Source of the DNA: Candidatus Omnitrophota bacterium | GTDB lineage: Bacteria > Omnitrophota > Gorgyraeia > Duberdicusellales > 4484-171 | Reading direction: 5' to 3' | Assembly (NCBI GenBank): GCA_003154195.1 | Contig: PMCS01000031.1 | Location: 18,054-82,053 of the forward strand | DNA length: 64,000 bases | In this document: positions 1 to 64,000 of the stretch, piece by piece | Position numbering within the stretch: position 1 is the first letter of the stretch | How the letters are laid out: each line of letters opens with the position of its first letter | The notes under the pieces: model-generated | What the model saw: only the letters and a program-made list of their open reading frames with translations | What the model was told of the DNA's origin: nothing | Database searches by the model: none | Translations under genes and position numbers: made by a program

Positions 1-212
1 GTGTACGATTCCGTCTCCACCGAAGTATTCAAAAACGAAAGCGACGTACTAGAGCTCGAATCGTAATGCTGGCCGGAAATGCTGTCGGAATCCTGCTTTA
101 ATCTTCCCTGATAACCGCGCTTGACATAAACCTGCATTACCAGCAGCGCGCACATGATTATGGCCAAAAATATCGCGTATTCCAACATGCTCTGACTGCC
201 GCGCCATCTCAT
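1..212 (-). CDS. Flp-family pilin paralog, partial (runs off the window start)
   Basis: Manual minus-strand translation from ATG at 212: MRWRGSQSMLEYAIFLAIIMCALLVMQVYVKRGYQGRLKQDSD... with no stop before position 1. It has the same class-III signal/Flp N-terminus (SQSMLEY + hydrophobic helix) as the downstream paralogs. It is absent from the ORF track because it is truncated. Confidence 0.5.
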   Translation of the reverse strand, partial: MRWRGSQSMLEYAIFLAIIMCALLVMQVYVKRGYQGRLKQDSDSISGQHYDSSSSTSLSFLNTSVETESY

Positions 213-370
213 AGAACAACCGCCTTTTTGACAAAATTACCGATATTTTCTTTTAGATGATTATGAAAATTACCCGCCCTCTTTTACCGCCCCGGATCCT
301 TATACAATATTATACCTTTTTTTGGCGCATCGGCAATATCCCTGATCAACCTTTATACCCAAGGGCACCG

Positions 371-883
371 TTAATTAGTAAAAAAATTGTCGTCGGCGAC
401 TACCGTATTGTCTATGCTATCGCCGTGAGCCGTAATGTAGTTCGCGTCCACATCATGCAGGGACGTATAATTCATCTTATTCACCTCTGCCGAAGCGCTG
501 TCAGTCCGGGAACCGGAAGTTACGGTTTGGTTGCCGCCAGTACGCGTGGTTACAGAAAAAGCATTATGAGACATAGTATCTTGTGCGTCCACTGCTACTC
601 CTGCGGCGGAGACGCCGTCCGCGTCGCCACCTATTTTGGCTATTGGACTGTTAGCATTAACGCCGGTACTCTCCGTAATCCCCGATGCTTCCGACACCAC
701 ACGTTGCTTAGTCGTTGTTTCCGTCGCGGAAAATTGTTCGCCCATCCTGCCGGCCGAATCTTTTAACTGCCCCTGGAAACCTCTCTTGACAAATACCTGC
801 ATAACCAGAATTGCCGCTACTACCACAGCGATCAACAAGGCATATTCTAAAATCGATTGCGCTTTTCTTGATTTTACCAACAT
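371..883 (-). CDS. Flp/Fap-family type IVb pilin with extended Ser/Thr-rich C-terminal domain
   Basis: ORF 371..928, trimmed to the internal Met (MLVKSRKAQSILEYALLIAVVVAAIL...). It has the Flp motif (basic leader, Q-S/G, xLEY, hydrophobic helix). An RBS GGAGGTGA lies upstream. Confidence 0.7.
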   Translation of the reverse strand: MLVKSRKAQSILEYALLIAVVVAAILVMQVFVKRGFQGQLKDSAGRMGEQFSATETTTKQRVVSEASGITESTGVNANSPIAKIGGDADGVSAAGVAVDAQDTMSHNAFSVTTRTGGNQTVTSGSRTDSASAEVNKMNYTSLHDVDANYITAHGDSIDNTVVADDNFFTN

Positions 884-1015
884 CCTTCTCACCTCCCTCA
901 ATGAGGCTTCACCGAACGCAAGTCCCACAAGGGACGCCGCGTGAGGTGGTCGCCGAATTTCCCGCCTATGGCGTGATCCCGCTTCCTTAGATATAATTAT
1001 TCAAGGAAGGCGGGA

Positions 1016-1077
1016 GACCCCGACGAGTATCGCAAAAATATCGAAGAGATTTTTGCGATAGTTTACGAGTCGGGGTA
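1016..1077 (-). promoter_or_regulatory. Two-tier conserved hairpin/palindromic motif upstream of a long Flp pilin (copy a)
   Basis: gaCCCCGACgagtATCGCAAAAATatcgaagagATTTTTGCGATagtttacgaGTCGGGGtac; it has inner 11-bp and outer 7-bp inverted repeats. Confidence 0.6.
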
Positions 1078-1108
1078 CGTTTCTCAAACATATTTTCAAT
1101 TAACGACC

Positions 1109-1215
1109 GGCCAGGGCAACGGTGATGATACCCGTATGGGTTAAGGTTATGGCTTTAAAATATTTTTTAAGCCTTAGCCTTTACCCAAACCGGCTTCTTA
1201 ACCCTAGCCTTAACC
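1109..1215. repeat. Palindromic intergenic repeat family A (TTAGGG-like arms), copy 1
   Basis: Left arm GGCCAGGGCAACGGTGATGA..., right arm ...CCAAACCGGCTTCTTAACCCTAGCCTTAACC. The arms are imperfect reverse complements. Confidence 0.65.
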
Positions 1216-1235
1216 ATTTTCACAATACCTGTCTC

Positions 1236-1691
1236 TTATAATTTGTAATCACTCACACCCAGGCTATAATCCGAGCTGGCGTTAAAATCTTCCGCCTCGA
1301 CGTTGTCGGTCTTGGACATTGACTTCACGGTTTGATTGCCGCCGGCTCTTTTCGTTACCGAATACGAACTCTTGCTCGGGTCGCCGGTAATCGTTCCTGC
1401 ATCGGTCACTCTCACCGCAGAGTCGACAAAGTTAGAAAAATTACCGTCCGTCGCTGTTTCTTCCACGATCTGCTGAACATCACCCGGAGTCATGTTGCTC
1501 GTCTGTAAAGTTTTCGTTCCGGTCGCGGAAAATTGCTCGCCCATCCTGCCGGAAGCATCTTTCAACTGCCCCTGAAAACCTCTCTTGACAAATACCTGCA
1601 TAATCAGGATTGCCGCCACCACTACGGCGATCAATAAGGCATATTCTAAGATTGACTGCGCTTTTTTTGATCTTACCAACATCCCTCTCAC
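1236..1691 (-). CDS. Flp-family pilin paralog (long form)
   Basis: MRGMLVRSKKAQSILEYALLIAVVVAAILIMQVFVKRGFQGQLKD... The N-terminal ~50 aa are near-identical to the 371..883 and 1995..2477 paralogs and the C-terminus is variable. Confidence 0.75.
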   Translation of the reverse strand: MRGMLVRSKKAQSILEYALLIAVVVAAILIMQVFVKRGFQGQLKDASGRMGEQFSATGTKTLQTSNMTPGDVQQIVEETATDGNFSNFVDSAVRVTDAGTITGDPSKSSYSVTKRAGGNQTVKSMSKTDNVEAEDFNASSDYSLGVSDYKL

Positions 1692-1757
1692 CCCCTCAAT
1701 GAGGCTTCACCGAACGCAAGTCCCACAAGGGACGCCGCGTGAGGCGGTAGCCGAATT

Positions 1758-1820
1758 GACCCCGACGAGTATCGCAAAAATATCGAAGAGATTTTTGCGA
1801 TAGTTTACGAGTCGGGGTAC
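1758..1820 (-). promoter_or_regulatory. Same hairpin motif (copy b)
   Basis: Near-identical to copy a, located upstream of 1236..1691. Confidence 0.6.
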
Positions 1821-1850
1821 GTTTCTCAAACATATTTTCAATTAACGACC

Positions 1851-1970
1851 GGCCAGGGTAACGGTGATGAGGCCGGTATGAGCTATGGTCAAGGTCATGG
1901 CTTTAAAATATTTTTTAAGCCTTAGCCATCACCTTTACCCAAACTGGCTTCTTAGCCTTAGCCTTAACCC
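1851..1970. repeat. Repeat family A, copy 2
   Basis: Same architecture; it lies between two pilin genes. Confidence 0.65.
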
Positions 1971-1994
1971 AGTATTTACAATACCGCCAACTTA

Positions 1995-2477
1995 CTAATT
2001 CATGTCGAACCTGGAATCAGGGCTATCACCGCCATTAGTGGGTCCGGTAAAATTCATTTTAAAATTTTCCTCGCTGGCCGAATCCGTGGCAGATGACGTA
2101 TTTACGCTTTGTGTGCCGCTGTCCCTGGCGCTTGCGGAATAAGCCCCCTTTTCCAAAACTCCCTCTCCGCTCACATCCCCCATAAGCCTTGGCGTATCTA
2201 TAGCCATGTTGCCGCCCCCCGCACGATCGCTAAAATTGTAATCGGTTGCCGTTTCATCTGTAACATTTTGCCCGGTACTGTTGGTGTGCTGCTTACTCGT
2301 CGAACCGCTGACAGAGAATTGCTCGCCCATCCGGTCGGAAGAGTCTTTTAACTGCCCCTGAAAACCTCTTTTGACAAATACCTGCATGATCAGGATCGCC
2401 GCCACGACCACAGCGATCAATAAAGCATATTCTAAGATTGATTGCGCTTTTTTTGATCTTACCAACATCCCTCTCAC
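1995..2477 (-). CDS. Flp-family pilin paralog (long form)
   Basis: MRGMLVRSKKAQSILEYALLIAVVVAAILIMQVFVKRGFQGQLKD..., with a variable Ser/Thr/Asn-rich C-terminus. Confidence 0.75.
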   Translation of the reverse strand: MRGMLVRSKKAQSILEYALLIAVVVAAILIMQVFVKRGFQGQLKDSSDRMGEQFSVSGSTSKQHTNSTGQNVTDETATDYNFSDRAGGGNMAIDTPRLMGDVSGEGVLEKGAYSASARDSGTQSVNTSSATDSASEENFKMNFTGPTNGGDSPDSRFDMN

Positions 2478-2491
2478 CCCCTCTTAAGAAT

Positions 2492-2611
2492 GGTTAGGGT
2501 AATGGTGATGAGGCCCGTGTGGGTTATGGTTAAGGTAAGGGCTTTAAAGAAATATTTTAAGCCCTAACCATTACCTTTACCCAAACCGGCTTCCTGGCCC
2601 TAGCCTTAACC
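2492..2611. repeat. Repeat family A, copy 3
   Basis: GGTTAGGGTAATGGTGATGAGGCCCGTGTGGGTTATGGTTAAGGTAAGGGC...GCCCTAACCATTACC...CCCTAGCCTTAACCC. Confidence 0.65.
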
Positions 2612-2643
2612 CAGTATTTATATACTGGCCTTACCCGATGAAA

Positions 2644-3084
2644 TCATTGACTCAAATTGCCCACACTGCCTAAAGTCTCTACTTCCACCGATGACGTGAT
2701 TGACGTCTGGTTCTGGATCTTTTCTTCGCCGCCGCCGCGATGCATGACGCTGGTGGAATCACTGCCGGTGATCTGGGTGTTGCGGTATTGCTGGTTGTAG
2801 ATAGAGATGTTGCTCGCAGTATCCCTTAGTCGAGATACCCCCCCTGGGGCCAAAGCATCGATAGCGTCGCCGCTAAAGTCGCTGGAAAGCGCCGACGCAC
2901 CCGCGCCATCCTCTATTCTTGCACCCACCGCAGCATGACCAAGCAAATCCACTGTCTGGGCGCCTTTTTTGCGCATCCCGGCTTTCAGCGCCGCGCCTAA
3001 GACTCCCGTGACCACCGCGATGATCAAGCCTAACGTAATCGCGTATTCCGCTGTTGACTGCGCTTTTCTTAATCTTACAAGCAT
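2644..3084 (-). CDS. Flp-family pilin paralog (long form, conserved C-terminal block)
   Basis: Trimmed to MLVRLRKAQSTAEYAITLGLIIAVVTGVLGAALKAGMRKKGAQTV. The C-terminal ~55 aa (NISIYNQQYRNTQI...VGNL) are shared with the 3844 and 4546 paralogs. Confidence 0.75.
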   Translation of the reverse strand: MLVRLRKAQSTAEYAITLGLIIAVVTGVLGAALKAGMRKKGAQTVDLLGHAAVGARIEDGAGASALSSDFSGDAIDALAPGGVSRLRDTASNISIYNQQYRNTQITGSDSTSVMHRGGGEEKIQNQTSITSSVEVETLGSVGNLSQ

Positions 3085-3187
3085 TATTGTCACCCCCTCA
3101 ATGAACACATTATTTTTTCCCCGCCCCAAGGCGGGACTCCGCTTACACTTCGCAAGCTGAAAGCGCAGAAAAAATAATAGTGTGAAT

Positions 3188-3250
3188 TGATCCCGACGAG
3201 TATCGCAAAAATATCAAAGAGATTTTTGCGATAGTTTACGAGTCGGGATA
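3188..3250 (-). promoter_or_regulatory. Same hairpin motif (copy c)
   Basis: gatCCCGACgagtATCGCAAAAATatcaaagagATTTTTGCGAT...GTCGGGatac, located upstream of 2644..3084. Confidence 0.6.
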
Positions 3251-3310
3251 CATTCAATTACATTTTCAATGAACCGCCACCGACTGAAGTCGATGGTTTT
3301 GGCATAAAAC

Positions 3311-3505
3311 TTACATACCGAAAACCCCCGCGGTCGCGTTATTGGCAGTTTTATTCATCGCCCCGATTACTTTGCTGTAAGTAGAGTTAACCGCCGACTG
3401 GAAACCGCCGGTACGAAACAAAATTACCATGATTACCGCGATAATCGCCGCTAAAAACAAGGTATATTCCAAAACTCCCTGCGCTTTTCTAAACCTTTTC
3501 ATCAT
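3311..3505 (-). CDS. Flp-family pilin, short (64 aa) canonical form
   Basis: MMKRFRKAQGVLEYTLFLAAIIAVIMVILF... This is the classic Flp G-VLEY motif, with the short length typical of Flp. Confidence 0.75.
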   Translation of the reverse strand: MMKRFRKAQGVLEYTLFLAAIIAVIMVILFRTGGFQSAVNSTYSKVIGAMNKTANNATAGVFGM

Positions 3506-3527
3506 TCTCCCCCCCCTTCTTTAAAAT

Positions 3528-3642
3528 GGCCAGGCAACGGTAATGATGCCCGTATGGGCTATGGCTAAGGTCGTGACTGTGAATTCGTATCAACCCTGAC
3601 CATTGCCTTAACCCAAACCGGCTTCCTAGCCCTAACCTTAAC
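3528..3642. repeat. Repeat family A, copy 4
   Basis: Same arms; the central part differs. Confidence 0.6.
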
Positions 3643-3843
3643 CAATCATTATTAAGGTATATTTTCACTCAGCCCCCGCTCCAGGGTAACAACAAACATC
3701 TTATCTTCTGGTTGCTTAAAGTTACAAAAGAATTATGTTTTTATGAAGGTAACCTTAAGCAATTTTCCGTAACTTGGGTAATCTTAAGTAACTTTTACCT
3801 TAAATCCCTGCCGGCTTCTTAACGCCGCCCTTAGCCGATGAAA

Positions 3844-4248
3844 TCATTGAGTCAAGTTGCCCACACTGCCTAAAGTCTCTACTTCCACCGATGACGTGCT
3901 TGATGTCTGGTTCTGGATCTTTTCTTCGCCGCCGCCGCGATGCATGACGCTGGTGGAATCACTGGCGCTGATCTGGGTGTTACGGTACTGCTGGTTGTAG
4001 ATAGAGATGTTGCCGGCGGAGGAGCTTAAAACAACGCCTCCCGAGTCGCCTACCGAGCTTACCGCAATACCAGTACCATCTTCCTTCTCCACCCCGGAAC
4101 CCCCCAACAACTCCACTGTCTGGGCGCCTTTTTTGCGCATCCCGGCTTTCAGGGCCGCGCCTAAGACTCCCGTGACCACCGCGATGATCAAGCCTAAGGT
4201 AATCGCGTATTCCGCTGTTGACTGCGCTTTTCTTAACCTTACCAACAT
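3844..4248 (-). CDS. Flp-family pilin paralog (long form)
   Basis: Trimmed to MLVRLRKAQSTAEY.... The N- and C-terminal blocks are near-identical at nucleotide level to 2644..3084 and 4546..4959, with a divergent middle. Confidence 0.75.
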   Translation of the reverse strand: MLVRLRKAQSTAEYAITLGLIIAVVTGVLGAALKAGMRKKGAQTVELLGGSGVEKEDGTGIAVSSVGDSGGVVLSSSAGNISIYNQQYRNTQISASDSTSVMHRGGGEEKIQNQTSSTSSVEVETLGSVGNLTQ

Positions 4249-4320
4249 CCTTCTCACCCCCTCAATGAGACTTGGCCGAGCGCGCATGCTGCGCATGTGC
4301 AGCGAGGCCGTAGTCGAATT

Positions 4321-4383
4321 GACTCCGGCGAATGTCCTAAAAATATCGAAGAGATTTTCAGGACGGCTTATGAGCCGGAGTAC
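4321..4383 (-). promoter_or_regulatory. Same hairpin motif with compensatory substitutions (copy d)
   Basis: gaCTCCGGCgaatGTCCTAAAAATatcgaagagATTTTCAGGACggcttatgaGCCGGAGtac. Both stems are changed but base pairing is preserved. Confidence 0.6.
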
Positions 4384-4392
4384 ATTAAAAAT

Positions 4393-4540
4393 GGCCAGGG
4401 TAATGGTAATGAGGCCCGTATGGGTTATGGTTAAGGCTGTAAATTCGTATCAGCCCTGACCCTTGCCTTAGCCTAAACCGGCTTCTTAACCCTAACCTTA
4501 ACCTTTTTTCAATACGGGCTTCCTAGCCCTAACCTTAACC
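4393..4540. repeat. Repeat family A, copy 5 (with duplicated right arm)
   Basis: The right arm ...CCTAACCTTAACC occurs twice in tandem. Confidence 0.6.
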
Positions 4541-4545
4541 AATCA

Positions 4546-4959
4546 TCACTCGGTCAAGCAGCCCACACTGCCTAAAGTCTCTACTTCCACCGATGACGTG
4601 CTTGATGTCTGGTTCTGGATCTTTTCTTCGCCGCCGCCGCGATGCATGACGCTGGTGGAATCACTGCCGGTGATCTGGGTGTTACGGTACTGCTGGTTGT
4701 AGATAGAGATGTTGCCGCCGCCGGCTAAATGAATGCCGTTGGTGTTAGTGTCGAGGCCCTCAGCGAGCGCTCGATCGCCGCTATCATCGCCGGTAGCGGC
4801 ATCTTTAAGCAAATCCACTGTCTGGGCGCCTTTTTTGCGCATCCCGGCTTTCAGGGCCGCGCCTAAGACTCCCGTGACCACTGCGATGATCAAGCCTAAA
4901 GTGATCGCGTATTCCGCTGTTGACTGTGCTTTTCTTAACCTTACCAACATCCTTCTCAC
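4546..4959 (-). CDS. Flp-family pilin paralog (long form)
   Basis: MRRMLVRLRKAQSTAEYAITLGLIIAVVTGVLGAALKAGMRKKGAQTVDLL..., with a conserved C-terminal block. Confidence 0.75.
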   Translation of the reverse strand: MRRMLVRLRKAQSTAEYAITLGLIIAVVTGVLGAALKAGMRKKGAQTVDLLKDAATGDDSGDRALAEGLDTNTNGIHLAGGGNISIYNQQYRNTQITGSDSTSVMHRGGGEEKIQNQTSSTSSVEVETLGSVGCLTE

Positions 4960-5020
4960 CCCCTCAATGAGCGCATTATTTTTGAAGCGTTACTATGCTT
5001 CAAAAATAATAGCGCGAATT

Positions 5021-5083
5021 GACCCCGGCGAATGTTCAAAAATTATCGAAGAGAATTTTTGAACGGCTTATGAGCCGGGGTAC
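5021..5083 (-). promoter_or_regulatory. Same hairpin motif with compensatory substitutions (copy e)
   Basis: gaCCCCGGCgaatGTTCAAAAATtatcgaagagaATTTTTGAACggcttatgaGCCGGGGtac. Confidence 0.6.
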
Positions 5084-5113
5084 GTTTCTCAAACATATTC
5101 TCAACTAACGACC

Positions 5114-5322
5114 GGCCCGGGCAATGGTAATGCTCTCCTTCGCTCTTCGAGCTTCGGAGAAGTCTCGCCGAAACCTAGCCATCAAATATGGCTAGGTTTC
5201 GCCTATAAGGCGAACTTCAGCGAAGGCGGAATGCCGGTATGGGTTATGGTTAAGGCTGTAAATTCGTATCAGCCCTGACCCTCGCCTTAGCCTAAACCGG
5301 CTTCTTAACCCTAACCTTAACC
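5114..5322. repeat. Repeat family A, copy 6 with nested GC-rich insertion
   Basis: A inserted module ctccttcgctcttcgagcttcggagaagtctcgccgaa plus a perfect hairpin acctagccatcaaatatggctaggt sits inside the A element. Confidence 0.6.
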
Positions 5323-5363
5323 GAACATTATCCCAATGAACCCCCGTTCATCTGCTGCAAAAC

Positions 5364-5558
5364 TTATTGCGAGAAAACTTCCTTAGTCATCTTATCGGTA
5401 GTATTCCCCATCGCCCCTATTACCTTGCCGTAAGTGGCGTCAAGCGATGTCTGCAAGCCGCCCCTACGGAATAAAATAACCATGGTTACCGCGATAATCG
5501 CCGCTAAAAATAAGGTATATTCCAAAACTCCCTGCGCTTTTCTTAATCTTACCAGCAT
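5364..5558 (-). CDS. Flp-family pilin, short (64 aa)
   Basis: MLVRLRKAQGVLEYTLFLAAIIAVTMVILF..., a paralog of 3311..3505. Confidence 0.75.
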   Translation of the reverse strand: MLVRLRKAQGVLEYTLFLAAIIAVTMVILFRRGGLQTSLDATYGKVIGAMGNTTDKMTKEVFSQ

Positions 5559-5569
5559 CCTTCTCCCCT

Positions 5570-5719
5570 TTATTTCTTATACTCCAACTGCTCCTGGATC
5601 TGTTTTAACTTAGCATTCATCGACCGGGTGATGTATTTATGGGCTATCATCATTGCCGCCATAATCACCACAATCAACATCGCGTAATCCAGCATGCCTT
5701 GCGCTTTTGTTTTTTTCAT
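5570..5719 (-). CDS. Flp-like pilin, divergent short form
   Basis: ORF 5570..5803 trimmed to MKKTKAQGMLDYAMLIVVIMAAMMIAHKY.... Its start codon overlaps the stop of the upstream gene (ATGA). Confidence 0.55.
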   Translation of the reverse strand: MKKTKAQGMLDYAMLIVVIMAAMMIAHKYITRSMNAKLKQIQEQLEYKK

Positions 5720-5943
5720 AATTTTTTGTTCGGATCGGCGTTGTATTTGGGCACATCCATGGTATTGGTAATAAAATATTTTGACGTTCGGAAATGATTC
5801 CATAATTTTTGCTTGATTAAGTCGTTAAACTTACTGCCGGCGGCGACAAACATTATCACCATCAAAGCAGTGAGAATAATATATTCAAGCATGCTCTGGC
5901 TGCGCCGCAATACCGGTAATCCTGAATCAATTATTTTGGCCAT
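5716..5943 (-). CDS. Flp-like pilin, divergent form
   Basis: ORF 5716..6057 trimmed to MAKIIDSGLPVLRRSQSMLEYIILTALMVIMFVAAG.... It has the SQSMLEY motif and a hydrophobic helix. Confidence 0.5.
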   Translation of the reverse strand: MAKIIDSGLPVLRRSQSMLEYIILTALMVIMFVAAGSKFNDLIKQKLWNHFRTSKYFITNTMDVPKYNADPNKKL

Positions 5944-6310
5944 AGTCGCCGTAGTAAACCCCGTTAGAGGACTTTGTTCCTTCACCCCGATAGGAAATTC
6001 TTTTCTAACGAGGCAAGCGGCGCCGGCAAAAAAACAAAACTCTATACCTCCAGACATGGATATAGCTACCCCTTCTCTCCGCTTGCCGGAGCCTGCCCCT
6101 TAGCTGCCTCCCCTACCATCATAAATATACCACAATCACTACGTTGAATTCAAGCTAATAAATGCGAAATTGAAATGATTTTGAAACCGTTTCCAATAAT
6201 ACTATTTTAACCCGGAAAATACCTTCCGCCAGCATTTTATTTATACGCGTTTGCCTTGAGTTATGTTACAAACGCCGTGCTTACCCCCCAAAATACGGGC
6301 ATTTTTCCGG

Positions 6311-7753
6311 TTAAAGAAGAAAAATTCTCTTATTATCCAAATAAAATCCTTCTTTATTAAAAGCATCTTTGAGGGTGCGGGAAATATCTTTTACGATTAT
6401 CTTATAAAAGTTCTTGCCGACGGCCAGGTAACCGGCCGCGTCGGGCGACGATGCCGCCGTCGGTACCGGCGGCGCCGGCATTTTGCGGTTGAACGCGGCG
6501 GCTAAAATATTTTTAATCTCGATAAAATCCTCCGCTTTAGCGAGGGGAATTTTTTTCGCCGGCATTGGGTAATCGGCGATCCCGGGCGCCGGGCTGCCTT
6601 TAAAAAAATTTTCAAATATTTCCAGGTCATCCGGGAATTTTTTTTCCGGAAACGGCCAGAAATATAAATAGTTGCCCAGTAAAGGCAGAAAATCTTTCCG
6701 GTCCGTCATAAAACACCATACGGGAAGGGCCTTTTTCTTGCGAAAAACCGGAATATTATTGACGATAATACCCCGGCTGTCTTTATCCCGGGAGAACCTG
6801 GCTAAAGCGGAAGCGTAAAAAAAATCCTGCCCCGCCGGAGAAGGTATTTTTTTAATTCTTGTTTGCCGGCTTAAATAAGCGGCACCCTGGGATAAAAATC
6901 TGGGATGATAACCGACAAAAAAAGAAGTTTTGACGGGCGCGGGAAAAGATATTTTTTCCCACGCTTCGCCGGCAGGGCTGAGGAATTCTATTTCTTTTAC
7001 GCCCTTCGTCAAGCCGTTTAAAAAATCCAAAGCTAAGGGCGAAAGATAACCGAAACTTTTCGTATAATTTACCAGAACGGCCTTTGCCGAAAGCATCCGG
7101 GTGATGATTTCTTTCGCCCGCGTTAACGGTGCGCTAAAATTTCCCATCGGGCAATCGCCCCGCCAAAACGTCGTCATCGCGGCGTCGCAATAAGAAACCG
7201 CGCCGCCCTCAAAATAAAATTTTATCGTCCTTGTTTCTTTGCGGGTTTCTTTAAATCCCGCTAAATCTAATTGGAGGTTTGCCGCCGGCAGGGTTTTTAA
7301 AAATTCGTTTATTTTGCCCAGGGACAGATGGCCAAGCCCGGCTGCCCGTAAGAATCCCCGGGCCGCGATATTTTCTTTCAGGCCCAGAGCGGGAACCCGG
7401 AAAACCAGTAAACCGGTGATCTTGCGCAGGAGGTCTTCCTCGAACTGAGGGAAAAACGGCTTGAGGGAAGAAACTGCGTAATCAATAAGGCCGAACTTTG
7501 AATCGAAGCCGCGCAGGAGGAGGGGAAAACAATCATAGTTTTCCCCTTTTTTATAAAGGGTAATCGATTTTTTGCGCCCCTTCCTTTCTTTTACGCCGCG
7601 AGAAGAAAAAATATTCTGGATTGAACTTTTGGAGAGCTTGATCTTGTGTTTTTCGTCTAAAAACCGGGACAACGCCCTTACCCCCAGATAAGGGTTTTTC
7701 TTTCTTGCGCTGATGATTAAACTACGCACCCGCGGATTTATCTTGGCCCGCAC
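6311..7753 (-). CDS. Hypothetical 480-aa protein with N-terminal helix-turn-helix-like segment
   Basis: The N-terminus NPYLGVRALSRFLDEKHKIKLSKSSIQNIF looks HTH-like and the rest is unrecognised. It sits between the tad ATPase and the pilin array. Domain fold and function are not assignable from sequence alone. Confidence 0.3.
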   Translation of the reverse strand: MRAKINPRVRSLIISARKKNPYLGVRALSRFLDEKHKIKLSKSSIQNIFSSRGVKERKGRKKSITLYKKGENYDCFPLLLRGFDSKFGLIDYAVSSLKPFFPQFEEDLLRKITGLLVFRVPALGLKENIAARGFLRAAGLGHLSLGKINEFLKTLPAANLQLDLAGFKETRKETRTIKFYFEGGAVSYCDAAMTTFWRGDCPMGNFSAPLTRAKEIITRMLSAKAVLVNYTKSFGYLSPLALDFLNGLTKGVKEIEFLSPAGEAWEKISFPAPVKTSFFVGYHPRFLSQGAAYLSRQTRIKKIPSPAGQDFFYASALARFSRDKDSRGIIVNNIPVFRKKKALPVWCFMTDRKDFLPLLGNYLYFWPFPEKKFPDDLEIFENFFKGSPAPGIADYPMPAKKIPLAKAEDFIEIKNILAAAFNRKMPAPPVPTAASSPDAAGYLAVGKNFYKIIVKDISRTLKDAFNKEGFYLDNKRIFLL

Positions 7754-7808
7754 AGTTCCTCCCGCTTAACCCAAATAATCATTGTATTTATTGAATTTAT
7801 TCGTGTTA

Positions 7809-7869
7809 TTTGTGCAATTCGTTGTTAAAAATATTTTAACAACGCATATCGCAATTTACAGAAATTTTT
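7809..7869. promoter_or_regulatory. Motif family F (near-palindromic GTTGTTAAAA-N-TTTTAACAAC) upstream of 6311..7753
   Basis: atttGTGCAATTCGTTGTTAAAAATATTTTAACAACGCATATCGCAATTTACAgaaatttt. Confidence 0.45.
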
Positions 7870-7968
7870 ACACTATATTATACCAAAAACTTGCGCGAGT
7901 GGTTGAAATATTAACAGTGGTGTTTTCCGGGGATAGGGAGGCCTGATTTTTCCGGTCCGCCGGAAAAA

Positions 7969-10137
7969 TTAGACCTTGAAGATGTCTTCCGAAAGCAGGA
8001 TGCCCTGCATTTTCATGTCCGGGAAAAAGCTGGGGATATAACCGGTGGGCTTAAACTCGCCGATGATGCTGCCGTCTTTATCCACGCCGGATTGGACAAA
8101 AGAAAAAATGTCTTTTAAGCCGACGTGCATCTCGTCCACCATGCCGGTGATCTCGGTAATCGCCAAAACCCTTCTTGTGCCGTCGCTTAAGCGCGCCGTA
8201 TGGACGATAAGGTCGAGCGCCGAAGCAATCATCTCGCGGATGGCGCGGATCGGCAATTCCACGCCGCTCATTAAAATCATGGAGTCAAGCCTGATTAACA
8301 CGTCGTGGGTGGAGTTGGCGTGCAGCGTAGACATACTGCCGTCATGGCCGGTATTCATCGCCTGCAACATATCCAGCGCCTCGATGCTGCGGCATTCGCC
8401 GACGATAATCCGGTCGGGCCTCATACGCAGGGTATTGCGAAAAAGCTCCCTGATCGTAACGGCGCCTTTGCCCTCGATATTCGGCGGCTTGGATTCCAGG
8501 CGTATCCAATGATCCTGGTCGAGTTTCAATTCCGCCGAATCCTCGATCGTGATGATACGTTCGCGGTCGGGAATGAACAAAGAAAGAATATTAAGAAAAG
8601 TCGTTTTACCGCTTCCCGTTCCCCCGGAAACCATAATGTTTTTTCTCCCCACCACGCAGGCTTTTAAAAAATCGGCCATGCTGTTACTCAGCGACTTAAG
8701 GCCGACCAGTTCTTTGATGGAAAAACGTTCTTTGCGAAACTTTCGGATGGTAAGCGAAGGCCCGGTTAAAGCCAGAGGCGGGATAATCGCGTTAACGCGG
8801 GAACCGTCCGGCAAGCGCGCGTCCACATAAGGCGACGACTCGTCGATCCTCCTGCCTAACGGCGCCAGAATCCGCTCGATGACGATCTTTACCTGTTCGT
8901 CGGTGGTAAAATGCTTATCGGTAAGAGTAATTTTTCCGGCACGCTCGATATACACCTGGTCTTTATTATTGACCATGACTTCGGTAATGGTCGCGTCCCT
9001 CAATAAATCTTCCAGCGGCCCCAGGCCCAGAGCTTCGTCGATGATTTCTTTGATGATTTGTCTTCGCATTTCCAACGAGGCGGCGATGCCGTCGATTTCC
9101 CTGGTCAGAATATTGCTTAAAATTTTTTCCGCCTGTTCTTTCAGCTTATGCATTTGCTCCACGTCGGTAGTAAGCGTATCGAGCGGCAGCCGCTTGAGGT
9201 TCATTTCCTCGATCAGCTTAAGATGCGCCCGTTTTTTAAGTTTTATCACGTTATCGGTTTCTTTATCGATTTTAACCTTCTCATTCTTCTGCTCGGACAT
9301 GCCCAGATCAGTCCAGAAATCTACCTTGGGTTTTTGCGCCATCTCATCGCCCCTGACAACCATCTCGGCCAGGCTCTTTTGAAACACAAAAATATCTTCC
9401 CGGGTGGCTAAAAGAACAGCCAAGGCGTCGATTGCGGAAGTAATTTTGCTGTCGGGGGTATCGATGATAATAGGGATCCCCATATTCAAGGCGAGGCCGG
9501 CGGCTTTTCCGTCGGAAGGGACCTGGGAAATAATATCGATCGGCAAAAGCGCTTTTATTTCCGAAGAACTTACGCCGCCTTTACTCTCAAAACGGTTTAA
9601 AATACCTTTTACCATGGAAAGAGGAAAAGTCATTATTTCCAAAGCTTCGAGGGTTAATTCGGTCTGATACAGGGAAAGGACATCGGGGTTTATCACCAGC
9701 AAAATAAGGTTTGATTTATCAAAAATATTTACGGTAATATCGCTGATATTTTTTCCGCCGTCGATAATAATAAAATCGTATTCCAGGGCTTTAAAAAAAC
9801 CCAGGGCTTCGGCTACGTTGGCGGCGGTAAGCGAACCGGCCGAACGCAAGCTTAAAATCGACGGCAAAAAATCAAGAAAAGGATTTATCGCGATTAAAAA
9901 GTTTCCCTTTAACAGTTCCTTGTTGTCTTTAATCGCGCTCCAGTCATGGATTATATCTACCAGCGAAGCCTTGGGCTTAAGATTGCACATCTTGGACATA
10001 TCAAAAGGCGCGCCAAAATCCATCTCCAAAAGCAGGACTTTTTTATTTTTCCGGGAAAGGCTTATGGCCGTATTAAGCGCCAGCGTAGTTTTACCTACGC
10101 CGCCTTTTGTGCTGAAAAAAGTTATCGTCTTAGTCAT
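7969..10137 (-). CDS. Fused ParA/MinD-like (TadZ/CpaE-like) ATPase domain + CpaF/TadA secretion ATPase
   Basis: N-terminus MTKTITFFSTKGGVGKTTLALNTA has the deviant Walker A of ParA/MinD/CpaE. The C-terminal ~450 aa have the VirB11/CpaF signature (MVSGGTGSGKTTFLN, IEDSAELKL, ECRSIEALDMLQAMNTGHDGSMSTLHANS). Confidence 0.8.
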   Translation of the reverse strand: MTKTITFFSTKGGVGKTTLALNTAISLSRKNKKVLLLEMDFGAPFDMSKMCNLKPKASLVDIIHDWSAIKDNKELLKGNFLIAINPFLDFLPSILSLRSAGSLTAANVAEALGFFKALEYDFIIIDGGKNISDITVNIFDKSNLILLVINPDVLSLYQTELTLEALEIMTFPLSMVKGILNRFESKGGVSSSEIKALLPIDIISQVPSDGKAAGLALNMGIPIIIDTPDSKITSAIDALAVLLATREDIFVFQKSLAEMVVRGDEMAQKPKVDFWTDLGMSEQKNEKVKIDKETDNVIKLKKRAHLKLIEEMNLKRLPLDTLTTDVEQMHKLKEQAEKILSNILTREIDGIAASLEMRRQIIKEIIDEALGLGPLEDLLRDATITEVMVNNKDQVYIERAGKITLTDKHFTTDEQVKIVIERILAPLGRRIDESSPYVDARLPDGSRVNAIIPPLALTGPSLTIRKFRKERFSIKELVGLKSLSNSMADFLKACVVGRKNIMVSGGTGSGKTTFLNILSLFIPDRERIITIEDSAELKLDQDHWIRLESKPPNIEGKGAVTIRELFRNTLRMRPDRIIVGECRSIEALDMLQAMNTGHDGSMSTLHANSTHDVLIRLDSMILMSGVELPIRAIREMIASALDLIVHTARLSDGTRRVLAITEITGMVDEMHVGLKDIFSFVQSGVDKDGSIIGEFKPTGYIPSFFPDMKMQGILLSEDIFKV

Positions 10138-10227
10138 GGTGAATTTTTATGGAAGCTGCCGCCCCCTAAACCTTGGACAAATTATCTGGCAGGCAAAAAG
10201 GGGCGGGCGATACGAAAACCGGCTTTT

Positions 10228-11817
10228 TTATTTCCTTTCGCGGTAAACAATGGGAATATCGATTCTTAATTCTTTAAGTTCAACCTGCGCCGGGAAAGGA
10301 GGATAAACAAGCTTCTGCACCAGCCTGAGCGCGGCCTCGTCAAATACCTTATACCCCGATGTCTGCGCCACATAGGCGTCTTTTAATTGGCCGACATCGT
10401 CAAGGATGAGTTTGACCAAAACGTTTCCCTGCCAGCCGGTATTTACCAGTTCGAGGGGATAACTGATATTATCGGTAATCTTTTTTTGAATCGCTAAAGC
10501 GTAATCCTGAAGCTCAAAAGGAATGCTTCTCATTGTTTCCATAGCGTCGGACTCTTTCTCTTCTTTTTTAATTTCTTTAGCCGGGGCGGCTTGTTTTTCT
10601 CCGGCTTTTTCCATACCCGCCGAATAAACAATCCTGGGCGTTAGGGTGATATAGAACTCCGCGTCGTTGTTAAAGGGCATGCTTTTATGCCGGAAGAATG
10701 CGCCTAAAATAGGCGTATCCGACAGCCAGGGAAACTTGGCGATAGCTTCCTCTGTTTTCTTTCTGATTAAACCGCCGATGGCGATGGTTTCGCCGTCGGC
10801 CATATAAATTTGCGTGGAAACACTGCGGTTAAGCGTCGGGTAGGCCTTGGCCGTAGTCGAAGAGCCGCTGCTGATCGATTCCGCCGCCTCGAGGTCGGTA
10901 ACCGATATCTTCAACATCACGTTTATTTTGCCCTTTTTATCCACCACCGGGCTGATTGAAAGATTTATGCCGTAAGGTTTATATTCAACGGTCGTACCGG
11001 CGCCGCCGCCAATTGAAGTAATATTGGTATTAAAAATCGGTTTTTCTCCGCCTACCGTGATCTCCGCGGTTTTACCGCTTTGACAGGTCACCCGGGGCCG
11101 GGAAAGGATTCTCGCCTTACCTTCGGTTTCTAAAAGATCGAGCGAGTAACTAAAGCTGTCGCCGGAACGGCCATATTGTCCCAACTTATAAAATTCTGCG
11201 AAATGGCCCAGGGAATTCCTATCCGTGGGCAAAGTTTCACCGATACCGGTGTTGCTCGGGAAATTAAAACCGAGGCTGCGGGTAGCATCGTGGCTCAGCT
11301 CCAGCACTTCCACGGCGATCTCGATCAAAACATCTTCATCCGCCTCCACGATAAAATCCCCGATTTTAGCCTTATAAGCCGCTAAAATAGCCATTAATTT
11401 TTCTTTTTCCTGTTTCTTAAGTTCGCCGAAAAGAAAAACTTTATCCTCGCTGTCCATCGCCTTTACGGTAATCGCGTCCATGCCCAATTCCTTCAAAACT
11501 TTCTCGATTTTATTTTTAAGCGCGGTCATTTCTTCCGCGTAAACTTTTACGTCAAAATTATGTTCACCGAAAGCGTCCCACCATTGAAGCTTTGCCTCCC
11601 CCTTGGCTTTCGCGACCAGCACCAGTTCTTTCTCGCTGGCGGAAACTACGTCCAGGATTTCCGGTCTGCTTACCGAAATCCTTTGGGGATTGTTGACCGG
11701 TATCACCTGCGTATCGCCCACATAAAAAATAAGAGCGGAAAGATCGTAGCGATCTGCGGCAGGCAGCGATAAAGGCGACATCAAACAGGCAGTAAGAAAA
11801 ATAATTATCGTTTTCAT
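10228..11817 (-). CDS. Tad secretin (CpaC/RcpA-like) with C-terminal TonB_C-like domain
   Basis: Signal peptide, then the secretin core (GETIAIGGLIRKK...FPWLSDTPILGAFFRHKS...FYITLTPRIV). This is followed by ~110 aa matching the TonB C-terminal fold pattern (ISYPLELVNTGWQGNVLVKLILDDVGQL...SGYKVFDEAALRLVQKLVYPPFP). Confidence 0.75.
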   Translation of the reverse strand: MKTIIIFLTACLMSPLSLPAADRYDLSALIFYVGDTQVIPVNNPQRISVSRPEILDVVSASEKELVLVAKAKGEAKLQWWDAFGEHNFDVKVYAEEMTALKNKIEKVLKELGMDAITVKAMDSEDKVFLFGELKKQEKEKLMAILAAYKAKIGDFIVEADEDVLIEIAVEVLELSHDATRSLGFNFPSNTGIGETLPTDRNSLGHFAEFYKLGQYGRSGDSFSYSLDLLETEGKARILSRPRVTCQSGKTAEITVGGEKPIFNTNITSIGGGAGTTVEYKPYGINLSISPVVDKKGKINVMLKISVTDLEAAESISSGSSTTAKAYPTLNRSVSTQIYMADGETIAIGGLIRKKTEEAIAKFPWLSDTPILGAFFRHKSMPFNNDAEFYITLTPRIVYSAGMEKAGEKQAAPAKEIKKEEKESDAMETMRSIPFELQDYALAIQKKITDNISYPLELVNTGWQGNVLVKLILDDVGQLKDAYVAQTSGYKVFDEAALRLVQKLVYPPFPAQVELKELRIDIPIVYRERK

Positions 11818-12908
11818 CTTTTAATCGGCGTCCGGCTTGGCGCTTCTGCTACCGGCGGCAGCTTATCTTCAGGAGGCTGCGGCTGATCGGTAACATTCAT
11901 TGAATCGACGTGTGACCCTCTTTGAATTTGTATTTTCCGGGGTTCCTTTTTTTTCATCATGGGAGACACCAAGGATTGCTTTTTCCTGGTGTCTTTCGGT
12001 TCAAAAGGCATAATACTCTCCAAGTACTGCATCAGCGTATCCCAGTTAGCCGGCGGCATCGCTTGAACCTTGGCGTCGGTAGGCGAACGTAAGGCAATCT
12101 GGATTACGCCCTGGGTCATCACAAAAGCAAGAAGATTAGCCTCATTGGGCGCTAAAGCCAGAGTGACAAAAGACGGGGTACCTTGCGATGATTCCGAGGG
12201 GGATTTTTTTTGGACCTTGTTGACGAGTTCTCCGAAAACATTTTTCTTTTCTTTGGGTTTACCGAGATAATCGTCGCCTACCGCCAGGATTAAAACATTT
12301 TGAAACAAGGGAACGGTAAGGATGCGGCCATTCGGCTGCGGCGGCTGCTGCGGCGCTTGCTGTTTTGTGCCCTGCTTCTTTTCTTCATTCTTTTCTTCCT
12401 TCTCCTCCGGCGGCAAAGGAACCATCATCGTAGCAATGATATCGATATAATCTCCGGGTTTAACCATACCGGCTAGGCTCTGCATATTTTCCGCCTTAAT
12501 CGGCACCGCCCGCTTACCGGCAGGCGTGATCTTGGAAAGAGTAACTTCCATCGGCTCATCCGGCAGGATCGCCGGGCCGATTTTATTGGTAGTAATCGGC
12601 TCGTCTTTAGAAATATTCACCAAAGCGCGCTTCCCGGCAACCGCCTCAATGGCCAGAATCGCGTTGGGCGGAATAAATTGTTGGGGGAAAACACGCAGAT
12701 CCAGCGCGCGCGGAGAGATTTCGCCGCCCGAGGGGATTGCTTCTTTTGCTACGATGACCGGCACAAGCGTTTTATATTGTTCGGAAAAAGCCTGTTTCAA
12801 TTCAAGGGAAATTTTTTCCCGCTCCTTGCTCAAATAAGAATGGAGCAAGAAAACGGCAACGCCGCTTAATGCCAGGCCGATGACGATAAAGATAACTTTT
12901 CTCAGCAT
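11814..12908 (-). CDS. Flp pilus assembly protein CpaB/RcpC-like
   Basis: N-terminal TM anchor and a SAF-like domain. It has PGDYIDIIAT and TVPLFQNVLILAVGDD motifs typical of CpaB. It overlaps the secretin gene by 4 nt. Confidence 0.7.
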   Translation of the reverse strand: MLRKVIFIVIGLALSGVAVFLLHSYLSKEREKISLELKQAFSEQYKTLVPVIVAKEAIPSGGEISPRALDLRVFPQQFIPPNAILAIEAVAGKRALVNISKDEPITTNKIGPAILPDEPMEVTLSKITPAGKRAVPIKAENMQSLAGMVKPGDYIDIIATMMVPLPPEEKEEKNEEKKQGTKQQAPQQPPQPNGRILTVPLFQNVLILAVGDDYLGKPKEKKNVFGELVNKVQKKSPSESSQGTPSFVTLALAPNEANLLAFVMTQGVIQIALRSPTDAKVQAMPPANWDTLMQYLESIMPFEPKDTRKKQSLVSPMMKKKEPRKIQIQRGSHVDSMNVTDQPQPPEDKLPPVAEAPSRTPIKR

Positions 12909-13014
12909 AATAGTAGTTTACCCCCACCAGTCCCGCCGTTATTTGGCGGGACGGTGCGGGATTCCGCTCCGCACCGTATATCGGCTGAAGCCGCCGGCTT
13001 CAGCCGGCGGAGCT

Positions 13015-13956
13015 TCACTTTATTTCGCTCTCTTTTATTTCAACCTTGGCATTTTTCATAAGATTTTTTACCACCTCTTCCAGCCTCTTCTGCTGCTCCA
13101 TATAAACAAGGCCTTTTTTCAAATCATCCCAGATTTCGGAAAGAGATTTTTGCTTGCCGCCTTTTTTCGCTTCCAGCTTAAGGATATAATAGCCTTTCGG
13201 GCCCTTAAAATACTGGCTGGTCTGGCCGGGCTCAATAGCATCAGAAAAAGCGACCCGGTCAAACTCCTCGCTTTTCATATCGCCTCGCTTAATAAAGTCA
13301 AGGTCACCGCCTTTTGCCGCGGATTCCGATTTAGAAATACGCGTCGCCATACTCGCGAACTCTTCTTCTCCCAGCAAAAGCTTGGCCAGGGCGGCTTTCG
13401 CCTCCCCTTCGGTAGCCACCACGATTTCTCTGATCCGTCTTTCTTCCGGTTCTTTAAATTGATCTTTGTAGGTATTGTAATAATCCTCGATGGCGGAGTT
13501 GGAAACATTTACTTTATTCATCTCGTCTTTAACCAGCTGAAGCACAAGCAATTGCTGCTTGGTATCCTCCAGGCCCTTAAGCACATCGGAGCTTTTATCC
13601 AATCCTCTTTTTTCCGCCTCTTGATACAAAAGAACCCTCCGGGCTACCTCATTCTTCAAATAGGCTATTTTTTTCTCTTTGGTATCTATTTTTGATTCCG
13701 GCTTATCTTCGGGAACGAGGCCGTTATAACGATTGATCTCTTCGTCCAAACTTTCCTGCGTAACGGGATACCCGTCAACCGTAGCAATTACTGTGCCTTT
13801 TGCCGCCGGCACCGCCGCTTGAAGAGCCGAGGTTGATGCCGCCACCTGCTGAACCGGTTTAGGTTCTTCCTTTTTTTTGCCGAAATTGATTTTATCGCAT
13901 CCATAAAATTGGATTAAAAAAATACCCGCCGCCAAAAGCAAAATTTTATTTCTCAT
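13015..13956 (-). CDS. Parvulin-type peptidyl-prolyl isomerase (SurA/PrsA-like), secreted
   Basis: Signal peptide plus a PpiC domain pattern (RISKSESAAKGGDLDFIKRGDM...FDRVAFS...GQTSQYFKGPKGYYILKLEAKK). Confidence 0.6.
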   Translation of the reverse strand: MRNKILLLAAGIFLIQFYGCDKINFGKKKEEPKPVQQVAASTSALQAAVPAAKGTVIATVDGYPVTQESLDEEINRYNGLVPEDKPESKIDTKEKKIAYLKNEVARRVLLYQEAEKRGLDKSSDVLKGLEDTKQQLLVLQLVKDEMNKVNVSNSAIEDYYNTYKDQFKEPEERRIREIVVATEGEAKAALAKLLLGEEEFASMATRISKSESAAKGGDLDFIKRGDMKSEEFDRVAFSDAIEPGQTSQYFKGPKGYYILKLEAKKGGKQKSLSEIWDDLKKGLVYMEQQKRLEEVVKNLMKNAKVEIKESEIK

Positions 13957-14198
13957 GCATCCTCCTTAATATTAATATGTTTATTTGATTATTCGGCAAA
14001 CGTTTACCGAACGTTTACTATTTTAATTTTAAAGCAAATTGCCCAAAAGTCAATACCATTAACAAAAAATACCTGCCGGCTCGCCTTACTGCCCGTTCGC
14101 TCGCCTCTCGGCAAAGCCGGAGGAAGCCACGGTTCGCAGACAAATATTTGTTAAAATGCGTTTGGTAAAATGCGTTTTTTAGGGTAAAATATTTAAGT

Positions 14199-14813
14199 AT
14201 GGAAAAAATAACGCGAGTAGTCCTCGATACCAGCATTTTCGTGAGCCCCGAATCGCGCTATTGCTTTGGCGAAACTCCCTTCCTGGCTTTAAGCAATTTT
14301 CTTGATTTTTTGAAAGACAAAAAAAATGTCGCCTGCTTGATACCGCCTTCCGTCCATGAAGAATTAATGAAATTCATCGAAGAAAAAATACCGGTAGAAA
14401 AATCCATAAGGCTTGAGAAAAAACCGCCATCCTCTTACGAAACGCCCATCACGGCGCTTTTCCTCTATGAGTTCATCGAAGAAATGCGCAACCGCGTCAA
14501 TAAAGGTTTAAGGATTGCCGAAAAATATGCGCGGCGGGGACTGGCCGGAGGCAAAGAAGAAGAAATCGTAAAAGCCGTGCGCGAAGAATACCGCGTAGCC
14601 CTGCGGGAAGGTATTTTAGACAGCAAGGAAGATTTTGACTTGATTTTACTGGCCAAAGAATTGAACTGTTACCTGGCGACCAGTGATAACGGCCTGATCA
14701 AATGGGCGCATAAATTAGGCATCGCCTGCCTTTCGGCGCCGGAGTTGAAAGAACTGATCAGCCAGGCTGCGGGTATCAAATCACAAACCACGGACCAAAA
14801 ACCAGACGAATAA
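14199..14813 (+). CDS. PIN-domain protein
   Basis: VVLDTSIFVSPES at the N-terminus and LLAKELNCYLATSDNGLI at the C-terminus have the PIN acidic motif layout. It is the only convincing plus-strand gene in the window. Confidence 0.5.
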   Translation: MEKITRVVLDTSIFVSPESRYCFGETPFLALSNFLDFLKDKKNVACLIPPSVHEELMKFIEEKIPVEKSIRLEKKPPSSYETPITALFLYEFIEEMRNRVNKGLRIAEKYARRGLAGGKEEEIVKAVREEYRVALREGILDSKEDFDLILLAKELNCYLATSDNGLIKWAHKLGIACLSAPELKELISQAAGIKSQTTDQKPDE

Positions 14814-14843
14814 ATTCTCCTCGCGGCCGGCACGCCCAAAATT

Positions 14844-15257
14844 TTATTCTTTAATTTTCAGTATAATTTCAATATGGTCGGTATTAATAATGGTATTATG
14901 GACGGGGCAATTCTGGATAAACCTTAAAAAAACTTCGTTTTCCTCGCGGGAAAGCTTAGCGTCACAAAAAGTCTCTACCTTTATATTAACGAGCCGGGCC
15001 GGGCTGCTGGATGTAAATTCAGCTCCGGCTTTTATTTTAAGCTCTTTAAAATCTTTGGCGTGCGTCGTTAAATACCTTTTCGCGTAGACCCCGACGCAGG
15101 ACGCCAGCGAAGAAAGAAATAATTCCAAAGGGTCGGGGCCGGCGGGAACATAGTTTTCGCTTTTCTTGTCGGAATAAAAATTTACCCCGCTGGCTTGCGC
15201 CGCTATTGCGAATTTATCTTTTTCCCAAAAAGTAACCTCTACCGTCCGCGTTTCCAT
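14844..15257 (-). CDS. OsmC/Ohr-family peroxiredoxin-like protein
   Basis: PDPLELFLSSLASCVGVYAKRYL has the OsmC conserved Cys motif. Confidence 0.65.
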   Translation of the reverse strand: METRTVEVTFWEKDKFAIAAQASGVNFYSDKKSENYVPAGPDPLELFLSSLASCVGVYAKRYLTTHAKDFKELKIKAGAEFTSSSPARLVNIKVETFCDAKLSREENEVFLRFIQNCPVHNTIINTDHIEIILKIKE

Positions 15258-15327
15258 TTATTTCCTTTCACTTTAAAATGATAATTGATAAATGCTAAAT
15301 TTAAAATTATATCCCAATTCTTACTGA

Positions 15328-15478
15328 CACCCTAACCATTGCCTTAACCCAAACCGGCTTTCCGCCTTCGCCAAGGCTTCGGCAAGATTTCTCCGAAGCT
15401 CGAAGAGCGAAGGAGAACTTCGGCGAGACTTCTCCGAAGCTCGAAGAGCGAAGGAGAGCGTAACCCTGACCTTAACCC
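15328..15478. repeat. Repeat family A partial copy with the same inserted module duplicated
   Basis: accctaaccattgccttaacccaaaccggc..., then two tandem copies of cttctccgaagctcgaagagcgaaggaga, then ccctgaccttaaccc. Confidence 0.55.
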
Positions 15479-15501
15479 TGTAAAATACCGGCTTGATAGC
15501 C

Positions 15502-17181
15502 TTATTTTTTCTCTGCCCGCTCTATCTTCGCCCACGTATCTCTTAAAGTAACCGTGCGGTTAAACACGGGCTTACCCGGCAAAGAATCTTTAGGGTCGGC
15601 AAAAAAATAGCCCAGGCGTTCGAATTGAAACCGGCTGCCCGGCGCGGCGGTTTTAAGGCCCGGCTCCAAACACGCCTTTTCGATAACTTCCCGGGATTGA
15701 GGATTAAGATTAACTTTATAGTCGACACCTTCGGCCACATCATCGGGGTTGCGTATGTTAAACAGGTTATCATATAAGCGGACCGGTGCGTTAATCGCAT
15801 GCGCCGCCGAAACCCAGTGGATGGTCCCCTTGACTTTTCTTCTGTCGGGCGCGTCGCCGCCGCGGGTCGCCGGGTCATAGGTACAACGTACTTCCACGAT
15901 ATCGCCTTTTTCATTTTTTATAACCTCGCGGCAGGTAATAAAGTACGCATAACGCAGGCGGACTTCCTGCCCCGGAGCGAGCCGGAAAAATTTCGCCGGC
16001 GGGTGTTCGCGAAAATCATCCTGTTCGATATAGAGCATCCGGGAAAACGGCACCTTGCGGGTTCCCGCGGACGCGTCTTCCGGGTTGTTCACCGCGTCTA
16101 ATTCCTCAATCTGGTTTTCGGGATAATTGGTAATCAATATTTTCAACGGCTTCAATACAGCCATTGCCCGCGGCGCGGTTTTGTTTAATTCTTCACGCAG
16201 GGAATTTTCCAGCACCACCAAATCGATAATACTGTTGAATTTGGCGACGCCGATGGTTTCGCAAAAACCGCGGATCGCCGAAGCAGTGTACCCCCGGCGG
16301 CGCAATCCCGAAAGAGTAGGCATCCGGGGGTCATCCCAGCCGTCCACGTAACGGCCATTGACCAGCTCCAGTAATTTGCGCTTGCTTAATACCGTATGGC
16401 TTAAATTAAGCCGGGCGAATTCAATCTGCCGCGGATGATAGACGCCCAATTCCTGCAAAAACCAATCATAGAGCGGCCGGTGGTTTTCAAATTCCAGAGT
16501 GCAGATCGAATGGGTAATGCCTTCCAAGGAATCTTCAATGCCGTGCGCCCAGTCGTACATCGGATAGATACACCATTTATCGCCGGTGCGATGGTGCGTG
16601 GCGCGCAAAATCCGGTAAAGCACCGGGTCGCGCATGTTCAAATTCGGGTGATTCATATCTATTTTAGCCCGCAGGACCTTTGAACCGTCGGGGAATTCGC
16701 CGACGCGCATGCGCCGGAATAAATCAAGGTTTTCTTCAAGCGAACGACTGCGATAAGGGCTTTCTTTACCGGGTTGGGTCAACGTACCGCGATATTGACG
16801 GATTTGTTCCGAAGTCAAATCGCATACGTATGCCTTGCCTTTTTTAATCAGCTGTTCGGCGTACTCATACATCGGCGCGAAATAATCCGAAGCGTAAAAA
16901 AGCCTCTCCTGCCAATCGGCGCCCAGCCATCTTACGTCTTCGATGATCGAATCAACATATTCCTGCTCTTCTTTGCTGGGATTGGTATCGTCAAAACGCA
17001 GGTTGAACTTCCCCTGATAGTCGCGGGCAATGCCGTAATTGAGGCAGATCGATTTGGCGTGGCCGATATGCAGATAGCCGTTAGGCTCGGGCGGAAAACG
17101 CGTATGCACCCGTCCGGAAAACTTAGCCGTTTTCAGATCTTCCTCAACAATCTCGCGTACAAAATTAATGGGGACAGACAC
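15502..17181 (-). CDS. glnS: Glutaminyl-tRNA synthetase
   Basis: [24 protein letters not shown] (HIGH motif), VLSKRKL (KMSKS-like motif) and ~560 aa with a GlnRS-type anticodon-binding C-terminus. Confidence 0.85.
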
Positions 17182-17239
17182 CTTTTTTACCCTCCACCCG
17201 GCTTTTTTCGGTTAAAGGCAACGCCGAGTCGCTTCGCTA

Positions 17240-18553
17240 TTATCCAGACGTTTCAATGATGCCCGGCATCTTCCAGAGCATATACAGAGGTATATTTCTT
17301 ACTTCACCTCCGCCGGCGGCATTCATCGAAACCTTGACCGACACCCTGGGCGTATATTTTTTTCGATATTCCGTCAGACTTCTTGATTTATCATTTCGCC
17401 CGGATTTTACCTCAATGGGCACTATATCCATGCCGAATTGCGCCACAAAATCGACTTCTGCCGTATTACCCGATTTCCAATAATATGGCGCATCGCCCTG
17501 AAGATTCACTATCTCGCAAAGCGCGTAATTCTCCGTCAAAGCGCCCTTAAACTCTTTAAACATATCGGTTCTTGTAAGAAGGGCTTCCGGCGGCAATTTT
17601 GACATTTTACGAAGTAAACCAATGTCAACCATGTATAACTTAAAGTAATTTTGGTCGGCATAGGACGCAAGAGGCATAAACGGTTTCCCAATTTTTGAAA
17701 CCTTAAAGACCAGGCCCGCGCTTATAAGCCACTGTAATGCGTCTTCCAAATCTTTCGCGCGCAGCCCCGGCTTGACCTTGCTGAATATAAATTTACCGTG
17801 TTCCTTGGCGAGTTGCGCCGGGATAGAATTCCAGATAAGCGATAATCTTGGAAAATCCTTAGGCGGCGCGTGTTTCGCGAAATCAAGCTCATAGCTGTCG
17901 AGAATTTTTTGCTGTACGGATTCGACCGCTGATAAATCATTTGTTTCCAGCCATACGGCAACCGCTTCCGGCATACCGCCGGTGATATAATACCGGCGAA
18001 GATAATTTTCCAACTTTTCCGCGAATAATTCGGAAATCTTTTCTGCCGGCGCTAATTTTTGCAAATGCTCGCACAACATAGCTTCGCCATGGGCAAGCAA
18101 AAATTCATAATAACTCATCGGCCGTAAGGTCAAAAAATCAACCTTACCGACGGGAAAGGAGAGGGGTTTTGATAAAGCAATGCCGAGCAGGGACCCCGCG
18201 GAAACGATATGGTAGGAAGAAGCATTCTCATAAAAGTATTTAAGCGCAGTCAGTGCTTCATTACAAAACTGTATCTCATCAAAAATAATAAGCGTCTCAT
18301 CCGGCCTTATTGGTTTTTTATGCAATACCGAAAGCTCGGTTATGATTCTTTCCACGTCAAGATCAGCCTTGAACCGCTCGCATAAAGGCGCGTTCCCTTC
18401 AAAATTAAAATATGCAACATCGCGGTAGTACTTGGCGCCAAATTCTTTAAGCAAATAGGTCTTACCGCATTGGCGCACACCTTTAATAATAAGAGGCCGG
18501 CGATCTTTTTTGTTTTTCCATTTTATAAGCTCATTTAAGAGTAATCTCTGCAT
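17240..18553 (-). CDS. AAA+ ATPase with DUF4143-like C-terminal domain
   Basis: N-terminus RRPLIIKGVRQCGKTYLLKEFG (Walker A) and ~430 aa, the typical architecture of this widespread ATPase family. Confidence 0.7.
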   Translation of the reverse strand: MQRLLLNELIKWKNKKDRRPLIIKGVRQCGKTYLLKEFGAKYYRDVAYFNFEGNAPLCERFKADLDVERIITELSVLHKKPIRPDETLIIFDEIQFCNEALTALKYFYENASSYHIVSAGSLLGIALSKPLSFPVGKVDFLTLRPMSYYEFLLAHGEAMLCEHLQKLAPAEKISELFAEKLENYLRRYYITGGMPEAVAVWLETNDLSAVESVQQKILDSYELDFAKHAPPKDFPRLSLIWNSIPAQLAKEHGKFIFSKVKPGLRAKDLEDALQWLISAGLVFKVSKIGKPFMPLASYADQNYFKLYMVDIGLLRKMSKLPPEALLTRTDMFKEFKGALTENYALCEIVNLQGDAPYYWKSGNTAEVDFVAQFGMDIVPIEVKSGRNDKSRSLTEYRKKYTPRVSVKVSMNAAGGGEVRNIPLYMLWKMPGIIETSG

Positions 18554-19102
18554 TTTAGCTTATCTTTTGCATTTTATATACCACTTTTGTTGTTATATTT
18601 GCATTTATTATATTTATGATACATAATTTATCCCGATATGTCAACGATTAATTTAGAATGAGGAGAGGGGATAGGGACGGCTTTTCTTTACTAAGTCAAA
18701 AAATGGCGATCCGGATGGAATTTGCTTATTAAGCAAAGTGGTCTTTACCGGTCTGACACGCTCCCGCAACACCGCTACGCAAGGAAAATGCCGCAACAAA
18801 TAGCGAATCGCCTCAGAACAGGTTCTTTTTATATCATGCATATTTAAAGTCTAACTTTGAAATTGCATGGTATCAACTTTTATTTCTATACCGCACCGCT
18901 CAGAAAAAAATATCCCGGCGATAGTTGCCGCGTTGAGTTATATGATGAGGTAAACCCCGTTAGATCCCGTTAGAAAATTATTTTCTAACGGGGTAAATCA
19001 GGCATGACAATGCGCGCTTGCCGAGGCATAAAAATATTTTACAATCTGAAGGCAAAACCGTCAACAAAAAAAGGTGTCCCCTTTATCTCTTTTACTTTTA
19101 AT

Positions 19103-21841
19103 TTATTGTTCCTGCCAGGTGGGAACGGAACTAGTGGTAAGGTTGAAATAGGAACCGCCGCGGTCAATACTGGTAGAGTTATCATCAAGATAAACGTAGC
19201 CGCTCATTTTGATGTTGTTGCCTAAAATCGCTACGCCGGTCTGGCTGCTGCCGCTGGGCGGGCAATCATTGTCAGTAGCGCAAAGGCTGTTAAAGGTAAC
19301 ATTGCCGGCTTGGGTATAAAGCAAGCCGGCCAGGGTTCTACGCCGGGCAGTTAAAAAAGGCGTGGTGTCGTTGGCCGGAGCGGTAGAGTAGATACTGCCA
19401 AACTGGCTGGCTAAAAGAGCTCGGGCGCTGCTACCAGTATCGGCACGTAATTCTATACGGTTATCGCCGACCAGGCCGATATCGCGCTCAGTGGCAAAAC
19501 TTTTTGTTTTTAAGGAGACGGTGCCGCCGGAAGAATCAAATACCAGCCCTGCCGCCACATACCAGTTCTCGGCATTGTTGGAACCGCCGGAAACGTAATG
19601 AGCAAGCTGGACTTCGTCGGTATCCAACCAGTCCACGCTGCGGTCGAGAATTGCGGCATATTTGTTATCCGGATTCAAAGTCTGTCCTAACATGCGCTCG
19701 TAAAAAACAATATCGTTATAATCCAGTTGTCCGGAGGAGATACTGGAGATCACCGCCCATTCACCGTTGCTCCAATTACCGTTAAGCGAATAATTCTTCA
19801 GCGCTTCGCCATCCATCGCCGTGGGACTTCTAAAAAAATTGCTGTCCGCGGTCATGCTGATCGGACCGCTGGTAGCTAAGTTAAGCTGGAACATCACATC
19901 CGGCTCGGATGGCGGCTGCCACGCCCCTCCGCTTACGCGATAGGTGTGCGAACCATATTTATATCCGGCGGCGGCTAAATTATAATACTTGTTGGTAGCC
20001 TGGGGAACGGCATCCCAGACCAGCCAGTATTTTGTATCATAATTTAAAACAACGCTGGAGTTGAAATTAGCGCTGACGGACGTAGCAGCATTGGGTGACT
20101 TATACTGTGCCGTGCCTAAAATTGTGCCGGAAGGGCCGCTGTAATAATTAGTTTTCGTATGTAAAGCATCGCTTTGCAGCCATACTCCGCTGACGCTAGA
20201 AACAGGAAGATGACTCGGGTTTACGCTGACATGCGTCACATCCGTTGATGTCCGCAATTCATCCGACCACGAACTACCCCCGCTGGAATAGTTAATGCGT
20301 ACCGGGGTATTTGCCCCGGGCAACCCGGTCGGTAAAGTCAGGATACCGGTAGACGCGACAAACGAACCACCGTCTCTTTGAATAGTTACCGTAATCCAAT
20401 CATTAGTGGGGTTGTTGGTGTCCAAACGGTGATATGTGGTTATGCCGGTAACAGTAGTAGACGGCCACCATGGCCGGATCATAAACGCCTCGGCACAATC
20501 GTATTCGTTGTTAGCAATATCGCCCAAAGGCATAGGAAGAGAACGGTTATAAATACGGCTCTGGTTAGCGCCGGCCTGCACGGTAGTGCCCTGGCGGATC
20601 TCAAAAAGCAATTCGGGTTCATCTTGCCGGTCATTAGTATCCCAAGCCTGACTCGGCGGCCGGAATAACAGGCTTTGCGGGCCGTTATAATAACCGGCGC
20701 GGACAGTGTAGCGGGTTTCCGGCTGCTCGGTAGCCGTATCATTCAACACTAACCAGTAAGTCGCGCCTTTGTTAAGGGTTACGCTGGAAGTTAAATTAAC
20801 CGTGTTCCAGCTGGAAGGCGCCGGCGTATAGGTCTTAGTCGCCGAAGCCGATACCGGCGCGTTAGGTGTATTACTGCCGGCGTTATTATTATAAATACTT
20901 AAGGTAACATTGCCCTGGGGAATGAAATAGTTCGGGCCGTGCATGACCCTGACATTATCAACAACGTAAGTGCCACTGCCGGCGACGTTAAACGACTGGC
21001 CAAGATCGTTATTGACCAACCACATATTGCCCAGGTTAAAGGTGGCAAAACATACCCGCAAGTTACGGTCCATTGCCTGCGCTTTCTGGAGGACAGTCGG
21101 ATGCGGCGCGCCGGGATCAGGCCAATAACAAGAATCACTAGCATTGTTACATAGCCAGTCTAAATTTATCGCGGGGTAATTGGGATTGCCGGTGCGCGTA
21201 GGCGCGGGACTGAAAGAACTGCCGCAAGGCGGCAGAGGATTGGTATCATTACGATAATCAACGCCGGCTTCGTTACGTAACACGTCGCCGTCGCGCTCAA
21301 AACCGTAAGTACCGTTAGAGGTAATATTGCCTACGGAAATATTGCCGTCAAAGCGTGAATTATACATCCCTCCGGGGGTGTTTACTCCCGACCAATCAAA
21401 ATCTTTATAAGCATAGAGCAAGGAATTCAAGACAAAAGTTGAATTGCTGCTGCCCACAGTTTGTTGGATTTTGCGTTGGCCAAGACAATTGGCACCGCCG
21501 CACGCGCTCTGCGACGGCACGTAACCGGTAGAAACAATCGTAGACCCGCTGCAAATAACGTTATATTCTCCGGCGGGGAAAGTATGGTTAACCGTCAAAC
21601 TGCCGCCGCCGGCGCAGGTAGCGTTCTTTTGCGCCCAGCGGGCACCGGCTTCGGCTACGTAGAGTGCCTTTTCCGAATCGGACATGCGGGAACCCATCTC
21701 TAAATTCGTGGAAACGAGGCCGGCCAGTGTCCAGGCTAATACGCCCAGCACCAGCATAATCATTATCACAATAATCAGGCTGATCCCCGGCCTTTTAAAA
21801 ATAATCTGTGAATTTTTTTTAGCTGTGGCTTTGTTTTTCAT
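19103..21841 (-). CDS. Large (912 aa) PilX-N-like minor pilin / pilus-associated adhesin
   Basis: Its N-terminus KRPGISLIIVIMIMLVLGVLAWTLAGLV resembles the PilX N-terminal domain. The long Ser/Thr/Asn/Gly-rich extracellular region is predicted beta-rich. It is the first gene of the minor-pilin operon. Confidence 0.55.
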   Translation of the reverse strand: MKNKATAKKNSQIIFKRPGISLIIVIMIMLVLGVLAWTLAGLVSTNLEMGSRMSDSEKALYVAEAGARWAQKNATCAGGGSLTVNHTFPAGEYNVICSGSTIVSTGYVPSQSACGGANCLGQRKIQQTVGSSNSTFVLNSLLYAYKDFDWSGVNTPGGMYNSRFDGNISVGNITSNGTYGFERDGDVLRNEAGVDYRNDTNPLPPCGSSFSPAPTRTGNPNYPAINLDWLCNNASDSCYWPDPGAPHPTVLQKAQAMDRNLRVCFATFNLGNMWLVNNDLGQSFNVAGSGTYVVDNVRVMHGPNYFIPQGNVTLSIYNNNAGSNTPNAPVSASATKTYTPAPSSWNTVNLTSSVTLNKGATYWLVLNDTATEQPETRYTVRAGYYNGPQSLLFRPPSQAWDTNDRQDEPELLFEIRQGTTVQAGANQSRIYNRSLPMPLGDIANNEYDCAEAFMIRPWWPSTTVTGITTYHRLDTNNPTNDWITVTIQRDGGSFVASTGILTLPTGLPGANTPVRINYSSGGSSWSDELRTSTDVTHVSVNPSHLPVSSVSGVWLQSDALHTKTNYYSGPSGTILGTAQYKSPNAATSVSANFNSSVVLNYDTKYWLVWDAVPQATNKYYNLAAAGYKYGSHTYRVSGGAWQPPSEPDVMFQLNLATSGPISMTADSNFFRSPTAMDGEALKNYSLNGNWSNGEWAVISSISSGQLDYNDIVFYERMLGQTLNPDNKYAAILDRSVDWLDTDEVQLAHYVSGGSNNAENWYVAAGLVFDSSGGTVSLKTKSFATERDIGLVGDNRIELRADTGSSARALLASQFGSIYSTAPANDTTPFLTARRRTLAGLLYTQAGNVTFNSLCATDNDCPPSGSSQTGVAILGNNIKMSGYVYLDDNSTSIDRGGSYFNLTTSSVPTWQEQ

Positions 21842-21858
21842 AAGGAATTTTTTTATTT

Positions 21859-22422
21859 TCAGCTTCTCGGAGTAACCAGATAATTGACGCTGAACGTTTC
21901 TTTGGTAACCGGATTGCCGACTGTAACATTCATACCGATCATAGAAATATTGCTGATATTACCCGCAATACCAGCGGTAATATCATAACCGGTATTATTA
22001 TAATACCGGAAAGAAAAATTAGCCAGTTCCGCGAGAAGAATATTTGACGACTCAAATGTTCCGTCGCTGGCGCTGTCGATTTCATAATAAAGGCGCTTAT
22101 TGGCCGGAATAGACAGGCCATCGTAGCGATACCTATTGGTAGCGCTTCCCACAGTATACGCAATCATGGTAGCGTTTGTGGTACTCTGGATTGCCGACGC
22201 CGACAAAGAAATACCGCGCAGATCGCGCGCCATCCGCAGCACTGCCATACGGGCGTCATTGACGATGTCGCTTCTAAAAGTAGTAAAATTCCACACGTCC
22301 ATCGCCTGTTTTATAAAAGAGCCGAGCCCCACGCATAAGACTCCCACAATCACAATTACCGTCACCAGTTCGATTAAAGTAACGGATTTTTTAGAATATT
22401 TGAGAAATGTTAAAATTTTCAT
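21859..22422 (-). CDS. Type IV minor pilin (PilW-like), prepilin N-terminus
   Basis: KKSVTLIELVTVIVIVGVLCVGL is a prepilin-type N-terminal helix with Glu at +5. Confidence 0.65.
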   Translation of the reverse strand: MKILTFLKYSKKSVTLIELVTVIVIVGVLCVGLGSFIKQAMDVWNFTTFRSDIVNDARMAVLRMARDLRGISLSASAIQSTTNATMIAYTVGSATNRYRYDGLSIPANKRLYYEIDSASDGTFESSNILLAELANFSFRYYNNTGYDITAGIAGNISNISMIGMNVTVGNPVTKETFSVNYLVTPRS

Positions 22423-22433
22423 TGAAGTATAGT

Positions 22434-22901
22434 TTAAAATATCGTAAACAACACCGCCTTACTGCCGGATTTAGATACCGTGACATTTACCATTTTGTAA
22501 AGATCGGCGGCATTATCAGTAGTATTCCATTGGTTCACGGAAACATTGCAATAACGCACAACCACGCTCTTGGTAAAACCATCGCTGGCGTTGGCCGTTT
22601 TCTGGCGATACTCAGTTACATTAGTAGTCACGTTGCTGTAGTTGTCCCATCCGGGCAAAAACTGGGAAAACCGTGAATAATTACTTATGTTAGAATACCC
22701 CTGGGTGATTACGCTTTCCATCACTTGTTCGGCGGAAAAAGCCGCGCTTACTTCATTTTCGCTGAATCTCACCCGGCGCGTGGTTTCGCTTAAAAAACTC
22801 ATCAGGGTGGAAACGGCTATCCCCATCACGATGATTATCGCAACGAGTTCCATCAGGGTAACGGACTTGTGCAAAGATTTTAGAAATTTTAGTTTTTTCA
22901 T
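22434..22901 (-). CDS. Type IV minor pilin (PilV-like)
   Basis: ORF 22434..22985 trimmed to MKKLKFLKSLHKSVTLMELVAIIIVMGIAV.... It has the prepilin N-terminal helix. Confidence 0.6.
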   Translation of the reverse strand: MKKLKFLKSLHKSVTLMELVAIIIVMGIAVSTLMSFLSETTRRVRFSENEVSAAFSAEQVMESVITQGYSNISNYSRFSQFLPGWDNYSNVTTNVTEYRQKTANASDGFTKSVVVRYCNVSVNQWNTTDNAADLYKMVNVTVSKSGSKAVLFTIF

Positions 22902-23095
22902 TGACCACGCATATTTTGTTATACTGTAGGGGCCGACCCCTGTGCTCGCCTTGCCGAGCCATCGACTTCGCCGATATGCGAGCAAGGCGAGGCAGGTCGG
23001 CCCGCTATAATTTATTTATTAGCAATCAGCAAACATCCTTTCTCGCCTTGAATTTAACATATTTCCCAAAGATAAAAAAAAGTAATTATCTATCT

Positions 23096-23140
23096 GCGAT
23101 CATCAGCTTCTTCTCATCGGTGATCATCTGCATTTTACCG
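23096..23140. repeat. Short repeat family D (TCTTCTCATC-GTGATCATCTG)
   Basis: gatcatcagcttcttctcatcggtgatcatctg; second copy at 52240-52290. Confidence 0.4.
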
Positions 23141-23659
23141 CGCGGTGATCCTGGCCGTCTGGGGGGTTACGCTTATGGTTATATCGTCAAAATCGTGATA
23201 CCGTAAGACAACATTCCCCGTTACAGTAATATTATTGCCGTTAGCGTCTTCCGGTATCCCCTGCCAGTCAAATCGTAAACTTGGGGTGCCGCCGAAACTA
23301 ACATTCGCTAAGATATCGATACCGGCATATTGCGCATCGGTGCGATAATCCGTAACCATCGAACTATGGGTAAAAGGGTCACGCAAAGACGTACTGTTAG
23401 CCGTATATATAACACTATAGCTGTCGGAGGCGGGAGTAAACGCAACGGTTATGTTGACATGCTTGGAGATGGCTATATTCTGGGCGTATCGGATATCGGA
23501 AACTAATTTTTTCGCCGCGGCGTGAAATTTTATATTATAAAAAACTTCCACGCGCGGGATAGCCACTACCGCTAAGATTCCAATGATCACCATTACCATT
23601 ACCAATTCGACCAGAGAAAGGGCGAGTTTTTTTGAGCGAATGGCATGGGAGTTAATCAT
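23135..23659 (-). CDS. FimT/GspH-like minor pilin
   Basis: KKLALSLVELVMVMVIIGILAVVAIP followed by KKLVSDIRYAQNIAISKHVNITVAF (GspH/FimT motif). The 3' end of the ORF overlaps intergenic repeat D, so the true stop may be earlier. Confidence 0.65.
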   Translation of the reverse strand: MINSHAIRSKKLALSLVELVMVMVIIGILAVVAIPRVEVFYNIKFHAAAKKLVSDIRYAQNIAISKHVNITVAFTPASDSYSVIYTANSTSLRDPFTHSSMVTDYRTDAQYAGIDILANVSFGGTPSLRFDWQGIPEDANGNNITVTGNVVLRYHDFDDITISVTPQTARITAR

Positions 23660-23728
23660 CTTTGTGGGGTAGTTTACACTGCAAAATAAAAACGTAAATT
23701 TAATTATTTTTTGCCGCGCAAAAAATAA

Positions 23729-25669
23729 TTACCGGGGATAACCGTTGTCGGAAGACAGCCTCCCGATACGCTCGATCGCCCTCTCGATGAGGTCTCTTAA
23801 CCGCCGCGCTTCTGCGTCCTTACCTTCCGCGTCGGCTCTGATTTTTTTCTTTTCTTCATCAACCACGGGCGCGCTTTTTTGCGCCAGCTCATCGCGTAAT
23901 TGATAAAGCAGCACGTTTTTCTCTTCCAGTTCTTTAGTCAACGAATCAAACTTTTCTTTATAAGCGTCGACGGCGGAAGATGATTTACCTTTCGCGCCGG
24001 ATTTCGCCCGCTCTCTTAATTGCGTTTCCCGCTCCAGAGACGCGGCAAGTTTACCTTCAAGTTCTTTAATCCTGTTTTCCCAATCCGCCGCTTCACTGCC
24101 CCCCTTACCGGGCCCGGCGCTTTCACTCTTTTTGCGGCGAAGTTTATCGATGTCTTCTTTCAACTGCGCTTCCCGGTCCAGAGACACCGCGAGCTTGCGT
24201 TCGGCCTCCCGCAAGTCGCCTTCCTTTTCTTTAAGCTGGGTTTTCAGGCGCGATAAATCCTGCCCATCTCCGGAACCTTCACCCTTCTTTTTCTTGAGCC
24301 GGTCGATTTCATCTTTTAAAGCTGCCTCTTTATCTTTTTGCGCGTTAAGCCGGCGCTGGGTTTCCGCGTGAGCGTCTTCCTTTTCCTGGAGCTGTTCTTT
24401 GAGGCGCGCGATTTCCTGGGCGGCCCGGGAATCGTTGCTCTTCTTTTTATCAATTTTCTCCGCTTCATCTTTCAGCGCGAGCTCTCTCTCTTTAACTTCG
24501 TTAAGCCGGCGCTGGGTTTCCGCGTGAGCGTCTTCCTTTTCCTGGAGCTGTTCTTTGAGGCGCGCGATTTCTTCGGCGGCGGCTTTTCCTTTAGCCAGGT
24601 CTGCTTCGCCGGCTTTATTTTCTTTTGATTTACCCACCTCATCTTTTAGCCGCGCTTCCCGGTCCAGGGACGCTGCGAGTTTATCTTCGTTATCCTTAAG
24701 GGAGCTTTCTTTTTCTTCCAGCCGGGCTTTCAGGCGCGATAATTCTTCGGCTCCTTCGGAACCGGCGCTGGCTTTTTCGCTAAGCTTATTCATCTCTTCT
24801 TTAAGCTGCGCCTGATCATCAACTGCCTCAGCAAGCTTGCGTTTCGTCTCCTTAAGCTCGTTTTCTTTTTCTTCCAGCCGAGATTGCATCCCGGAAATTT
24901 CTTCGGATTTTGCCTCCAGCTCTTGAGTCAATTGTCTTAATTTCTTATCATTGACGACATTGGCTTTAAGGGCTTTTATTTCTTTCTGGCAGGAAGCAAG
25001 ACTGTCGTTAAGCTCCTGGACTTTTTCTTTATCCTCCCGGCTCGTCCCGGCCTGCTTCTTCAGGCTTTTCAAGTCGTCCTGAAGGCGCATCTGGCTGTCG
25101 AGAGATTTGGACAATTGCTCTTGAACGTCGGCCAATTCCGTTTCTTTTTCTTTTAATCTCTCCGCTAAGGCTTTCTCCTTTTCCCGGGATGACGGTTCGC
25201 CTCCGGAAGGCTGCTTTTGTAAATCCTGCGACAATTTCGCCTCCAGCAGCTGACGGTTCTGTTCCTTAATTGTATTAAGGCGGGATTTCAATTCTTTAAT
25301 TTCGCTGTTTTTGTCTTCCAGCTGTTCGTTTAATTCATTGAGCCTTTTTTCAGAAACAGGCTTACCGGTTTTGCCCGCGGGGTATTTTCGCTCCTCTCCT
25401 TCTTTTCTGGCCGCTTCCCAGCGTTTTTTTAAACGCTCGATTTCCCGGTCTTTCCCTTCCAGGGCGGCGGAGATATCCGCTTTTTCCTGCTGTAATTGGA
25501 CAAATTCTTTACGCAGCCGGTCGATTTTGGTATTTTCTTTGTTAATCGAACTCTCTAAAGATTTTATCTTCGACATGAGCTCTTCTTCAATATTGTAGGC
25601 GAAAGACGGCAGGGCAAACAGAAGCAGGCATACAAAAACGGCGCATAGTATTTTACCTATTTTACTCAT
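23729..25669 (-). CDS. Membrane-anchored long coiled-coil protein (646 aa) with internal repeats
   Basis: N-terminal signal/anchor, then E/K/L/R-rich heptad-like sequence. A 52-aa unit (AAQEIARLKEQLQEKEDAHAETQRRLN...) is duplicated. The nucleotide direct repeat is ~156 nt (about 24340 and 24497). Confidence 0.5.
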   Translation of the reverse strand: MSKIGKILCAVFVCLLLFALPSFAYNIEEELMSKIKSLESSINKENTKIDRLRKEFVQLQQEKADISAALEGKDREIERLKKRWEAARKEGEERKYPAGKTGKPVSEKRLNELNEQLEDKNSEIKELKSRLNTIKEQNRQLLEAKLSQDLQKQPSGGEPSSREKEKALAERLKEKETELADVQEQLSKSLDSQMRLQDDLKSLKKQAGTSREDKEKVQELNDSLASCQKEIKALKANVVNDKKLRQLTQELEAKSEEISGMQSRLEEKENELKETKRKLAEAVDDQAQLKEEMNKLSEKASAGSEGAEELSRLKARLEEKESSLKDNEDKLAASLDREARLKDEVGKSKENKAGEADLAKGKAAAEEIARLKEQLQEKEDAHAETQRRLNEVKERELALKDEAEKIDKKKSNDSRAAQEIARLKEQLQEKEDAHAETQRRLNAQKDKEAALKDEIDRLKKKKGEGSGDGQDLSRLKTQLKEKEGDLREAERKLAVSLDREAQLKEDIDKLRRKKSESAGPGKGGSEAADWENRIKELEGKLAASLERETQLRERAKSGAKGKSSSAVDAYKEKFDSLTKELEEKNVLLYQLRDELAQKSAPVVDEEKKKIRADAEGKDAEARRLRDLIERAIERIGRLSSDNGYPR

Positions 25670-25742
25670 CTTAAGTGATTATACCTACAAGGGTATGATT
25701 TGTCAATCCTGAATGAAATTCCCCCATTGCCCCGGACTGTCT

Positions 25743-26210
25743 TCAGCGATTTTCCGGCGCCAACGGCGCCAGGTTGACAATTTTTTTGACTTCCATTTTT
25801 ATTAAGTACTGCGGCAGGGGAAAATTTGCTTCGGGGTGCGCATAAGATTTTATTTCATCTTTTATATGCTTGATCGATCTTTTGGAAATTCGCCGGATTA
25901 CCCTTTCTTCCCATTTTCGCATTATCGCGCTTTCGATTGCTTCTTTTTCCACAATAACCGCTTTCCCTTTAAGCGCGTAACCGATGAAAAAATGTTCGTC
26001 AACCGCCGTAAGCGTAATAACCGGATTATTTTTTAAGTTTTTGAGGGTCTGGGCCTTATAAAGATCAAGGAGCAAAACAATCCCCCTCTTTTCCACCCCC
26101 ACAATGCCTTTCGCCGAACAATGGATACCCCCGTCCTTGTCCAAAGTAGAGACAATGACAAAACCCTGTTTTTCTAAAAAATGAATTATATTGTCGTCCA
26201 ATTCTTTCAT
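25743..26210 (-). CDS. Putative FMN-binding split-barrel (PNPOx-like) protein
   Basis: Size and pattern are reminiscent of the pyridoxamine-phosphate-oxidase-like family. The assignment is weak. Confidence 0.3.
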   Translation of the reverse strand: MKELDDNIIHFLEKQGFVIVSTLDKDGGIHCSAKGIVGVEKRGIVLLLDLYKAQTLKNLKNNPVITLTAVDEHFFIGYALKGKAVIVEKEAIESAIMRKWEERVIRRISKRSIKHIKDEIKSYAHPEANFPLPQYLIKMEVKKIVNLAPLAPENR

Positions 26211-26308
26211 AAGGGAAAGTTCGAAAACCGTAGGTTTTCATTTATCTAATCCGGCGGAACCGGAACCCTAATTTATCTCTCGCTGGTTTCGGTTCTGCCG
26301 GATTAGGA

Positions 26309-26548
26309 TCAATGCGAGCACGAGGAACACGAACCGCCGGAGCAAGAACCGCACCGGCCGGCGGAAGAACTTCCGCCGGAGCTTGCGTTGGCCGACGCCC
26401 CGCCGGAAATCTGAAACGGCGCGAACCCCTTTTCCGCGTCAAAGCTGCGGCAATCGGGGCATTGGATCGGCGTTTTTTCCTGGGTCATACCGACCAGGAT
26501 ATCGAATTTCTTCGAACACTTCCTGCAAGTATAGGTATAGATAGGCAT
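26309..26548 (-). CDS. FmdB-family zinc-ribbon protein
   Basis: MPIYTYTCRKCSKKFD...CPDCRS followed by a Gly/Ser/Cys-rich tail, the classic FmdB pattern. Confidence 0.7.
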   Translation of the reverse strand: MPIYTYTCRKCSKKFDILVGMTQEKTPIQCPDCRSFDAEKGFAPFQISGGASANASSGGSSSAGRCGSCSGGSCSSCSH

Positions 26549-26567
26549 AATGACCTTTCTTCAGTCT

Positions 26568-26729
26568 TCACTCGATGGCCTCGAACTGGCTCTTGTCTAC
26601 TCCGCAAACCGGGCACGTCCAGCTGTCGGGAATATTTTCAAAAGCTGTCCCGGGATTGATCCCCGAATCGGGGTCCCCCAACTGAGGATTGTAAATATAG
26701 GCGCAAACCGTACATTTGTATTTTTTCAT
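26568..26729 (-). CDS. Rubredoxin (54 aa)
   Basis: Manual translation: [53 protein letters not shown]. It has the CxxC...CPxCG spacing and aromatic residues of rubredoxin. It is below the ORF-track size cutoff. Confidence 0.85.
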
Positions 26730-27032
26730 ACCATCACCAAAAGCAATAAGCGAAACGGATCAATCCGCTTCGCTTATTGCTTTTTAATATTCTTAATAAT
26801 GATATCAAGCTTGGCTAAAACAAGCACGGAAACAAACAAAAACCAGATAAAACTGATTACATTAATAAGGATTATCGCCGCTACCCAATTACCTTCCATA
26901 ATTTACCTCCTTTAATGAGCAGATGATTTATGAAATTTTACCAAATTTCATAAATCATAGGCCTTGATATCTAAAATGTCAAGGCCGCCTGCGAATTAAA
27001 CCCCGCCCTTTTGGCTAATCGGTGAAGCCTCA

Positions 27033-28574
27033 TTAAAACTTCACCTTCATCTCTACCGATAGCTTATCCTCAAGGGGGATCCCTACCGATTCGTTGAAAT
27101 AACGCTCCCCCCGCAGGCGTAAATTATTAAAAATCGACACTTCCCCGCCAATCGCCTGTTTTAGCGATGCGCCCCAAACCGGCGAAGAGGTAATCTTATA
27201 TGTGCCATACAATAAATTACCTATATTTTTTCCTAAAACCAGGGAAGGAAATTCTAAATTCCCCCGGTTAGACACATTGGGCTCAAAAAGCAATTCGTCG
27301 ATGCCGATAAATTTCGCCAGTTCCCCGCCGGCCTTGCCAAGAAAGATATTCCCCAGTAATGACCCGGCGATATCCGCGTCTTTAGAAAGCTCGCTTTTTT
27401 CATCAAGGCTTAAATCGTCTATTCTTTTGCCAAAAAGTAATAAAGCTTTTATTTCGCTTTCCGATAAATAAGGCACAGACGAAAGCTCCACCTTGCGACT
27501 GCTCACGCTGCCGATAATCTTAACATTTATATTATACCTTCCAACTTTTACCATGCCAGAAATATTTAGCAAAGGGTCATTAATGTTTTTTTCATCGAAA
27601 ACAATCCTTGATTCGTTCAGGCTGAACCGCCTGTCCCGATAAAGATAGTTGCCGCTTTTTATATCAAGGGCGCCGGTCAAATATGTTTTACGGCGACGTT
27701 CTTTTTTTAACCTTAAATCAGCGGCAAGCAATACGTCGGCATCCTTGTTGATTAACCTTACTTTTTTTGCTTTAATCGCCATGTTCACCGTCAAATTGCC
27801 GGCGCGGCTTAATCCCGAACCAATCACCGGCAAGCCCTGGAAAAAATCACAGGCAAACTCGCCATCATTGATCATAAGAGAACCGGTAAAAAAATCAGTA
27901 TCGCCCCGGTTGCGTAAGTTAAAAAGAAAATCTAAATCGGCCCGCGCCGAATCTTTATAAAACATTTTTACGTTACTTGATTCGAACTGCACGTTGAATG
28001 ATTTAAGCTTAAGCTCATCCAGGATAACATAACCTTTAAGTGTGCCCACCCCGGCCAGGGAAAAATATTTCTGGCCGGTAAGATTATTCCGGTCCGGCGA
28101 AAATCCGGGAAAGCCTCCCCATTGTTTCAACAACTGCTCGATGATGTTTAAGTTTAAAATTTTTTCATCGAGGTGAAAAATTATCAACCGGTCTTGTTGG
28201 AAAAATTTTATCGGCAGCCGTAACTTGCCGTAGATTATTTCCAACCCTTTTATTTCCCATTGGGGGCGGCGGGTTATTATATCCAACAAATTGTAGCGAA
28301 GCTTTATCAAATCAAGCCTTAATTGCAGCCCTTCCGGGAAGCCTTTTACATTCTCGATTCTTACATTCTCGAACTTAACCGACCAGAGAACGCTGCCCCG
28401 GATTTCTTCAAACGTTAATTTTGCGTTATATTTTGAAGCAAAATAACGTTGCAGCTTCGCGCTGATAAGCGGATATAAAAGCTTCTCCTTAATCGTGTCA
28501 TAAGCCTGTATACCCATCGCTAACAATACAACTATGGCAAAAAATATTTTTATCGTTTTTCCTGACTTATTCAT
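27033..28574 (-). CDS. AsmA/TamB-like envelope protein (513 aa)
   Basis: N-terminal anchor and a long beta-rich body. The family assignment is tentative. Confidence 0.35.
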   Translation of the reverse strand: MNKSGKTIKIFFAIVVLLAMGIQAYDTIKEKLLYPLISAKLQRYFASKYNAKLTFEEIRGSVLWSVKFENVRIENVKGFPEGLQLRLDLIKLRYNLLDIITRRPQWEIKGLEIIYGKLRLPIKFFQQDRLIIFHLDEKILNLNIIEQLLKQWGGFPGFSPDRNNLTGQKYFSLAGVGTLKGYVILDELKLKSFNVQFESSNVKMFYKDSARADLDFLFNLRNRGDTDFFTGSLMINDGEFACDFFQGLPVIGSGLSRAGNLTVNMAIKAKKVRLINKDADVLLAADLRLKKERRRKTYLTGALDIKSGNYLYRDRRFSLNESRIVFDEKNINDPLLNISGMVKVGRYNINVKIIGSVSSRKVELSSVPYLSESEIKALLLFGKRIDDLSLDEKSELSKDADIAGSLLGNIFLGKAGGELAKFIGIDELLFEPNVSNRGNLEFPSLVLGKNIGNLLYGTYKITSSPVWGASLKQAIGGEVSIFNNLRLRGERYFNESVGIPLEDKLSVEMKVKF

Positions 28575-29230
28575 CGTGGATTAAATAGCCTCTGGAACTT
28601 TCTTATTTCGCCGGCTGCGTCACGGCTGCCCACTACCGCCGATATCGCGCATAAACTGTCAGCTCCGGCGGCAATAACTTCACGGGCATTATCCCGATTG
28701 ATGCCGCCGACAGCAACGATAGGAATCGCAACGATATTTTTTATTTTCCGGATAAGTCCTGCCCCGCAAGGCGTTCCGGCATCTTTCTTCGTACCGGTAG
28801 AAAATATCGGAGAAACTCCCAGGTAATCCGCGCCGATTTTTTGGGCTGATCTTGCCTCTTCGATACTATGCACGGTCAACCCGATGATTTTATCCTTGCC
28901 CAGGATTCTTCTTGCCTCTCGATAAAACAAATCATCCCGGCCCAAATGAACGCCGTCGGCGCCCACTGCCAAAGCGATATCCACCCGGTCATTTACCAAG
29001 AACAACGCTTTCCGGCAAAGCTTATGCAAGGCACGCGCTTCTTCATATAACTGTTTAGTCGTGCCGGATTTATTACGGTATTGGACAACCGAAACGCCGG
29101 CACCAAGCGCGCTTTTTACATCGCTGATATTGCCGCGGCGGCTTAAGCCGGAATCGGTTATAAAATAATACCCTTTAACCGCAAAAATGCGCTTCGCGTA
29201 TTTTTTCGTTCGCAAGACTAAATTGGTCAT
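28571..29230 (-). CDS. thiE: Thiamine-phosphate synthase
   Basis: YFITDSG..., VQYRNKS..., GADGVHLG and a C-terminal GGI...AGADS, which are ThiE motifs. It overlaps the upstream gene by 4 nt. Confidence 0.85.
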   Translation of the reverse strand: MTNLVLRTKKYAKRIFAVKGYYFITDSGLSRRGNISDVKSALGAGVSVVQYRNKSGTTKQLYEEARALHKLCRKALFLVNDRVDIALAVGADGVHLGRDDLFYREARRILGKDKIIGLTVHSIEEARSAQKIGADYLGVSPIFSTGTKKDAGTPCGAGLIRKIKNIVAIPIVAVGGINRDNAREVIAAGADSLCAISAVVGSRDAAGEIRKFQRLFNPR

Positions 29231-29421
29231 AAAATTTTTTCGTTTTCCTTACGAGCTTTGCGGGATAATTCGACTATTCCCTCCGGGGATAGTTCAACTA
29301 CATCCCGCCGAATACGGCGGGATAAGTTTCACTACCGCCTCACCCTTCACCCTTCGGGCTTGTAATAAAACTAAGTCTTGCCGTACCCGGCAAGCCAAGT
29401 TTTATTATCGGTGAAGCCTCA

Positions 29422-30219
29422 TTAATTATTTTCAATCGTCACTTTCTGCATCTTTACAATCGTCTTTTCGTCCAGAGAAAAAGCATAATCGAAGAGCTTT
29501 TCCTTAAATGTCCCGGGGCCGGATGAATTCTTTTCGGCTAACTGCGCGGCGATCTCATAACAACACAACCCGTTGGCCGCGGCCTGCGCCCAATCGGCAT
29601 TGACCGCGGCAAACGTCCCGATAACGGAAGCGGCCATACATCCCGTGCCGACAACGTGCGCCATCAAAGAGCAACCGTTATTTACCAGATAAGTACTTCC
29701 CTGGCCGCTGGCGATATCGTTTTTTCCGGTGACCACTACTACACAATCCCTTTCTTTAGACAACCTCGCGGCAATCTTTATCAAATCGCATCCGACTTCT
29801 CCGGCGTCAACGCCTTTAGTGCGCACCGCCTCGCCGGCGATCCGGGCGACTTCCGTGGCATTGCCTTTAATAATATCTATCCTGGCGCTGCTGAAAAGCT
29901 CTAAACATTTATCGTCCCGGAATTCTGTCGCGCCGGTGCCGCAGACATCAAGAACAACCGGAATATTTTTGATGTTAGCGGCGCGGGCCGCGATTTTCAT
30001 CGCTTCGATAAAATCAGAAGTCAGAGTACCGATATTGAGCACTAACGCCGAAGCTAAACCAGCCATATCCGCGGCTTCTTCCGGGGCGTGCGCCATTACC
30101 GGAGAAGCGCCAAAAACCTTAACAATGTTGGCGCAATCGTAAATCGTCACCCAATTGGTCAGATGATGGATTAACGGTTTTTCTTCCCGCACTTTTTTAA
30201 GATTTTCGTAAATGGTCAT
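29422..30219 (-). CDS. thiM: Hydroxyethylthiazole kinase
   Basis: PLIHHLTNWVTIYDCANIVKVFGASPVMAH and GTGC near the C-terminus. It sits next to thiE. Confidence 0.85.
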   Translation of the reverse strand: MTIYENLKKVREEKPLIHHLTNWVTIYDCANIVKVFGASPVMAHAPEEAADMAGLASALVLNIGTLTSDFIEAMKIAARAANIKNIPVVLDVCGTGATEFRDDKCLELFSSARIDIIKGNATEVARIAGEAVRTKGVDAGEVGCDLIKIAARLSKERDCVVVVTGKNDIASGQGSTYLVNNGCSLMAHVVGTGCMAASVIGTFAAVNADWAQAAANGLCCYEIAAQLAEKNSSGPGTFKEKLFDYAFSLDEKTIVKMQKVTIENN

Positions 30220-30239
30220 AAATTCTCCCTTATAGAACC

Positions 30240-30425
30240 AAAAGATTTACCACAAAGACACTAAAATTATAAATACCAACTGTATTTTAAATCACTCATT
30301 GGCCATTTGGCATTTTAAATTTTTAAAAAATGATAAATGTAAAATGCTCAATGGTAATTTTAAAATACACTTACTGGTCTTTCTTTGTGCCCTTTATGCC
30401 TTGGTGGTAAGTTTTTAGGTTTTTA
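30240..30425. mobile_element. MITE-like element family B (TIR TTACCACCAAGACAC)
   Basis: Left TTACCACAAAGACAC, right GCCTTGGTGGTAAGTTTTTAGG; an AT-rich ~150-bp interior; non-coding. Confidence 0.55.
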
Positions 30426-30433
30426 TTTATAAT

Positions 30434-32245
30434 TTAGAAATTATAGGCAACGCTTAATTTATACCACCTTCCCGCGGCGTCGATATCCTGGATTTCCTGA
30501 TATTTTTTATTAAAAATATTCGTCCCTTCTATCGCCAAAGTAAACTGTTTCATCTCCCGCGTCAGTTTTAAATCAAAAGTTTCGTAACTACTCCGTCCGG
30601 CGGGCTTGGAAAAATTACTTATAAAATTTAAATTGAACAATTTTAAATCAAAATCCAGCGCGCCGACAAACTTATGGCGTAAATAATCAAAAACATACTT
30701 AGAAAAGTTATACGGACTTTCTTTGCTTAAATCCTGATAAGTATAACCGAAAGATATTTTATTTAAAATTTTACCAATTGCGGCGTCAATGCTCACGTCA
30801 AAACCGCTAACCGAAACATCCCCCACATTGGCCGCCTGCCAGACTGCGGTGAGGGAATCTTTTCCCCAATCGACCGTATTAAATTGTTTACGTAAAAAAG
30901 TATCGGCGGAAATATTGGCGTTCTTAGTGAAAGCGTAAGCAAAACCCCATTGAAAATTATTAGACTTTTGAATCTTCAAATCATCCCTTCCCCGGTTGGA
31001 TGGATCGCTGTAGTAGAGTTCAGTGAAGGAAGGCGGACGCCAAATTCGGTCAAAATTAAACGCGAGTTTTAGATTTTGCGCCGCGTCATAATTTAAAGCG
31101 AAATGGCCGTTTTCCAAAAAATGCCTTTTTTGAAAATAATCCAGGCCGCCGAAAACGCTCAAGCCAATTTGTCCGAACTTTTTATCGCGTAAGCCGAATT
31201 GCCCGCCGTACTTTTCCCGGCTGTGTTTTTTCAGGTTAGTGCTGTTAATCCGTTCCTGCTCGATAGCGGAACCGGCGAATAAACCATTCTCCGACTTAAG
31301 CTCGAGGTTATCGCCATAAACATAAGTCGTATGGTAATTAGTGGGGGAGAAAGGATCATGACGGTCTAAAATAAATTTGTCCTTGTGGTGGCGCAAATAC
31401 AAATTATTATTTATTTCAAAATCATTGAATTTTTTTAACCCCCGGAGCAGGAAAAACTTTTGCCGGGTATGTTCTTCCTCCTGGCGGTAACGGGAAAGCG
31501 ACGAATAAAAACTGTCCGCGCCGAAATCGCGCACACTGGAACCGAACAAAAATTCAACCTCTTTATCGTTATCGCTGCCGCGCCAAAAATCATGGCAGGA
31601 AAAATTATAGGTCTCGAAATCAGTATCCGGCCTTGCCCCGCTCGATATTTTATGCTCAATCGATAACCGGTTTTTAATATTTTTAAAGACGAAATTAGTG
31701 GAAAACAGCTTTTCCCACAGCGCGTGCTCACCAAAACCTACTTTTAAAAGCGAACCACGGTCTCGCGGCGCCTTAGGAATAAAATTTATACTCTGGGAAT
31801 TTTTAAAGATCTGCGCCCGGTCGATATCGGCTTCGGTAAAAGGGATCTCTAAACTGAAATGGCCGGTTTGCGGGTCGTTGATCTTAACTCCGGCTAATTG
31901 GACATCGGCGTCTTCGAAGGTTGCCCCGCGCAACGACACATCCTGCTGAATCCCGAAACCGGAGCGCCGGCGCAATTCCACGCCCGAAGAATACCCGATG
32001 GTTTCCTCAATCGAACCGTAAGGTTTATCCTGCGACGATATATTTTCTTTCGCGTCAACGAGGCGGCCGGAATATTCTTTTTCGATTGTAATCGGCTCAA
32101 GGTCGACGCTTTTGGCGAGAGCCCTGAACGGTAGAAGCAATATCGCCGCTAAAAACGAAATCGCCGGAATCAGCGAAAAAATCCGGTAAATATTTTTTTT
32201 AATAGTTAACATCGTAAAAACAAAATTCTCGTCCACAGATTTCAC
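30434..32245 (-). CDS. TonB-dependent outer-membrane receptor-like protein
   Basis: Signal peptide, a plug-like motif (DVSLRGATFEDADVQLAGVKINDP) and a C-terminal ...KLSVAYNF (terminal aromatic). It is upstream of thiM/thiE, so it may import thiamine or a precursor (inference). Confidence 0.6.
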   Translation of the reverse strand: MKSVDENFVFTMLTIKKNIYRIFSLIPAISFLAAILLLPFRALAKSVDLEPITIEKEYSGRLVDAKENISSQDKPYGSIEETIGYSSGVELRRRSGFGIQQDVSLRGATFEDADVQLAGVKINDPQTGHFSLEIPFTEADIDRAQIFKNSQSINFIPKAPRDRGSLLKVGFGEHALWEKLFSTNFVFKNIKNRLSIEHKISSGARPDTDFETYNFSCHDFWRGSDNDKEVEFLFGSSVRDFGADSFYSSLSRYRQEEEHTRQKFFLLRGLKKFNDFEINNNLYLRHHKDKFILDRHDPFSPTNYHTTYVYGDNLELKSENGLFAGSAIEQERINSTNLKKHSREKYGGQFGLRDKKFGQIGLSVFGGLDYFQKRHFLENGHFALNYDAAQNLKLAFNFDRIWRPPSFTELYYSDPSNRGRDDLKIQKSNNFQWGFAYAFTKNANISADTFLRKQFNTVDWGKDSLTAVWQAANVGDVSVSGFDVSIDAAIGKILNKISFGYTYQDLSKESPYNFSKYVFDYLRHKFVGALDFDLKLFNLNFISNFSKPAGRSSYETFDLKLTREMKQFTLAIEGTNIFNKKYQEIQDIDAAGRWYKLSVAYNF

Positions 32246-32335
32246 AGATTTTCACAGAAAAATATTTAATACCAAACCTTTTATTTGTTTCATCCTTTAA
32301 TCCTTTGTAATCTGAGCAATCTGCGGACAATATTC
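32231..32335. promoter_or_regulatory. Motif family C: triple direct CACAGAT repeat plus inverted partner, upstream of TonB-dependent receptor gene
   Basis: GTCCACAGATTTCACAGATTTTCACAGAAA ... AATCTGAGCAATCTGCGGACAATATTC. Confidence 0.45.
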
Positions 32336-32391
32336 TTTTCTTTTGTGTTTTTTTGTTTATCCTTTTTGATTTACTACAATTTATTTTTTTA

Positions 32392-33432
32392 TTATACCAT
32401 TAATTCTCTAACTATTTTATCATCTAATCTTTTTACCGACATGACTGATTCCCGGCCTTTTTCCTTAATGATCACCTCTACGCTATCGTCATCGCTGTCG
32501 GTATAACGCGCGACGATTTGCGCCGCCTTTATTTTTTCGTCTTCGGTATAATTACCGATGCCGACGGCCGACGGCCCGGGTAAACCTTTCGGCTCAAAAT
32601 AAACCCCGTTAGAGGTAGAAAACACTTGCGTTTCCGTCTTATCTCTAACGGGGTAAATATCCGCTTCCGCCGCGAATTTTTTTATTTTCTCATTTCCCTC
32701 TTCGTTTTTACCGACCACCAGCTTAAAAGAAGGCGATAAACGGAAATATCTTCCTGACCGGGCCAGCTTAATGTTAAAAAGGTTAAGATCGCCGTGCTTT
32801 AACAAATCGTCGATGCGGGTGCAGAACGATTCATTGGTCAATAAACACCCGCCGCCGGGCCAGGAATAATCGGTTATGCCTAAACGCTGCGCCAATTCCA
32901 TCTGCGGCTTCCGGCCTCTCCCGCTGAAACCATATAGTTTATCCCGCTCAATCCATTTCTTTTCTTCCGGAATAGTAAGCCGCAACAATTTTGCCGAAAG
33001 CGGACGCAAGAGATACCCCTTCAGGCCGCTTTCTTTTTCAATCAAATTCAACGTATCTTTATGTTGAGATTTAGGCCGCTGACCGGCCACTTCGCCGGTC
33101 GCCACAAACGAAGCACCGGCTTCTTCCATAAATTCTCCGGCTTTGCGCAGCATCAAAATCTTACAATCGATACAGGGATTGAAATTTTTACCGTAGCCAA
33201 ACCGGGGGTGCTCGACAATCTTTAGAAACTCTTCGGATATATCGCGCAGGGTAATCGGCGCGCCAAGCGTTTGGGAATGTTTATCCCGCCAAGGGGTGAT
33301 CTCCGATACTTCGCCGCATTGCAAAAACGGCATCAGGAAATGTACCGGTATCGCCTCGATACCCTGGGCCTGAATGACTTTTACCGCCAAGGTACTGTCT
33401 AATCCTCCGGAAAACAGAACGATTGCCTTCAT
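32392..33432 (-). CDS. PP-loop ATP pyrophosphatase superfamily protein (putative tRNA thiolation/sulfur transfer)
   Basis: MKAIVLFSGGLDSTLAV has the SGGxDS PP-loop, plus a CIDCK Cys motif. The subfamily is not resolvable from sequence alone. Confidence 0.5.
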   Translation of the reverse strand: MKAIVLFSGGLDSTLAVKVIQAQGIEAIPVHFLMPFLQCGEVSEITPWRDKHSQTLGAPITLRDISEEFLKIVEHPRFGYGKNFNPCIDCKILMLRKAGEFMEEAGASFVATGEVAGQRPKSQHKDTLNLIEKESGLKGYLLRPLSAKLLRLTIPEEKKWIERDKLYGFSGRGRKPQMELAQRLGITDYSWPGGGCLLTNESFCTRIDDLLKHGDLNLFNIKLARSGRYFRLSPSFKLVVGKNEEGNEKIKKFAAEADIYPVRDKTETQVFSTSNGVYFEPKGLPGPSAVGIGNYTEDEKIKAAQIVARYTDSDDDSVEVIIKEKGRESVMSVKRLDDKIVRELMV

Positions 33433-33606
33433 GGATTTTTATCAGGTTGAAGCTTCACCGGCTCGCACCGTTGGAATATTACTGTTCACTTTGTCGAAGC
33501 GAAAATCTCGCCGAAGCAAAAAATGTTTTCCGCTCTGCACCCCACGCTCACAGATGGGGATTTCCCCGCTTTGCCGATGCTTCAGCGAGGCGAGCGCGAA
33601 GGCGGA
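33433..33606. repeat. Structured intergenic element family H (5' of PP-loop ATPase gene)
   Basis: Its ends ggttgaagcttcaccggctcgcaccgttggaat ... gcgaaggcggattaaaaaaac are shared with 38088-38319. Confidence 0.35.
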
Positions 33607-34308
33607 TTAAAAAAACATGTTGCTCTTGAAAGGAGTTATTTTTTTACCGCGGCGGCACAAGGAAAAAATTAGCAGAAATAAGACAACAACCAGCGATAAT
33701 TTCAGTGGTTCTTCTAAAATTTCTCGATAACCGGAGGTTTTTACTTCCTGAAATATCTTTATCCCCATTGCTATAGCCGCTACCGCGATTAAGGAAGGTA
33801 ATTCTTTTTTGAGCCAAAAAAATTTTATCTGCGCCGGGTTAAAAATTACCGGTAAGTTATAAAGGCGGGGAAAATACTTCGGCGTTGCCCGGCAATAATC
33901 CCGGTAATCTCCGCCGAACATCTCCGATAATACCACCTCTTCCTTCCTGGTTTGCGGGATATAAATCATCAAATAAACGACGGAAAAAAGAAGCAGTACC
34001 CATAACCGGAAAATAAGCAGGATAATTCCCGCGCCGATGAGAAAGGTCCCGAAATACATCGGGTTTCTGATTACCGCGTAAGGGCCGTCTTTTACCAGGG
34101 CGTTACCGTTAGAAGAATGTTCTTCTTTATACCCCCGCGCGGCGATGCGGAATAAAAACCCGGACAGAATAAGCAGGACCGCGAAAGCGTCGAGTAACTC
34201 GAAAATTAGCCCGGGTTTCCGGGAAGGAAATAAAAATTTGGACAAAAGGATAGCTGCGGCCACGCCGACAAACATCAGTACCCCTTGAATCCGTATGCGT
34301 TTTTTCAT
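33607..34308 (-). CDS. Isoprenylcysteine carboxyl methyltransferase-family membrane protein
   Basis: Polytopic membrane protein with the YAVIRNPMYFGTFLIGAG motif of ICMT/PEMT-like methyltransferases. Confidence 0.5.
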   Translation of the reverse strand: MKKRIRIQGVLMFVGVAAAILLSKFLFPSRKPGLIFELLDAFAVLLILSGFLFRIAARGYKEEHSSNGNALVKDGPYAVIRNPMYFGTFLIGAGIILLIFRLWVLLLFSVVYLMIYIPQTRKEEVVLSEMFGGDYRDYCRATPKYFPRLYNLPVIFNPAQIKFFWLKKELPSLIAVAAIAMGIKIFQEVKTSGYREILEEPLKLSLVVVLFLLIFSLCRRGKKITPFKSNMFF

Positions 34309-34457
34309 AATCGATAATTTATTTTATCCTGTAGGGGCGAGGCATGCCTCGCCCTCTAACTTATGCTGGTTACGACATTTATCTTTTATTTTAGAGGGCC
34401 GGACATGCCCGGCACCTACAAGGTTATAGAAATTATTATTCCATATATGGATAAATA

Positions 34458-35066
34458 TTATTTCCTATCGCCGAAGTGCCTACCTATATACACATCCATC
34501 AGCCGGAGCGTCTCTTCCTTGCACTGCCCGCAAACCGTGCCGATTTTGGTTTTTTCCTGCAGGCTTAGATAAGAGCGCGCGCCTTCCAGCACCGCCTCTT
34601 CGATTTCATGGTCAGTAACGTTCATGCACTGGCAAACGATGCGCGCTTCTTCTTTGGTAATCTTATCTTCCATCCCGTTTTTGCGGTAATAATCGTTGAT
34701 TGCGGCGCGCAAGGCTTTATCGCCCAGAACCGAGCAATGAATCTTATGCTCCGGCAAACCGCCTAATTCCTTAGCCACGTCTTTAGGCGTCAGATGATAA
34801 GCCTGCTCGATCGACATCCCCTTGACCATCTCCGACATCACCGATGTGCTGGCAATCGCCGAAGCGCAGCCATAAGTCTTCCATTTACAATCGGTAAGGA
34901 TTTGCTTTTCTTTATCTACCTTGATTACCACCATCATCTGGTCCCCGCACTTGATATTGCCCACAATCCCCTTGCCGTCGGCGGGATAACTTTTTTCATC
35001 GGTCAGCACATTGCGCGGGTTCATAAAATGGTCTTTTACTTTGTCGGTATATAACCAATCGCTCAT
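34458..35066 (-). CDS. nifU: NifU-like Fe-S cluster scaffold (IscU-type N-domain + BFD-like 2Fe-2S domain)
   Basis: YTDKVKDHFMNPRNV...GNIKCGDQM...CKWKTYGCASAIASTS...HCSVLGDKAL, then CQCMNVTDHEIE...GTVCGQCK. Confidence 0.8.
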   Translation of the reverse strand: MSDWLYTDKVKDHFMNPRNVLTDEKSYPADGKGIVGNIKCGDQMMVVIKVDKEKQILTDCKWKTYGCASAIASTSVMSEMVKGMSIEQAYHLTPKDVAKELGGLPEHKIHCSVLGDKALRAAINDYYRKNGMEDKITKEEARIVCQCMNVTDHEIEEAVLEGARSYLSLQEKTKIGTVCGQCKEETLRLMDVYIGRHFGDRK

Positions 35067-35124
35067 AGTATCTCCAAGAAAAAGTAGAGAGTAGAGAGGG
35101 CAGAGTAGAGAGATACTTTAAAAT

Positions 35125-35241
35125 GGTTAGGGTAAGGGTAAGGATGCCAGTATAGGTTAGGGTTAAGGTACGGGCTAAAAATTGGTTTGAACCCTAACCA
35201 TTACCATAACCCAAACCGGCTTCCTAACCCTAGCCTTAGCC
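35125..35241. repeat. Repeat family A, copy 8
   Basis: GGTTAGGGTAAGGGTAAGG...GGTTAGGGTTAAGG...CCCTAACCATTACCATAACCCAAACCGGCTTCCTAACCCTAGCCTTAGCC. Confidence 0.65.
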
Positions 35242-35272
35242 GATTAAAACATTTATCTCTACTTTCTACTCG

Positions 35273-36457
35273 CTACTTCTTACTATACGCCGTCGAAATA
35301 CTCCTCACTCTTTTCACCACCTGCGCCATCTTGGCTACCGTATAATCGACATCCTTTTCAGTATTATCCCGGCCCAAGCTCATCCGTATCGAGCTATGGG
35401 CGAATTCCGCGGCTAAACCGATCGCCAGAAGCACATGCGAAGGGTCAAGCGAGCCCGACGCGCAGGCCGAGCCGGTGGAAACAGCAATCCCTTCCATATC
35501 AAGATATAGAAGAATCGCCTCGCCTTCCGTACCCTCAAATGAAACATTCAAAGTTCCGGGCAAACAATCGGTGGGATGGCCGTTGAACTTAATATCGGGG
35601 ATATTTTTTTCGATGCCGGCTTTAAGCCGCGCTTTTAATTGTAAAAGTTTCTTTGTCTCGGTAAGCATTTCGGACTTGCGCATTTCCACCGCTTTGGCGA
35701 AGCCGATGATACCCAGCGTGTTTTCCGTGCCGGCGCGCCGGCCCCTTTCCTGATGGCCGCCGTGGATATAAGGACAGAAGGGAACGCCTTTTTTAACATA
35801 GATCGCGCCGACACCTTTGGGCCCATAAATCTTATGGCCGGAAAAGGTCAAAAAATCAACATCTAATTCACGCACATCAATAGGGATTTTCCCTACCGCC
35901 TGCACCGCATCGGTATGAAACAAAGCATCCTTAGCATGAACCATTTTCGCGATAGTTTTAATGTCCTGAATCGTGCCGATCTCGTTATTGGCGGTCATCA
36001 CCGAAACCAGGCCGGTTTTATCGCTAATGACATGCCCTAAATTATCCAAGTCAAGTTTACCGTCTTTATCCACTCTTAAAGTGGAAACACAAGTTCCCTT
36101 ATCCCGCAAACACTTCGATGATTCTAAAACGCAAGGGTGCTCGATAGTCGTCGTCATCACATCTTTACGGCTGAAACAGGAACATTCGTGGCTTTTTGAA
36201 CTGCAGGAAAAAATCGAAAGGACAGTGTTGTTGGCTTCCGAGCCGGAACCGGTAAAAATAATCTCTTCCGGCTTAGCGTTGATGAACGCGGCAATATCCT
36301 GGCGCGCCACTTCGATTTTGGCGCGCGCTTCCCGGCCCAGCCGGTGCAAACTCGAAGGGTTGCCGTACATCTCAAAAGCCTCGCTAAGCGCTTTTTTAAC
36401 TTCGGGATGAAGCGGCGTCGTGGCGTTATGGTCTAAGTAAACTGTTCTATCGGACAT
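35273..36457 (-). CDS. nifS: Cysteine desulfurase NifS/IscS family
   Basis: VYLDHNATTP, SGGSEANN-like (TGSGSEANN) and the SGHK PLP-lysine motif, with Cys in the C-terminal loop (SACASGS). It contains a short Cys/Ser-rich insertion (SIFSCSSKSHECSCFS). Confidence 0.85.
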   Translation of the reverse strand: MSDRTVYLDHNATTPLHPEVKKALSEAFEMYGNPSSLHRLGREARAKIEVARQDIAAFINAKPEEIIFTGSGSEANNTVLSIFSCSSKSHECSCFSRKDVMTTTIEHPCVLESSKCLRDKGTCVSTLRVDKDGKLDLDNLGHVISDKTGLVSVMTANNEIGTIQDIKTIAKMVHAKDALFHTDAVQAVGKIPIDVRELDVDFLTFSGHKIYGPKGVGAIYVKKGVPFCPYIHGGHQERGRRAGTENTLGIIGFAKAVEMRKSEMLTETKKLLQLKARLKAGIEKNIPDIKFNGHPTDCLPGTLNVSFEGTEGEAILLYLDMEGIAVSTGSACASGSLDPSHVLLAIGLAAEFAHSSIRMSLGRDNTEKDVDYTVAKMAQVVKRVRSISTAYSKK

Positions 36458-36473
36458 ATTTCCTCCATCAATA

Positions 36474-36600
36474 CAGTGCCTCTTGATAAGTGCCTAAAGT
36501 TAAAAACAAAAAAATAATTATTAGTATTTAACTTCAGGCACTTCGCACTTTAGCGCAATTTAGGCACTACCTTTATCAACTTTAGGGCACTTTAGGCACT
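36474..36600. promoter_or_regulatory. Cluster of TTTAGGCACT-type direct repeats upstream of nifS
   Basis: agtgcctaaag, ...aggcacttcgcactttagcgcaatttaggcactacc...tttagggcactttaggcact: at least 5 copies of GTGCC(T)/AGGCAC-TTTA units in 125 nt. Confidence 0.4.
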
Positions 36601-37651
36601 ATTTTATCGCCTCTCTTATCACTCCCCCGCCTAACACGATATCGCCGTCATATAAAACCACGGATTGTCCCGGCGTTACCGCTTCCTGATAATGCGGGAA
36701 ATTGATTTTTATTATACCATTTTCTCCAAAAACATCACACATTGTTTCTTTAAATGAGTAGCGGATTTTCGCAGCGGCCGCAGTCGGTAACCTATCCACG
36801 AGGAGATTGACGTTATCGGCGATAAGGCCACTCGATAATAAATCTTGCTTGCCGCCGACGACAACACGGTTATTTTTGACGTCGATACCAATAACATAAA
36901 GCGGGGTTTTATGGGAAATACCCAATCCCTGGCGCTGGCCGATCGTGTAAGCGACAACCCCTTTATGTTTACCCATTACCTTGCCGTTTAGGTTTACGAT
37001 ATCCCCGGGAACAAGTTTTATTTTATCGCGCAGGTATGCGGCATAATCTCCCTCGGGGATGAAACAAATATCCTGGCTCTCTTTTTTTTCGGCAACGGAG
37101 AGTTTAGCCTTTTTGGCGATAGCCCTGACTTCTTCTTTGGTGTAATCGGCCAGGGGAAAAATTATCTTTCCCAAATCTTCTTTTTTTATACAATACAAAA
37201 AGTATGTCTGGTCCTTTTTCCTGTCTTTGGGTTTCTTCAAAACAAAATCATTTCCGCCGGATGCGGAAATGATTTTGGCGTAGTGGCCGGTAGCCAAATA
37301 GTCAAAGCCCAGGCTTTTAGCGTAAGCTAAAAGCTGGCCGAACTTTAAATACTTATTACAATTCACGCAAGGGTTAGGCGTGCGGCCCTTGGCGTATTCA
37401 TCAATAAAATACCCCACCACATCTTTATCAAATTCCTTAGAAAAATCAAGGACATAGTGGCCAATGCCAATCACATCGCATACCCGGCGCGCGTCGTTGA
37501 TCGCCTCGGCGCCGCAACAAGCCGCGGCATCCTCGCGCTTGACCCCCAGGCACATCGTCACGCCCGCAATTTCGTAACCCTGTTCCTTTAATAAATACGC
37601 CGCGACGGAGGAATCAACCCCTCCGCTCATCGCGACTAATACTTTTTTCAT
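36599..37651 (-). CDS. mnmA: tRNA-specific 2-thiouridylase
   Basis: MKKVLVAMSGGVDSSVAA PP-loop, MnmA catalytic Cys context and ~350 aa. It is adjacent to nifS/nifU. Confidence 0.85.
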   Translation of the reverse strand: MKKVLVAMSGGVDSSVAAYLLKEQGYEIAGVTMCLGVKREDAAACCGAEAINDARRVCDVIGIGHYVLDFSKEFDKDVVGYFIDEYAKGRTPNPCVNCNKYLKFGQLLAYAKSLGFDYLATGHYAKIISASGGNDFVLKKPKDRKKDQTYFLYCIKKEDLGKIIFPLADYTKEEVRAIAKKAKLSVAEKKESQDICFIPEGDYAAYLRDKIKLVPGDIVNLNGKVMGKHKGVVAYTIGQRQGLGISHKTPLYVIGIDVKNNRVVVGGKQDLLSSGLIADNVNLLVDRLPTAAAAKIRYSFKETMCDVFGENGIIKINFPHYQEAVTPGQSVVLYDGDIVLGGGVIREAIK

Positions 37652-37652
37652 A

Positions 37653-38087
37653 CTACAAATCCGTTTCGCTGATCCAGGCGCCGTGCAAATTACAATGCTC
37701 GATGACCGCGAGTTTTCCGCTTTCCGCTTTAAGATGCAAAGCCGCGGCGGGATTAAGCCTCAGGGGAGTTAAATGTACCCTGGCTAAAAAAGATTGGTCT
37801 AAATAAAAATCGATTATTGTAATATAGTGCTCCGCCAGCATCGGGTGCGTAACCGCCCCCACCTTGGCATGAACATCTAGACAGCCGTCAGGGATAAGGC
37901 CGCATTTCCTTACGACGGTTATGACCGGCGTATGTTTTTCGCTTAAAGAAACTTCGTCCTTAGCCGTCTTAAAAGCGTCTTGTTTTTCCTGAAACGCCGT
38001 TTTCGGCGCGCCGCAAACCGGGCACTTATCCGGCGCGCTGCCGCTGATTTCGATATAACCGCACACTTTGCAAACTATGCCTTTCAT
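37653..38087 (-). CDS. Superoxide reductase-like protein with N-terminal Cys4 rubredoxin/zinc-ribbon-like domain
   Basis: N-terminus CKVCGY...CPVCG, then EKHTPVITV, HPMLAEHYITIID and C-terminal CNLHGAW. These match the SOR (neelaredoxin/desulfoferrodoxin) iron-site motifs. Confidence 0.6.
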   Translation of the reverse strand: MKGIVCKVCGYIEISGSAPDKCPVCGAPKTAFQEKQDAFKTAKDEVSLSEKHTPVITVVRKCGLIPDGCLDVHAKVGAVTHPMLAEHYITIIDFYLDQSFLARVHLTPLRLNPAAALHLKAESGKLAVIEHCNLHGAWISETDL

Positions 38088-38319
38088 AAAAATACCTCCT
38101 TTTCAAATTGTTTCGCAATTCTTGCGAAACAATTTGTTAGCGAAAAATAACTGAACCATAAGAATATGTCCATGTTGAAGCTCCACCAGCTTACGCTGGT
38201 GGAATCTTTTTCTTCGCTTCGGCGAAGCAGAATTCCCGCTATCCATCCCCACCCTTCCGGGTGGGGAATTCCGCGAAGGCGGGTTAAAAATGCTTTTAAA
38301 TAATTATAAAATTAGCAAG
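38088..38319. repeat. Structured intergenic element family H (5' of SOR gene)
   Basis: tgttgaagctccaccagcttacgctggtggaat ... cgcgaaggcgggttaaaaatgc. Confidence 0.35.
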
Positions 38320-38802
38320 TTACCCTGCTTTTACCGGCTTCACGTAAATACTTCCCTCTCGTTCCTCCAGCTCGATCGCCGGCAGCTTTGACCCCTTAGG
38401 CGCCGGTCCCTTTAAAGCCTCGCCGGTCAGCGGTTCAAATATCGCGCCATGCCACTGGCATACTAACTTATCTTGTTTCAATTTAGACGGGCCGCCCTTA
38501 TGGGTGCAGATATTTTCAAAAGCTTTTATCTCACCGTCATTGTAAAGCAAAATAGACTTTTTACCTTTGTAGACAAAATTCAAAGCTTTTTGTTTTTCCA
38601 GCTCGGCCCGGCTGGTGATAAAATTATCTTCCCCAACAGTCATTTCGTTGATTTTATTTTTTGTATCCGCCCCCAGCGCGATTAAATCGCCGCAAGCGGT
38701 GACTGCTGCCACGGCCAATACGGTCTTCGCCCCCATTGCCAAAAATTCTTTCCGACTCATCTTTTTGTCCATATCATCCCTCCTTATATAATAACAAACC
38801 AT
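38320..38802 (-). CDS. Rieske [2Fe-2S] domain protein, Tat-like signal
   Basis: CTHKGG...CQWHG is the Rieske CxH...CxxH motif. The N-terminus SRKEFLAMGAKTVLAVAAVTA resembles a Tat signal. Confidence 0.65.
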   Translation of the reverse strand: MVCYYIRRDDMDKKMSRKEFLAMGAKTVLAVAAVTACGDLIALGADTKNKINEMTVGEDNFITSRAELEKQKALNFVYKGKKSILLYNDGEIKAFENICTHKGGPSKLKQDKLVCQWHGAIFEPLTGEALKGPAPKGSKLPAIELEEREGSIYVKPVKAG

Positions 38803-39015
38803 AAAAATTTACCACCAAGACACTAAAAAAACATAGAGGAAGTAAAAAGCTTAAAACCTAAACCTTACCAGTGCTCAGCCTTCCCGAAGGGAACAAAGAC
38901 ACCAAGGCACTAAGAAAAGATCAATCATCCTTTGGTAACTTTGTGCCTCAACGATGAGAATTGCTTTATTTTTTCTTTGTACACCTTGTGTCTTGGTGGT
39001 AAGTTTTAGGTCTTT
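38800..39015. mobile_element. MITE-like element family B, copy 2 (with nested partial copy)
   Basis: TTACCACCAAGACAC ... GTGTCTTGGTGGTAAGTTTTAGG; it has an internal AAGACACCAAGGCACTAAGAAAAG. Confidence 0.55.
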
Positions 39016-39054
39016 ACTCAGATTTTGCAGTATGGCTCGCCTTCACATTTTTCA

Positions 39055-39804
39055 TTATTTAGTAAGAGTTTTTCGCGGGCGGCCGTTCCATAATGCGAAC
39101 GCAAGATTTCCCGCCAGCAATGCCGGTAAATCCGCGTCGTAAGGGAAACCGGCCGCGTAAAGAATAAAAGAAACCATGCTGACAACGATACCAAAAGCCG
39201 CCCCCTCTTTGAAATCAAACGGCGAAGTCTTCGGTTCGATCAGCATGATAAAGATAAAAAAATAATTGGCATAAACTATTTGGTCTAAAAACGGCGTTTT
39301 CAGCCAATACGCCCTGACCCCATACATTATAACATAGGCTAAAAAATACGCTCCCACGATAGGAAGTTTTCTTATCCGCCAGGTAAAATAAAAACCGGCG
39401 GGGATAATAATGTACCAACTGTAAGCGCCATGCCATTGGGTAGCCTGTTTGAACAGGACTATGGCTAAAAAAATGCCGGCGGCGGCGGGATTAAAAATGT
39501 GCTTGCCCTTAAAACGAACTAGGAATTTGGAAAGAATCGCCAGGCCGGCGACGGCGGCGAAAAACCCCGTTCCCGCGTCGGAAGACAAAACAAACCCCAC
39601 AATCAACCCGGTGATCAGCGAACTTTCGGTCAGTTTGAATTTTCTGGTTTTAAAAAATAAACAAAGCGAATCGATAAACGCGGCGGCGATAACCGCAATG
39701 ATGCTTTTTACCGGGAAAAAAAAAGCGTGATCCGGCCAGGCCAAAAATAGCGAAAAAACAAAAAGAAACAAACACAGTTGAAGCTTAAGTGAAATTTTCT
39801 TCAT
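39055..39804 (-). CDS. Polytopic membrane protein of unknown function
   Basis: At least 7 hydrophobic helices and an HIFNPAAAG motif. No confident family assignment. Confidence 0.3.
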   Translation of the reverse strand: MKKISLKLQLCLFLFVFSLFLAWPDHAFFFPVKSIIAVIAAAFIDSLCLFFKTRKFKLTESSLITGLIVGFVLSSDAGTGFFAAVAGLAILSKFLVRFKGKHIFNPAAAGIFLAIVLFKQATQWHGAYSWYIIIPAGFYFTWRIRKLPIVGAYFLAYVIMYGVRAYWLKTPFLDQIVYANYFFIFIMLIEPKTSPFDFKEGAAFGIVVSMVSFILYAAGFPYDADLPALLAGNLAFALWNGRPRKTLTK

Positions 39805-40995
39805 CTATTTTCCTTCAAACAGCTTTCTATACTCCCCATACCCCTCTTTCTCCAAATCTTCCTTCGGTATAAAACGCAGGGCCGCGGAGTTTATACAGTA
39901 TCGTTTGCCGGTCGGCCGGGGGCCGTCATCGAAGATATGGCCCAAATGAGACTCGCCACGTTTCGAGCGCGCCTCTACCCGTTCCATACCGAGGCCGATA
40001 TCTTTTTTCTCTACAATATTCCCCGGTTCCAAAGGTTTGGTGAAACTGGGCCAGCCGGTGCCGGAATCGAATTTATCCCGCGAACTGAACAATACCTCTC
40101 CGGAAACTACATCCACATAAACCCCTTCGTGTTTGTTGTTCCAGTAAGCGTTGGCAAAAGGAATTTCCGTACCGTTTTCCTGGGTAACCTTGTATTGCTC
40201 GCCGGTAATAATTTTTTTAAGTTGTTCCGGCGACGGCTTGCTGAAGGGCAGAGGGCACATCGGCGCGTTTTCTTTCTTTTTCATTTCCTTACCCCAGGTT
40301 TTTTCTAAAAACTGCTTGCGGCCGGAATTAGCCGCGTAGAATTGATAACGTCCGGCGCTTTTTTTATAATAATCCTGGTGGTACTCTTCCGCCGGATAAA
40401 ATTCCAACGCCGGCAATATCAGGGTAACGACTGGTTTTTTAAACCGGTCGGATTTTCCCAACTCGTCGCTGGAGCTTTCGGCAATTTGTTTCTGCTGCTC
40501 ATCCCGGTAAAAAATTGCCGAGCGGTACTGGCTCCCCCGGTCGGCAAATTGCCCGGCGCTGTCGACAGGGTCGATCTGGCGCCAGAAAACATCTAATAAT
40601 TGGCGGTAAGTGACCTGCCCCGGGTCAAAAGTAACCTCGATTGCCTCGAAATAGCCGGTCCTACCGGTAGAGACCTGTTCGTAGGTAGGATTTTTTATCC
40701 GGCCACCGGTATAACCGACGATGACTTTTGCCACGCCTCTTACCTTTTCAAACGGTTCCTGTAAACACCAGAAACAACCTCCGGCGAATATTGCTTTTCC
40801 CGTCTTAACTTCCTGCCCGTATCCCGCTGCCATAACCCACCCCATAATTAAGATTGCCGTTACCCAAAAAAATGCGCCTGAGCCATTTTTCTTACGCAAC
40901 CGACTGGTTTTGCGTATATTACAAAATTTATCTTTAAACCAAATGGTACTTCGCATTTTTTTGGTTAAAAAGGGAAAAATTCCGCTAGGAATCAA
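39805..40995 (-). CDS. msrAB: Bifunctional peptide methionine sulfoxide reductase MsrA-MsrB, secreted/anchored
   Basis: [11 protein letters not shown] (MsrA active site), then GTGWPSF ... [10 protein letters not shown] ... [11 protein letters not shown] (MsrB). Confidence 0.85.
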
Positions 40996-41049
40996 ATTAT
41001 TTAAAATACGGGAAGCAGAATTTTTCCCAGAGCCGGAAAAATTAGTTTA

Positions 41050-41655
41050 TTAATTTTTCCGGCTACGCGAAATCACAAAAACCGCGTTGAAAGCAAACAG
41101 GTTGGGAAAAAATAAAATCGCCATTCTTTTACCCAGGTAATAGCTCGAATCAATATGTATACCTTCCTCTTTACAAAAATCTTTAAAATCATTGATGCTT
41201 AAGAAATGCAGGTTCGGCGTGTTGTACCAGCGGTAAGGCAGAGACGGCGTAATCGGCGTACGGCCTTTTAGGGCCATTTGAATCCGGGCAGTAAGATGAA
41301 CGAAATTAGGAAAGCCAACGATGACTTTTTTACCGACACGCAGCGCCTCGCTAATAATAAAAGAAGCTTTCCTGGCCTGCTGCATGCTCTGGTTTAAAAT
41401 CACGTAATCGAAACATTTATCGGGATATTCCGACAACCCCGAATCGATATCGCCGTGGAATACGCTTAAACCTTTCTCCACACATTGGTAAATCTGCTCC
41501 TCATCGATCTCGATACCCTGGGCTTTAGCGTGCTTGCCTTCCACCAATAACTGCATCAGCGCGCCGCTGCCGCAGCCTAAATCGAGCACGCGCGACTCCG
41601 GTTCGACGATGTCGTAAATAATCTTATAATCTAACGGCGCTGACTTGTAGTTCAT
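41050..41655 (-). CDS. metW: Methionine biosynthesis protein MetW
   Basis: ORF 41050..41733 trimmed to MNYKSAPLDYKIIYDIVEPESRVLDLGCGSGAL.... The ORF's N-terminal extension runs through a 9-nt tandem repeat, so the start at 41655 is more plausible. Confidence 0.75.
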   Translation of the reverse strand: MNYKSAPLDYKIIYDIVEPESRVLDLGCGSGALMQLLVEGKHAKAQGIEIDEEQIYQCVEKGLSVFHGDIDSGLSEYPDKCFDYVILNQSMQQARKASFIISEALRVGKKVIVGFPNFVHLTARIQMALKGRTPITPSLPYRWYNTPNLHFLSINDFKDFCKEEGIHIDSSYYLGKRMAILFFPNLFAFNAVFVISRSRKN

Positions 41656-41746
41656 AATTTTAATAGTTGAGTCAGTTGAGCCGGTTGAGTCAGTTGTAGG
41701 GTTAAAATCTTCTAACGGCACTAACGGGCTCAACAGGCTAAACCGG

Positions 41747-42862
<1,116 letters not shown>

Positions 42863-42864
42863 TC

Positions 42865-43233
42865 TTATTCGGACTTTTCTGTTGTCTTATTCGCTAATTC
42901 TTCCTCAACTTTTTTAATATATTTTTCCGGTTCTTTTTTAAAATCTTCAATGCAAGACGTGCAACAAAAATTATAAATTTTTCCTTCATACTCATAGGTT
43001 GCCGGCGCCATGCCTGAACCGTCGGCATCAGATATTTTCTCTCCGGAAACCGGGCAGAACTGGTTGCCGGCGTTAACCGCTTTATCCGAAACCGTTTGCC
43101 CGCCGGCTTCGGTCGCGTTATTTTTGCTCCCGCTGGGAACCTGCGCGAAAGACAAAACCGCTGTCCCCAAAACAAACACTGCCGCACTGGAAATTAAGAA
43201 TATTTTCCTATGCATTTTCCCCTCCTTAACCAA
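42865..43233 (-). CDS. Secreted YHS/TRASH-like metal-binding domain protein
   Basis: Signal peptide; CPVSGEKI...YEGKIYNFCCTSCIEDFKKEPEKY matches the YHS (copper/metal-binding) domain pattern. Confidence 0.5.
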   Translation of the reverse strand: MVKEGKMHRKIFLISSAAVFVLGTAVLSFAQVPSGSKNNATEAGGQTVSDKAVNAGNQFCPVSGEKISDADGSGMAPATYEYEGKIYNFCCTSCIEDFKKEPEKYIKKVEEELANKTTEKSE

Positions 43234-43247
43234 ACCGAAAATAATTA

Positions 43248-43278
43248 AAAATCTGTGTAATCTGTGGACAATATTTTT
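43248..43278. promoter_or_regulatory. Motif family C half-site upstream of YHS-domain gene
   Basis: AAAATCTGTGTAATCTGTGGACAATATTTTT. Confidence 0.4.
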
Positions 43279-43288
43279 ATCTATTGCT

Positions 43289-43960
43289 TTACGCCGCCAA
43301 GCGGCCGTCTTTAAGTTTTATTACACGCCCGGCCTGGTTGCCCAATTCAGGATTATGGGTAACCACCACTACCGCCAAACCTTCCTTCTCGTTCAACTGC
43401 TTAAACAAATCAAACACCTCTTGTGAAGCGCGCGAATCAAGATTGCCGGTAGGCTCATCCGCCAGCAACAATTTCGGATTAGTGATAATCGCTCGGGCGA
43501 TCGCCACTCTCTGCTTTTCGCCGCCGGAAAGCTGCGCCGGTAAATGATTAAGACGCTGTCCTAAGCCGACCAGATTCAAAACGTTAATCGCTCTTTTCTT
43601 ATCTTGATGCTGCCGGGAAAAATAAAGCGACAGAAGAACATTTTCCACAACCGTCAGGCTGGGAATCAGTAAAAAATCCTGGAAGACAAAACCTAAAAAT
43701 TGGCGCCGCACTTTTACCAGGCAGCTTTCTCCCGCGCCGGACACATCCCTGCCCATTACCGTCAACCGGCCGCCGGTGGCTGAGGTAAGGCAACCGATTA
43801 AATCAAGCAACGTAGTTTTCCCGGAACCGGAAGGCCCCATAATCGAAATAAAATCTCCGGCGTAAATATCCAAATCGATATCCTTGACTGCCGCGATCTG
43901 CTCACCCGGTAATTTATATATTTTACTTATTTTTTCCGCCCGGACAATCACATCTTTCAT
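43289..43960 (-). CDS. ABC transporter ATP-binding protein (LolD/MacB/FtsE type)
   Basis: GPSGSGKTTLL, LSGGEKQRVAIARAI and LLLADEPTGNLD. Confidence 0.85.
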   Translation of the reverse strand: MKDVIVRAEKISKIYKLPGEQIAAVKDIDLDIYAGDFISIMGPSGSGKTTLLDLIGCLTSATGGRLTVMGRDVSGAGESCLVKVRRQFLGFVFQDFLLIPSLTVVENVLLSLYFSRQHQDKKRAINVLNLVGLGQRLNHLPAQLSGGEKQRVAIARAIITNPKLLLADEPTGNLDSRASQEVFDLFKQLNEKEGLAVVVVTHNPELGNQAGRVIKLKDGRLAA

Positions 43961-44019
43961 ATTTATATCCTTTATGTTTAAAATAAATTTCTCAAACTAA
44001 ATGCAACGACAAAACCATA

Positions 44020-44108
44020 GATACTTAACCACCAAGGCACTAAGAAAATTAAAAAATTATATTTTTTCTTCGTATACTTCGTGTCTGGTGGTAAATTTTA
44101 GGTTTTTC
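44020..44108. mobile_element. MITE-like element family B, short copy
   Basis: TTAACCACCAAGGCACTAAGAAAATT...CGTGTCTGGTGGTAAATTTTAGG. Confidence 0.5.
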
Positions 44109-44128
44109 TATTTGACACTACCGCGCGT

Positions 44129-45313
44129 TTACTCGCCGGCTCTAATCGCTTCTACCGGCTTCATCCTGCTCGCGCGCCAGGCCGGATACGTACCGGCAAT
44201 CAAACCCACAACGATTGCCGCCAGTAACGCCATCCAGACAAATTCTCCTTTGATCAACACCAATTCTCCCTGCGGCGCGTACGGCAGCATCCCGCGGATA
44301 ACCTTCGCCGTTAATCCGCTGCCGGAAATCGCGAGGATTACTCCGGCCAACCCACCCAGAGCACAAACGATTACCGTCTCGCTCCAGACTATTTTAAACA
44401 CATCGAAACTCGACGCGCCCAAAGCTTTCATCACGCCGATCTCGCGGGTCCGCTCGAACACCGAGACTAAAATTGTATTGGTAACGCCGATCAACGCGAC
44501 AAAAATCGCAATTAACGCCACCGAACCGGCCATTGCCCGCGCCGACGCCACAAGATTAAGAATCGTCCCGCGCACCTCGGCTAGGCTTACCACCTGGATT
44601 CCCGGTTCATTATAAAGGCTTTCTTCAAAATCGGCGATCTGGCCGATATCTTTTAATTTTACCCCCACCCCGGTAAGTTTTCCCGGAAGTTCAAAGATAT
44701 TCTGCGCGGTCGCTAAGGGCAAAAATATTACCCCGTCGTCCTGGGTGCCGCTGCGTTTTAAAACTCCCTTAACCGTGAGGACTTTGCTTACCCCCGGCAC
44801 AAAAACTTTATCGCCCGGTTTGCGCTGTTCTACTTCCGCGGCTTCATAGCCCATAATCACTTCATCGGCGGCCGAGCCGGAAAACCACCCGCCCCATCTA
44901 AATTTAAGCCAGGGCTTAAGTTCCAGGTAAGAATGTTCGATGCCCACGTACATCGCGAATGCCCCCTTACCGCCGGCACCTTCCTGGTTATAAACGCTGT
45001 TCATCAACTGGGGCGTGATTTTATCTACCCGCGGGTCGGAGGCAATACGCTTAAAAATATTCTCTTCCATATAACGCAGGCCGCCGCCGCCTTTGAGGAT
45101 CAGCGTCGCCGCTTCGTAAGGGCAGCCCTTGGCTGTGACCAGCAGGTGATACCCTAATTTATCGATATCGCCGGACAACGACTTCTGGTAACCGGCATCA
45201 AACCCCAGCAAACTTACCAAAACCGCGACCGCCAAAGCAATCCCGGCAACCGTCAGCGTAGTCCGTATTTTTTTACGGGTTAAGTTTTTAAAACCAATCG
45301 TTATCGCGTTCAT
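44129..45313 (-). CDS. ABC transporter permease, FtsX/MacB-LolC family
   Basis: N-terminal TM, a large periplasmic loop and a C-terminal FtsX-type 3-TM bundle. It is operonic with the ATPase. Confidence 0.75.
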   Translation of the reverse strand: MNAITIGFKNLTRKKIRTTLTVAGIALAVAVLVSLLGFDAGYQKSLSGDIDKLGYHLLVTAKGCPYEAATLILKGGGGLRYMEENIFKRIASDPRVDKITPQLMNSVYNQEGAGGKGAFAMYVGIEHSYLELKPWLKFRWGGWFSGSAADEVIMGYEAAEVEQRKPGDKVFVPGVSKVLTVKGVLKRSGTQDDGVIFLPLATAQNIFELPGKLTGVGVKLKDIGQIADFEESLYNEPGIQVVSLAEVRGTILNLVASARAMAGSVALIAIFVALIGVTNTILVSVFERTREIGVMKALGASSFDVFKIVWSETVIVCALGGLAGVILAISGSGLTAKVIRGMLPYAPQGELVLIKGEFVWMALLAAIVVGLIAGTYPAWRASRMKPVEAIRAGE

Positions 45314-45690
45314 TTTATTTCTACCCCCTTGCCGATTATTTCCGCTTTAGGGCCATTTTTTTTGACTACGCCCTGCGCGGCCACTGTCGCGCCTACCGCC
45401 TGCGGAATAGCAAGCTCTGAAGGATGCAAATTCACAAAAATAACCGCCGGGCCGTCTTTGAGCATAAACCAACCGCCGGCCGGGCACTCCTGAATAATTT
45501 TACCCTGCACCAGAACATCTTTACCGACAAATTTATTCAGTGACTTTAAAATATCGGCAATCGGCGTAGCCTCTTTGATCGTCAGCGACGCGCCGTAGGC
45601 CTTGCTCTTTTTCGCGTAAACCTGCCCGGCAAACACCCCGGCCGACAACAATACTACGAGTACAAAAATATTTATTTTTCTCATAATCAT
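45310..45690 (-). CDS. Small secreted protein of unknown function
   Basis: Signal peptide, ~100-aa mature domain, CPAGGWF motif. It is co-operonic with the ABC/FtsX pair. Confidence 0.3.
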   Translation of the reverse strand: MIMRKINIFVLVVLLSAGVFAGQVYAKKSKAYGASLTIKEATPIADILKSLNKFVGKDVLVQGKIIQECPAGGWFMLKDGPAVIFVNLHPSELAIPQAVGATVAAQGVVKKNGPKAEIIGKGVEIK

Positions 45691-45774
45691 TCCCTCCCTA
45701 TTATAAATATAGTAATGCCGCGTTCATACCATTGCGCAAGAATTACGCAATAGTTTAAATCCAGCATTTGTGTC

Positions 45775-45836
45775 ATTCGTGCAATTTATTGTTAAAATTT
45801 TTTAAACAACGAATATCACAAATTACACAAATTTTC
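45775..45836. promoter_or_regulatory. Motif family F second copy upstream of 45310..45690 operon
   Basis: cattcGTGCAATTTATTGTTAAAATTTTTTAAACAACGAATATCACAAATTACAcaaatttt. Confidence 0.45.
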
Positions 45837-45845
45837 GGTTGTTCA

Positions 45846-46466
45846 CTATTTTTTGACACTACCCAAAACATTATCTTTTAATTCTAACTCGTGGAGCAAT
45901 ATCAAATTTTTCTTAACCCCTCTCAGCGTATATCTAAAATCTTCCCCGCTTTCTTTGCTGGGGTCGGAAATACCGATATTACCCTTCAAAAAATCAGTTA
46001 GAGCCAACCCGTTAAACTTACCGGTAAAATCCTTATCCATAAACTTTGCCGCTTCCGGCGAAGACATCTTCTGGTAATAAAAATTGATGATTTTCCCCGC
46101 GAGGTCCGTCGAAATAATCAACTGCATCCCGCCAAAAACGCCTTTCTGGTTGACGCCGTGGACATAACCGATGGTTTCCCGGCCTTTTAAAACTTTATAA
46201 AACGAATACGGCACGTCCATCGCTTCATACACCGGGTCAAACTTATCGCCTAAAGCCGCTTCGATCTTCTGATAAAGCCCACCGCCGCCGATTTCTTTTA
46301 TCGAAACAAAATCGCTTTTATACCCCGTCGATTCGGGGAATATTTTTTTCACGTCGCGGTCCGGGTCGTTAAGCTGGCAGCCCACCGCGGCATAAACCGC
46401 CGCGGCGCAAAAAAATAAGCTAACGACCGAAAAAATAAAACTGAAAGATAACCGTATTGTCTTCAT
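45846..46466 (-). CDS. Secreted FMN-binding-domain-like protein
   Basis: Signal peptide; GYVHGVNQKGVFGGMQLIISTDLAGKIINFYY...FTGKF resembles the FMN_bind (NqrC/RnfG-like) domain. Confidence 0.4.
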   Translation of the reverse strand: MKTIRLSFSFIFSVVSLFFCAAAVYAAVGCQLNDPDRDVKKIFPESTGYKSDFVSIKEIGGGGLYQKIEAALGDKFDPVYEAMDVPYSFYKVLKGRETIGYVHGVNQKGVFGGMQLIISTDLAGKIINFYYQKMSSPEAAKFMDKDFTGKFNGLALTDFLKGNIGISDPSKESGEDFRYTLRGVKKNLILLHELELKDNVLGSVKK

Positions 46467-47421
46467 TTCCTTCCCTCATGTTAAGTTCGCGTTGATAAGC
46501 CAGTCGCAGGGTAATGTCTTGATTAAGTTTATAAGAACTGCCCAGCGTTAACGCCGTATCGTCGCTCCCCCTTCTGGCAGTATCATGAAACCACGACTGG
46601 AGTTGAAATTCTAATTCAACATTCTGGTTGCGCGGCAGGGTGTAATCGGCTTCGACCATATACCCGGCTACTGCGGCATGATTATCGCTGCCGTAAGCCG
46701 CCTCTCCCTTGAACAGGAGCGGCCCGTATAAATATTGGCCGTCCAAGCCGATTCTTTTTTTCAAAACCGCGCCGGCGCTTATCATGTCGTTACGCGGAAT
46801 CGTATTCTCTCCCATCGTCTCTAAACAACGGCCATACATCCCCGATAAACCAAACTGTTGGTTACTGCCGGCCGGTTTAGAAACGCGCGCGGTAAAAAGA
46901 AAATTATTATCCCGGCGATAAATGCTCATCCCCGAACCGAGTTGCAGCCCGGCTTCATAATCAAAGAGATGATTAAATCCCTTAAACCCCACGCCCCAGT
47001 CTTTGTTAAAACCGATATCGCGCTCAATCAATGTGCGTAGAATCGTAGCGTGGGTATCTAAAACCGGCTCCAGGCCGAAAACCGGGTCAAAGTGCCCCAG
47101 GGTCAATTTTTTTCCGCCGCCTAAATTAAACTGCAGCCAGGCGTTATGGACTTGCATCCCCCAGGCGTTGCGCGAGTTTTCTAAGCTATCGTAGGCCGCG
47201 CGCACCTGTAAATCGGTAGTTAAAAAATCGCCGTAATCGCCGGAAAATTTACGATAATCCTCAAAGCCCAGTGAATTAGCCAGCATCCCGCTTTTGCCTA
47301 CCCACTTGTCTTGCCGGGAATAGCCGCCGATTAGATTAACTTCCCGGTAAAACAAGTTATCCCCGGCAAAAACCGGCATGACAATAAGAAACGACAACAC
47401 CACCAAAGCTTTTTTTAACAT
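46420..47421 (-). CDS. Putative outer-membrane beta-barrel/porin-like protein
   Basis: Signal peptide MLKKALVVLSFLIVMPVFAG, alternating amphipathic pattern with aromatic girdle residues and a C-terminal ...FQFYFFGR. Confidence 0.4.
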   Translation of the reverse strand: MLKKALVVLSFLIVMPVFAGDNLFYREVNLIGGYSRQDKWVGKSGMLANSLGFEDYRKFSGDYGDFLTTDLQVRAAYDSLENSRNAWGMQVHNAWLQFNLGGGKKLTLGHFDPVFGLEPVLDTHATILRTLIERDIGFNKDWGVGFKGFNHLFDYEAGLQLGSGMSIYRRDNNFLFTARVSKPAGSNQQFGLSGMYGRCLETMGENTIPRNDMISAGAVLKKRIGLDGQYLYGPLLFKGEAAYGSDNHAAVAGYMVEADYTLPRNQNVELEFQLQSWFHDTARRGSDDTALTLGSSYKLNQDITLRLAYQRELNMREGNEDNTVIFQFYFFGR

Positions 47422-47500
47422 GTTTCCTTATATCCTACATCGATCCACCGATAGGTCAACTATCCGGTTCCTCTTTTCCCTGACTTTTTTCCACCCCGGT

Positions 47501-47526
47501 GAAAATCTGAGCAATCTGTGGACACC
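47501..47526. promoter_or_regulatory. Motif family C half-site upstream of porin-like gene
   Basis: GAAAATCTGAGCAATCTGTGGACACC. Confidence 0.4.
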
Positions 47527-47557
47527 ATTTTTGCCTATTGTCTTTATTTACTAATTT

Positions 47558-47854
47558 TCAATCTAGCTTATGGAGCATCTTGATGACGCTGATTATTTCA
47601 TTCAGCTTCTTCTGCTTTTCGGCTTCGCCTCCCTGCTCGAATGCCGCCCGCACGCATCCTTCAATGTGTTTAGCGAAAATCTTTTCCGAAACGCGGTAAA
47701 GGCCGTTGACAATGGCGTGCAGTTGGATAACGATATCGACGCAGTACTTCCCCTCCTCGACCATCTTCTGCACGCCCTTGACCTGGCCCTCGATGCGCCG
47801 CAATGCCGTCAACTGTTCCTCGTGTGTCGTCTTCTTCATCACGTTCTTAGCCAT
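47558..47854 (-). CDS. CsoR/RcnR/FrmR-family metal-sensing transcriptional repressor
   Basis: 98 aa; RIEGQVKGVQKMVEEGKYCVDIVIQLHAIVNGL has the DUF156 signature with the Cys-His metal site. Confidence 0.8.
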   Translation of the reverse strand: MAKNVMKKTTHEEQLTALRRIEGQVKGVQKMVEEGKYCVDIVIQLHAIVNGLYRVSEKIFAKHIEGCVRAAFEQGGEAEKQKKLNEIISVIKMLHKLD

Positions 47855-47974
47855 ATTTTTTCTCTGCCTTCTCTTTTCTTTATACTTTTAGTATACTATA
47901 CCCCCCTGGGGTATGTCAAGGGTTTTTTATTTAAGGAAAAAATTGGGAATAGTAAAACGTGGGATGGGGCGGCA

Positions 47975-48075
47975 AGAAAACCAAAAGCTTACCACCAAGA
48001 CACCAAGCCACGAAGAAAAAAAACTAAAAAACGCGTACTTTTTGAGGCGTGTTCCCAAAAAAAACAGCCTTTTTT
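47975..48075. mobile_element. Family B partial copy (left TIR only)
   Basis: GCTTACCACCAAGACACCAAGCCACGAAGAAAA. Confidence 0.35.
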
Positions 48076-48180
48076 GATATTCAAGTGGAGCAAATTTTTT
48101 CCAAAAAACGCAAAACTTTAATTGCGGCACAGTCTGAGAGCCCACAGAGAAGAGTTAGGAGATGGAAAATACAAAAACTT

Positions 48181-48215
48181 TTTGTCCACAGATTTCTCAG
48201 ATTGTCACAGATAAA
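48181..48215. promoter_or_regulatory. Motif family C half-site upstream region of csoR-like gene
   Basis: TTTGTCCACAGATTTCTCAGATTGTCACAGAT. Confidence 0.4.
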
Positions 48216-48249
48216 TTCACTGACCCTGCTATCCTGCTCTTATTGCTAA

Positions 48250-49338
48250 TCACAAAATCCCTTCAAACGGATACTTTTGGACATCAAGATTGGTAAAACC
48301 TAAACCATTAGCGTATCGGACTACTTCGTCATATTCTTTGACCGTAATCCCGCGGGAAATTTCTGGGTATTGAGTTGCTTTATATACCGGCTGGTATTGG
48401 GACATAATATTAAGGTAGGTATCTTTAGGCAGGTTGTCGGCAATCCAGGAAATGACTTCTTTTGACCCGGCGACGCCGTTAGGCATGACTAAATGACGGA
48501 TCATCAAGCCGCGGCGAATAATATCGTCCGCTGCGGGCTTAGCTGTACCGACCTGGCGATACATCTCCAACAAAGCTTGCTGGGTAAATTGCGGATAAGT
48601 TGCCGCGCCGGAGGAATATTTTGCCGCCATATCAGCAGATGCGTATTTAAAATCAGGCAAGTAAATATCAACGATGCCGTCTAATTTTTTTAAAATCTCC
48701 GGCTGTTCCCAACCGCAACTATTATACACTAAAGGTAATTTTAAGCCTTTGCCTGCGGCCAAATCTAAAGCCAAAATAATATGGGACAGGTAATGTGTGG
48801 GTGCCACGAGATTGATGTTATGACAACCCATATTCTGCAGTTCCAACATCATTTTGGCTAAATTCTCAATCTTAACAGCCTGACCATCGGCTTCCCGTCT
48901 CGCCGATGGCTCGCCGAGGCGGACGCCGAGAGGCGAGCGAGATGGGCCGGGAGGCGAGCCCTGGCCTCCCTGGCTAATTTCCCCATTGAGGCAAAACACG
49001 CAGCGTAAATTGCAATGGGTAAAAAATATCGTTCCTGAACCGCCTTTGCCGGTTAAAGGCTTTTCCTCGCCGAAATGGGGATGATAACTGCTCACTTCCA
49101 AATCGCTGTTGGCTTCGCAAAACCCGCGTTGGCCGGCAGTCCTATCAACCTTGCATTCGCGCGGACAAAGCCGGCAGGCCTTCATCATTTCCCAAAGCTC
49201 CCGGCCGGTTTGCGCTAAGACACCTTTTTGGTAAAGTTTAAGATAGGCGGGTTCGAAATTCAGGCTTGATTTTAGTTGCGCGGTATTGTTTTCTTTTTCC
49301 ATGGCATCAACTCGCCGGAAAAGCCTGGAGCCGCGCAA
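48250..49338 (-). CDS. Radical SAM protein, PflX-like activating-enzyme family
   Basis: CRLCPRECKVDRTAGQRGFCE followed by FFTHCNLRCVFCLNGEIS (CxxxCxxC). It contains an unusual Pro/Gly/Arg-rich ~40-aa insertion (QGGQGSPPGPSRSPLGVRLGEPSARREADGQ). Confidence 0.65.
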   Translation of the reverse strand: MRGSRLFRRVDAMEKENNTAQLKSSLNFEPAYLKLYQKGVLAQTGRELWEMMKACRLCPRECKVDRTAGQRGFCEANSDLEVSSYHPHFGEEKPLTGKGGSGTIFFTHCNLRCVFCLNGEISQGGQGSPPGPSRSPLGVRLGEPSARREADGQAVKIENLAKMMLELQNMGCHNINLVAPTHYLSHIILALDLAAGKGLKLPLVYNSCGWEQPEILKKLDGIVDIYLPDFKYASADMAAKYSSGAATYPQFTQQALLEMYRQVGTAKPAADDIIRRGLMIRHLVMPNGVAGSKEVISWIADNLPKDTYLNIMSQYQPVYKATQYPEISRGITVKEYDEVVRYANGLGFTNLDVQKYPFEGIL

Positions 49339-49669
49339 GCATAGCCATCCAGACTTCTACCCCGGGCCTCCCTGGGGGCATAGCATATACCCTGGTATAC
49401 TTTCCTATACCACAAAAAAATACATCCAGCAATCACCGCGCATAATAGAGCATGGTGGCGCCGGCCAGAAAATAAAACACGCCAAAAGCAATCCGGTGTT
49501 TTTCTACTATCTCCACAAAACTAACCATGGTCTTCTTGCCTAAATCATCCAGTGGCCTGAGTGTTTTAGGAAAGAAAAAATGTATAATCGCCATGAATAG
49601 AGCAACTACGCCAAGGATACGCCCCATAATCAACATATCTACCTCCTTTTTCAAGCTTCATAGATAAAG

Positions 49670-50632
49670 TTAATTCCCTTGTCCGAATATTTTTTTAGCT
49701 CCGGCCATGGCGTCGTTTTTAAAAATAACACCCTCTCTTTTGGCCATGGCGATATTGATAAAATAGTCGATTTTTTCCGGGTAGACATCAGGTATTGCCG
49801 CCGGGTCGGCGCCGTCAAGAAGTTTGGCGATTGTCTCGGACAACTTCCGCGAATAATCGTCGAGATCAGGGGAAATCGCCATCACTGCCCCGGCCTGAGC
49901 GAAATACTCCGATATACCCATCATCGGTATCATTTCTTTTAAGCACAGCGTCATAATATATCTTGAAGAAAGAGTACCGCATACAAATGAATCCGGGATC
50001 ACTAAAAGCACGTCGATTTTCAAGGAACTAAGGGTTACCATATCTTTTTCCGAAGTGACTGGAAATTTTTTTAACGTCAGGCCGCGGTCCTGACAGTATT
50101 TTTCTCCTTCTTCCACCACCGCGGTATTTTTTTTAGGGTTAAAAATTATACCGATTGTTTTCGGGCCAGGCAGTATTTTTTCGATATATTCGATGCGCCG
50201 GCTGATGGGGATGTCGAGGGTATGGATAATTACCCGTTCATCGGTGAACAGTTTCATGTAGGACGGGGTAAAAAGGTCAGATATTACGATAGGTACCTTT
50301 TCGGTCAACTCGACCAGCTTTTGGCCGATATCTACCGCGACCAGCAGGACTACCGCAGGTTTCTGAGAACGCACAAGGCTTGCGGCGTTGTCGACGCCGC
50401 TTACTACCGCTTCTTTTATTTTTACGCCGGGATGAGCCTTCGCCAGGCAAGACCGTACGTTTTTGATAATGGTGGGTATCGGTTCATTATCCGTCGGTTT
50501 CAAAATTAAAATTCCCCCGGAATCATCGGAAGACAGAGATTGAGGAAACGCGGGGGCGGTAAAAACAAAAAATAATAAGAAAATTAATCTTGTGCCGACC
50601 TGAAAAATACTGCTTATCTGCCGTTTATGCAT
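49670..50632 (-). CDS. ABC-transporter substrate-binding-like periplasmic protein
   Basis: Signal peptide plus a periplasmic-binding-protein fold pattern. Tentative. Confidence 0.4.
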   Translation of the reverse strand: MHKRQISSIFQVGTRLIFLLFFVFTAPAFPQSLSSDDSGGILILKPTDNEPIPTIIKNVRSCLAKAHPGVKIKEAVVSGVDNAASLVRSQKPAVVLLVAVDIGQKLVELTEKVPIVISDLFTPSYMKLFTDERVIIHTLDIPISRRIEYIEKILPGPKTIGIIFNPKKNTAVVEEGEKYCQDRGLTLKKFPVTSEKDMVTLSSLKIDVLLVIPDSFVCGTLSSRYIMTLCLKEMIPMMGISEYFAQAGAVMAISPDLDDYSRKLSETIAKLLDGADPAAIPDVYPEKIDYFINIAMAKREGVIFKNDAMAGAKKIFGQGN

Positions 50633-50928
50633 AATTTATCGTTTTTGGGAAATTTCCCGGTAACCCACCATACAAGCTATACATGTATTTTTTGCCGAGT
50701 TAACTCGAAAAACATTATAGCATAATCCGTTGCGTGAAAAAGTATTTTTCATTCGAAATAAATAACGCGGCACAGAAAATAGTCCGAGATATCCAGTCAT
50801 ACGAGATAGTGGATTGCCGCCGACTTCGTCGTCGGATTCTGAATAATCCGCCACAAAGCGTCGGCGGATTATTTAAACCGCATTCATCCGCGGGCTAAAG
50901 CCGGCGGTTTTCTGCGGTTCAAATAAAA

Positions 50929-52131
50929 CTATTTATTACGGATTTCTTGTATTTTTTTCGTCAGAAGAGGGATGATTTTAAAAACATCGCCGACTAAACC
51001 GTAATCGGCGACTTTAAAAATCGGGGCGTCGGGGTCTTTATTGATAGCAATAATTGTCTTCGATGATTGCATCCCGACCAGATGCTGGATCTGGCCGGAG
51101 ATACCGCAGGCGATATAAATCTTCGGGCATACCGTGCGGCCGGTCTGTCCCACCTGATGGGAATAAGGCATCCAGCCGCTATCCACCGCGGCGCGGGAAG
51201 CGCCCACCGCCGCGCCTAAACTGGCGGCCAGTTCTTCAATGATTTTAAAATTTTCCGGCGCCTGTAATCCCCTGCCGCCGGAAACGATAATATCCGCATC
51301 AGAAAGATTGACCGTAGAAACCGCTTCGGCAATAAAATCCAGAAACTTAATGCGGTGGTCCTGCCACTCGGGATTGAAATCATTAACGATAACCTCACCC
51401 TCCCGGCCGGGATTGACCACGGCCTCAGGCATAACCTTATGCCGTACCGTAGCCATTTGCGGACGGTAATCAGGGCTGATGATCTGCGCCATAATATTAC
51501 CGCCGAAGGCCGGCCGAGTCTGGATCAATATTTTCTTTTCTTTATCGATATCGAGGCCGGTGCAATCGGCAGTCAGCCCGGCGTATAAATCCACGGCAAT
51601 CCGGGAAACCAGGCTGCGGCCGGTAGTCGTGGCGCCGGCAAGGATGATTTCCGGCTTATACTTGTTGACCAACTCGATAATCGCCTCTTTATAATTTTCC
51701 GTGATAAAATTTTGCAGGACCGGCGAATCAATGACAAATACCTTGTCCGCGCCGCGGCTGATTAATTCCTGCGCTTTATCTTTTATCCCCGAGCCTAACA
51801 GCACCGCGCCGACATAAGTATTGAGGTCTTTGGCTAAAACTTGCGCTTTGTTAAGGAGCTCGAAAGCAACGGTGGAAAAAACGCCGTTACGCTGCTCGGC
51901 AAATACCCAGACGCCTTTATAATGGCTTAAATCTTTATCTTTCGCCGCTTGCTGGCGTAAAATGCTGATTGCGCCGAATTTGCAAGTGGACACGCAGACG
52001 CCGCAAAGCGTGCATCGGTCAAGGTCGATAACCGCTTTCTTATCAACCATCTTGATCGCCTGCGCGGGACAAACCTTAACGCACAGGGTACAGCCGACGC
52101 ATTTTTCGTTATTAACTTTGATACTGCTCAT
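50929..52131 (-). CDS. etfA: Electron transfer flavoprotein alpha subunit with N-terminal 2x[4Fe-4S] ferredoxin domain
   Basis: N-terminus CVGCTLCVKVCP ... CTLCGVCVSTC (two CxxCxxCxxxCP motifs), then the EtfA/FixB FAD-binding domain (…SGGRGL…). Confidence 0.85.
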   Translation of the reverse strand: MSSIKVNNEKCVGCTLCVKVCPAQAIKMVDKKAVIDLDRCTLCGVCVSTCKFGAISILRQQAAKDKDLSHYKGVWVFAEQRNGVFSTVAFELLNKAQVLAKDLNTYVGAVLLGSGIKDKAQELISRGADKVFVIDSPVLQNFITENYKEAIIELVNKYKPEIILAGATTTGRSLVSRIAVDLYAGLTADCTGLDIDKEKKILIQTRPAFGGNIMAQIISPDYRPQMATVRHKVMPEAVVNPGREGEVIVNDFNPEWQDHRIKFLDFIAEAVSTVNLSDADIIVSGGRGLQAPENFKIIEELAASLGAAVGASRAAVDSGWMPYSHQVGQTGRTVCPKIYIACGISGQIQHLVGMQSSKTIIAINKDPDAPIFKVADYGLVGDVFKIIPLLTKKIQEIRNK

Positions 52132-52139
52132 ATACCTCG

Positions 52140-52290
52140 CTCCGCTCGATGCGCTGATGATCGCTGATTAGAAGAAACGGATGATCGCTGATAAATACAA
52201 AAAAATATTTTCTAATCCCTCGACATTAATAATCATATAATTGCCTTTAATCATCTGCATCTTCTCATCAGTGATCATCTGTGCTCACAA
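52140..52290. repeat. Short repeat family D, copy between etfB and etfA
   Basis: cgctgatgatcgctgat...gatgatcgctgat...catctgcatcttctcatcagtgatcatctg. Confidence 0.4.
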
Positions 52291-53082
52291 TATGTCTTTT
52301 ATCTCGGCAACCAAGGCATCAACCACTTCGCCCGGCTCGCCGGTAAACACTTTCCCCCCTTCCTTATGCGGCGGGGTAAAAATCTTTACTACCTGAGTGG
52401 GTGAACCCTTAAGTCCTATCTTATTTTCTTCAATGCCTAAATCTTTATTGCCCCAAACGGTGATTGCCGCTTTTTGGGCGCGCATCTTTCCCTTAAGCGA
52501 AGGCATGCGCGGGGTATTGATCTCTTTGACTACCGTAATCAATGCCGGCAGATGGATTTCGATCAATTCATAGCCTTCTTCCAAAAGCCTTTCCACAATC
52601 ATCACTTTAGGATTAGTATCGAGATGGACCGAATCGATGCGGCGCACATAAGTCGCCTGGGCTAAATCCAGGTGCGCGGCAATACCGGGGCCGACTTGCG
52701 CGGTATCGCCGTCGGAAGCCTGTTTGCCGCAAATAATCAAATCGAAATCGCCGATCTTCTTTATCGCAGCGGATAAAATCAAGCTTGTCGCCCATGTGTC
52801 CGAACCGGCAAACGCCCGGTCGCTTAAGTGTATCGCTTCGTCGATACCCAGAGAAATCGCTTCTTTTAACGCGTCCTGCGCCTGGGGCGGCCCCATGGTA
52901 ATAACGGTAGCCTTGCCGCCAAAACGCTCCTTAAGGCGCACCGCCTCCTCAATCGCGTAAGCGTCAAAAGGGTTAATAATCGATTGCACCCCTTCGCGGA
53001 TAAGCGTATTGGTCTTGGGGTCGATTTTTACATCAGTAGTGTCGGGAACTTGTTTGATGCAGACTAAAATATTCATCGCCAT
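52285..53082 (-). CDS. etfB: Electron transfer flavoprotein beta subunit
   Basis: MNILVCIKQVPDT... is a typical EtfB/FixA N-terminus. It is adjacent to etfA. Confidence 0.85.
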   Translation of the reverse strand: MAMNILVCIKQVPDTTDVKIDPKTNTLIREGVQSIINPFDAYAIEEAVRLKERFGGKATVITMGPPQAQDALKEAISLGIDEAIHLSDRAFAGSDTWATSLILSAAIKKIGDFDLIICGKQASDGDTAQVGPGIAAHLDLAQATYVRRIDSVHLDTNPKVMIVERLLEEGYELIEIHLPALITVVKEINTPRMPSLKGKMRAQKAAITVWGNKDLGIEENKIGLKGSPTQVVKIFTPPHKEGGKVFTGEPGEVVDALVAEIKDIL

Positions 53083-53134
53083 AAGTGTTGTGTATTATAT
53101 ACGAAAATATAAAGCGCACAAGAAAAAATTTAAA

Positions 53135-53890
53135 TTATTCAAGAAATACCAGCCCCACCATCATGGCAATACCGCCGAGGATACAGATAAACTGCCATAT
53201 GGCGGCGGATACTTTCACGTCGCAGCCGGAGTGTATTTCGGGGATCAAATCCGAGCCGGCGACATAGATAAATCCCCCGGCGGTTATCGGCAGCAGGATA
53301 TAAGAATAATTCTGGATGCGCGAACCGGCAAGCAGGGAAATAATCGTCCCTAAAATAGCGGTCAGCGCCGACAAAAAATTAAAAATCAAAGCCTTTCGTA
53401 TGGAAAAACCGCTGTGAAGAAAAATACCGAAATTGCCTATCTCATGGGGAATCTCATGCATAATCACGGCAAGTGTAGTGGCCATTCCGATAGGAATGCC
53501 GACAGTATAAGTCGCCCCGATAAGCATACCGTCGATAAGATTATGCGCGGCGTCTCCCACTAAATTCATCATCGCGACGGGATGAGTGTGGCCGCTTTCG
53601 CCGGGCTGGGCATGGCAATGACGCCAGCGCAGGAATTTTTCCAGGATAAAAAAAATAAAAATTCCGGCGATGATCAAAAGCGACGTCGATAATTTTGTGC
53701 CTAATTTTTCGAATGATGCCGGCAATAAATGGATAAAGGCGTCGCCGAACAATCCGCCGACAGCAAAACATACGAGAAATAAGGTTATCTTGTGCAGAGT
53801 GTCGCGGCGTAACACGAGGGTAAAAATACCGATTAACGAGAGCAGGCTTACGATGGTAACACTAACGAGGGCATAAAGCCAAATTCGCAT
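53135..53890 (-). CDS. ZIP-family divalent metal (zinc) transporter
   Basis: HEIPHEIGNFGIFLHSGFS is the ZIP signature, with 8 TM helices. Confidence 0.8.
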   Translation of the reverse strand: MRIWLYALVSVTIVSLLSLIGIFTLVLRRDTLHKITLFLVCFAVGGLFGDAFIHLLPASFEKLGTKLSTSLLIIAGIFIFFILEKFLRWRHCHAQPGESGHTHPVAMMNLVGDAAHNLIDGMLIGATYTVGIPIGMATTLAVIMHEIPHEIGNFGIFLHSGFSIRKALIFNFLSALTAILGTIISLLAGSRIQNYSYILLPITAGGFIYVAGSDLIPEIHSGCDVKVSAAIWQFICILGGIAMMVGLVFLE

Positions 53891-54018
53891 AATTTATATT
53901 TTGGAGAAAACAGATTTCATTTTAAATTGTTCATTTTTCATTTACCATTTTAAATTTTTACAAAATGGCAAATGTCCAATGCAAAATGATAATTTTAAAA
54001 TTAATTTATATTAGGCCT

Positions 54019-54906
54019 TTAAAGAATAATCCCCGTCAACTCCCTCAACGCGTCTTTATATTTGTTTTCGGTTTTCCTGACGACATCTTCGGGCAATTCC
54101 GGCGCCGGCGGCTGCTTATTCCATCTTATACTTTCCAGGTAATCGCGCACAAATTGCTTATCGTAGCTGGCGGGAGAACCGCCCGGCTCGTAGGTAGCCT
54201 GGGGCCAAAAACGGGAAGAATCAGGGGTAAGCGCTTCATCAATAAGGATAACCTTATCGTGATAAATACCGAATTCGAATTTTGTATCGGCGATAATAAT
54301 CCCTTTAGTCAAAGCGTAGGCGGCGGCCTTATTATAAATCTCCAGGCTTAACTTTTTAGTCAAAGCCATAAGTTCCTTGCCGATTTTCTTGGCCATAAAA
54401 TTTTCATCAACGTTGATATCGTGGCCATGCTCTTCTTTGGTAGAAGGCGTGAATAAACTCTGCGGCAGCTTAGCGCTTTCCAGCATCCCTCTGGGTAAAG
54501 TTACACCACAGGCCGTGCCTTTTTCCTTATATTCTTTATAGGCCGAGCCGGACAAATACCCCCTTACCACACACTCGAAAGGAATGACTTCGGTTTTCTT
54601 TACTAACATAGAACGTTTGTCTAAAATATCGGCGTATTTGCGTAAACTCGCCGGATAATCCTTTATCTCCGCCGCCACGATATGATTAGGCGCGATATCT
54701 TTTAAAAAATTAAACCAGAAAAGAGATATTTGATTTAAGACCTTGCCTTTGTCGGGGATACCATTGGGGAAAACAACATCGAAGGCAGAAATCCTGTCGG
54801 TAGCGACGATTAAAAGGTTATCGCCCACTTCATAGACATCGCGCACTTTCCCCCGTTTGAACAATTTCAGGTCTTTTAAATCGGTGGATAGGATTGGCTT
54901 GCTCAT
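54019..54906 (-). CDS. purC: Phosphoribosylaminoimidazole-succinocarboxamide (SAICAR) synthase
   Basis: LFKRGKVRDVYEVGDNLLIVATDRISAFD... has PurC family motifs. Confidence 0.9.
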   Translation of the reverse strand: MSKPILSTDLKDLKLFKRGKVRDVYEVGDNLLIVATDRISAFDVVFPNGIPDKGKVLNQISLFWFNFLKDIAPNHIVAAEIKDYPASLRKYADILDKRSMLVKKTEVIPFECVVRGYLSGSAYKEYKEKGTACGVTLPRGMLESAKLPQSLFTPSTKEEHGHDINVDENFMAKKIGKELMALTKKLSLEIYNKAAAYALTKGIIIADTKFEFGIYHDKVILIDEALTPDSSRFWPQATYEPGGSPASYDKQFVRDYLESIRWNKQPPAPELPEDVVRKTENKYKDALRELTGIIL

Positions 54907-55030
54907 ATTTGAATAACCAAAAAAACGTAAAAACTAAAATATATTTTTCCGTTTTTCGTTTCTTTAGTTTTCCTGTTCCTTGGTTTTCCAGTCCTCCGGT
55001 TTTTTGGTTTTTTAGTTTTTAGGTTACTTT
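54907..55030. repeat. Intergenic repeat family E (AACGTAAAAAC / GGTTATTCAAAT end), copy 1
   Basis: Lies between purC and pckG; it is an inverted copy of the element at 59718-59815. Confidence 0.45.
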
Positions 55031-56794
55031 CAGCCTCTTCTCTAATGTTACCAATTCATTGCGCAGCTCCTGCGGCACATGGCTGCCGAATTTCTCAAAG
55101 AATATTTTCGCGTCTTTTAGCTCCGCATCCCACCCCTTATGGTCAACGGCAAAGAGTTTATCTAAATTTTCCAGAGATAAATCCATGCCGGAAGTATCAA
55201 AACTTTTTGCGTCGGGAACAAAACCGATGGGAGTTTCGACGGCTCCGGCTTTTCCCTGGGCGCGTTCAATCACCCATTTAAGCACTCTTATGTTTTCGCC
55301 GAAACCCGGCCATAAGAATTTACCATTTTCACCCCTGCGGAACCAGTTGATGAAAAAAATCCTGGGCGGATTTACCATTTTTTTCCCGAAATCCAGCCAG
55401 TGGCTGAAATAATCACCCATGTTATAACCGCAAAAGGGAAGCATCGCCATCGGGTCGCGCCGCAATAACCCCACGGCCCCGGCCTGGGCGGCGGTAGTTT
55501 CTGAACCTATCATCGAACCGCAAAAAACGCCGTGCGCGAAATTAAAACTCTCATACACCAGGGGGACGAGCGTCGTCCTTCTCCCCCCTAAGATAATCGC
55601 GGAAATCGGAACACCTTGAGGGCTGTCATATTCCTTAGCTAAAGTAGGGCATTGTTTTATCGAAACCGTAAAACGCGAATTAGCGTGTGCCGCTTTTTTA
55701 TCGGGGGAAGGCGTAAATTTATTCCCCTGCCAATCGATTAAATGAGCGGGATAATCTTTGGTCAAATCTTCCCACCATGGTTCGTTATTATCGAGATTGA
55801 TGGCGGTATTAGTAAATAACGTAGGAAAAAAACTCCCTGCTTTCAAGGTATCAAGCATCGAAGGATTAGTTTTAGGGGATGTGCCCGGCGCGACGCCGAA
55901 GAATCCCGTTTCCGGGTTGATCGCCCTGAGCTGGCCGGCCTTATCCACCCAAAGCCAGGCGATATCGTCGCCCAGGGTCCAAACCTTGTATCCAGGCAGG
56001 GCGGAACGCAGCATCGCCAGATTAGTCTTGCCGCAAGCGCTGGGCAATGCCGCGGTAACGTAGGAAACTTTTCCTCCAGGGTCTTCGATGCCGATAATAA
56101 TCATATGCTCGGCAAGCCAACCTTCGTTACGGCCAATCCAGGAAGCCAGGCGCAACGAAATACACTTCTTGCCCAAAAGAGCGTTGCCGCCATAGCCTGA
56201 GCCAATACTCCAGATAAGGTTTTCTTCGGGAAAATGCATGATAAAACGCTTGTTGGGGTCAAGCTCGCCGATAGAATGGATGCCTTTGATGAAATCAGCA
56301 CGGCTGCCGATACGTTCCGCCGCGACTTTACCCATACGCGTCATAATCCGCATGCTTACGGCGACATAAGCGCTGTCGGTGACTTGTACGCAAAATTTAG
56401 CGAACGGCGAATCGGGGTGCCCCATGACAAAAGGCATAACGTACATGGTACGCCCCCTCATGACCCCCCGGGATAAAATAGTCATTTTCATCTTTGCTTC
56501 AGCGGGATCCATCCAGTTATTGTTAGGGCCGGCAGTATCTTTGTGGGAATGGCAAACGAAAGTCAGGTTTTCCGTGCGCGCGACGTCGTTAGGATGACTC
56601 TGATGATAATAGCTATTCGGCCAAAGAGTCTGGTTCAACCGGCTGAATACGGGCTTACCGTTGATTTTTTCTTCGCTGATACCTTTTTCGATTAAAACTC
56701 TCGCCTCGGCATCGGAACCGTCGCAGAAATATATTTTTTTCGGCCCGGTAAGTTCGGCTGTTTCCTCAACCCATTTTTCCAGCGGCGTAGGCAT
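55019..56794 (-). CDS. pckG: Phosphoenolpyruvate carboxykinase (GTP)
   Basis: 591 aa, FPSACGKTNLAML (kinase-1a P-loop of GTP-PEPCK) and WMDPAEAK. Confidence 0.9.
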   Translation of the reverse strand: MPTPLEKWVEETAELTGPKKIYFCDGSDAEARVLIEKGISEEKINGKPVFSRLNQTLWPNSYYHQSHPNDVARTENLTFVCHSHKDTAGPNNNWMDPAEAKMKMTILSRGVMRGRTMYVMPFVMGHPDSPFAKFCVQVTDSAYVAVSMRIMTRMGKVAAERIGSRADFIKGIHSIGELDPNKRFIMHFPEENLIWSIGSGYGGNALLGKKCISLRLASWIGRNEGWLAEHMIIIGIEDPGGKVSYVTAALPSACGKTNLAMLRSALPGYKVWTLGDDIAWLWVDKAGQLRAINPETGFFGVAPGTSPKTNPSMLDTLKAGSFFPTLFTNTAINLDNNEPWWEDLTKDYPAHLIDWQGNKFTPSPDKKAAHANSRFTVSIKQCPTLAKEYDSPQGVPISAIILGGRRTTLVPLVYESFNFAHGVFCGSMIGSETTAAQAGAVGLLRRDPMAMLPFCGYNMGDYFSHWLDFGKKMVNPPRIFFINWFRRGENGKFLWPGFGENIRVLKWVIERAQGKAGAVETPIGFVPDAKSFDTSGMDLSLENLDKLFAVDHKGWDAELKDAKIFFEKFGSHVPQELRNELVTLEKRLKVT

Positions 56795-57099
56795 TTATTT
56801 CTCCCTTTTTATTTTCTTAATCAAAAATATGCCGGACATATTTTTTGGTTAGCCGAAAATATTCCTTTCGACAGACAGGCGGAATTTTCCCCGCTATTAT
56901 AAAATAACCTGTATTTTAAAAAAATCAAGTATTTATTCCGGCGAAAAAGTAAAAATCCCGGCGGTAAGCAATCTGCGGAGTATTCGGCGAAACTTCAAAC
57001 CCAGCACTAATTTTGTCTTAGCAAAATTAGTGCTGGGTAATTCGACTGCCGCCTCTCGCTAAGCCCTTCGGGCTTGCGTTCGGCGAAGTCTCATTAATA

Positions 57100-57140
57100 A
57101 AAAAGGCCGAAAAGCAAATCGCTTTCCGGCCTTTTTATAA
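57100..57140 (-). terminator. Bidirectional Rho-independent terminator downstream of the pilin gene
   Basis: GC-rich stem AAGGCCGAAAAGC...GCTTTCCGGCCTT flanked by an A-run and a T-run. Confidence 0.6.
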
Positions 57141-57223
57141 CTTAGTTTTCTTTTACCCATCCCTTCGTTTTCTATCCGCGCCAGCGGACAACATTTATTT
57201 TTTGCGAACAAAAAATAAATGGC

Positions 57224-57748
57224 TTAATCGTAAGAAACAGCCATTAGCAACGTTGTATTGGCCGCGGGATACGTATACCGTATGGTTCCCGTACCATTGC
57301 CGAGGACTCCATCAAGCTGGAGGTCAACCCTCCCCGCCGCGCTGGTGTTTGTTGTCGCGGGAATGTTGGTTGCGGTGATATAGCGAGCCTGTTCGGGAGT
57401 ACCGTCTCCGCTCCAATCATAAATCGAACTGGAGTTAAAACTATAGTTGCCACTCCAAGGGTTTCTCATCGGCCATTTTTCTAAGTAGGGCCCATCCCAG
57501 GAAAGGTTGGAAACCGATCCGGTAGAATTGTTAATAAAACCTGAACCGTTGCTAGTATTATCCGGCCAGTAACCGATATCGGAATAAAACGCCATCGCCG
57601 AGGTTTTCATGGCCTTATAATCGCCGATAAAAGCGCTTACCTTGCCTTTTTCGATTGCCTTAAAAGCGTTGGGCGCGACAACTGCCGCGAGTACCGCGAT
57701 GATAGCAATGACGACAATTAATTCGACTAAAGTAAATGCTTTACGCAT
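57224..57748 (-). CDS. Type IV pilin (PilA-like), prepilin N-terminus
   Basis: ORF trimmed to MRKAFTLVELIVVIAIIAVLAAVVAP, the canonical type IV prepilin leader plus hydrophobic helix. The C-terminus is Asn/Ser/Thr-rich. Confidence 0.8.
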   Translation of the reverse strand: MRKAFTLVELIVVIAIIAVLAAVVAPNAFKAIEKGKVSAFIGDYKAMKTSAMAFYSDIGYWPDNTSNGSGFINNSTGSVSNLSWDGPYLEKWPMRNPWSGNYSFNSSSIYDWSGDGTPEQARYITATNIPATTNTSAAGRVDLQLDGVLGNGTGTIRYTYPAANTTLLMAVSYD

Positions 57749-58028
57749 AACCCACCTCCTTTTATTTTTTGTTTTGCCAGAAATCATTTTCTTTCCCTCC
57801 TTCTAACTACAGTTTACACTATTATCATTAAAACACCATTAAATGAAGATTAAAACTTTTTAATGCCTCTGCGGCCGGCCAACGGCAAAATATTTCTTTC
57901 ACCGAATCCGCCCTCGCGCGAACAACCAAAGCGCCGCACGCAGCCTCCGGTTGATTATTCCAATTCTATCACAATACTTTCCCTTTGCAAGTTTTTTTGC
58001 GGCAACAATCACGCGCTTGCAGCCGAAT

Positions 58029-59717
58029 TTATTCTACGCCGATTGACTGGGTAACGCGCATTACTTCCTCAGGGGTCGTGATGCCTTCCCGCAATTTATC
58101 CATGGCCGCGTCTCGTAAAGTCCTCATCCCTTGTTTTTTAGCCAAATCGCGTATTTCATCGGCGGAAACCTTTTTTAAGACTAATTCCTGGATTTCCGGC
58201 GTTGCCCGCAATAACTCATAGATACCGGTCCTGCCTTTATAGCCGGAGTTGCCGCATAGCTTACAGCCCTTCCCCTTTACGAATTTAATACCCGTATCTG
58301 CCTTTCCTTCCATACCCAGGGTCGCCAGAAGAGCCGCGGAAGGAACGTACTCTTCTTTGCATCGGGCGCAAACCCTTCTTACCAGCCTCTGGGCAAGAAC
58401 CCCCAATAAAGAGCTGGATACTAAGAATGGTTCCACGCCCATATCCACAAGGCGCGTAAATGACGTAGGAGAATCATTGGTGTGCAAAGTAGAAAAAACC
58501 AAATGCCCGGTCAACGCCGCCTGCACGGCAATCTCCGCAGTCTCTAAATCGCGTATTTCGCCGACCATCACCACATCCGGGTCCTGGCGTAAGAAAGAAC
58601 GCAGCGCCGCGGCAAAGGTAAGGCCGGCCTTGGGATTAACCTGGACCTGGCGCATCCGGGGAAATTGATATTCCACCGGATCCTCGACGGTCATGATATT
58701 GATATCTTCTTTGTTGATTTTTTTTAAAGCGGAATAGAGAGTGGTAGTCTTACCGCTGCCGGTAGGGCCGGTAACTAAAAAAATACCGTAAGGCTGGCTG
58801 ATTAAAAATTCCAAGAGTTCCAGTTCTTTCTTAGGAAAACCCAGGCTCTCCAGCCCCACCATGGTGGTGCTCTTATCCAGAATCCTTAAAACCACGTTTT
58901 CCCCATGTACCGTAGGGCAAGTGGAAGTACGAAAATCTATATCCTTGGTGCCGACTTTCATCAAAATCCTTCCATCCTGAGGGAGGCGCTTTTCGGCAAT
59001 ATCCAGGCTGGCCATGATTTTAAAACGGGAGATAACCGCCGGCTGCAAATCTTTCGGCAAAAAAGTATGGCGCTGCATTATACCGTCAACGCGGTAGCGC
59101 ACGCCCACAAACTTTTCTTCCGGTTCAATATGGATATCGCTGGCGTTAGCCTGCACCGCTTCCATAATGATCAGATTTACTATTTTTACGATGGGCGCTT
59201 CTTCGCCGAGTTTCTCCGCTTCTTTTAATTTATCTTTGTCGATGGTCGCAACGATCTCCTGGATACTCGCCGCGCCGCCGAAATACTGGTCTTGGGATTT
59301 TTTAATCGCCATCTCATCCGCTAAAACCGGCTCAATGGTACAGCCGGTGATACGGCTAAGCTCATCGATAATGAATACATTGGTGGGATCGGCCATCGCC
59401 ACGGTTACCGTGTAACCCATTTTAAAAACCGGGATAACTTTATATTTTAGCGCGATATCTTCGGGAATAAGCTTGATTACGAGGGGATCGATAATATAGA
59501 CGGATAAATCAAAACTGCTGACGCCGGATTGGATTGCCAGGGCTCGGGCCAGATCTTTCTGGGAAATCCAGCCCTTTTTTACGATAATTTCGCCGATTTT
59601 TTCCCCGGTTACCTTCTGCTCATCAAGAACTTCTGCCAACTGGCTCTCCGTGATAAACCCCTGCTCGACAAGAAGCTCACCTAATTTTCTTCTATCTCTT
59701 TCAGGCATATCGCGCAC
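58029..59717 (-). CDS. pilB: Type IV pilus assembly ATPase PilB/GspE family
   Basis: Two N-terminal GspE_N-like domains, GPTGSGKTTTLYSAL, the Asp/His boxes and a C-terminal tetracysteine (CARCK...CKLCGNSGY). Confidence 0.9.
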   Translation of the reverse strand: MRDMPERDRRKLGELLVEQGFITESQLAEVLDEQKVTGEKIGEIIVKKGWISQKDLARALAIQSGVSSFDLSVYIIDPLVIKLIPEDIALKYKVIPVFKMGYTVTVAMADPTNVFIIDELSRITGCTIEPVLADEMAIKKSQDQYFGGAASIQEIVATIDKDKLKEAEKLGEEAPIVKIVNLIIMEAVQANASDIHIEPEEKFVGVRYRVDGIMQRHTFLPKDLQPAVISRFKIMASLDIAEKRLPQDGRILMKVGTKDIDFRTSTCPTVHGENVVLRILDKSTTMVGLESLGFPKKELELLEFLISQPYGIFLVTGPTGSGKTTTLYSALKKINKEDINIMTVEDPVEYQFPRMRQVQVNPKAGLTFAAALRSFLRQDPDVVMVGEIRDLETAEIAVQAALTGHLVFSTLHTNDSPTSFTRLVDMGVEPFLVSSSLLGVLAQRLVRRVCARCKEEYVPSAALLATLGMEGKADTGIKFVKGKGCKLCGNSGYKGRTGIYELLRATPEIQELVLKKVSADEIRDLAKKQGMRTLRDAAMDKLREGITTPEEVMRVTQSIGVE

Positions 59718-59815
59718 CTAAAACCCTGGAAACCGAAAAACGGAAAAACGTAAAAACCGAAAAACAACGGTTAGTTTTTAAGTTTTTCGTTTTCAGGTTT
59801 TTTGGTTATTCAAAT
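59718..59815. repeat. Intergenic repeat family E, copy 2
   Basis: ggaaaaacgtaaaaaccgaaaaac...gtttttcgttttcaggttttttggttattcaaat. Confidence 0.45.
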
Positions 59816-61069
59816 TTAGTTGTTTATCCTGATCTGTCTCTCCAGATTTTCCCTGTTCGCCGTTAGATCTTCCACTTTCGACTCGAGAGAATTAACCGAG
59901 GATAATACTTTTTTCCATCTATCTTTATCGATTTTTAACACTTCAAGGTCCCTGGGGGGTTTACTTTTCACCGCTCTTTCTTTTTCATCCCCGGCAGCCG
60001 GAACATTTTTGGCGGGAGAATAAACCTCCGACCGGTCGGCCATTCGCTGCATCACCGAAGGGGTGATGATCGTCGGCGAAACAAAAATGAGAAGTTCCGT
60101 TTTTTCTTTTGTTTTTTTATTGTTCTTAAACATCCAGCCTAACCCGGGGATATCGCCTAAAACCGGGACTTTAGTCGACCCGTCGGTAGTGGTTTCTTTC
60201 ATCAGGCCGCCGATAATAAAAGTCTGGCCGTTGCCGACAATAACTTTCGTATTTGCCGTCCGGCTGTCAATTATAGGGACAGTATAAGGAATCGCTTTTC
60301 CATTCGGATCGGTAACCGTAAGAGTAAAATCAGCGGTCTTTTCGCTCACATCCGGTTTAATATCCATAGCAATCCGGCCGTCGTCGGTGATGGTCGGCGT
60401 GACATTAAGCACGATGCCGACTTGCTCAAAATGAATGGTCCATGTCACCGTAACTGCCCCATATTCGGAAACCGCTACGCTGGGTTCGGCCCAGGGAAGT
60501 TTTTGTATAACTTTGATTTCCGCCACGCGGTTGTTCACCGTGCTGATGCTGGGCGCGGAAAGAATGTTGGTTTTAAAATTAGTGGCCAAAGCTTTAAGCA
60601 CCACATTTATATTTTCATCGAATATATTTATCGTAAATGGTTCTTGCGCCAATGATCCTCCCGGAGGATAACTTACCGCCTGGAAGGGGATATCCTGGCT
60701 TAACCCCTGGTTTAACGCCGAACCGACGTTAAACTGGCCAATGCGCCAGCCGTTATGGTCGGCAAATGCCGACCAGTTGATACCTAAAGAATTCTCTTCC
60801 GTAAGCTTGACCTCTACGACCCTGGCTTCGATAAGAACCTGCCGGGGCATCGTATCAACCATGGCTAAGTAATTCTCGACCTTTTTAAGATTATCGGCGT
60901 GGTCCATCACCATAACCGAGTTGGGCTCGACGCCGAACAGGATCTTGCCGTCGCTGGAAAGAAGAGACCTTATATCCGAAACCGACTGGGCAAAAATTAA
61001 AGAAACGCCGCCGATGATGATGTAAAAAGATAAGATAAATCTCGTTAACAGGGGAAATAGTTTTTTCAT
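59816..61069 (-). CDS. Minimal secretin (PilQ/GspD family): one N-domain + secretin core
   Basis: Own signal peptide, one secretin_N-like domain (ILFGVEPNSVMVMDHADNLKKVENYL) and the secretin core (IIGGLMKE...VPVLGDIPGLGWMFKN...LLIFVSPTII). Confidence 0.8.
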   Translation of the reverse strand: MKKLFPLLTRFILSFYIIIGGVSLIFAQSVSDIRSLLSSDGKILFGVEPNSVMVMDHADNLKKVENYLAMVDTMPRQVLIEARVVEVKLTEENSLGINWSAFADHNGWRIGQFNVGSALNQGLSQDIPFQAVSYPPGGSLAQEPFTINIFDENINVVLKALATNFKTNILSAPSISTVNNRVAEIKVIQKLPWAEPSVAVSEYGAVTVTWTIHFEQVGIVLNVTPTITDDGRIAMDIKPDVSEKTADFTLTVTDPNGKAIPYTVPIIDSRTANTKVIVGNGQTFIIGGLMKETTTDGSTKVPVLGDIPGLGWMFKNNKKTKEKTELLIFVSPTIITPSVMQRMADRSEVYSPAKNVPAAGDEKERAVKSKPPRDLEVLKIDKDRWKKVLSSVNSLESKVEDLTANRENLERQIRINN

Positions 61070-61124
61070 ATTTTGCTCCTTATTTTTTTACTGCGTAAAA
61101 AAATAATATCATCCGCTGCGTCCC

Positions 61125-61185
61125 GATGCGCCTAAATATCGCGAAAATCTCTTTCAGACATTTTCGCGAAGCTTTCGGGACTCCG
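61125..61185 (-). promoter_or_regulatory. Related hairpin motif between the two secretin ORFs (copy f)
   Basis: GTCCCGAtgcgcctaaatATCGCGAAAATctctttcagacATTTTCGCGAAgctTTCGGGAC. It has the same inner-stem consensus and an outer 7-bp stem, and is followed by gggactccgcttacgctccgc, which is also present near copy c. Confidence 0.5.
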
Positions 61186-61314
61186 CTTACGCTCCGCGGA
61201 TGGAAAAATTACAGAATAAAAACAAAATGCAAACGTACTATCTTTTTCGTCCCGTGCCCTTCGGTTCTTCTCTAAAATACTCTGATGCTTTGGCACTCTG
61301 ACACTTTACTATAC

Positions 61315-62202
61315 TTATTTAGCCACGCCCACAACATCTTTAGCGTTTAAAAATTTCAATTTAAAAACTTTGGCGTCGATGCTTTTATCGGCCATCGTTA
61401 AATAACTTTCTATTTTTTCTAAATTAACCGGATAATCAATAATCATAATCGAATTAGGCTGGTCGCCCAAAAAAGACTTGCCTTCTTTAGATAAAAGGCC
61501 GGCCAAGGCTGTTGCCTGGGGCGTGCCGCCGGTTACAAACGTCTTCGCCTCGACATACTGCAAAGGGAATACCTTGGTCACCAAGTTCGGTTTTACCAGC
61601 AACACGCTTCCTTTTTTTTCGATAATCAGGCCCTGCATATCCGCGATACGTTCTAAAGCTTCCTCCAGGGAAATATTGGTAAAACTGGCGCTTAATTTAC
61701 CGGAAACATTCTTATCCACTAATATATTAAAATCATAATCGTGAGCCAGCACCCGAAAAAGATCATTTAAATCTACCCCGCGTAATTCAATAGAATAAAG
61801 GGGCTGAGCCGACTCCAATCTTTTAATCTCTAAAAGCGGCAAGCTCTCCATGATCTCCTTCTTGGCTGCCTGAAGCTCGCTTACTTCCTTAGGCCCCTTC
61901 TTAACGTTCTCTTCTCCCGTGGTTGCTTCCGCCGCGGCGCCGGCAGGAGCCTCGGCTTTATTTTCATTCGCCTTTTCTTTATCCGCGGGAACGGAATCCT
62001 TTTGCGCCGCATTGTCGGCAGGGGGTGGCGTTGGCGGCGCCTGCTTTGCTTCTTTTGCCGGTTCGCTGGACGCCGGCGCGGCAGGCGCCGCGTCTTTTTT
62101 GTCCTTCCAATCCCCCCACGGTTTAAACTCTTGCTCGCATAACCCTGTTACGGCGAAACCGAACAGGAACCCCGCGGTTAATAATAAATTTATTGGTTTC
62201 AT
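61315..62202 (-). CDS. Secreted N0/N1 secretin-N-domain protein (separate ORF upstream of the secretin)
   Basis: Signal peptide, an Ala/Pro/Lys-rich linker, an N0-like domain and an N1 domain (SFLGDQPNSIMIIDYPVNLEKIESYL). The N1 domain is homologous to the N-domain of the downstream secretin. Confidence 0.6.
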   Translation of the reverse strand: MKPINLLLTAGFLFGFAVTGLCEQEFKPWGDWKDKKDAAPAAPASSEPAKEAKQAPPTPPPADNAAQKDSVPADKEKANENKAEAPAGAAAEATTGEENVKKGPKEVSELQAAKKEIMESLPLLEIKRLESAQPLYSIELRGVDLNDLFRVLAHDYDFNILVDKNVSGKLSASFTNISLEEALERIADMQGLIIEKKGSVLLVKPNLVTKVFPLQYVEAKTFVTGGTPQATALAGLLSKEGKSFLGDQPNSIMIIDYPVNLEKIESYLTMADKSIDAKVFKLKFLNAKDVVGVAK

Positions 62203-63974
62203 AATTTCCTATTCTTTTCTATTTCCGAAAATAATTCTTTATTTACGGAATTAAATTCATCCGCCCCTAATCCATCGGAACCAATAATCATGATATAATC
62301 ATCGGATAATTTAAAATTGGTCATTTTTTTATCTTTTAAATACGCCCACCCTCCCGCCTCGAATTTAAATCCCTTTTTTTCCAACCACTGGACATAAAAT
62401 CGGGAAAACTCCAGAACATCCTGGGGGCTATCCCATTGCGCCAAAAAAATAAATATTTCTTCTCCTCTCTCATTGGTATAGATTTTTAACTTATCGCTGT
62501 GCCATCCCCGCATTGCATTCCCACAAGATTCTTTGTCGAGAGCAGCCCCTAAAAAACTTGAAATAAAGTACTCCCCCAAGGTAGTCGAATAAAGCTCTTG
62601 CCAACCGCTGAGAACGGGTATTTCCCGCACGTTTTTTTTCTTATTACCTTTTTCGACGGCCTTAGTGGCAATATCCCGGCGCACTAGATACTCATTGGGA
62701 TGTAAAATCTCTCTGGTTGAATTGGGCATATTTTCATAGAGCCGGTCGATATCTTTCCAGGAATTTTTATCCAAATAGGCCTGGATAAATCTAGCTCCCA
62801 CGCCGTACAGGTTATAAAAAATCTTATCCCGCAAATAAGAATTATTAATCTTTGCCTCCATTAGAGAAACCATGTTTTTCCCATCTTTAATACTTTCATT
62901 ATCTTTATTCAACAGATATTCCAAACTTACGGCAAAAGCTTCGCCTTCCAATAAAGCCTGCAGCGTGAAATTATAATCAAAGCCTTTGGCCTCATCCGAC
63001 AGCTTCGCCAACCCCAGTATTTTATCCTGGAAGGCATGAGTGATCTCATGAACACATACGATTTCGGCCAAAGAAGGCTGCAGCCAATCTCCGATAAAGA
63101 TGGTTTTGTTTTTAGAATCATACATCCCGGCCATGGAAGAAATTTCGGAATTAACAATAAGCTCTTTATAATCCAGCTCCGGGGGGATTAAATCAAACCA
63201 TTTTAAAATTTTCTCTTCATTTTTAAGCCGGGCTTCGTTGGTTAATTCCGACCGCAATACCTCTTTAAGCTTTTTTCTTTTAACAAAATCTATTTTTACA
63301 TCGCTTAAGTCATAACCGGTCCAGCCCCTGATCCTTGATGTTTCTTCAATCAACTCTTTTATTTTACCGCGCAACTCTTCTCTCTCGTCTTTAGCCTCCT
63401 GGGCGATAAAATCCGGCTCATTAAATTCTAAAAAGGCATTATAATCTTTATAATTAATAACCTCTAAAAAATCCATATTCCCCAGTTTTCCTTCCACGCG
63501 CGCCGCCTCCGGCAAAAAACTCCGGCTATCCACCCATACCTTATCCGTTAAATCGCCGGCCATGCCCCAACGCTTCAAACTTTCGGGGTTGATTTTGAAT
63601 TTAATGACAAAACAATCCTTGCCGGATTTTTTTTGTACCCCTAAAAGTTCCAAAGTGGAGATATCAGCGGTCTGATCATTTAGAGAAAATAAACTCTGGA
63701 TCATTGAATACTGCAAAACCTTCCGCGCTCTCTTTTCCTCAATTTTTAATGCCTCATTTTTCCATTCGCGCTCGCTCGACGACCAGCTAAAAGGAACGCC
63801 GCCGATTTGATAGGACTGGAGCCAGGAAGACGAAGAAAAATTAGTATTGGGCACCAGGGAAGAAAAGCTCATCCTGCCTTCTACTTTGTAATCGTCTACG
63901 TCTTTTATAAAGTTAGTAAGTTTTAATTTCATATGCCAAAGCGGCTCCTGTATCCAATGCTCCACGGTTACCAC
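62199..63974 (-). CDS. Hypothetical 591-aa protein with HExxH motif (possible zinc metallopeptidase-like)
   Basis: VCVHEITHAFQD motif, no recognisable signal peptide, and a 4-nt overlap with the downstream N0/N1 gene. Function unknown. Confidence 0.3.
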   Translation of the reverse strand: MVTVEHWIQEPLWHMKLKLTNFIKDVDDYKVEGRMSFSSLVPNTNFSSSSWLQSYQIGGVPFSWSSSEREWKNEALKIEEKRARKVLQYSMIQSLFSLNDQTADISTLELLGVQKKSGKDCFVIKFKINPESLKRWGMAGDLTDKVWVDSRSFLPEAARVEGKLGNMDFLEVINYKDYNAFLEFNEPDFIAQEAKDEREELRGKIKELIEETSRIRGWTGYDLSDVKIDFVKRKKLKEVLRSELTNEARLKNEEKILKWFDLIPPELDYKELIVNSEISSMAGMYDSKNKTIFIGDWLQPSLAEIVCVHEITHAFQDKILGLAKLSDEAKGFDYNFTLQALLEGEAFAVSLEYLLNKDNESIKDGKNMVSLMEAKINNSYLRDKIFYNLYGVGARFIQAYLDKNSWKDIDRLYENMPNSTREILHPNEYLVRRDIATKAVEKGNKKKNVREIPVLSGWQELYSTTLGEYFISSFLGAALDKESCGNAMRGWHSDKLKIYTNERGEEIFIFLAQWDSPQDVLEFSRFYVQWLEKKGFKFEAGGWAYLKDKKMTNFKLSDDYIMIIGSDGLGADEFNSVNKELFSEIEKNRKL

Positions 63975-64000
63975 AACGGAATCCGCGTCAAAAAATGCCA

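Follow-up and report, generated by a model that had tools for sequence, protein, structure and literature searches.

What is a row of eleven small pilin-like genes doing in one bacterial locus, and why do some of these genes share near-identical ends around unrelated middles? This question is raised by the first 6 kb of the window, i.e. the whole 64,000-nucleotide stretch of DNA analyzed here, which derives from an Omnitrophota peat MAG. Genes encoding RcpC, RcpA (secretin) and a TadZ-TadA fusion were distinguished directly upstream of the array, together with one further conserved gene:

6311..7753, minus strand: conserved protein of 480 aa, N-terminus weakly HTH-like, encoded between tadZA and the pilin genes
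7969..10137, minus strand: TadZ-like ParA/MinD domain fused to a TadA/CpaF secretion ATPase, 722 aa
10228..11817, minus strand: RcpA/CpaC-type secretin with a C-terminal TonB_C domain
11814..12908, minus strand: RcpC/CpaB pilus assembly protein

Downstream of the array, TadE/F-like and TadG (PF13400) genes were identified in L001. The order of the locus is PPIase, rcpC, rcpA, tadZ-tadA, the 480-aa HTH-like gene, the pilin array, and the TadE/F-like and TadG-like genes. Neither a prepilin peptidase nor TadB/C was found in the 64-kb window and 10 kb beyond it; the homologous locus L034 ends with two T2SSF (TadB/C) genes. The initial annotation placed type IV filament pilin genes within a tad locus, and this is borne out by the adjoining RcpC, secretin and TadZ-TadA genes and by the pilin-type N-termini. 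As read from the sequence, positions 1-6057 are most likely the pilin block of a Tad-like (type IVc) pilus locus.

A motif scan in all six frames of the entire 64-kb window revealed exactly 11 Flp-like genes (not 12, as first counted), all on the minus strand within positions 1-6057:

1..212, minus strand: g01, Flp-like pilin cut by the window edge (MRWRGSQSMLEYAIFLAII...), related to class 7
371..883, minus strand: g02, class-7 long pilin, 170 aa, triplet A
1236..1682, minus strand: g03, class-7 long pilin, 148 aa, triplet A
1995..2468, minus strand: g04, class-7 long pilin, 157 aa, triplet A
2644..3084, minus strand: g05, class-6 pilin, 146 aa, mosaic triplet B
3311..3505, minus strand: g06, class-5 short pilin of canonical length, 63/64 aa, paralogue of g09
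3844..4248, minus strand: g07, class-6 pilin, 134 aa, mosaic triplet B
4546..4950, minus strand: g08, class-6 pilin, 134 aa, mosaic triplet B
5364..5558, minus strand: g09, class-5 short pilin, 64 aa
5570..5719, minus strand: g10, class-2 very short pilin, 49 aa
5716..5943 or 5716..6057, minus strand: g11, class 1, first pilin of the array

The full-length g01 product has 110 aa (L001, 10672-11004). For g11, the start of which is uncertain, an ATG at 5943 would give 75 aa and one at 6057 would give 113 aa. For g10, 77 aa had been proposed, but the upstream ATG is supported neither by orthologues (47-59 aa) nor by gene callers. Each copy does have its own start codon, and a GGAGG-like purine-rich RBS is present 5-12 nt before the start in each of g02-g09. 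The earlier statement that every copy also has an RBS does not extend to g10, which lacks one; its start and the g11 stop share 4 nt (ATGA), an overlap that suggests translational coupling of the two genes.

All 11 genes encode basic residues followed by A/G-Q-S/G, x-x-E/D-Y and a hydrophobic helix. Their products would be prepilins with a class III signal, and cleavage is predicted after [KR][AG], giving mature proteins with Gln at +1, Glu/Asp at +5 and Tyr at +6, the hydrophobic N-terminal helix of which would form the filament core. The predicted Gln(+1) is invariant, and the putative cleavage motif, [KR][AG]-Gln, is of the archaeal EppA/Epd type. The basic leader, Glu +5, Tyr +6, hydrophobic helix and small prepilin size are shared with Flp pilins of Tad/type IVc systems (Aggregatibacter Flp-1, Caulobacter PilA; PF04964), and the presence of RcpC, the RcpA secretin, TadZ/TadA and TadE/F/G-like genes is shared with Flp/Tad loci. 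In contrast to Flp pilins, no array member reaches the PF04964 (Flp_Fap) threshold (best score 18.8 bits versus 32.2), Gln +1 is invariant, and seven array genes encode tails of 60-130 residues. The locus also differs from Flp loci in that its pilin genes follow tadZA instead of standing at the operon head, and number 11-13 per locus, where 1-3 had been given as usual.

No window protein reaches a curated Pfam or NCBIfam threshold. Relatives are publicly annotated as PF04021, UPF0333 or "class III signal peptide-containing protein", and the only weak Pfam matches recurring over their N-termini are Flp_Fap (13/66) and Class_IIIsignal (16/66). When a profile of 66 N-termini was compared with the PDB, only three sequences matched, i.e. 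8u2b, 8u1k and one archaeal flagellin; the Flp pilins 8u2b and 8u1k align in register at the EY motif. The proposed Flp-family identity is thus supported by the leader motif in all 11 genes, the PDB matches and the tad locus, but not by PF04964. The leader is linked as closely to archaeal EppA-dependent pilins as to Flp, both through the invariant Gln +1 and through the public annotations. These archaeal (Epd) pilins (PF04021, UPF0333) share the [KR][AG]-Gln(+1) processing motif (RAQI and KGQV/L/I in EpdA-E; PMC4371748 Table 1), several small pilins encoded side by side, and frequent N-x-S/T sequons, which are about 2-fold enriched here. Tad is itself thought to be descended from an Epd-like system (PMC6668835). 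Unlike the Epd systems, the window host is bacterial, with a secretin, RcpC, TadG and an E-Y pair of the Flp type, and its proteins score only about 10 bits against PF04021.

The array products might not be filament subunits at all, but class-III-signal cargo or surface-anchored proteins using prepilin peptidase and the Tad machine; archaeal bindosome proteins and T2SS substrates offer models for this. Long Ser/Thr/Asn-rich tails unusual for Flp, the enriched sequons and the scores below curated pilin models would fit such proteins. However, E+5/Y+6 and a 20-residue hydrophobic helix in the mature N-termini are what polymerising pilins typically show, the short classes, with 49-64 aa, are of canonical Flp size, the PDB profile matches are filament subunits only, and TadE/F/G-like minor pilins are also encoded in the locus, so that we regard a cargo role as improbable. 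The long C-terminal tails, initially viewed as an oddity among Flp pilins, proved to be conserved orthologous features of two classes (about 40 and about 14 relatives).

About seven orthologous classes can be distinguished among the array genes, with synteny maintained throughout the phylum, and every related Omnitrophota tad locus with enough flanking sequence contains 5-11 such pilin genes in a conserved class order. The high copy number, which had been considered peculiar to this locus, is therefore typical of the phylum, and most array members probably serve as separate structural pilins, minor or major, and not as variation cassettes. Given the phylum-wide synteny of the classes, the basal set most likely comprises one major pilin and several minor pilins. 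The window lineage has two genes of class 5 and three each of classes 6 and 7, which were multiplied by tandem duplication.

The two triplets appear to have different histories. In triplet A (371/1236/1995, class 7) a common N-terminus and divergent C-termini had been noted, and we found the former to span about 52 codons (86-93% nt identity), while the C-termini are diverged except for one conserved island, R-x-G-G-N-Q-T-V. Gene conversion had also been invoked for these genes, but the dS of 0.5-0.8 in the common block does not call for it: with such values triplet A looks like a set of older duplicates under ordinary purifying selection. Triplet B (2644/3844/4546, class 6) is a mosaic of three blocks:

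g05, minus strand: 5′ block 2942-3084; hypervariable centre 2815-2941 (127 nt); 3′ block 2644-2814
g07, minus strand: 5′ block 4106-4248; centre 4015-4105 (91 nt); 3′ block 3844-4014
g08, minus strand: 5′ block 4808-4950; centre 4717-4807 (91 nt); 3′ block 4546-4716

The conserved ends and divergent middle reported earlier are a true block structure. The first ~143 coding nt (~188 nt with the RBS region, repeat D3) and the last 171 nt are each 93-100% identical, whereas the central 91-127 nt are at most 50% identical, contain indels and are unalignable. The dS of the end blocks is 0.06-0.22, and site patterns switch along the blocks (26 informative sites in 10 runs, runs test, p=0.002). Low-dS ends, an unalignable centre and clustered incompatible sites together require recombination or gene conversion. 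In addition, g09 (class 5) has the class-6 leader MLVRLRKAQ, so that a mosaic boundary falls where cleavage is predicted. Outside the window, the class-6 pair of L036 is ~95%, ~30% and 97-100% identical along the blocks, its class-7 pair diverges after 189 nt of 99.5% identity, and P0006 contains a third centre with unchanged ends. A second species, in which the gene order differs, thus also has conserved ends with a replaced centre.

These observations bear on whether the array is a purely structural set of non-redundant major and minor pilins, in which recent neutral duplicates contain a fast-drifting low-complexity linker and there is no selection for surface variation. In favour of this, the phylum as a whole retains the classes in a conserved order, and samples do not differ in the array. 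The centre is compositionally simple (Gly/Ser/Ala/Asp-rich), with a length of 19-48 aa in different orthologues; it could be a disordered linker that evolves fast and has no adaptive role. In AlphaFold models only the N-terminal helix is confident (pLDDT <50 elsewhere, including the tails), so exposure of the centre is deduced from general pilin architecture. However, neutral drift cannot produce an unalignable centre while flanking synonymous sites differ by only 6-22%, the same pattern arose in another species whose genes are ordered differently, and all copies have retained intact ORFs and RBSs. This explanation is possible, but we think it rather unlikely.

The spacers of the array contain two types of hairpin repeats:

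1011..1081, no strand: "U" palindromic hairpin repeat; further copies at 1753-1823, 3184-3254, 4316-4386 and 5016-5086, and a related copy at 61110-61180
1855..1978, no strand: "D" long imperfect hairpin repeat built of GGTTAAGG/GGTTAGGG motifs; further copies at 1107-1224, 2496-2620, 3531-3652, 4397-4512 and 5233-5331, and outside the array at 35116-35244 and 15330-15465

Near-identical repeats of 140-190 nt are difficult for short-read assemblers, which could have joined strain alleles of a single gene into a spurious tandem array, and contig L006 contains a g08/g07 chimera lacking one 702-bp unit. We take this chimera as evidence of recombination, although it could instead reflect assembly collapse. 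Over 10.9 kb, two independent assemblies match the window at 100% identity, without any mismatch. Three shorter contigs agree at 99.95-100% with the parts of the array present in them, one of them spanning 5.1 kb with a single mismatch. Since independent assemblies agree, the arrangement is not an assembly accident; each copy also has diagnostic SNPs and distinct flanking spacers, and an artefact is hardly credible.

The architecture of conserved blocks around a variable segment resembles the mini-cassettes of Neisseria pilE/pilS, where homologous exchange also occurs between copies, and this could point to programmed variation by silent-cassette conversion, a diversity-generating retroelement or an invertase shufflon. 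In Neisseria, however, promoterless truncated silent copies donate to one expression locus at high frequency, whereas all copies in the window are complete genes with their own starts, as the initial annotation had argued, and no silent cassettes or promoterless partial copies were found in the window or L001. Nor did scanning of the ORFs reveal a reverse transcriptase, template repeat, recombinase, invertase or bounding inverted repeats. Four other metagenome contigs that cover several of the genes match the array at 99.9-100% identity, and a search of public protein data (5.8 billion proteins) yielded no centre beyond the three known ones. The array therefore does not diversify at an observable rate, ongoing cassette shuffling left no sign, and we consider programmed variation very improbable.

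We thus find it probable, if well short of certain, that this pilin block of a Tad-like locus encodes expressed alternative or minor subunits that arose by duplication and intra-array gene conversion. In class 6, members of the array would exchange homologous sequence, by gene conversion or unequal crossing-over, and this would keep the 5′ helix-coding and 3′ blocks near-identical. The 30-48-codon segment right after the helix is unrelated between copies. In any type IV pilin this segment is outward-facing. The copies are probably co-expressed or alternatively expressed, and one assembly machine would then build pili with differing surfaces.

By analogy, the best functional counterpart of triplets A and B is PilA1-PilA6 of Haloferax volcanii, i.e. 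complete pilin genes of known expression with a near-identical hydrophobic N-terminal domain (H-domain) and differing exposed parts, each of which can be the major pilin while adhesion differs (PMC4371748). The Haloferax genes are, however, scattered, archaeal and PibD-dependent, whereas the window array is tandem and bacterial; unlike triplet B, they have no conserved C-terminal block, and no mosaic or gene conversion has been reported for them. Bdellovibrio bacteriovorus, which attaches to other cells, likewise has multiple Flp paralogues (flp1-flp4), a tadZA fusion and no dedicated TadV; its Flp1 is processed by PilD (bioRxiv 10.64898/2026.07.08.737194). Its four paralogues are dispersed, with no reported mosaic conserved-ends structure, in contrast to the tandem array of 11-13 genes described here. 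Within the Omnitrophota, Tad is expressed in the predator V. archaeovorus (PMC10066038).

Multi-pilin blocks are thus normal for the phylum, and what is peculiar here is a triplicated subunit gene with near-identical ends and unrelated middles. Omnitrophota are thought to live attached to other cells. If the proposed explanation is true, the differing pilus surfaces may provide differing attachment specificities, or escape from phages and grazers.

We established the gene set of the array by listing ORFs, inspecting start codons and scanning the complete window for the motif in six frames. This revealed 11 pilin-like genes between positions 1 and 6057, numbered from the window start and transcribed from g11 towards g01; the initial annotation had counted 12 Flp-type genes.

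1-212, minus strand: g01, truncated at the window edge (110 aa when complete)
371-883, minus strand: g02
1236-1682, minus strand: g03
1995-2468, minus strand: g04
2644-3084, minus strand: g05
3311-3505, minus strand: g06
3844-4248, minus strand: g07
4546-4950, minus strand: g08
5364-5558, minus strand: g09
5570-5719, minus strand: g10
5716-5943 or 5716-6057, minus strand: g11, two possible starts

Each gene encodes a short basic leader, then the motif A/G-Q-S/G-x-x-E/D-Y and about 20 hydrophobic residues. Four genes are short (49-75 aa; 113 aa for g11 with the start at 6057), and seven are long (110-170 aa), with tails rich in Ser, Thr, Asn and Gly. Strong purine-rich ribosome-binding sites precede g02-g09, as expected if every copy has its own start and ribosome-binding site, but the start of g10 overlaps the stop of g11 (ATGA). 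A consensus promoter scan located one promoter-like site 5′ of g11 and others within U, a hairpin repeat of the array spacers. No intrinsic terminators were detected in the array by a consensus terminator scan, and an Rfam scan of positions 1-8000 gave only chance sub-threshold matches, mainly to eukaryotic miRNA and lncRNA families.

The array is preceded, in the direction of transcription, by genes of a Tad pilus machine:

11814-12908, minus strand: RcpC/CpaB (PF16976), 5′ of the array
10228-11817, minus strand: secretin (RcpA, PF00263) with a C-terminal TonB_C domain
7969-10137, minus strand: fusion of a TadZ-like ParA domain and a TadA/CpaF ATPase (ParA-like + PF00437), 722 aa
6311-7753, minus strand: 480-aa protein without a Pfam match, encoded between tadZA and the pilins

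The TadA/CpaF ATPase, TadZ, the RcpA secretin and RcpC are thus encoded in one locus, with the same synteny in three related Omnitrophota loci (L024, L034 and L036). All relatives of the ATPase come from Omnitrophota MAGs (52-59% identity). The secretin-TonB_C fusion was also found in L024, L034 and L036, and therefore appears to be a conserved Omnitrophota feature. The 480-aa protein has a weakly HTH-like N-terminus, is kept at the same place in remote Omnitrophota (a 528-aa protein of L024 is 25% identical) and could be a regulator of the locus.

An exact-protein look-up identified the same locus in six other assemblies, including the NCBI MAG GCA_003154645.1 and a Stordalen Mire scaffold, which extend the view of the locus 10 kb past the window start. 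In one such contig (L001) the array continues with the following genes:

remainder of g01
128-aa pilin-like gene
369-aa TadE/F-like gene, N-terminus SQAVVELAIFG
L001 12674-15853: 1059-aa Cys-rich protein with a pilin-like N-terminus
517-aa TadG-like protein (PF13400, E=3.9e-7)
one further Flp-like gene, 75 aa

Minor pilins of the TadE/TadF/TadG type (the 517- and 369-aa proteins) are therefore present just past the window edge. The extremely Cys-rich 1059-aa protein (KKSQGVLQFALTF...), encoded between them about 1.8-5.0 kb beyond window position 1, has no Pfam match; its L034 counterpart measures 582 aa. The protein may act as an adhesin at the pilus tip. Genes for TadB/TadC (two single-T2SSF-domain genes) were not found among the ORFs scanned in the 64-kb window, nor in the 10 kb downstream; two T2SSF genes end the homologous locus in L034. 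No Peptidase_A24-type match, indicative of a dedicated prepilin peptidase TadV/CpaA, was obtained among the window ORFs scanned; such an enzyme may be encoded outside the window, or one enzyme may serve both the array and the T4aP-like system at 57-62 kb. This second type IV filament system (T4aP/T2SS-like; 57224-62202) comprises a secretin, an N_methyl pilin and an ATPase of the PilB/GspE type that bears an MshEN domain. Large pilin-like proteins with PilX_N and GspH matches are clustered at 19103-25669.

Assignment of the array genes to the Flp family, as proposed initially, agrees with their EY motif, hydrophobic helix and tad locus, but not with the Pfam model. The best full-length window protein scored 15.9 bits (E=0.012) against PF04964 (Flp_Fap), and a trimmed N-terminus 18.8 bits, below the gathering threshold of 32.2 bits; weak matches occurred in 13 of 66 N-termini of Omnitrophota relatives (best E=1.2e-4). 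PF04021 (Class_IIIsignal; threshold 23.7 bits) was likewise missed, with g06 and g09 at 10 bits (E~0.9), and matched 16 of the 66 weakly (best E=4e-5). No other family recurs meaningfully among these N-termini. A precomputed PF04021 match, the sole Pfam match of this kind, is attached to 7 of the best 120 database relatives, whose names include "class III signal peptide-containing protein", "UPF0333 family" and, rarely, "Flp". A profile of the N-termini gave only three matches in the PDB (E=0.2-0.7): two Flp pilins, in register at EY, and one archaeal flagellin.

The Flp processing motif G/xxxxEY is represented in 11/11 genes by E/D-Y at the right spacing, followed by the hydrophobic helix; its Tyr is at least 90% conserved in the 66 relatives, and residue -1 is Ala or Gly. 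Flp-like mature length (~45-60 aa) is found in g06, g09, g10 and g11 (43-60 aa), the seven other genes being 110-170 aa. The only invariant column in the 66 N-termini is Gln at +1, a residue atypical for Flp at this position. It follows a predicted [KR][GA] cleavage site, as in EppA substrates; archaeal EppA-dependent (Epd) pilins are processed at [KR][AG]-Gln (PMC4371748, Table 1), and Tad is thought to stem from an Epd-like archaeal system (PMC6668835). Because the curated models were missed, and in view of the PDB matches, the invariant Gln and the database names, the array genes are predicted on sequence grounds to be Tad-associated members of the type IV filament pilin superfamily that carry an Epd-type leader, rather than members of Pfam Flp_Fap.

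Five to 11 such genes were found in tandem 3′ of tadZA in every related locus with enough downstream flank, so the copy number, initially considered unusual, is typical of Omnitrophota tad loci. Best-hit analysis distinguished recurrent pilin classes in conserved order across these loci:

~50 aa, end ...RHLNQELNE-like: g10 (class 2)
60-70 aa, KAQSILEYIIVLSAII: g06, g09 (class 5)
~100-135 aa, KAQSTAEYAI: g05, g07, g08 (class 6)
~105-150 aa, KAQSxLEYALLI...MQxxxKRGxQG: g02-g04 (class 7); g01 related

A class-7 profile retrieved 3,257 cluster representatives (E<=1e-3) from 1.84 billion proteins, about 40 of them full-length with a long tail; 734 matches reached E<=1e-10. For class 6, a set of 5.8 billion proteins yielded no more than 14 relatives. 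By hhalign, homology between classes 6 and 7 is detectable over the first 40 residues only, and no common C-terminal domain emerged. Locus L034 carries one gene apiece of the four classes listed; class 5 was therefore duplicated, and classes 6 and 7 were each triplicated, in the lineage of the window. In the Omnitrophota literature, as far as searchable, Tad machine genes are described, pilin subunits and arrays are not.

Nucleotide comparison of the class-6 genes g05, g07 and g08 confirmed the proposed pattern of conserved ends and a variable middle. Their first ~143 nt and last 171 nt share 93-100% identity, while the centres (127, 91 and 91 nt; 2815-2941, 4015-4105 and 4717-4807, respectively) share at most 50%, with indels. 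Synonymous divergence (dS) of the end blocks is just 0.06-0.22, and hence the centre was not scrambled by point mutation since duplication. Along the conserved blocks the agreeing pair changes repeatedly (26 informative sites in 10 runs; permutation p=0.002), so that no one tree accommodates them all, the hallmark of several tracts of exchange.

The same architecture occurs in L036, which belongs to another species, shares the flanking synteny and has the array order class 1, class 2, class 5, class 5, B, A, B, A (A and B denoting the class-7 and class-6 types). In its class-6 pair the 5′ block is ~95%, the centre ~30% and the 3′ block 97-100% identical; its class-7 pair is 99.5% identical over 189 nt and then diverges abruptly. 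P0006, on another contig, carries a third centre between the same ends. Centres are 19-30 aa long across single-copy species versus 34-48 aa in multi-copy species. The class-6 mosaic is genuine and recurrent, and is best explained by duplication and gene conversion.

A different history applies to the class-7 triplet g02/g03/g04, for which recombination had also been proposed. The common N-terminal block exists, but over its 156 nt dS is 0.5-0.8 (dN 0.02-0.04), which needs no conversion; these genes are probably older duplicates with a strongly constrained helix.

Two further junctions were observed. The first 27 nt of g09 (5532-5558) differ from those of g05 (3058-3084) by one base and encode the leader MLVRLRKAQ; g06, the paralogue of g09, has MMKRFRKAQ and not the class-6 leader. 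The junction of the g09 mosaic falls exactly at the predicted cleavage site. In the metagenome contig L006 (JGI 3300050009), positions 1114-1518, matching window 4553/4018, form a g08/g07 chimera with one 702-bp unit missing and the crossover within a ~100-nt stretch identical between g07 and g08. Either unequal crossing-over in nature or a collapse during assembly would account for this variant.

Dedicated variation systems were also considered. Antigenic variation of the pilE/pilS type draws on silent partial copies; tblastn with the conserved blocks and centres found only complete genes in the window and the L001 tail, and no promoterless 5′-truncated cassettes, in line with the initial view that the copies are not silent cassettes. 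A diversity-generating retroelement is opposed by the lack of a reverse transcriptase among the ORFs scanned and of a second copy of any centre. As for an invertase shufflon, all genes point the same way, inverted repeats are confined to palindromic spacer elements, no inverted segment boundaries occur among the array repeats and no recombinase gene was found among the ORFs scanned. Four other contigs spanning several genes of this array are 99.9-100% identical to the window, and public protein data hold no further centres with the g05/g07/g08 ends beyond the three known. Signs of programmed variation, or of rapid variation still under way, are thus lacking.

The array spacers contain two hairpin repeats:

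1011-1081, 1753-1823, 3184-3254, 4316-4386, 5016-5086; related copy 61110-61180: U, ~60-nt palindromic hairpin repeat
1107-1224, 1855-1978, 2496-2620, 3531-3652, 4397-4512, 5233-5331; also 35116-35244, 15330-15465: D, 110-130-nt imperfect hairpin repeat of GGTTAAGG/GGTTAGGG motifs

U lies 65-130 nt 5′ of five pilin genes. Its consensus fold has 23 pairs, 11 with compensatory double changes between copies, and belongs to no Rfam family. Because a related copy is located outside the array, U looks like a dispersed REP/MITE-like element and not a pilin-specific regulator. Most pilin genes are followed by a copy of D, and further copies separate housekeeping genes in other parts of the window; it is missing from the tightly packed arrays of L034 and L036. 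A role of the hairpins as pilin-specific regulatory RNAs is contradicted by these copies elsewhere and by the related arrays without them. A possible small plus-strand ORF across U/D was dismissed, since one of the copies is interrupted by an in-frame stop and the conservation is better accounted for by compensatory changes in the hairpin. The D repeats may supply homology for duplication and loss of units, or act as mRNA-end structures.

AlphaFold2 models of g07 and g03 (15- and 20-sequence alignments) were confident for the N-terminal helix alone (mean pLDDT ~52), and nothing informative was obtained for the long C-terminal domains. The tails of g01-g09 (window 1-5558) contain 24 N-x-S/T sequons versus 11.8 +/- 2.9 in shuffles (p~0.0005), counts that are partly non-independent since paralogues have sites in common; some sequons (NIS, NQT) are kept within a class. 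The excess is a hint that the tails are N-glycosylated like archaeal pilins.

Apart from a slight miscount the initial observation holds up; the Flp label fits only in part, and the high copy number is lineage-typical. We infer that the prepilins are cleaved before Gln and assembled through the conserved helix. The array would supply minor pilins and a major pilin, for which class 5, of canonical size, is a possible candidate, and classes 6 and 7 would here provide several interchangeable subunits differing in the segment just past the helix. In type IV pilins this segment faces outward. The machine-contacting parts would be kept uniform by homologous exchange among the array genes. Processing, exposure of the centres, expression and adaptive value are all presumed in this scheme. 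Its closest functional precedent is the PilA1-6 set of Haloferax volcanii (PMC4371748), and the closest bacterial parallel is Bdellovibrio, with flp1-4, a tadZA fusion and PilD-processed Flp1 (bioRxiv 10.64898/2026.07.08.737194).

A more far-reaching reading, which we consider unlikely as a whole, is that Omnitrophota Tad pili are heteropolymers of a fixed set of about seven pilin classes, joining archaeal Epd-type subunit chemistry (+1 Gln, possibly glycosylated) to a bacterial secretin-containing machine, and thus a living intermediate of the proposed archaea-to-bacteria Tad transfer. Two classes would in some lineages form a standing library of interchangeable subunits, in which gene conversion evens out the ends that contact the machine and the exposed loops stay distinct so that the surfaces of various host or prey cells can be recognised.

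Omnitrophota, an uncultured group of ultra-small bacteria, are suspected of being attached to other cells or preying on them. Few organelles have been named as candidates for host contact in this phylum, the Tad pilus being one (PMC10066038). The 5-11 distinct pilins per tad locus, the EppA-type leaders and the class mosaics in at least two species make this host-contact question testable. The locus is a clean natural case of concerted evolution limited to part of a small gene, and the unique centre peptides are concrete targets in existing peatland metatranscriptomes and metaproteomes, offering a handle on host specificity.

Follow-up and report, generated by a model that had tools for sequence, protein, structure and literature searches.

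A candidate modular intergenic palindromic repeat family with a maintained hairpin core in Omnitrophota-type genomes

A hairpin of about 60 nt, here called H1, recurs upstream of pilin genes in the 64-kb stretch of Omnitrophota DNA that we analysed (the window). We consider it probable, at roughly 60%, that H1 is the conserved core of a family of modular intergenic palindromic repeats in Omnitrophota-type genomes, co-transcribed as an intercistronic double hairpin. The module, consisting of H1 and a second hairpin, H2, is previously undescribed, being absent from Rfam and from the literature that we searched. The bacteria of this phylum have not been cultivated, are often ultra-small and may be predatory, and to our knowledge gene regulation in them is essentially unknown. 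A new structured module, present in multiple copies and common to many genomes, therefore provides a handle on operon expression or on the tolerance of mobile DNA in this group.

A sequence-only reading of the window had placed six H1 elements in it, and all six were located to within a few bases of where it had put them. Copies a (1017..1076, 45.4 bits), b (1759..1818, 52.0 bits, identical in sequence to a), c (3190..3249, 52.7 bits), d (4322..4381, 45.3 bits) and e (5022..5081, 42.2 bits) all have the minus strand as their sense strand. They lie upstream of the pilin genes 371..883, 1236..1682, 2644..3084, 3844..4248 and 4546..4950, at distances of 134, 77, 106, 74 and 72 nt, respectively, from the gene starts at 883, 1682, 3084, 4248 and 4950. 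Copy f (61120..61181, 27.8 bits) is of a different subtype (GCGCCUAAAUAU...AAGC) and lies between ORFs 59816..61069 and 61315..62202; its homology is on the plus strand, whereas the secretin gene that it precedes, 59816..61069, is on the minus strand, which makes this copy inverted with respect to that gene. A full covariance-model scan of the whole 64 kb with filters off found no H1 copies beyond these six. The loop motif, with two mismatches allowed, matched five times against 0.10 expected, and every H1 copy was predicted to fold 4-7 standard deviations better than its shuffles.

H1 is a three-tier hairpin, with an outer stem of 8 bp (ACCCCGAC/GUCGGGGU), a middle tier of 2 bp, an inner stem of 11-12 bp and a loop that reads CUCUUCGAU in copy a. 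Throughout the family a 9-nt loop and a 5' bulge are conserved, the conservation of the loop being in part an ascertainment effect of the 19-mer used in the collection scan.

There is strong support for the view that complementarity in the H1 hairpin is selected for or maintained. In copies d and e both stems are altered with complementarity kept, except that one pair in d is G-U on the minus strand and A-C on the plus strand. These compensatory differences had been reported before and are real; they extend to copy c, which differs from a by a single compensated outer pair and a single loop change, and to copy f, in which an inner A-U pair has become G-C. The middle tier, (G/A)U:A(C/U), covaries too. 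In a set of 21 type-1 copies taken from other genomes, the share of paired cells is 96.9% and both sides have changed in 11 of 20 pairs; for 12 copies of the window's own subtype the values are 94.4% and 13 of 21. None of 500 shuffles reached the observed pairing and covariation in either copy set, so the earlier claim of selection on structure gained strength, with covariation still overwhelming once many independent copies were added. Despite the many compensatory changes the pairing is strictly Watson-Crick, at 97% in the inner stem, where 6 of the 11 pairs show three or four base-pair types with complementarity retained. The conserved half-sites in both arms expected of an operator for a dimeric transcription factor are absent; the half-site sequences vary freely while the arms stay complementary, which disfavours the bipartite palindromic operator that had been proposed alongside an RNA structure.

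The usual unit consists of H1, a linker of 1-3 nt and H2, which has the base stem AAUUCGNN/NNCUCAUU or AAUUUGCC/GGCAAAUU and runs right up to the ribosome-binding site of the gene that follows. The unit spans the entire spacer from the stop codon to the next Shine-Dalgarno (SD) sequence, where H2 terminates in every sense copy. In the window, the H2 hairpins are all on the minus strand: that of copy a at 900..959 (base stem AAUUCGGC/GCCUCAUU, ending at the SD), with an additional hairpin inserted between H2 and H1 (978-1014); that of b at 1698..1757 (AAUUCGGC...GCCUCAUU, then GAGGGGGUGAGAGGGAUG); and those of c at 3100..3188 (AAUUCACAC...GUGUUCAUU), d at 4264..4320 (AAUUCGAC...GUCUCAUU) and e at 4966..5020 (AAUUCGCGC...GCGCUCAUU), each followed by the SD. 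Between the inverted copy f and the SD/ATG of 59816..61069 lies an H2-like A/U-rich hairpin (61080..61107, minus strand; UUAUUUUUUUAC/GUAAAAAAAUAA) that is related to the H2 stems of c and e. Elsewhere, a leader at 26907..27010 (minus strand; UUAAUUCGCAG...CUGCUCAUUAAAGGAGG, then ATG) has H2 without H1, with an inverted piece of the a/b H2 arm in front of it (together 26907-27033). This arrangement shows that the modules are mosaic and, even within the window, are not confined to pilus genes.

A scan of the collection gave 74 matches to H1, of which 65 were distinct sense copies, and full-length copies were present in at least 26 Omnitrophota-type assemblies. Loci from outside Omnitrophota (515 kb) and viral loci (129 kb) yielded only partial matches to the 19-mer, at no more than 27.7 bits. 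In 134 kb of sequence that had not been chosen for H1 there were 2 copies. Neighbouring genes confirmed by Pfam include L13/S9, TrmD/L19, FabG/ACP, S17/L14 and L27; hcp, argC, dapA, metK, aminoacyl-tRNA synthetase and amino-acid genes, pilT, a type IV pilin and a gspF/pilC-like gene were also found beside H1. H1 lies mostly between codirectional genes, in either orientation (flanking genes both the same as H1 in 26 cases, both opposite in 19 and mixed in 11), and before protein genes it is mostly in the sense orientation. About 10 copies directly 3' of tRNA genes are all inverted. We rejected a gene-specific riboswitch or leader, given that the downstream genes span ribosomal proteins, ACP, aminoacyl-tRNA synthetases, biosynthesis and pilus functions and that the copies following tRNA genes are inverted. 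In about 14 of 26 sense copies only 3-10 nt separate the upstream stop codon from the outer stem, and the element in these compact copies therefore reads as intercistronic rather than as a promoter-proximal leader.

This distribution largely refutes the idea of a pilus-specific cis-regulatory element, whether operator or 5'-UTR RNA switch, through which the Flp/Tad and type IVa pilus systems would be coordinated. All six window copies adjoin pilus genes, H1-H2 leaders of the same CAAUUCGAC...GUCUCAUUGAGGAGGUGA layout occur in the Flp array of locus L174 too, and pilus genes occur among the downstream genes elsewhere. However, the majority of the family flanks unrelated housekeeping genes and tRNAs, and a signal found between so many unrelated genes is not a pilus-specific one. 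Among 80 loci encoding relatives of the long Flp pilins, H1 was present in 4 and missing from 76. Copies a-e do not count as five independent placements, because they belong to one tandemly duplicated pilin array. The sequence-only reading had put an element before each long Flp paralogue, and 1995..2468 has none; it had taken the sixth copy as a signal common to both pilus systems, and that copy is inverted relative to its gene. It had also held that short Flp genes lack the element, as they do in the window, but short Flp genes of the second array, L174, carry the window's subtype; the subtype of copy f occurs there as well, in sense orientation before long Flp genes. A merely dispersed repeat, which that reading had named as the finding that would speak against its pilus link, is what the wider search revealed. 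With half-sites unconserved and H1 similarity not tracking the similarity of adjacent genes, we regard pilus-specific control as very improbable. The pilin array appears instead as a tandem gene set separated by generic repeat modules, and nothing that we found points to a shared pilus-specific signal. Annotators could take H1 copies for gene-specific regulators; the covariance model and comparison of filled and empty sites allow them to be recognised.

Such comparisons showed that the module is a discrete insertion of approximately 100-170 bp. At three junctions (syntenic loci L100 and L215-L221) it was present in one or two genomes and absent from the remaining ones. At one of them, the trmD-rplS gap measured 130 and 127 nt in filled sites and 22, 15, 5, 4, -1 and -8 nt in empty sites of syntenic genomes; at the other two the module occurred in one genome only. 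Presence or absence at orthologous sites is among the properties by which MITEs are recognised. Parts of the module can also be flipped, as seen for the loop in one copy (L005) and for the entire H1 in copy f. Within the window, the relationships among H1 copies are decoupled from those among the adjacent pilin genes: H1 c shares 95% identity with a and b, whereas its pilin gene is 80% identical to those of d and e but 54% to those of a and b. As points against a mobile repeat, the H1-H2 unit has no evident terminal inverted repeats, its left and right ends not being inverted repeats of each other; a possible target-site duplication, TTAAG, was seen at one filled site only, and none was consistent; and no associated transposase was found in the window or in the 8-20-kb genome pieces. 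The one transposase-like ORF of the window, 6311..7753, has only weak HTH similarity.

If H1 and H2 do form a modular repeat, the module may spread or be exchanged at the DNA level by insertion, gene conversion or both, and the feature recognised is probably the perfect palindrome with its conserved loop and bulge, as it is in REP/RAYT or in other elements that depend on hairpins. Once inserted, the module would be co-transcribed with its neighbours, so that the tandem double hairpin could cap the upstream cistron at its 3' end and put a stable helix immediately ahead of the downstream ribosome-binding site. In the pilin array this may uncouple and probably stabilise the individual pilin messages, as a generic effect rather than a pilus-specific switch.

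That many H1 copies begin 3-10 nt past a stop codon, with a G+C-rich base followed by a partly U-rich stretch (UUAAUU, GAUUUUUGCC), would also fit an intrinsic terminator or attenuator of the upstream gene. However, the U-rich stretch has interruptions and takes part in H2, whose 5' arm it forms, the sequence after inverted copies is A-rich, copies occur within obligatory operons (rplM-rpsI, trmD-rplS), and a conserved loop and bulge would not be expected. A terminator consensus scan of 300-6300 gave one terminator-like site, inside a pilin coding region, and none at any H1 or H2. We therefore consider termination an improbable function.

A more serious alternative, though one that we still hold to be doubtful, is that H1 and H2 are host-encoded RNA punctuation, that is, functional intercistronic structures that determine how stable neighbouring cistrons are, and how well they are translated, relative to one another. 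They might be cleaved by RNase III, or be bound by a dedicated protein through the loop and bulge, and might aid maturation of tRNA operons; pilins, ribosomal proteins and ACP would be typical clients. Within conserved operons H1 precedes the partner with the higher expression (trmD>rplS, fabG>acpP, rplM>rpsI), and the orientation bias and the register of H2 with the SD would both be explained more directly by a host function at the RNA level. The same tRNA junctions keep H1 across genomes with different complementary stems (tRNA-Leu/Cys in L028 and L090, tRNA-Ala in L099 and L050), which points to retention by selection over long periods and not to selfish turnover alone. The near-coaxial helix of about 20 bp with its conserved asymmetric internal loop resembles the intercistronic RNase III sites of phage T7, which have that length and an internal loop of the same kind. 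Sense-transcribed copies have 15 G-U and 7 A-C pairs, a weak and non-significant hint of tolerance at the RNA level, but the overall counts are 20 and 20, with no strand asymmetry. Inverted copies would expose the complement of the conserved loop. Furthermore, most orthologous junctions in close relatives lack the module, their genes abutting or overlapping, so it is dispensable at any given site. The stricter proposal, that the unit is lineage-specific mRNA and tRNA punctuation and not selfish DNA, with a dedicated nuclease or binding protein recognising the H1 loop and bulge and cutting or capping polycistronic transcripts, seems to us unlikely. If punctuation were correct, compact-genome bacteria of the Omnitrophota type would set the stoichiometry of cistrons for pilins, ribosomal proteins and ACP with it, in place of internal promoters and terminators. 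The likeness to the T7 sites extends to the processed stem-loops of pilus operons (papBA), where, as in T7, processing between cistrons leaves a protective 3' hairpin and by which pilin messages are classically made abundant; H1-H2, unlike these unique sites, is a dispersed repeat, and the likeness is an analogy of mechanism only.

The modular repeat reading finds its closest parallels among known intergenic repeats. Rfam 15 gave no match at the gathering threshold in the whole window, and an E-value scan of 800-5400 gave only sub-threshold chance matches to miRNA-precursor hairpins. An integron attC site, which would have paired core sites RYYYAAC/GTTRRRY at its ends and belong to a cassette array beside an integrase, was rejected: by inspection, GCCUAAAC in the 5' bulge does not pair with GUUAAUU after the stem, and H1 is surrounded by housekeeping operons and tRNAs. 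REP/BIME (PU) elements of enterobacteria and pseudomonads are likewise high-copy extragenic imperfect palindromes in either orientation, mosaic with short modules, with compensatory changes that keep complementarity, and when co-transcribed they are known to stabilise upstream mRNA segments. A REP/RAYT palindrome as such was rejected, the 24 nt upstream of 56 H1 copies being A/T-rich without a conserved tetranucleotide. H1, at about 60 nt in three tiers, is longer than the 20-40 nt of a REP palindrome, has a conserved 9-nt loop and 5' bulge and no 5' GTAG, and in most cases precedes a ribosome-binding site instead of sitting at the 3' end of an operon. Conservation of its sequence reaches many genomes of a phylum and is not limited to one species or genus, and no RAYT gene was identified beside it in the 8-20-kb genome pieces. 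The Correia/nemis elements of Neisseria and the ERIC/IRU elements of enterobacteria are also inserted between genes, measure 100-150 bp and are found at some orthologous sites but not at others. Their long hairpins are transcribed with the neighbouring genes and serve as substrates of RNase III (nemis) or RNase E (ERIC), which changes how stable the flanking messages are; conservation of ERIC extends across genera. In contrast to these single long palindromes, which in Correia have terminal inverted repeats and a TA duplication, H1-H2 consists of two separate adjacent hairpins. The BOX elements of Streptococcus pneumoniae (boxA-boxB-boxC) resemble it in being modular, intergenic, variable in combination and number, stable in predicted structure and able to affect the expression of neighbouring genes. 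BOX is limited to a species group and has no sequence relationship to H1-H2, and the module here, unlike BOX, is in register with the SD.

The genes in window 1-12900 all lie on the minus strand and include tandem genes for Flp-type prepilins, whose N-termini (such as MLVRLRKAQSTAEYAI) match the G/A-XXXX-EY processing motif; beyond the Flp array lie a 480-aa ORF and then a Tad set (CpaF-like ATPase, secretin and RcpC/CpaB). Five copies of the ~60-nt hairpin H1 (a-e, at 1017-1076, 1759-1818, 3190-3249, 4322-4381 and 5022-5081) are found upstream of five of the pilin genes, with 72-134 nt between the end of H1 and the start codon. A sixth, copy f (61120-61181), is flanked by two secretin-related ORFs, and scanning the 64 kb with the full covariance model, filters off, revealed these six copies and no more. 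The loop motif occurs five times in the window against 0.1 expected, and every window copy folds 4-7 sd better than its shuffles. The sequence-only reading had placed H1 ahead of each long Flp paralogue. It does precede the five pilin genes, but the long paralogue at 1995..2468 lacks it. Similarly, copy f is present as proposed, but is homologous on the plus strand and therefore inverted relative to the gene downstream of it.

The array region (window 1-8000) is 100% identical in contigs of several peat metagenomes and of GCA_003154645.1 (PMEA01000124.1; loci L222-L225). Thus, the organism is a recurrent population and the array is invariant among these samples; no strain variation was seen in the array, which further contigs from this organism match at 100% identity. 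The 480-aa ORF (6311..7753, minus strand), which had been put forward as a candidate regulator, resembles transposase-type HTH domains (HTH_32, IS481) only weakly, at its N-terminus; the rest of it has no recognisable domain.

H1 is real but forms only one half, the first, of a larger unit. Each of the five array copies is followed by (C)AAUUCG and then by a second, more variable hairpin, H2, whose 3' arm terminates in CUCAUU, immediately 5' of GAGGGGGUGA...AUG. The 2-4 bases 3' of AAUUCG pair with the bases 5' of CUCAUU, and this base of H2 covaries between copies (GGC/GCC, ACAC/GUGU, GAC/GUC, GCGC/GCGC). A leader of the same formula but with H2 only (26907-27010) stands ahead of a small unrelated gene and is adjoined by an inverted piece of the H2 arm of a/b. 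Many H2 hairpins of different genomes have AUAACUUACG...CGUAAGUUAU as a common stem, enclosing a tip that varies (loci L074, L085, L088, L101, L102, L056, L023, L019 and L215 from other genomes or metagenomes). On the sense strand, the conserved AAUUC/UCAUU base of H2 would form tandem U-C mismatches, and on the antisense strand, tandem G-A pairs. We refer to H1 plus H2 as the module.

A search for the loop 19-mer, with one genome per species, yielded at least 118 loci, and about 40 full multi-tier hairpins were found among the matches listed. These came from MAGs labelled Candidatus Omnitrophota, with a few from Planctomycetia/Planctomycetales (TPA assemblies) or Ratteibacteria-labelled MAGs and one from an unclassified bin. 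A covariance model of H1 built from 21 of the full hairpins, R1, made 74 matches in 48 Omnitrophota-type loci, including extra copies that had not been seeded by the 19-mer; on 515 kb of other-phylum loci and 129 kb of viral contigs it gave partial seed matches only, at 27.7 bits or less. Protein identity between the window and the loci carrying relatives was 27-68%. H1 is absent from Rfam 15, and no mention of such an element was found in the full-text literature searched, including the Omnitrophota survey paper PMC10066038.

The original observation that the stems vary among copies yet remain complementary was borne out, extended to an extra 2-bp middle tier, and held once more copies were added. 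In 21 copies of type 1 from other genomes, 96.9% of cells were paired and both-sided changes occurred in 11 of 20 pairs (68 cells); in 12 copies of the window subtype (from the window plus 7 other contigs), 94.4% were paired, with both-sided changes in 13 of 21 pairs (48 cells). The observed value was reached by 0 of 500 shuffles for either set, and sliding the 3' partner by 1-3 columns left 30-55% and 25-49% of cells paired, respectively. The middle pair of the window subtype switches from G-C to A-U with no exceptions. As a caveat, the loop and its five adjacent A-U pairs were preset by the search pattern; the loop was more variable in copies found by the model alone.

Downstream of sense copies we found genes for ribosomal proteins L14, L19, L27 and S9, ACP, an aaRS, hcp, argC, dapA, metK and bactofilin, as well as pilT and genes for a type IV pilin and a gspF-like product. 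The arrangements L13-module-S9, TrmD-module-L19, FabG-module-ACP and S17-module-L14 were confirmed with Pfam. About 10 copies lie directly 3' of tRNA genes, every one inverted and with its H2 side abutting the tRNA end. By crude gene calls, both flanking genes had the same orientation as the element in 26 copies and the opposite orientation in 19, and 11 were mixed. A metagenome scan of 80 loci (260 kb) with relatives of the long Flp pilins found H1 in only 4. In one of these, L174, there is another tandem array of Flp genes, with the window subtype ahead of two short Flp genes, a copy f-like subtype ahead of two long ones, and a CAAUUCGAC...GUCUCAUUGAGGAGGUGA layout identical to that of the window. 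The unrelated neighbours, the tRNA junctions and the 4 of 80 loci argue against a pilus-specific signal, and the short Flp genes of L174 contradict the claim that such genes go without the element. The Tad and type IVa systems had also been thought to be linked by a regulatory signal; the module does not connect them as a dedicated signal. Rather, H1 marks out a new family of modular intergenic palindromic repeats. REP/BIME, ERIC, Correia/nemis and BOX elements are the closest known kinds, but H1 fits the sequence definition of none. Pairs of H1 lying back-to-back on opposite strands (L085 2386-2534, L094 649-800, L023 368-520, L043 2456-2596, L077 1158-1298) are reminiscent of BIMEs, in which REP units alternate in orientation; the first three place an inverted window-subtype copy beside a type 1 sense copy.

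Tracing homologues of L19 (75-93% identity) gave seven syntenic loci for which there is DNA (tgt-trmD-rplS-rnhB...fhs-folD-metF). Across them the module behaves like an insertion, filling some junctions and missing from others. The trmD-rplS junction is filled in L100 (130 nt) and in L215 (127 nt, a degenerate H1 with a canonical H2), and empty in six loci, with spacings of 22, 15, 5, 4, -1 and -8 nt. The junction of a pyridine-nucleotide oxidoreductase with CODH is filled in L217 and empty in L216, L218 and L220, where the genes overlap or adjoin; that of an aaRS with scpA is filled in L220 and empty in L215, L216, L219 and L221. In 134 kb of syntenic loci, R1 found two copies only, at these last two junctions. 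At each filled site the module lies between the stop codon and the Shine-Dalgarno sequence (SD), which the empty sites have as well. The upstream stop codon is 3-10 nt before the outer stem in about 14 of 26 sense copies, so that the module occupies the entire stop-to-SD spacer. No consistent insertion-target motif was found in 56 upstream flanks, with TAAC and TTAAG considered.

Within the array, H1 a and b do not differ, yet their adjacent genes share 62% identity; H1 c has 95% identity to a/b, and its gene is nearer to those of d/e (80%) than to those of a/b (54%). Because H1 and gene similarities disagree, H1 appears to have been exchanged or inserted independently of the pilin gene duplications. 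The H1 of L005 (6185-6261, minus strand) is a hairpin-loop flip: the loop alone is inverted, being the reverse complement AUAUCAAAGAGAU, and the usual sense orientation is kept by the stems, bulge and H2. In copy f, the entire H1 is inverted within an otherwise sense leader.

Watson-Crick base pairs account for nearly all pairing in H1 and for 97% of that in its inner stem. G-U and A-C pairs each number 20 overall and, by transcribed strand, 15 vs 7 and 3 vs 3, which is not significant; the wobble counts do not show RNA-level selection on one strand. Of 65 copies, 52 had whole-hairpin folding energies in favour of the antisense strand, a preference that is not independent evidence because it stems from the conserved bulge and loop. 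The GGTTAAGG hairpin, used as an RNA-type internal control, had no strand asymmetry. These data fit a palindrome kept up at the DNA level, an element required to fold in either orientation, or double-strand recognition of the RNase III type. Some tRNA junctions hold the element in more than one genome although the stems differ (L028/L090, L099/L050), implying long retention with compensatory change. The most likely working model is a dispersed DNA-level module whose co-transcription yields an intercistronic double hairpin; it would influence message stability and translational coupling in a generic way. A host-function role for the module as 'punctuation' is a live alternative. In the pilin array, the module probably separates and stabilises individual pilin messages.

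Other identities for H1 were considered. A motif 5-8 nt upstream (TGATAAC/TATAAC) resembled a -10 box, in which case H1 would be a 5'-terminal stem-loop; gene calls identified the motif as the stop codon of the upstream gene, often as tandem stops. Around the window copies, a scan for sigma-70 promoters found only a weak TTGAGA-16-TAAACT, which overlaps H1 in a/b and is missing in d. A terminator, an attC site and an operator were likewise rejected as identities. A viral origin was rejected, the element being present in 0 of 12 IMG/VR loci with the loop 19-mer.

A second repeat family on the minus strand of the window consists of a ~110-nt imperfect long hairpin starting with GGUUAAGGYUARGG..GAAGCCGGUUU (1092-1215, 1846-1969, 2488-2611, 3520-3643, 4395-4540, 5199-5322 and 35120-35241). 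It lies directly 3' of the stop codon of most pilin genes, with one copy between unrelated genes at 35 kb, and is the complete spacer to the SD for the pilin gene 1995..2468 and the short Flp gene 3311..3505. It was found in none of the 118 loop 19-mer loci among the matches listed. Upstream of H1 e, a copy of the GGTTAAGG hairpin has an extra ~110-nt insert (5125-5235) that is itself hairpin-forming (GCGAAACCTAGCCAT...ATGGCTAGGTTTCGC) and has a marginal 18.7-bit match to the H1 model.

The 'split secretin' flanking copy f comprises 59816..61069 and 61315..62202 on the minus strand, with STN and Secretin_N domains in the upstream ORF and the Secretin domain in the downstream one. Because the downstream ORF begins with its own signal-peptide-like segment, this may be a genuine two-gene arrangement and not a gene broken by repeat insertion. 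Elsewhere, long A/T-rich intergenic palindromes at 30278-30372 and 53916-54004, with common motifs (ATTTTAAAT...CATTTGGCATTTTAAATTTT), probably constitute a further intergenic repeat family, and intergenic inverted repeats are numerous across the window (for example, 34314-34436).

Follow-up and report, generated by a model that had tools for sequence, protein, structure and literature searches.

Among described bacterial repeats, REP and REPIN sequences, associated with RAYT transposases (E. coli, Pseudomonas), are extragenic, multi-copy and palindromic, lie within operons as well as between convergent genes, and combine two conserved inverted regions with a variable spacer into a hairpin of ~100 nt (PMC3116915, PMC3733652). 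They also form clusters, occur as half copies, persist at orthologous sites and receive insertions of other small elements. ERIC/IRU (127 bp, enterobacteria) and Correia/NEMIS (107/155 bp, Neisseria) elements are non-coding, measure 100-150 nt and form, as whole units, imperfect inverted repeats that are co-transcribed with flanking genes into long stem-loops; their sites are filled or empty among relatives, and an internal insert distinguishes long forms from short ones. For hairpins of REP, ERIC and Correia elements, effects on mRNA stability or cleavage by RNase III or RNase E have been reported (PMC3733652, PMC2229807), and for ERIC and Correia two accounts, which supply the model for the RNA effect proposed below, describe such processing together with altered mRNA stability (PMC2229807; PMC2649163). 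YPAL/RU-2 (168 bp, Yersinia), an atypical MITE among those of bacteria, lacks TA termini, is not A+T-rich, inserts beside dyad symmetry and generates target duplications of 3-26 bp (PMC2229807).

The window analysed here, a 64,000-nt stretch of contig PMCS01000031.1 from a Candidatus Omnitrophota population of Stordalen Mire, contains a repeat that shares the above features of REP/REPIN and of ERIC/Correia elements, co-transcription being presumed. Unlike REP/REPINs, it has no GTAG or CGTC tag, its arms are hexamer arrays of 45-50 nt rather than self-folding stem-loops of 20-40 nt, no RAYT with flanking copies of the element was found, and compensatory changes, reported as common in the REPIN paper, are not seen; furthermore, the inheritance of REPINs is described as vertical within a lineage, whereas the core of this family is common to MAGs with three phylum-level labels. 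It departs from ERIC and Correia elements in its hexamer periodicity and its base composition, which is not A+T-rich (GC 0.37-0.56), and neither TA termini, a target-site duplication, an IHF site nor an outward promoter was detected. The likeness to YPAL/RU-2 lies in the termini and composition, but the sequences are unrelated and no target duplications are seen. The repeat is best read as a new family of non-autonomous palindromic elements that resemble REP/REPIN or ERIC/Correia sequences.

Copies and anatomy of the element

The following features were delineated in the window.

1110..1216, minus strand: c1, full element (covariance model R1, 91.2 bits, E 8.6e-24)
1852..1970, minus strand: c2, full element (R1 96.1 bits)
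2493..2612, minus strand: c3, full element (R1 105.1 bits, E 9e-28; fold -46.5 kcal/mol)
3528..3644, minus strand: c4, full element (R1 94.1 bits; fold -47.2 kcal/mol)
3790..3843, minus strand: degenerate 5' half copy (GGCTAAGGGCGGCGTTAAGAAGCCGGCAGGG...), read from the sequence, below R1 detection
4394..4504, minus strand: c5, full element (R1 95.4 bits)
4506..4540, minus strand: extra 5' half copy upstream of c5 (pattern match 4515-4540)
5114..5323, minus strand: c6, full element with its 3' arm split by an insert (R1 59.7 bits for 5214-5323; insertion seen in alignment A1)
5132..5230, minus strand: nested 99-nt GC-rich insert in c6, termini GCTCTCC...GAAGGCGGA (sequence, alignment, module match)
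15328..15478, minus strand: c7, 5' half only, split by a 99-nt insert at 15362-15460 (sequence, alignment, module matches)
35126..35242, minus strand: c8, full element (R1 106.3 bits, E 4.3e-28; fold -55.1 kcal/mol, z -7.4)

R1 recognised seven full copies (c1-c5, c8 and 5214-5323 of c6), scoring 60-106 bits (E 1e-15 to ~4e-28); two fragments and a half copy are present besides, and every one of these sequences lies on the gene strand. The right-arm pattern CCGGYTTCYTRRCCYTARCCTTAACC, at no more than 3 mismatches, matched eight times in the window and not once in 100 dinucleotide-preserving shuffles. Both kinds of match are far above chance and, with the folding, establish as genuine the imperfect inverted repeat family proposed in the initial annotation. 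The seven copies of R1 agree to within 1-3 nt with the coordinates listed there; of the eight entries in that list, 15328-15478 is only a 5' half copy with a 99-nt insert. What had been taken for one copy at 4393-4540 comprises the full copy 4394-4504 and an extra 5' half copy at 4506-4540, and the list lacked the degenerate half copy at about 3790-3843.

A single copy is an interrupted hairpin of 105-125 nt, both arms of which are runs of the hexamer GGYWAN flanking an invariant core, GGAAGCCGGTTTRGG. On the forward strand, about three GGYWAN hexamers are followed by GAAGCC, GGTTTR, two to four further hexamers and an apex that differs between families, after which the whole series returns as an imperfect reverse complement. 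The forward strand outscores the reverse by 25-40 bits in the covariance model, and the element therefore has polarity. The periodicity noted earlier in the arms is real, with GG recurring every 6 nt across seven hexamers (126 copies) and TRF reporting period-6 arrays in three of the arms. Within each hexamer GG/CC and A-T pair, while positions 4 and 6 are mostly mismatched (W against W or N against N), and two 1x1 mismatches flanking GCC/GGC are kept in 126 copies. The repeating unit is GGYWAN and not TTAGGG, as had been suggested; the resemblance to TTAGGG is coincidental, telomere likeness being a by-product of the GGYWAN unit. The "telomere-like" hairpins of the window are copies of a ~115-base palindromic, junk-like repeat dispersed among ordinary genes. 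No Rfam family was matched by the element, and no conserved ORF was found in it.

The nested 99-nt insert is a second small element. Its GC-rich module is matched at 5135-5159 (-), 15391-15415 (+) and 15432-15456 (+), the insert of c7 bearing it twice, and the inserts of c6 and c7 share the relative site GGTWAN-insert-ANGCCGG. The earlier observation of a module nested in two copies and doubled in one thus holds, as does the modularity of the family.

Outside the pilin array, c7, from which both loop and 3' arm are absent, lies between a glnS-like gene (15502-17181) and an OsmC-like gene (14844-15257; Pfam families), in a region with one SNP among five assemblies of the same population. The copy c8 separates two ORFs that both run on the minus strand (35273-36457 and 34458-35066), which we read from position and translation as nifS/iscS-like and nifU/iscU-like, respectively.

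Probable amplification with the pilin array

All array copies are in sense orientation and begin 6-42 nt past a stop codon: c1, c2 and c3 begin 20, 25 and 32 nt past those of pilin genes 1236-1691, 1995-2477 and 2644-3084, c6 begins 41 nt past that of the 64-aa pilin gene 5364-5558, and the half copy at 4506-4540 begins 6 nt past that of 4546-4959. The degenerate half copy at 3790-3843 follows directly on the stop of pilin gene 3844-4248. Each of the six copies had been placed before the next hairpin motif, and this second motif does follow c1, c2, c5 and c6; c3 and c4 instead directly adjoin the ribosome-binding site of the next pilin gene, with 16 nt between the 3' end of c3 and the start codon of 1995-2477 and 22 nt between that of c4 and the start of 3311-3505, a pilin gene of 64 aa.

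Self-comparison of the array revealed duplicated blocks that include the element, namely 717-1229 versus 1516-1985 (about 89-90% identical) and 3789-4386 versus 4493-5086 (78%). Within these, c1 and c2 share the block 1016-1229 versus 1758-1985 (88.6%), and the half copy at 3790-3843 is homologous to the extra half copy of c5; c3 and c5 lie in a further duplicated block (2484-2813 versus 4385-4715, 81.9%). Over 30 nt the half copy at 4506-4540 is 100% identical to the 5' end and flank of c4 (3620-3649), and c5 and c6 are 97.8% identical across 90 nt, in the element only, between unrelated flanks. Local enrichment can thus largely be attributed to tandem duplication of element-containing blocks, for which targeted placement is not needed, and block duplication also accounts for the sense orientation of the array copies. 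All window copies point the same way, which might indicate that their role here depends on orientation; the number of independent events behind this uniformity is, however, only about 3-4.

Distribution beyond the window

In public MAGs and metagenomes labelled Bacteroidota, Desulfobacterota/Syntrophaceae and Omnitrophota, 126 distinct copies were found, with the core invariant across phyla; 47 of 57 genome matches and ~70 metagenome matches are true copies. The family thus occurs in the chromosomes of several unrelated anaerobic lineages, where it occupies intergenic spacers in ordinary operons. Single MAGs carry many copies: those of one Deltaproteobacteria bin are spread over 12 or more contigs, and one Bacteroidota bin has no fewer than nine loci. 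Their neighbours are housekeeping genes such as ftsZ, lpxB-msbA and rplJ-rplL. Orientation relative to flanking genes is near random (metagenome set: ++ 19, -- 17, convergent 10, divergent 8), and relative to GC skew it is 44 versus 28 (p = 0.08). The family is specific neither to pilins nor to this locus: it is dispersed and locally concentrated in the pilin array, as originally described, but the suggested tie to pilin genes is lost, only 6 of the 126 copies, all in this array, having a Flp-like ORF within 600 nt.

Between orthologous sites of Desulfobacterota, identity is 90-97% in the element and 63-88% in the flanking, mostly coding DNA. This difference is not what purely neutral junk would show and points to selection or to homogenisation among copies; ascertainment contributes to it, the search pattern having forced 20 nt to be identical. 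No transposase or recombinase was linked to the element or adjacent to its copies (Y1_Tnp genes at three loci lie 2-10 kb away or have other flanking repeats), and no protein family recurs nearby. Because no target-site duplication or TA termini are visible, transposition is deduced from filled and empty sites only.

Such sites are provided by the Omnitrophota. Homologs of the TadA of the window (55-65% identity) are named Omnitrophota, which places its organism there. In four related Omnitrophota Tad loci, the pilin array is compact and free of the element. A second Omnitrophota contig (RpoB 83% identical to proteins so named), from a metagenome series that we take to belong to the same Stordalen Mire project, carries a window-type copy in its rplJ-rplL spacer; this spacer is empty (27 nt) in one complete Omnitrophota genome and holds a different palindrome in another relative. 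The element thus appears to have been gained in this Omnitrophota lineage, with relatives lacking it at the same sites.

Folding of the element

Window copies are predicted to fold as RNA with -39 to -58 kcal/mol (z -2.3 to -7.9 against mononucleotide shuffles; c1, -44.5 kcal/mol, z -6.1), similarly on both strands, and 12 foreign representatives with apices unrelated in sequence reach -35 to -57 kcal/mol. Folding as single-stranded DNA is weaker, at only -15 to -24 kcal/mol. The folding check advised in the initial annotation therefore yields strong hairpins but no compensatory support: compensatory changes are not above shuffles between families, and within a family of 26 copies one double change was observed against 0.7 expected, substitutions breaking pairs uncompensated. 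There is no evidence for a selected RNA structure.

No stem with a T-run or U-tract resembling a terminator was found within the array, and transcription must read through c3 and c4, which lie too close to the following gene for a promoter to fit in between; the terminator role once envisaged is supported on neither count. The proposed G-quadruplex search found no canonical three-tetrad motif, either within the copies or in the rest of the window. When c3 is folded in a context of 201 nt, the predicted MFE structure pairs its outer 3' arm with the SD/AUG, and c4 in context has an alternative pairing of CAUCAUU with AAUGAUG.

Proposed origin and role

We consider it probable that the repeat is a non-coding, non-autonomous palindromic interspersed repeat of 105-125 nt that was acquired in this Omnitrophota lineage, was amplified together with the pilin cassettes and acts through an RNA hairpin. 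One or a few copies would have entered the Tad locus within its Flp-pilin array and then multiplied passively, as blocks of pilin gene, element and 5' hairpin were duplicated in tandem, with some element-only copying or gene conversion besides, as in c5 and c6. The copies are presumably transcribed within a polycistronic pilin mRNA, since they lie inside same-strand gene strings and two adjoin the next ribosome-binding site, and each would fold into a long, interrupted intercistronic hairpin of the predicted stability. This hairpin probably modulates mRNA stability or read-through, most likely by blocking 3'-5' exonucleases, by making transcription pause or partly terminate, or by being a site of processing. 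Adjacent pilin cistrons could then differ in mRNA level independently of each other, as described for REP, ERIC and Correia elements. Unequal recombination between cassettes may also be eased by the homology tracts of 110 nt.

Alternative explanations

An unlikely alternative is that the GGYWAN hexamers and the near-palindrome AAGCCGGTTT are an array of sites for a chromosomal protein (nucleoid-associated, gyrase-like or a domesticated transposase), hairpin potential being secondary. The conservation of hexamer positions 1, 2, 3 and 5, with 4 and 6 varying freely (W/N) even where pairs are broken, is consistent with such binding, as are the invariant core, the conservation at orthologous sites above that of flanking coding DNA, and an orientation indifferent to both transcription and GC skew. 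However, no candidate protein is linked in cis, the 6-bp period does not match the helical repeat of DNA, and copies within families decay without evident constraint.

It is improbable that the element is a purpose-built cis-regulatory RNA selected for the pilin locus, be it a terminator, insulator, translational switch or small RNA. The placement of the array copies just past stop codons, the strong hairpins and the predicted ability of the outer 3' arm of c3 and c4 to sequester the next SD/AUG would suit such a role; nevertheless, 120 of the 126 copies lie at unrelated genes in both orientations, the pilin arrays of relatives do without the element, the sense orientation follows from block duplication, and covariation, a stem-plus-T-run terminator in the array and an Rfam family are all lacking.

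We likewise give little credence to programmed recombination hotspots that shuffle pilin cassettes for surface variation, possibly via G-rich or alternative DNA structures. In Neisseria, pilin variation involves a G4 upstream of pilE and the Sma/Cla repeat (pilE/pilS), and the present locus similarly has G-rich, repeated non-coding DNA beside pilin paralogues with conserved N- and C-termini and variable middles; moreover, block boundaries coincide with elements, half copies lie at junctions, and c5 and c6 are near-identical despite unrelated flanks. Unlike the Neisseria system, there is no canonical G4, the pilin genes are all complete, with start codons and signal peptides, rather than silent cassettes, the same element lies between housekeeping genes elsewhere, and, for the portion of the array present in each, six independent assemblies of the population show 100% identity.

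An integron-like organisation, in which each pilin gene would carry an attC-type folded recombination site, is very improbable and close to refuted. As with attC sites, a single imperfect palindrome of similar length stands behind every gene in uniform orientation and has conserved mismatches when folded, and single genes lie between two direct copies at two other loci (L075 and L139); yet the motif order is GTTA...TAAC and not RYYYAAC...GTTRRRY, no integrase or other tyrosine recombinase recurs near copies, and copies sit inside core operons (rplJ-rplL, lpxB-msbA), in random orientation elsewhere. Finally, small protein-coding genes, suggested by arms that read as (V/A)(K/R/M) repeats (e.g. 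MVKARVKKPVWVKAKA), by codon-like hexamer variation (GYW ADG) and by an ATG before the arm in c1 and Bacteroidota copies, were rejected because the common GGTTTAGG variant is an in-frame stop in c5, c6 and whole subfamilies; many copies also have no start codon, and the frame runs for 9-17 codons before it closes within the loop, not always at the same position.

The palindromic element and its copies in the window

The inverted repeats described in the initial annotation belong to a genuine repeat family, the right-arm pattern of which matches the window 8 times and 100 dinucleotide-preserving shuffles not at all. A covariance model of the element (R1), trained on six window copies and 15 foreign copies, locates seven full copies, each of them on the minus strand, with scores of 60-106 bits (E 1e-15 to 4e-28).

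Full copies of the element in the window, as located by R1
1110-1216, minus strand, full copy c1
1852-1970, minus strand, full copy c2
2493-2612, minus strand, full copy c3
3528-3644, minus strand, full copy c4
4394-4504, minus strand, full copy c5
5214-5323, minus strand, full copy c6
35126-35242, minus strand, full copy c8

These matches agree with the coordinates first assigned, except that the stretch at 15328-15478 (c7) is only a 5' half carrying an insert, and that the stretch at 4393-4540 breaks down into one full copy and an additional 5' half copy. A degenerate half copy, previously overlooked, lies at about 3790-3843. At strict settings, a repeat search missed the elements because of their many mismatches. 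All genes around the pilin array are on the minus strand, and the proposed order of stop codon, element and second hairpin motif (the other palindrome 5' of the pilin genes) holds in so far as the array copies begin 6-42 nt past the stop codon, but c3 and c4 directly adjoin a ribosome-binding site, their ends lying 16 and 22 nt, respectively, from the next start codon. Outside the array, c7 has a glnS-like gene and an OsmC-like gene as neighbours, and c8 occupies a spacer between two co-oriented ORFs, which we tentatively take to be nifS- and nifU-like.

The nested GC-rich module noticed earlier is part of a second small element of 99 nt, inserted in c6 and c7.

Copies of the 99-nt GC-rich insert (shared termini GCTCTCC...GAAGGCGGA)
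5132-5230, in the 3' arm of c6
15362-15460, in the 5' half of c7

The insertion site, between GGTWAN and ANGCCGG, occupies the same relative place in both copies, and the insert seems to target the palindromic element; REPs are likewise known as magnets for other insertions. A 25-nt module of the insert was not found in the loci of other organisms. Also present in the window, at 34314-34436 and immediately downstream of the ORF at 34458-35066, is a classic GTAG-type REP doublet (TGTAGGGGCGAGGCATGCCTCGCCCTCTAA and its inverted partner), and the genome therefore also holds ordinary REP/REPIN-like repeats.

Anatomy and predicted folding

Read on the gene strand, a copy (about 102-145 nt) comprises about three GGYWAN hexamers, GAAGCC, GGTTTR, two to four more hexamers and a short apex, followed by a second half that is the imperfect reverse complement of everything 5' of the apex; the termini read GGTTAAGG...CCYTAACC. 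The GG doublet recurs with a period of 6 nt across seven hexamers (126 distinct copies, among the matches listed), and TRF detects a period-6 signal in three of the arms. In the predicted fold GG pairs with CC, most copies have a pair at hexamer position 3, and T/U is the partner of the A at position 5, while positions 4 and 6 are usually mismatched (W against W or N against N) and an invariant GCC/GGC triplet is flanked by two 1x1 mismatches. The arms are conserved and the apices family-specific, and a single long hairpin is predicted for every representative.

The copies in the window fold with RNA minimum free energies (MFE) of -39 to -58 kcal/mol (z -2.3 to -7.9) that are similar for both strands. 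As single-stranded DNA the same copies reach -15 to -24 kcal/mol (z -0.7 to -3.5), and the long hairpin is sometimes beaten by another fold. The element is polar, the R1 score of the forward strand exceeding that of the reverse strand by 25-40 bits in every copy. A strand test by pair counts gives 399 G-U against 294 A-C pairs, which shows no decisive preference for either strand.

The actual repeating unit is GGYWAN and not the telomere-type TTAGGG initially suspected, the resemblance to which is incidental. For a G-quadruplex, likewise considered at the outset, no canonical motif (four runs of G3+ joined by loops of 1-7 or up to 12 nt) exists in any window copy or elsewhere in the window, only GG-type two-tetrad motifs being present. 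Exact telomere likeness is seen solely in one foreign copy (L130, about 700-850), the 5' arm of which carries five perfect TTAGGG repeats, (TTAGGG)5, with a three-tetrad G-quadruplex possible there.

Distribution in other genomes

The element is a dispersed palindromic repeat. A scan of one genome per GTDB species with the pattern GGNTARGAAGCCGGTTTRGG returned 57 stretches, about 47 of them with the whole hairpin, from five bins labelled Bacteroidota, about nine labelled Deltaproteobacteria or Syntrophaceae and one Roizmanbacteria MAG (a partial copy). Multiplicity within a genome can be considerable, with at least 12 copy-bearing contigs in one Deltaproteobacteria bin and at least nine loci, including tandem triplets, in one Bacteroidota bin. 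On two Bacteroidota MAG contigs (L031 2-343 and L040 1-313) three copies lie head to tail, 12-17 nt apart, in a BIME-like manner. A scan of metagenomes gave at least 110 stretches, and R1 confirmed at least about 70 further copies. The core is common to all lineages, the apex and outer modules are lineage-specific, and the repeated unit, about 240 nt in Bacteroidota, measures about 215 nt in one lake metagenome. None of 2.9 million viral contigs contains the core, and a comparison of c3 with plasmids gave no match. In three foreign copies (L096, L111 and L130) the GTAG REP GTAGGGAACGGTTTCAAACCGTTCCCTAC is nested in the apex; the same REP is also found at L138 180-215, 3' of a RAYT-like gene.

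All copies are intergenic and lie beside genes of ordinary function (ftsZ-gatB/yqeY, lpxB-msbA, rplJ-rplL, a sigma factor gene and apt, acyl-CoA enzymes). The orientation of the element with respect to these neighbours is near random (++ 19 and -- 17, together 36; convergent 10; divergent 8; among the metagenome matches listed), with a weaker sense bias in a separate count, and a replication-strand test shows no clear tie to GC skew (44 versus 28; p = 0.08, the copies being non-independent). The tie to pilin genes that the window had suggested does not extend to the family, as an Flp-like ORF lies within 600 nt only for the six array copies, among the matches listed. A literature search by core sequence retrieved nothing relevant, and the Omnitrophota genome papers are silent on repeats of this kind.

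Gain in the lineage and multiplication in the pilin array

The organism is a Candidatus Omnitrophota population of Stordalen Mire, the window contig of which recurs at 100% identity in several WOOD18, JGI, NCBI and Logan assemblies; TadA homologs that are 55-65% identical all bear the name Omnitrophota. The array (371-5713) follows tadA, a secretin gene and rcpC and codes for three paralogue families of Flp-type pilins, which share an N-terminal KAQS(I/T)(L/A)EY motif and give weak Pfam Flp_Fap matches.

This lineage acquired the element. At four Tad loci of related Omnitrophota (TadA 60-62% identical) the pilin genes are tightly packed and no copy is present. Similarly, the rplJ-rplL spacer of L088, an Omnitrophota contig with a window-type copy (RpoB 83% identical to proteins named Omnitrophota), is 165 nt long and holds a full copy and a half copy, whereas the spacer of a complete Omnitrophota genome (L180) is 27 nt long and lacks the element. 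L088 shares its accession series with a Stordalen Mire sample carrying the window contig and is therefore taken to derive from the same project. Both rplJ-rplL and the four Tad arrays thus provide orthologous sites that are filled in one relative and empty in another, a criterion for MITEs. In another Omnitrophota (L178 2730-2834) the rplJ-rplL spacer holds a different 85-nt palindrome (GAAGCGGATTACCGCGGAT...ATCCGCGTAAATCAGCTTC), and this spacer seems to collect hairpins.

Within the array, the element multiplied via block duplication, the duplicated blocks that contain it being 717-1229 and 1516-1985, 2484-2813 and 4385-4715, and 3789-4386 and 4493-5086. Between c5 and c6, 97.8% identity is confined to the element and the flanks are unrelated, a comparison that defines the element's boundaries and suggests element-specific copying or gene conversion. 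The 110-nt homology between copies would also support unequal crossing-over. The polymorphism between strains envisaged earlier is not seen: the array is identical across six assemblies over the part of it that each covers, with no rearrangement, and c7 differs by one SNP among assemblies. The array clearly illustrates how a repeat can be carried along when surface-protein genes expand in tandem, an expansion that it may also have aided, in a lineage believed to rely on Tad pili for contact with its host.

Just upstream of five pilin genes lies a second, near-perfect palindrome (CCCCGACGAGTATCGCAAAAATATCGAAGAGATTTTTGCGATAG..CGAGTCGGGG), which is unrelated to the element.

Copies of the second palindrome, each just upstream of a pilin gene
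1016-1104
1758-1846
3184-3274
4321-4386
5021-5100

Inside the element no sigma-54 or sigma-70 promoter was found, by eye or by scan, the sole sigma-70-like sequence (TTGAGA-N16-TAAACT) lying downstream in this second motif, two copies of which overlap it; the second palindrome probably represents the true 5' leader or promoter module of the pilin genes. Between tadA and the array, a 480-aa ORF (6311-7753, minus strand) gives only weak N-terminal HTH_32 and HTH_Tnp_Tc3_2 matches, and in the same position the related locus L176 has a 509-aa ORF with no Pfam matches. Within the Tad locus, the 480-aa product may represent a regulator or a domesticated transposase-like protein.

Relation to known repeat families

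The element behaves like a REPIN or an ERIC/Correia-type MITE. Like REPs and REPINs, it is extragenic, multi-copy and palindromic, and situated mostly downstream of or between unidirectional or convergent genes; like a REPIN, it consists of two conserved inverted units with a less conserved spacer that form a hairpin. However, the GTAG/CGTC REP is a stem-loop of 20-40 bp with an unpaired tetranucleotide tag, whereas the element measures 105-125 nt and carries no tag. With Correia- and ERIC-type MITEs it shares a length below 200 bp, a non-coding character (in-frame stops) and terminal inverted repeats (the whole unit being an inverted repeat), but not the target-site duplication, usually TA. 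Lacking both the GTAG/CGTC tag and the TA/target duplication, it is therefore filed as a new family, the unusual traits of which are the period-6 GG ladder and the occurrence of one core under several phylum-level labels.

A purely junk reading of the element is complicated by several observations. Copies at orthologous sites in Desulfobacterota are 90-97% identical, compared with 63-88% for their flanks, which suggests constraint or homogenisation. In addition, no consistent direct repeat is found beside the window copies or 60 foreign copies, and no transposase is linked to the element in the loci searched.

A covariance model and a 20-nt diagnostic core are now at hand for this previously uncatalogued repeat of Omnitrophota, Syntrophales-like Desulfobacterota and Bacteroidota, and recognition of these telomere-like hairpins as a repeat family guards annotation pipelines and RNA-motif screens against calling them pilin-specific regulators. 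Such families are usable as strain markers, account for assembly breakpoints and constitute natural experiments in which selfish palindromes are wired into operon expression.

Possible effects on the pilin transcripts

Several other identities were considered and rejected. An integron attC site has its motifs in the reverse order (5'-RYYYAAC...GTTRRRY-3'), and the copies lie in core operons, in both orientations, with no recombinase recurring nearby. A coding sequence is excluded by the common GGTTTAGG variant, which closes the (V/A)(K/R/M) frame, and by the many copies that have no start. No known RNA family of Rfam release 15 matches the window at the gathering threshold, and at E up to 10 only chance-like, sub-threshold matches to miRNA-precursor hairpins appear. 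Binding arrays of the TRAP, HutP or CsrA type differ from the element in period or motif, and such proteins would not be expected in the taxa that carry it.

Of the functions first proposed, a terminator is contradicted by the lack of any stem followed by a T-run (U-tract) within the array, where the 3' flanks of the elements read GGTCGTTAATTG or ATTTTAAAG; at c3 and c4, read-through is required for expression of the next gene. A conserved small structured RNA fares no better, as compensatory changes are no commoner than expected: between families 13 pairs show double changes versus 12.6 in shuffles, and in a 26-copy family 1 versus 0.7, single substitutions simply breaking pairs. RNAalifold on a MAFFT alignment gave no consensus hairpin, the apices being unalignable, and a manual symmetric structure was used in its place.

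The element would be transcribed inside the polycistronic pilin mRNA and fold as an interrupted hairpin with a stem of about 45-50 nt per arm. Such a hairpin could hinder 3' exonucleases, cause RNA polymerase to pause or partly terminate, or serve as a substrate for double-strand-specific RNases, and any of these effects would uncouple the abundance of neighbouring pilin messages. Effects of this kind have been reported for REP, ERIC and Correia repeats (PMC3733652; PMC2229807; PMC2649163). Within 201-nt contexts (2450-2650 and 3480-3680, minus strand), the outer 3' arm (CAUCAYYA..CCCU) of c3 and of c4 is bound, in the predicted MFE structure, to the SD/AUG of the next pilin gene and not to the element's own 5' arm; this predicted pairing could affect translation or reflect chance complementarity to SD regions, which are G-rich.

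Search for a mobilising enzyme

The conservation of the core across phyla raises the question of which protein recognises it. MAGs labelled Omnitrophota, Desulfobacterota and Bacteroidota share an identical 15-nt core, GGAAGCCGGTTTRGG, with the same two fixed mismatches opposite GCC/GGC, and these features, together with conservation of the element above that of neighbouring coding DNA at orthologous sites, could mark a repeat-enzyme partnership. The partner might be a Y1-DnaA_C protein, a different single-copy enzyme or an oligomeric protein able to recognise the period-6 GG ladder. That the family represents an undescribed, long-lived and phylum-spanning partnership of the REPIN-RAYT type, perhaps co-opted here for the relative expression or shuffling of pilin paralogues, we nonetheless regard as rather improbable. 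No Y1_Tnp match occurs in the window, and the Y1 genes in L015, L138, L142, L174 and L176 either lie apart from the element or bear other repeats. A phmmer search of all ORFs from about 170 loci, with an E. coli RAYT sequence and the L176 Y1-DnaA_C protein as queries, found three Y1 loci, none adjacent to the element, and clustering of all ORFs of at least 120 aa near copies revealed no recurrent mobile-DNA protein. The ORFs lying between inverted weak matches in L026 were rejected as a transposase, as they encode a large ATPase.

Genes combining Y1_Tnp and DnaA_C (IS200-like) are found in or beside the Tad loci of related Omnitrophota (L176 20250-21650, L174 21675-22172 and L015 636-1596). 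The L176 gene has three direct TGAATAGTGGGGTCAGGTCTCAAGATTTGA copies upstream and inverted copies on both sides, and with these repeats of its own it resembles a REPtron/TIRtron arrangement.
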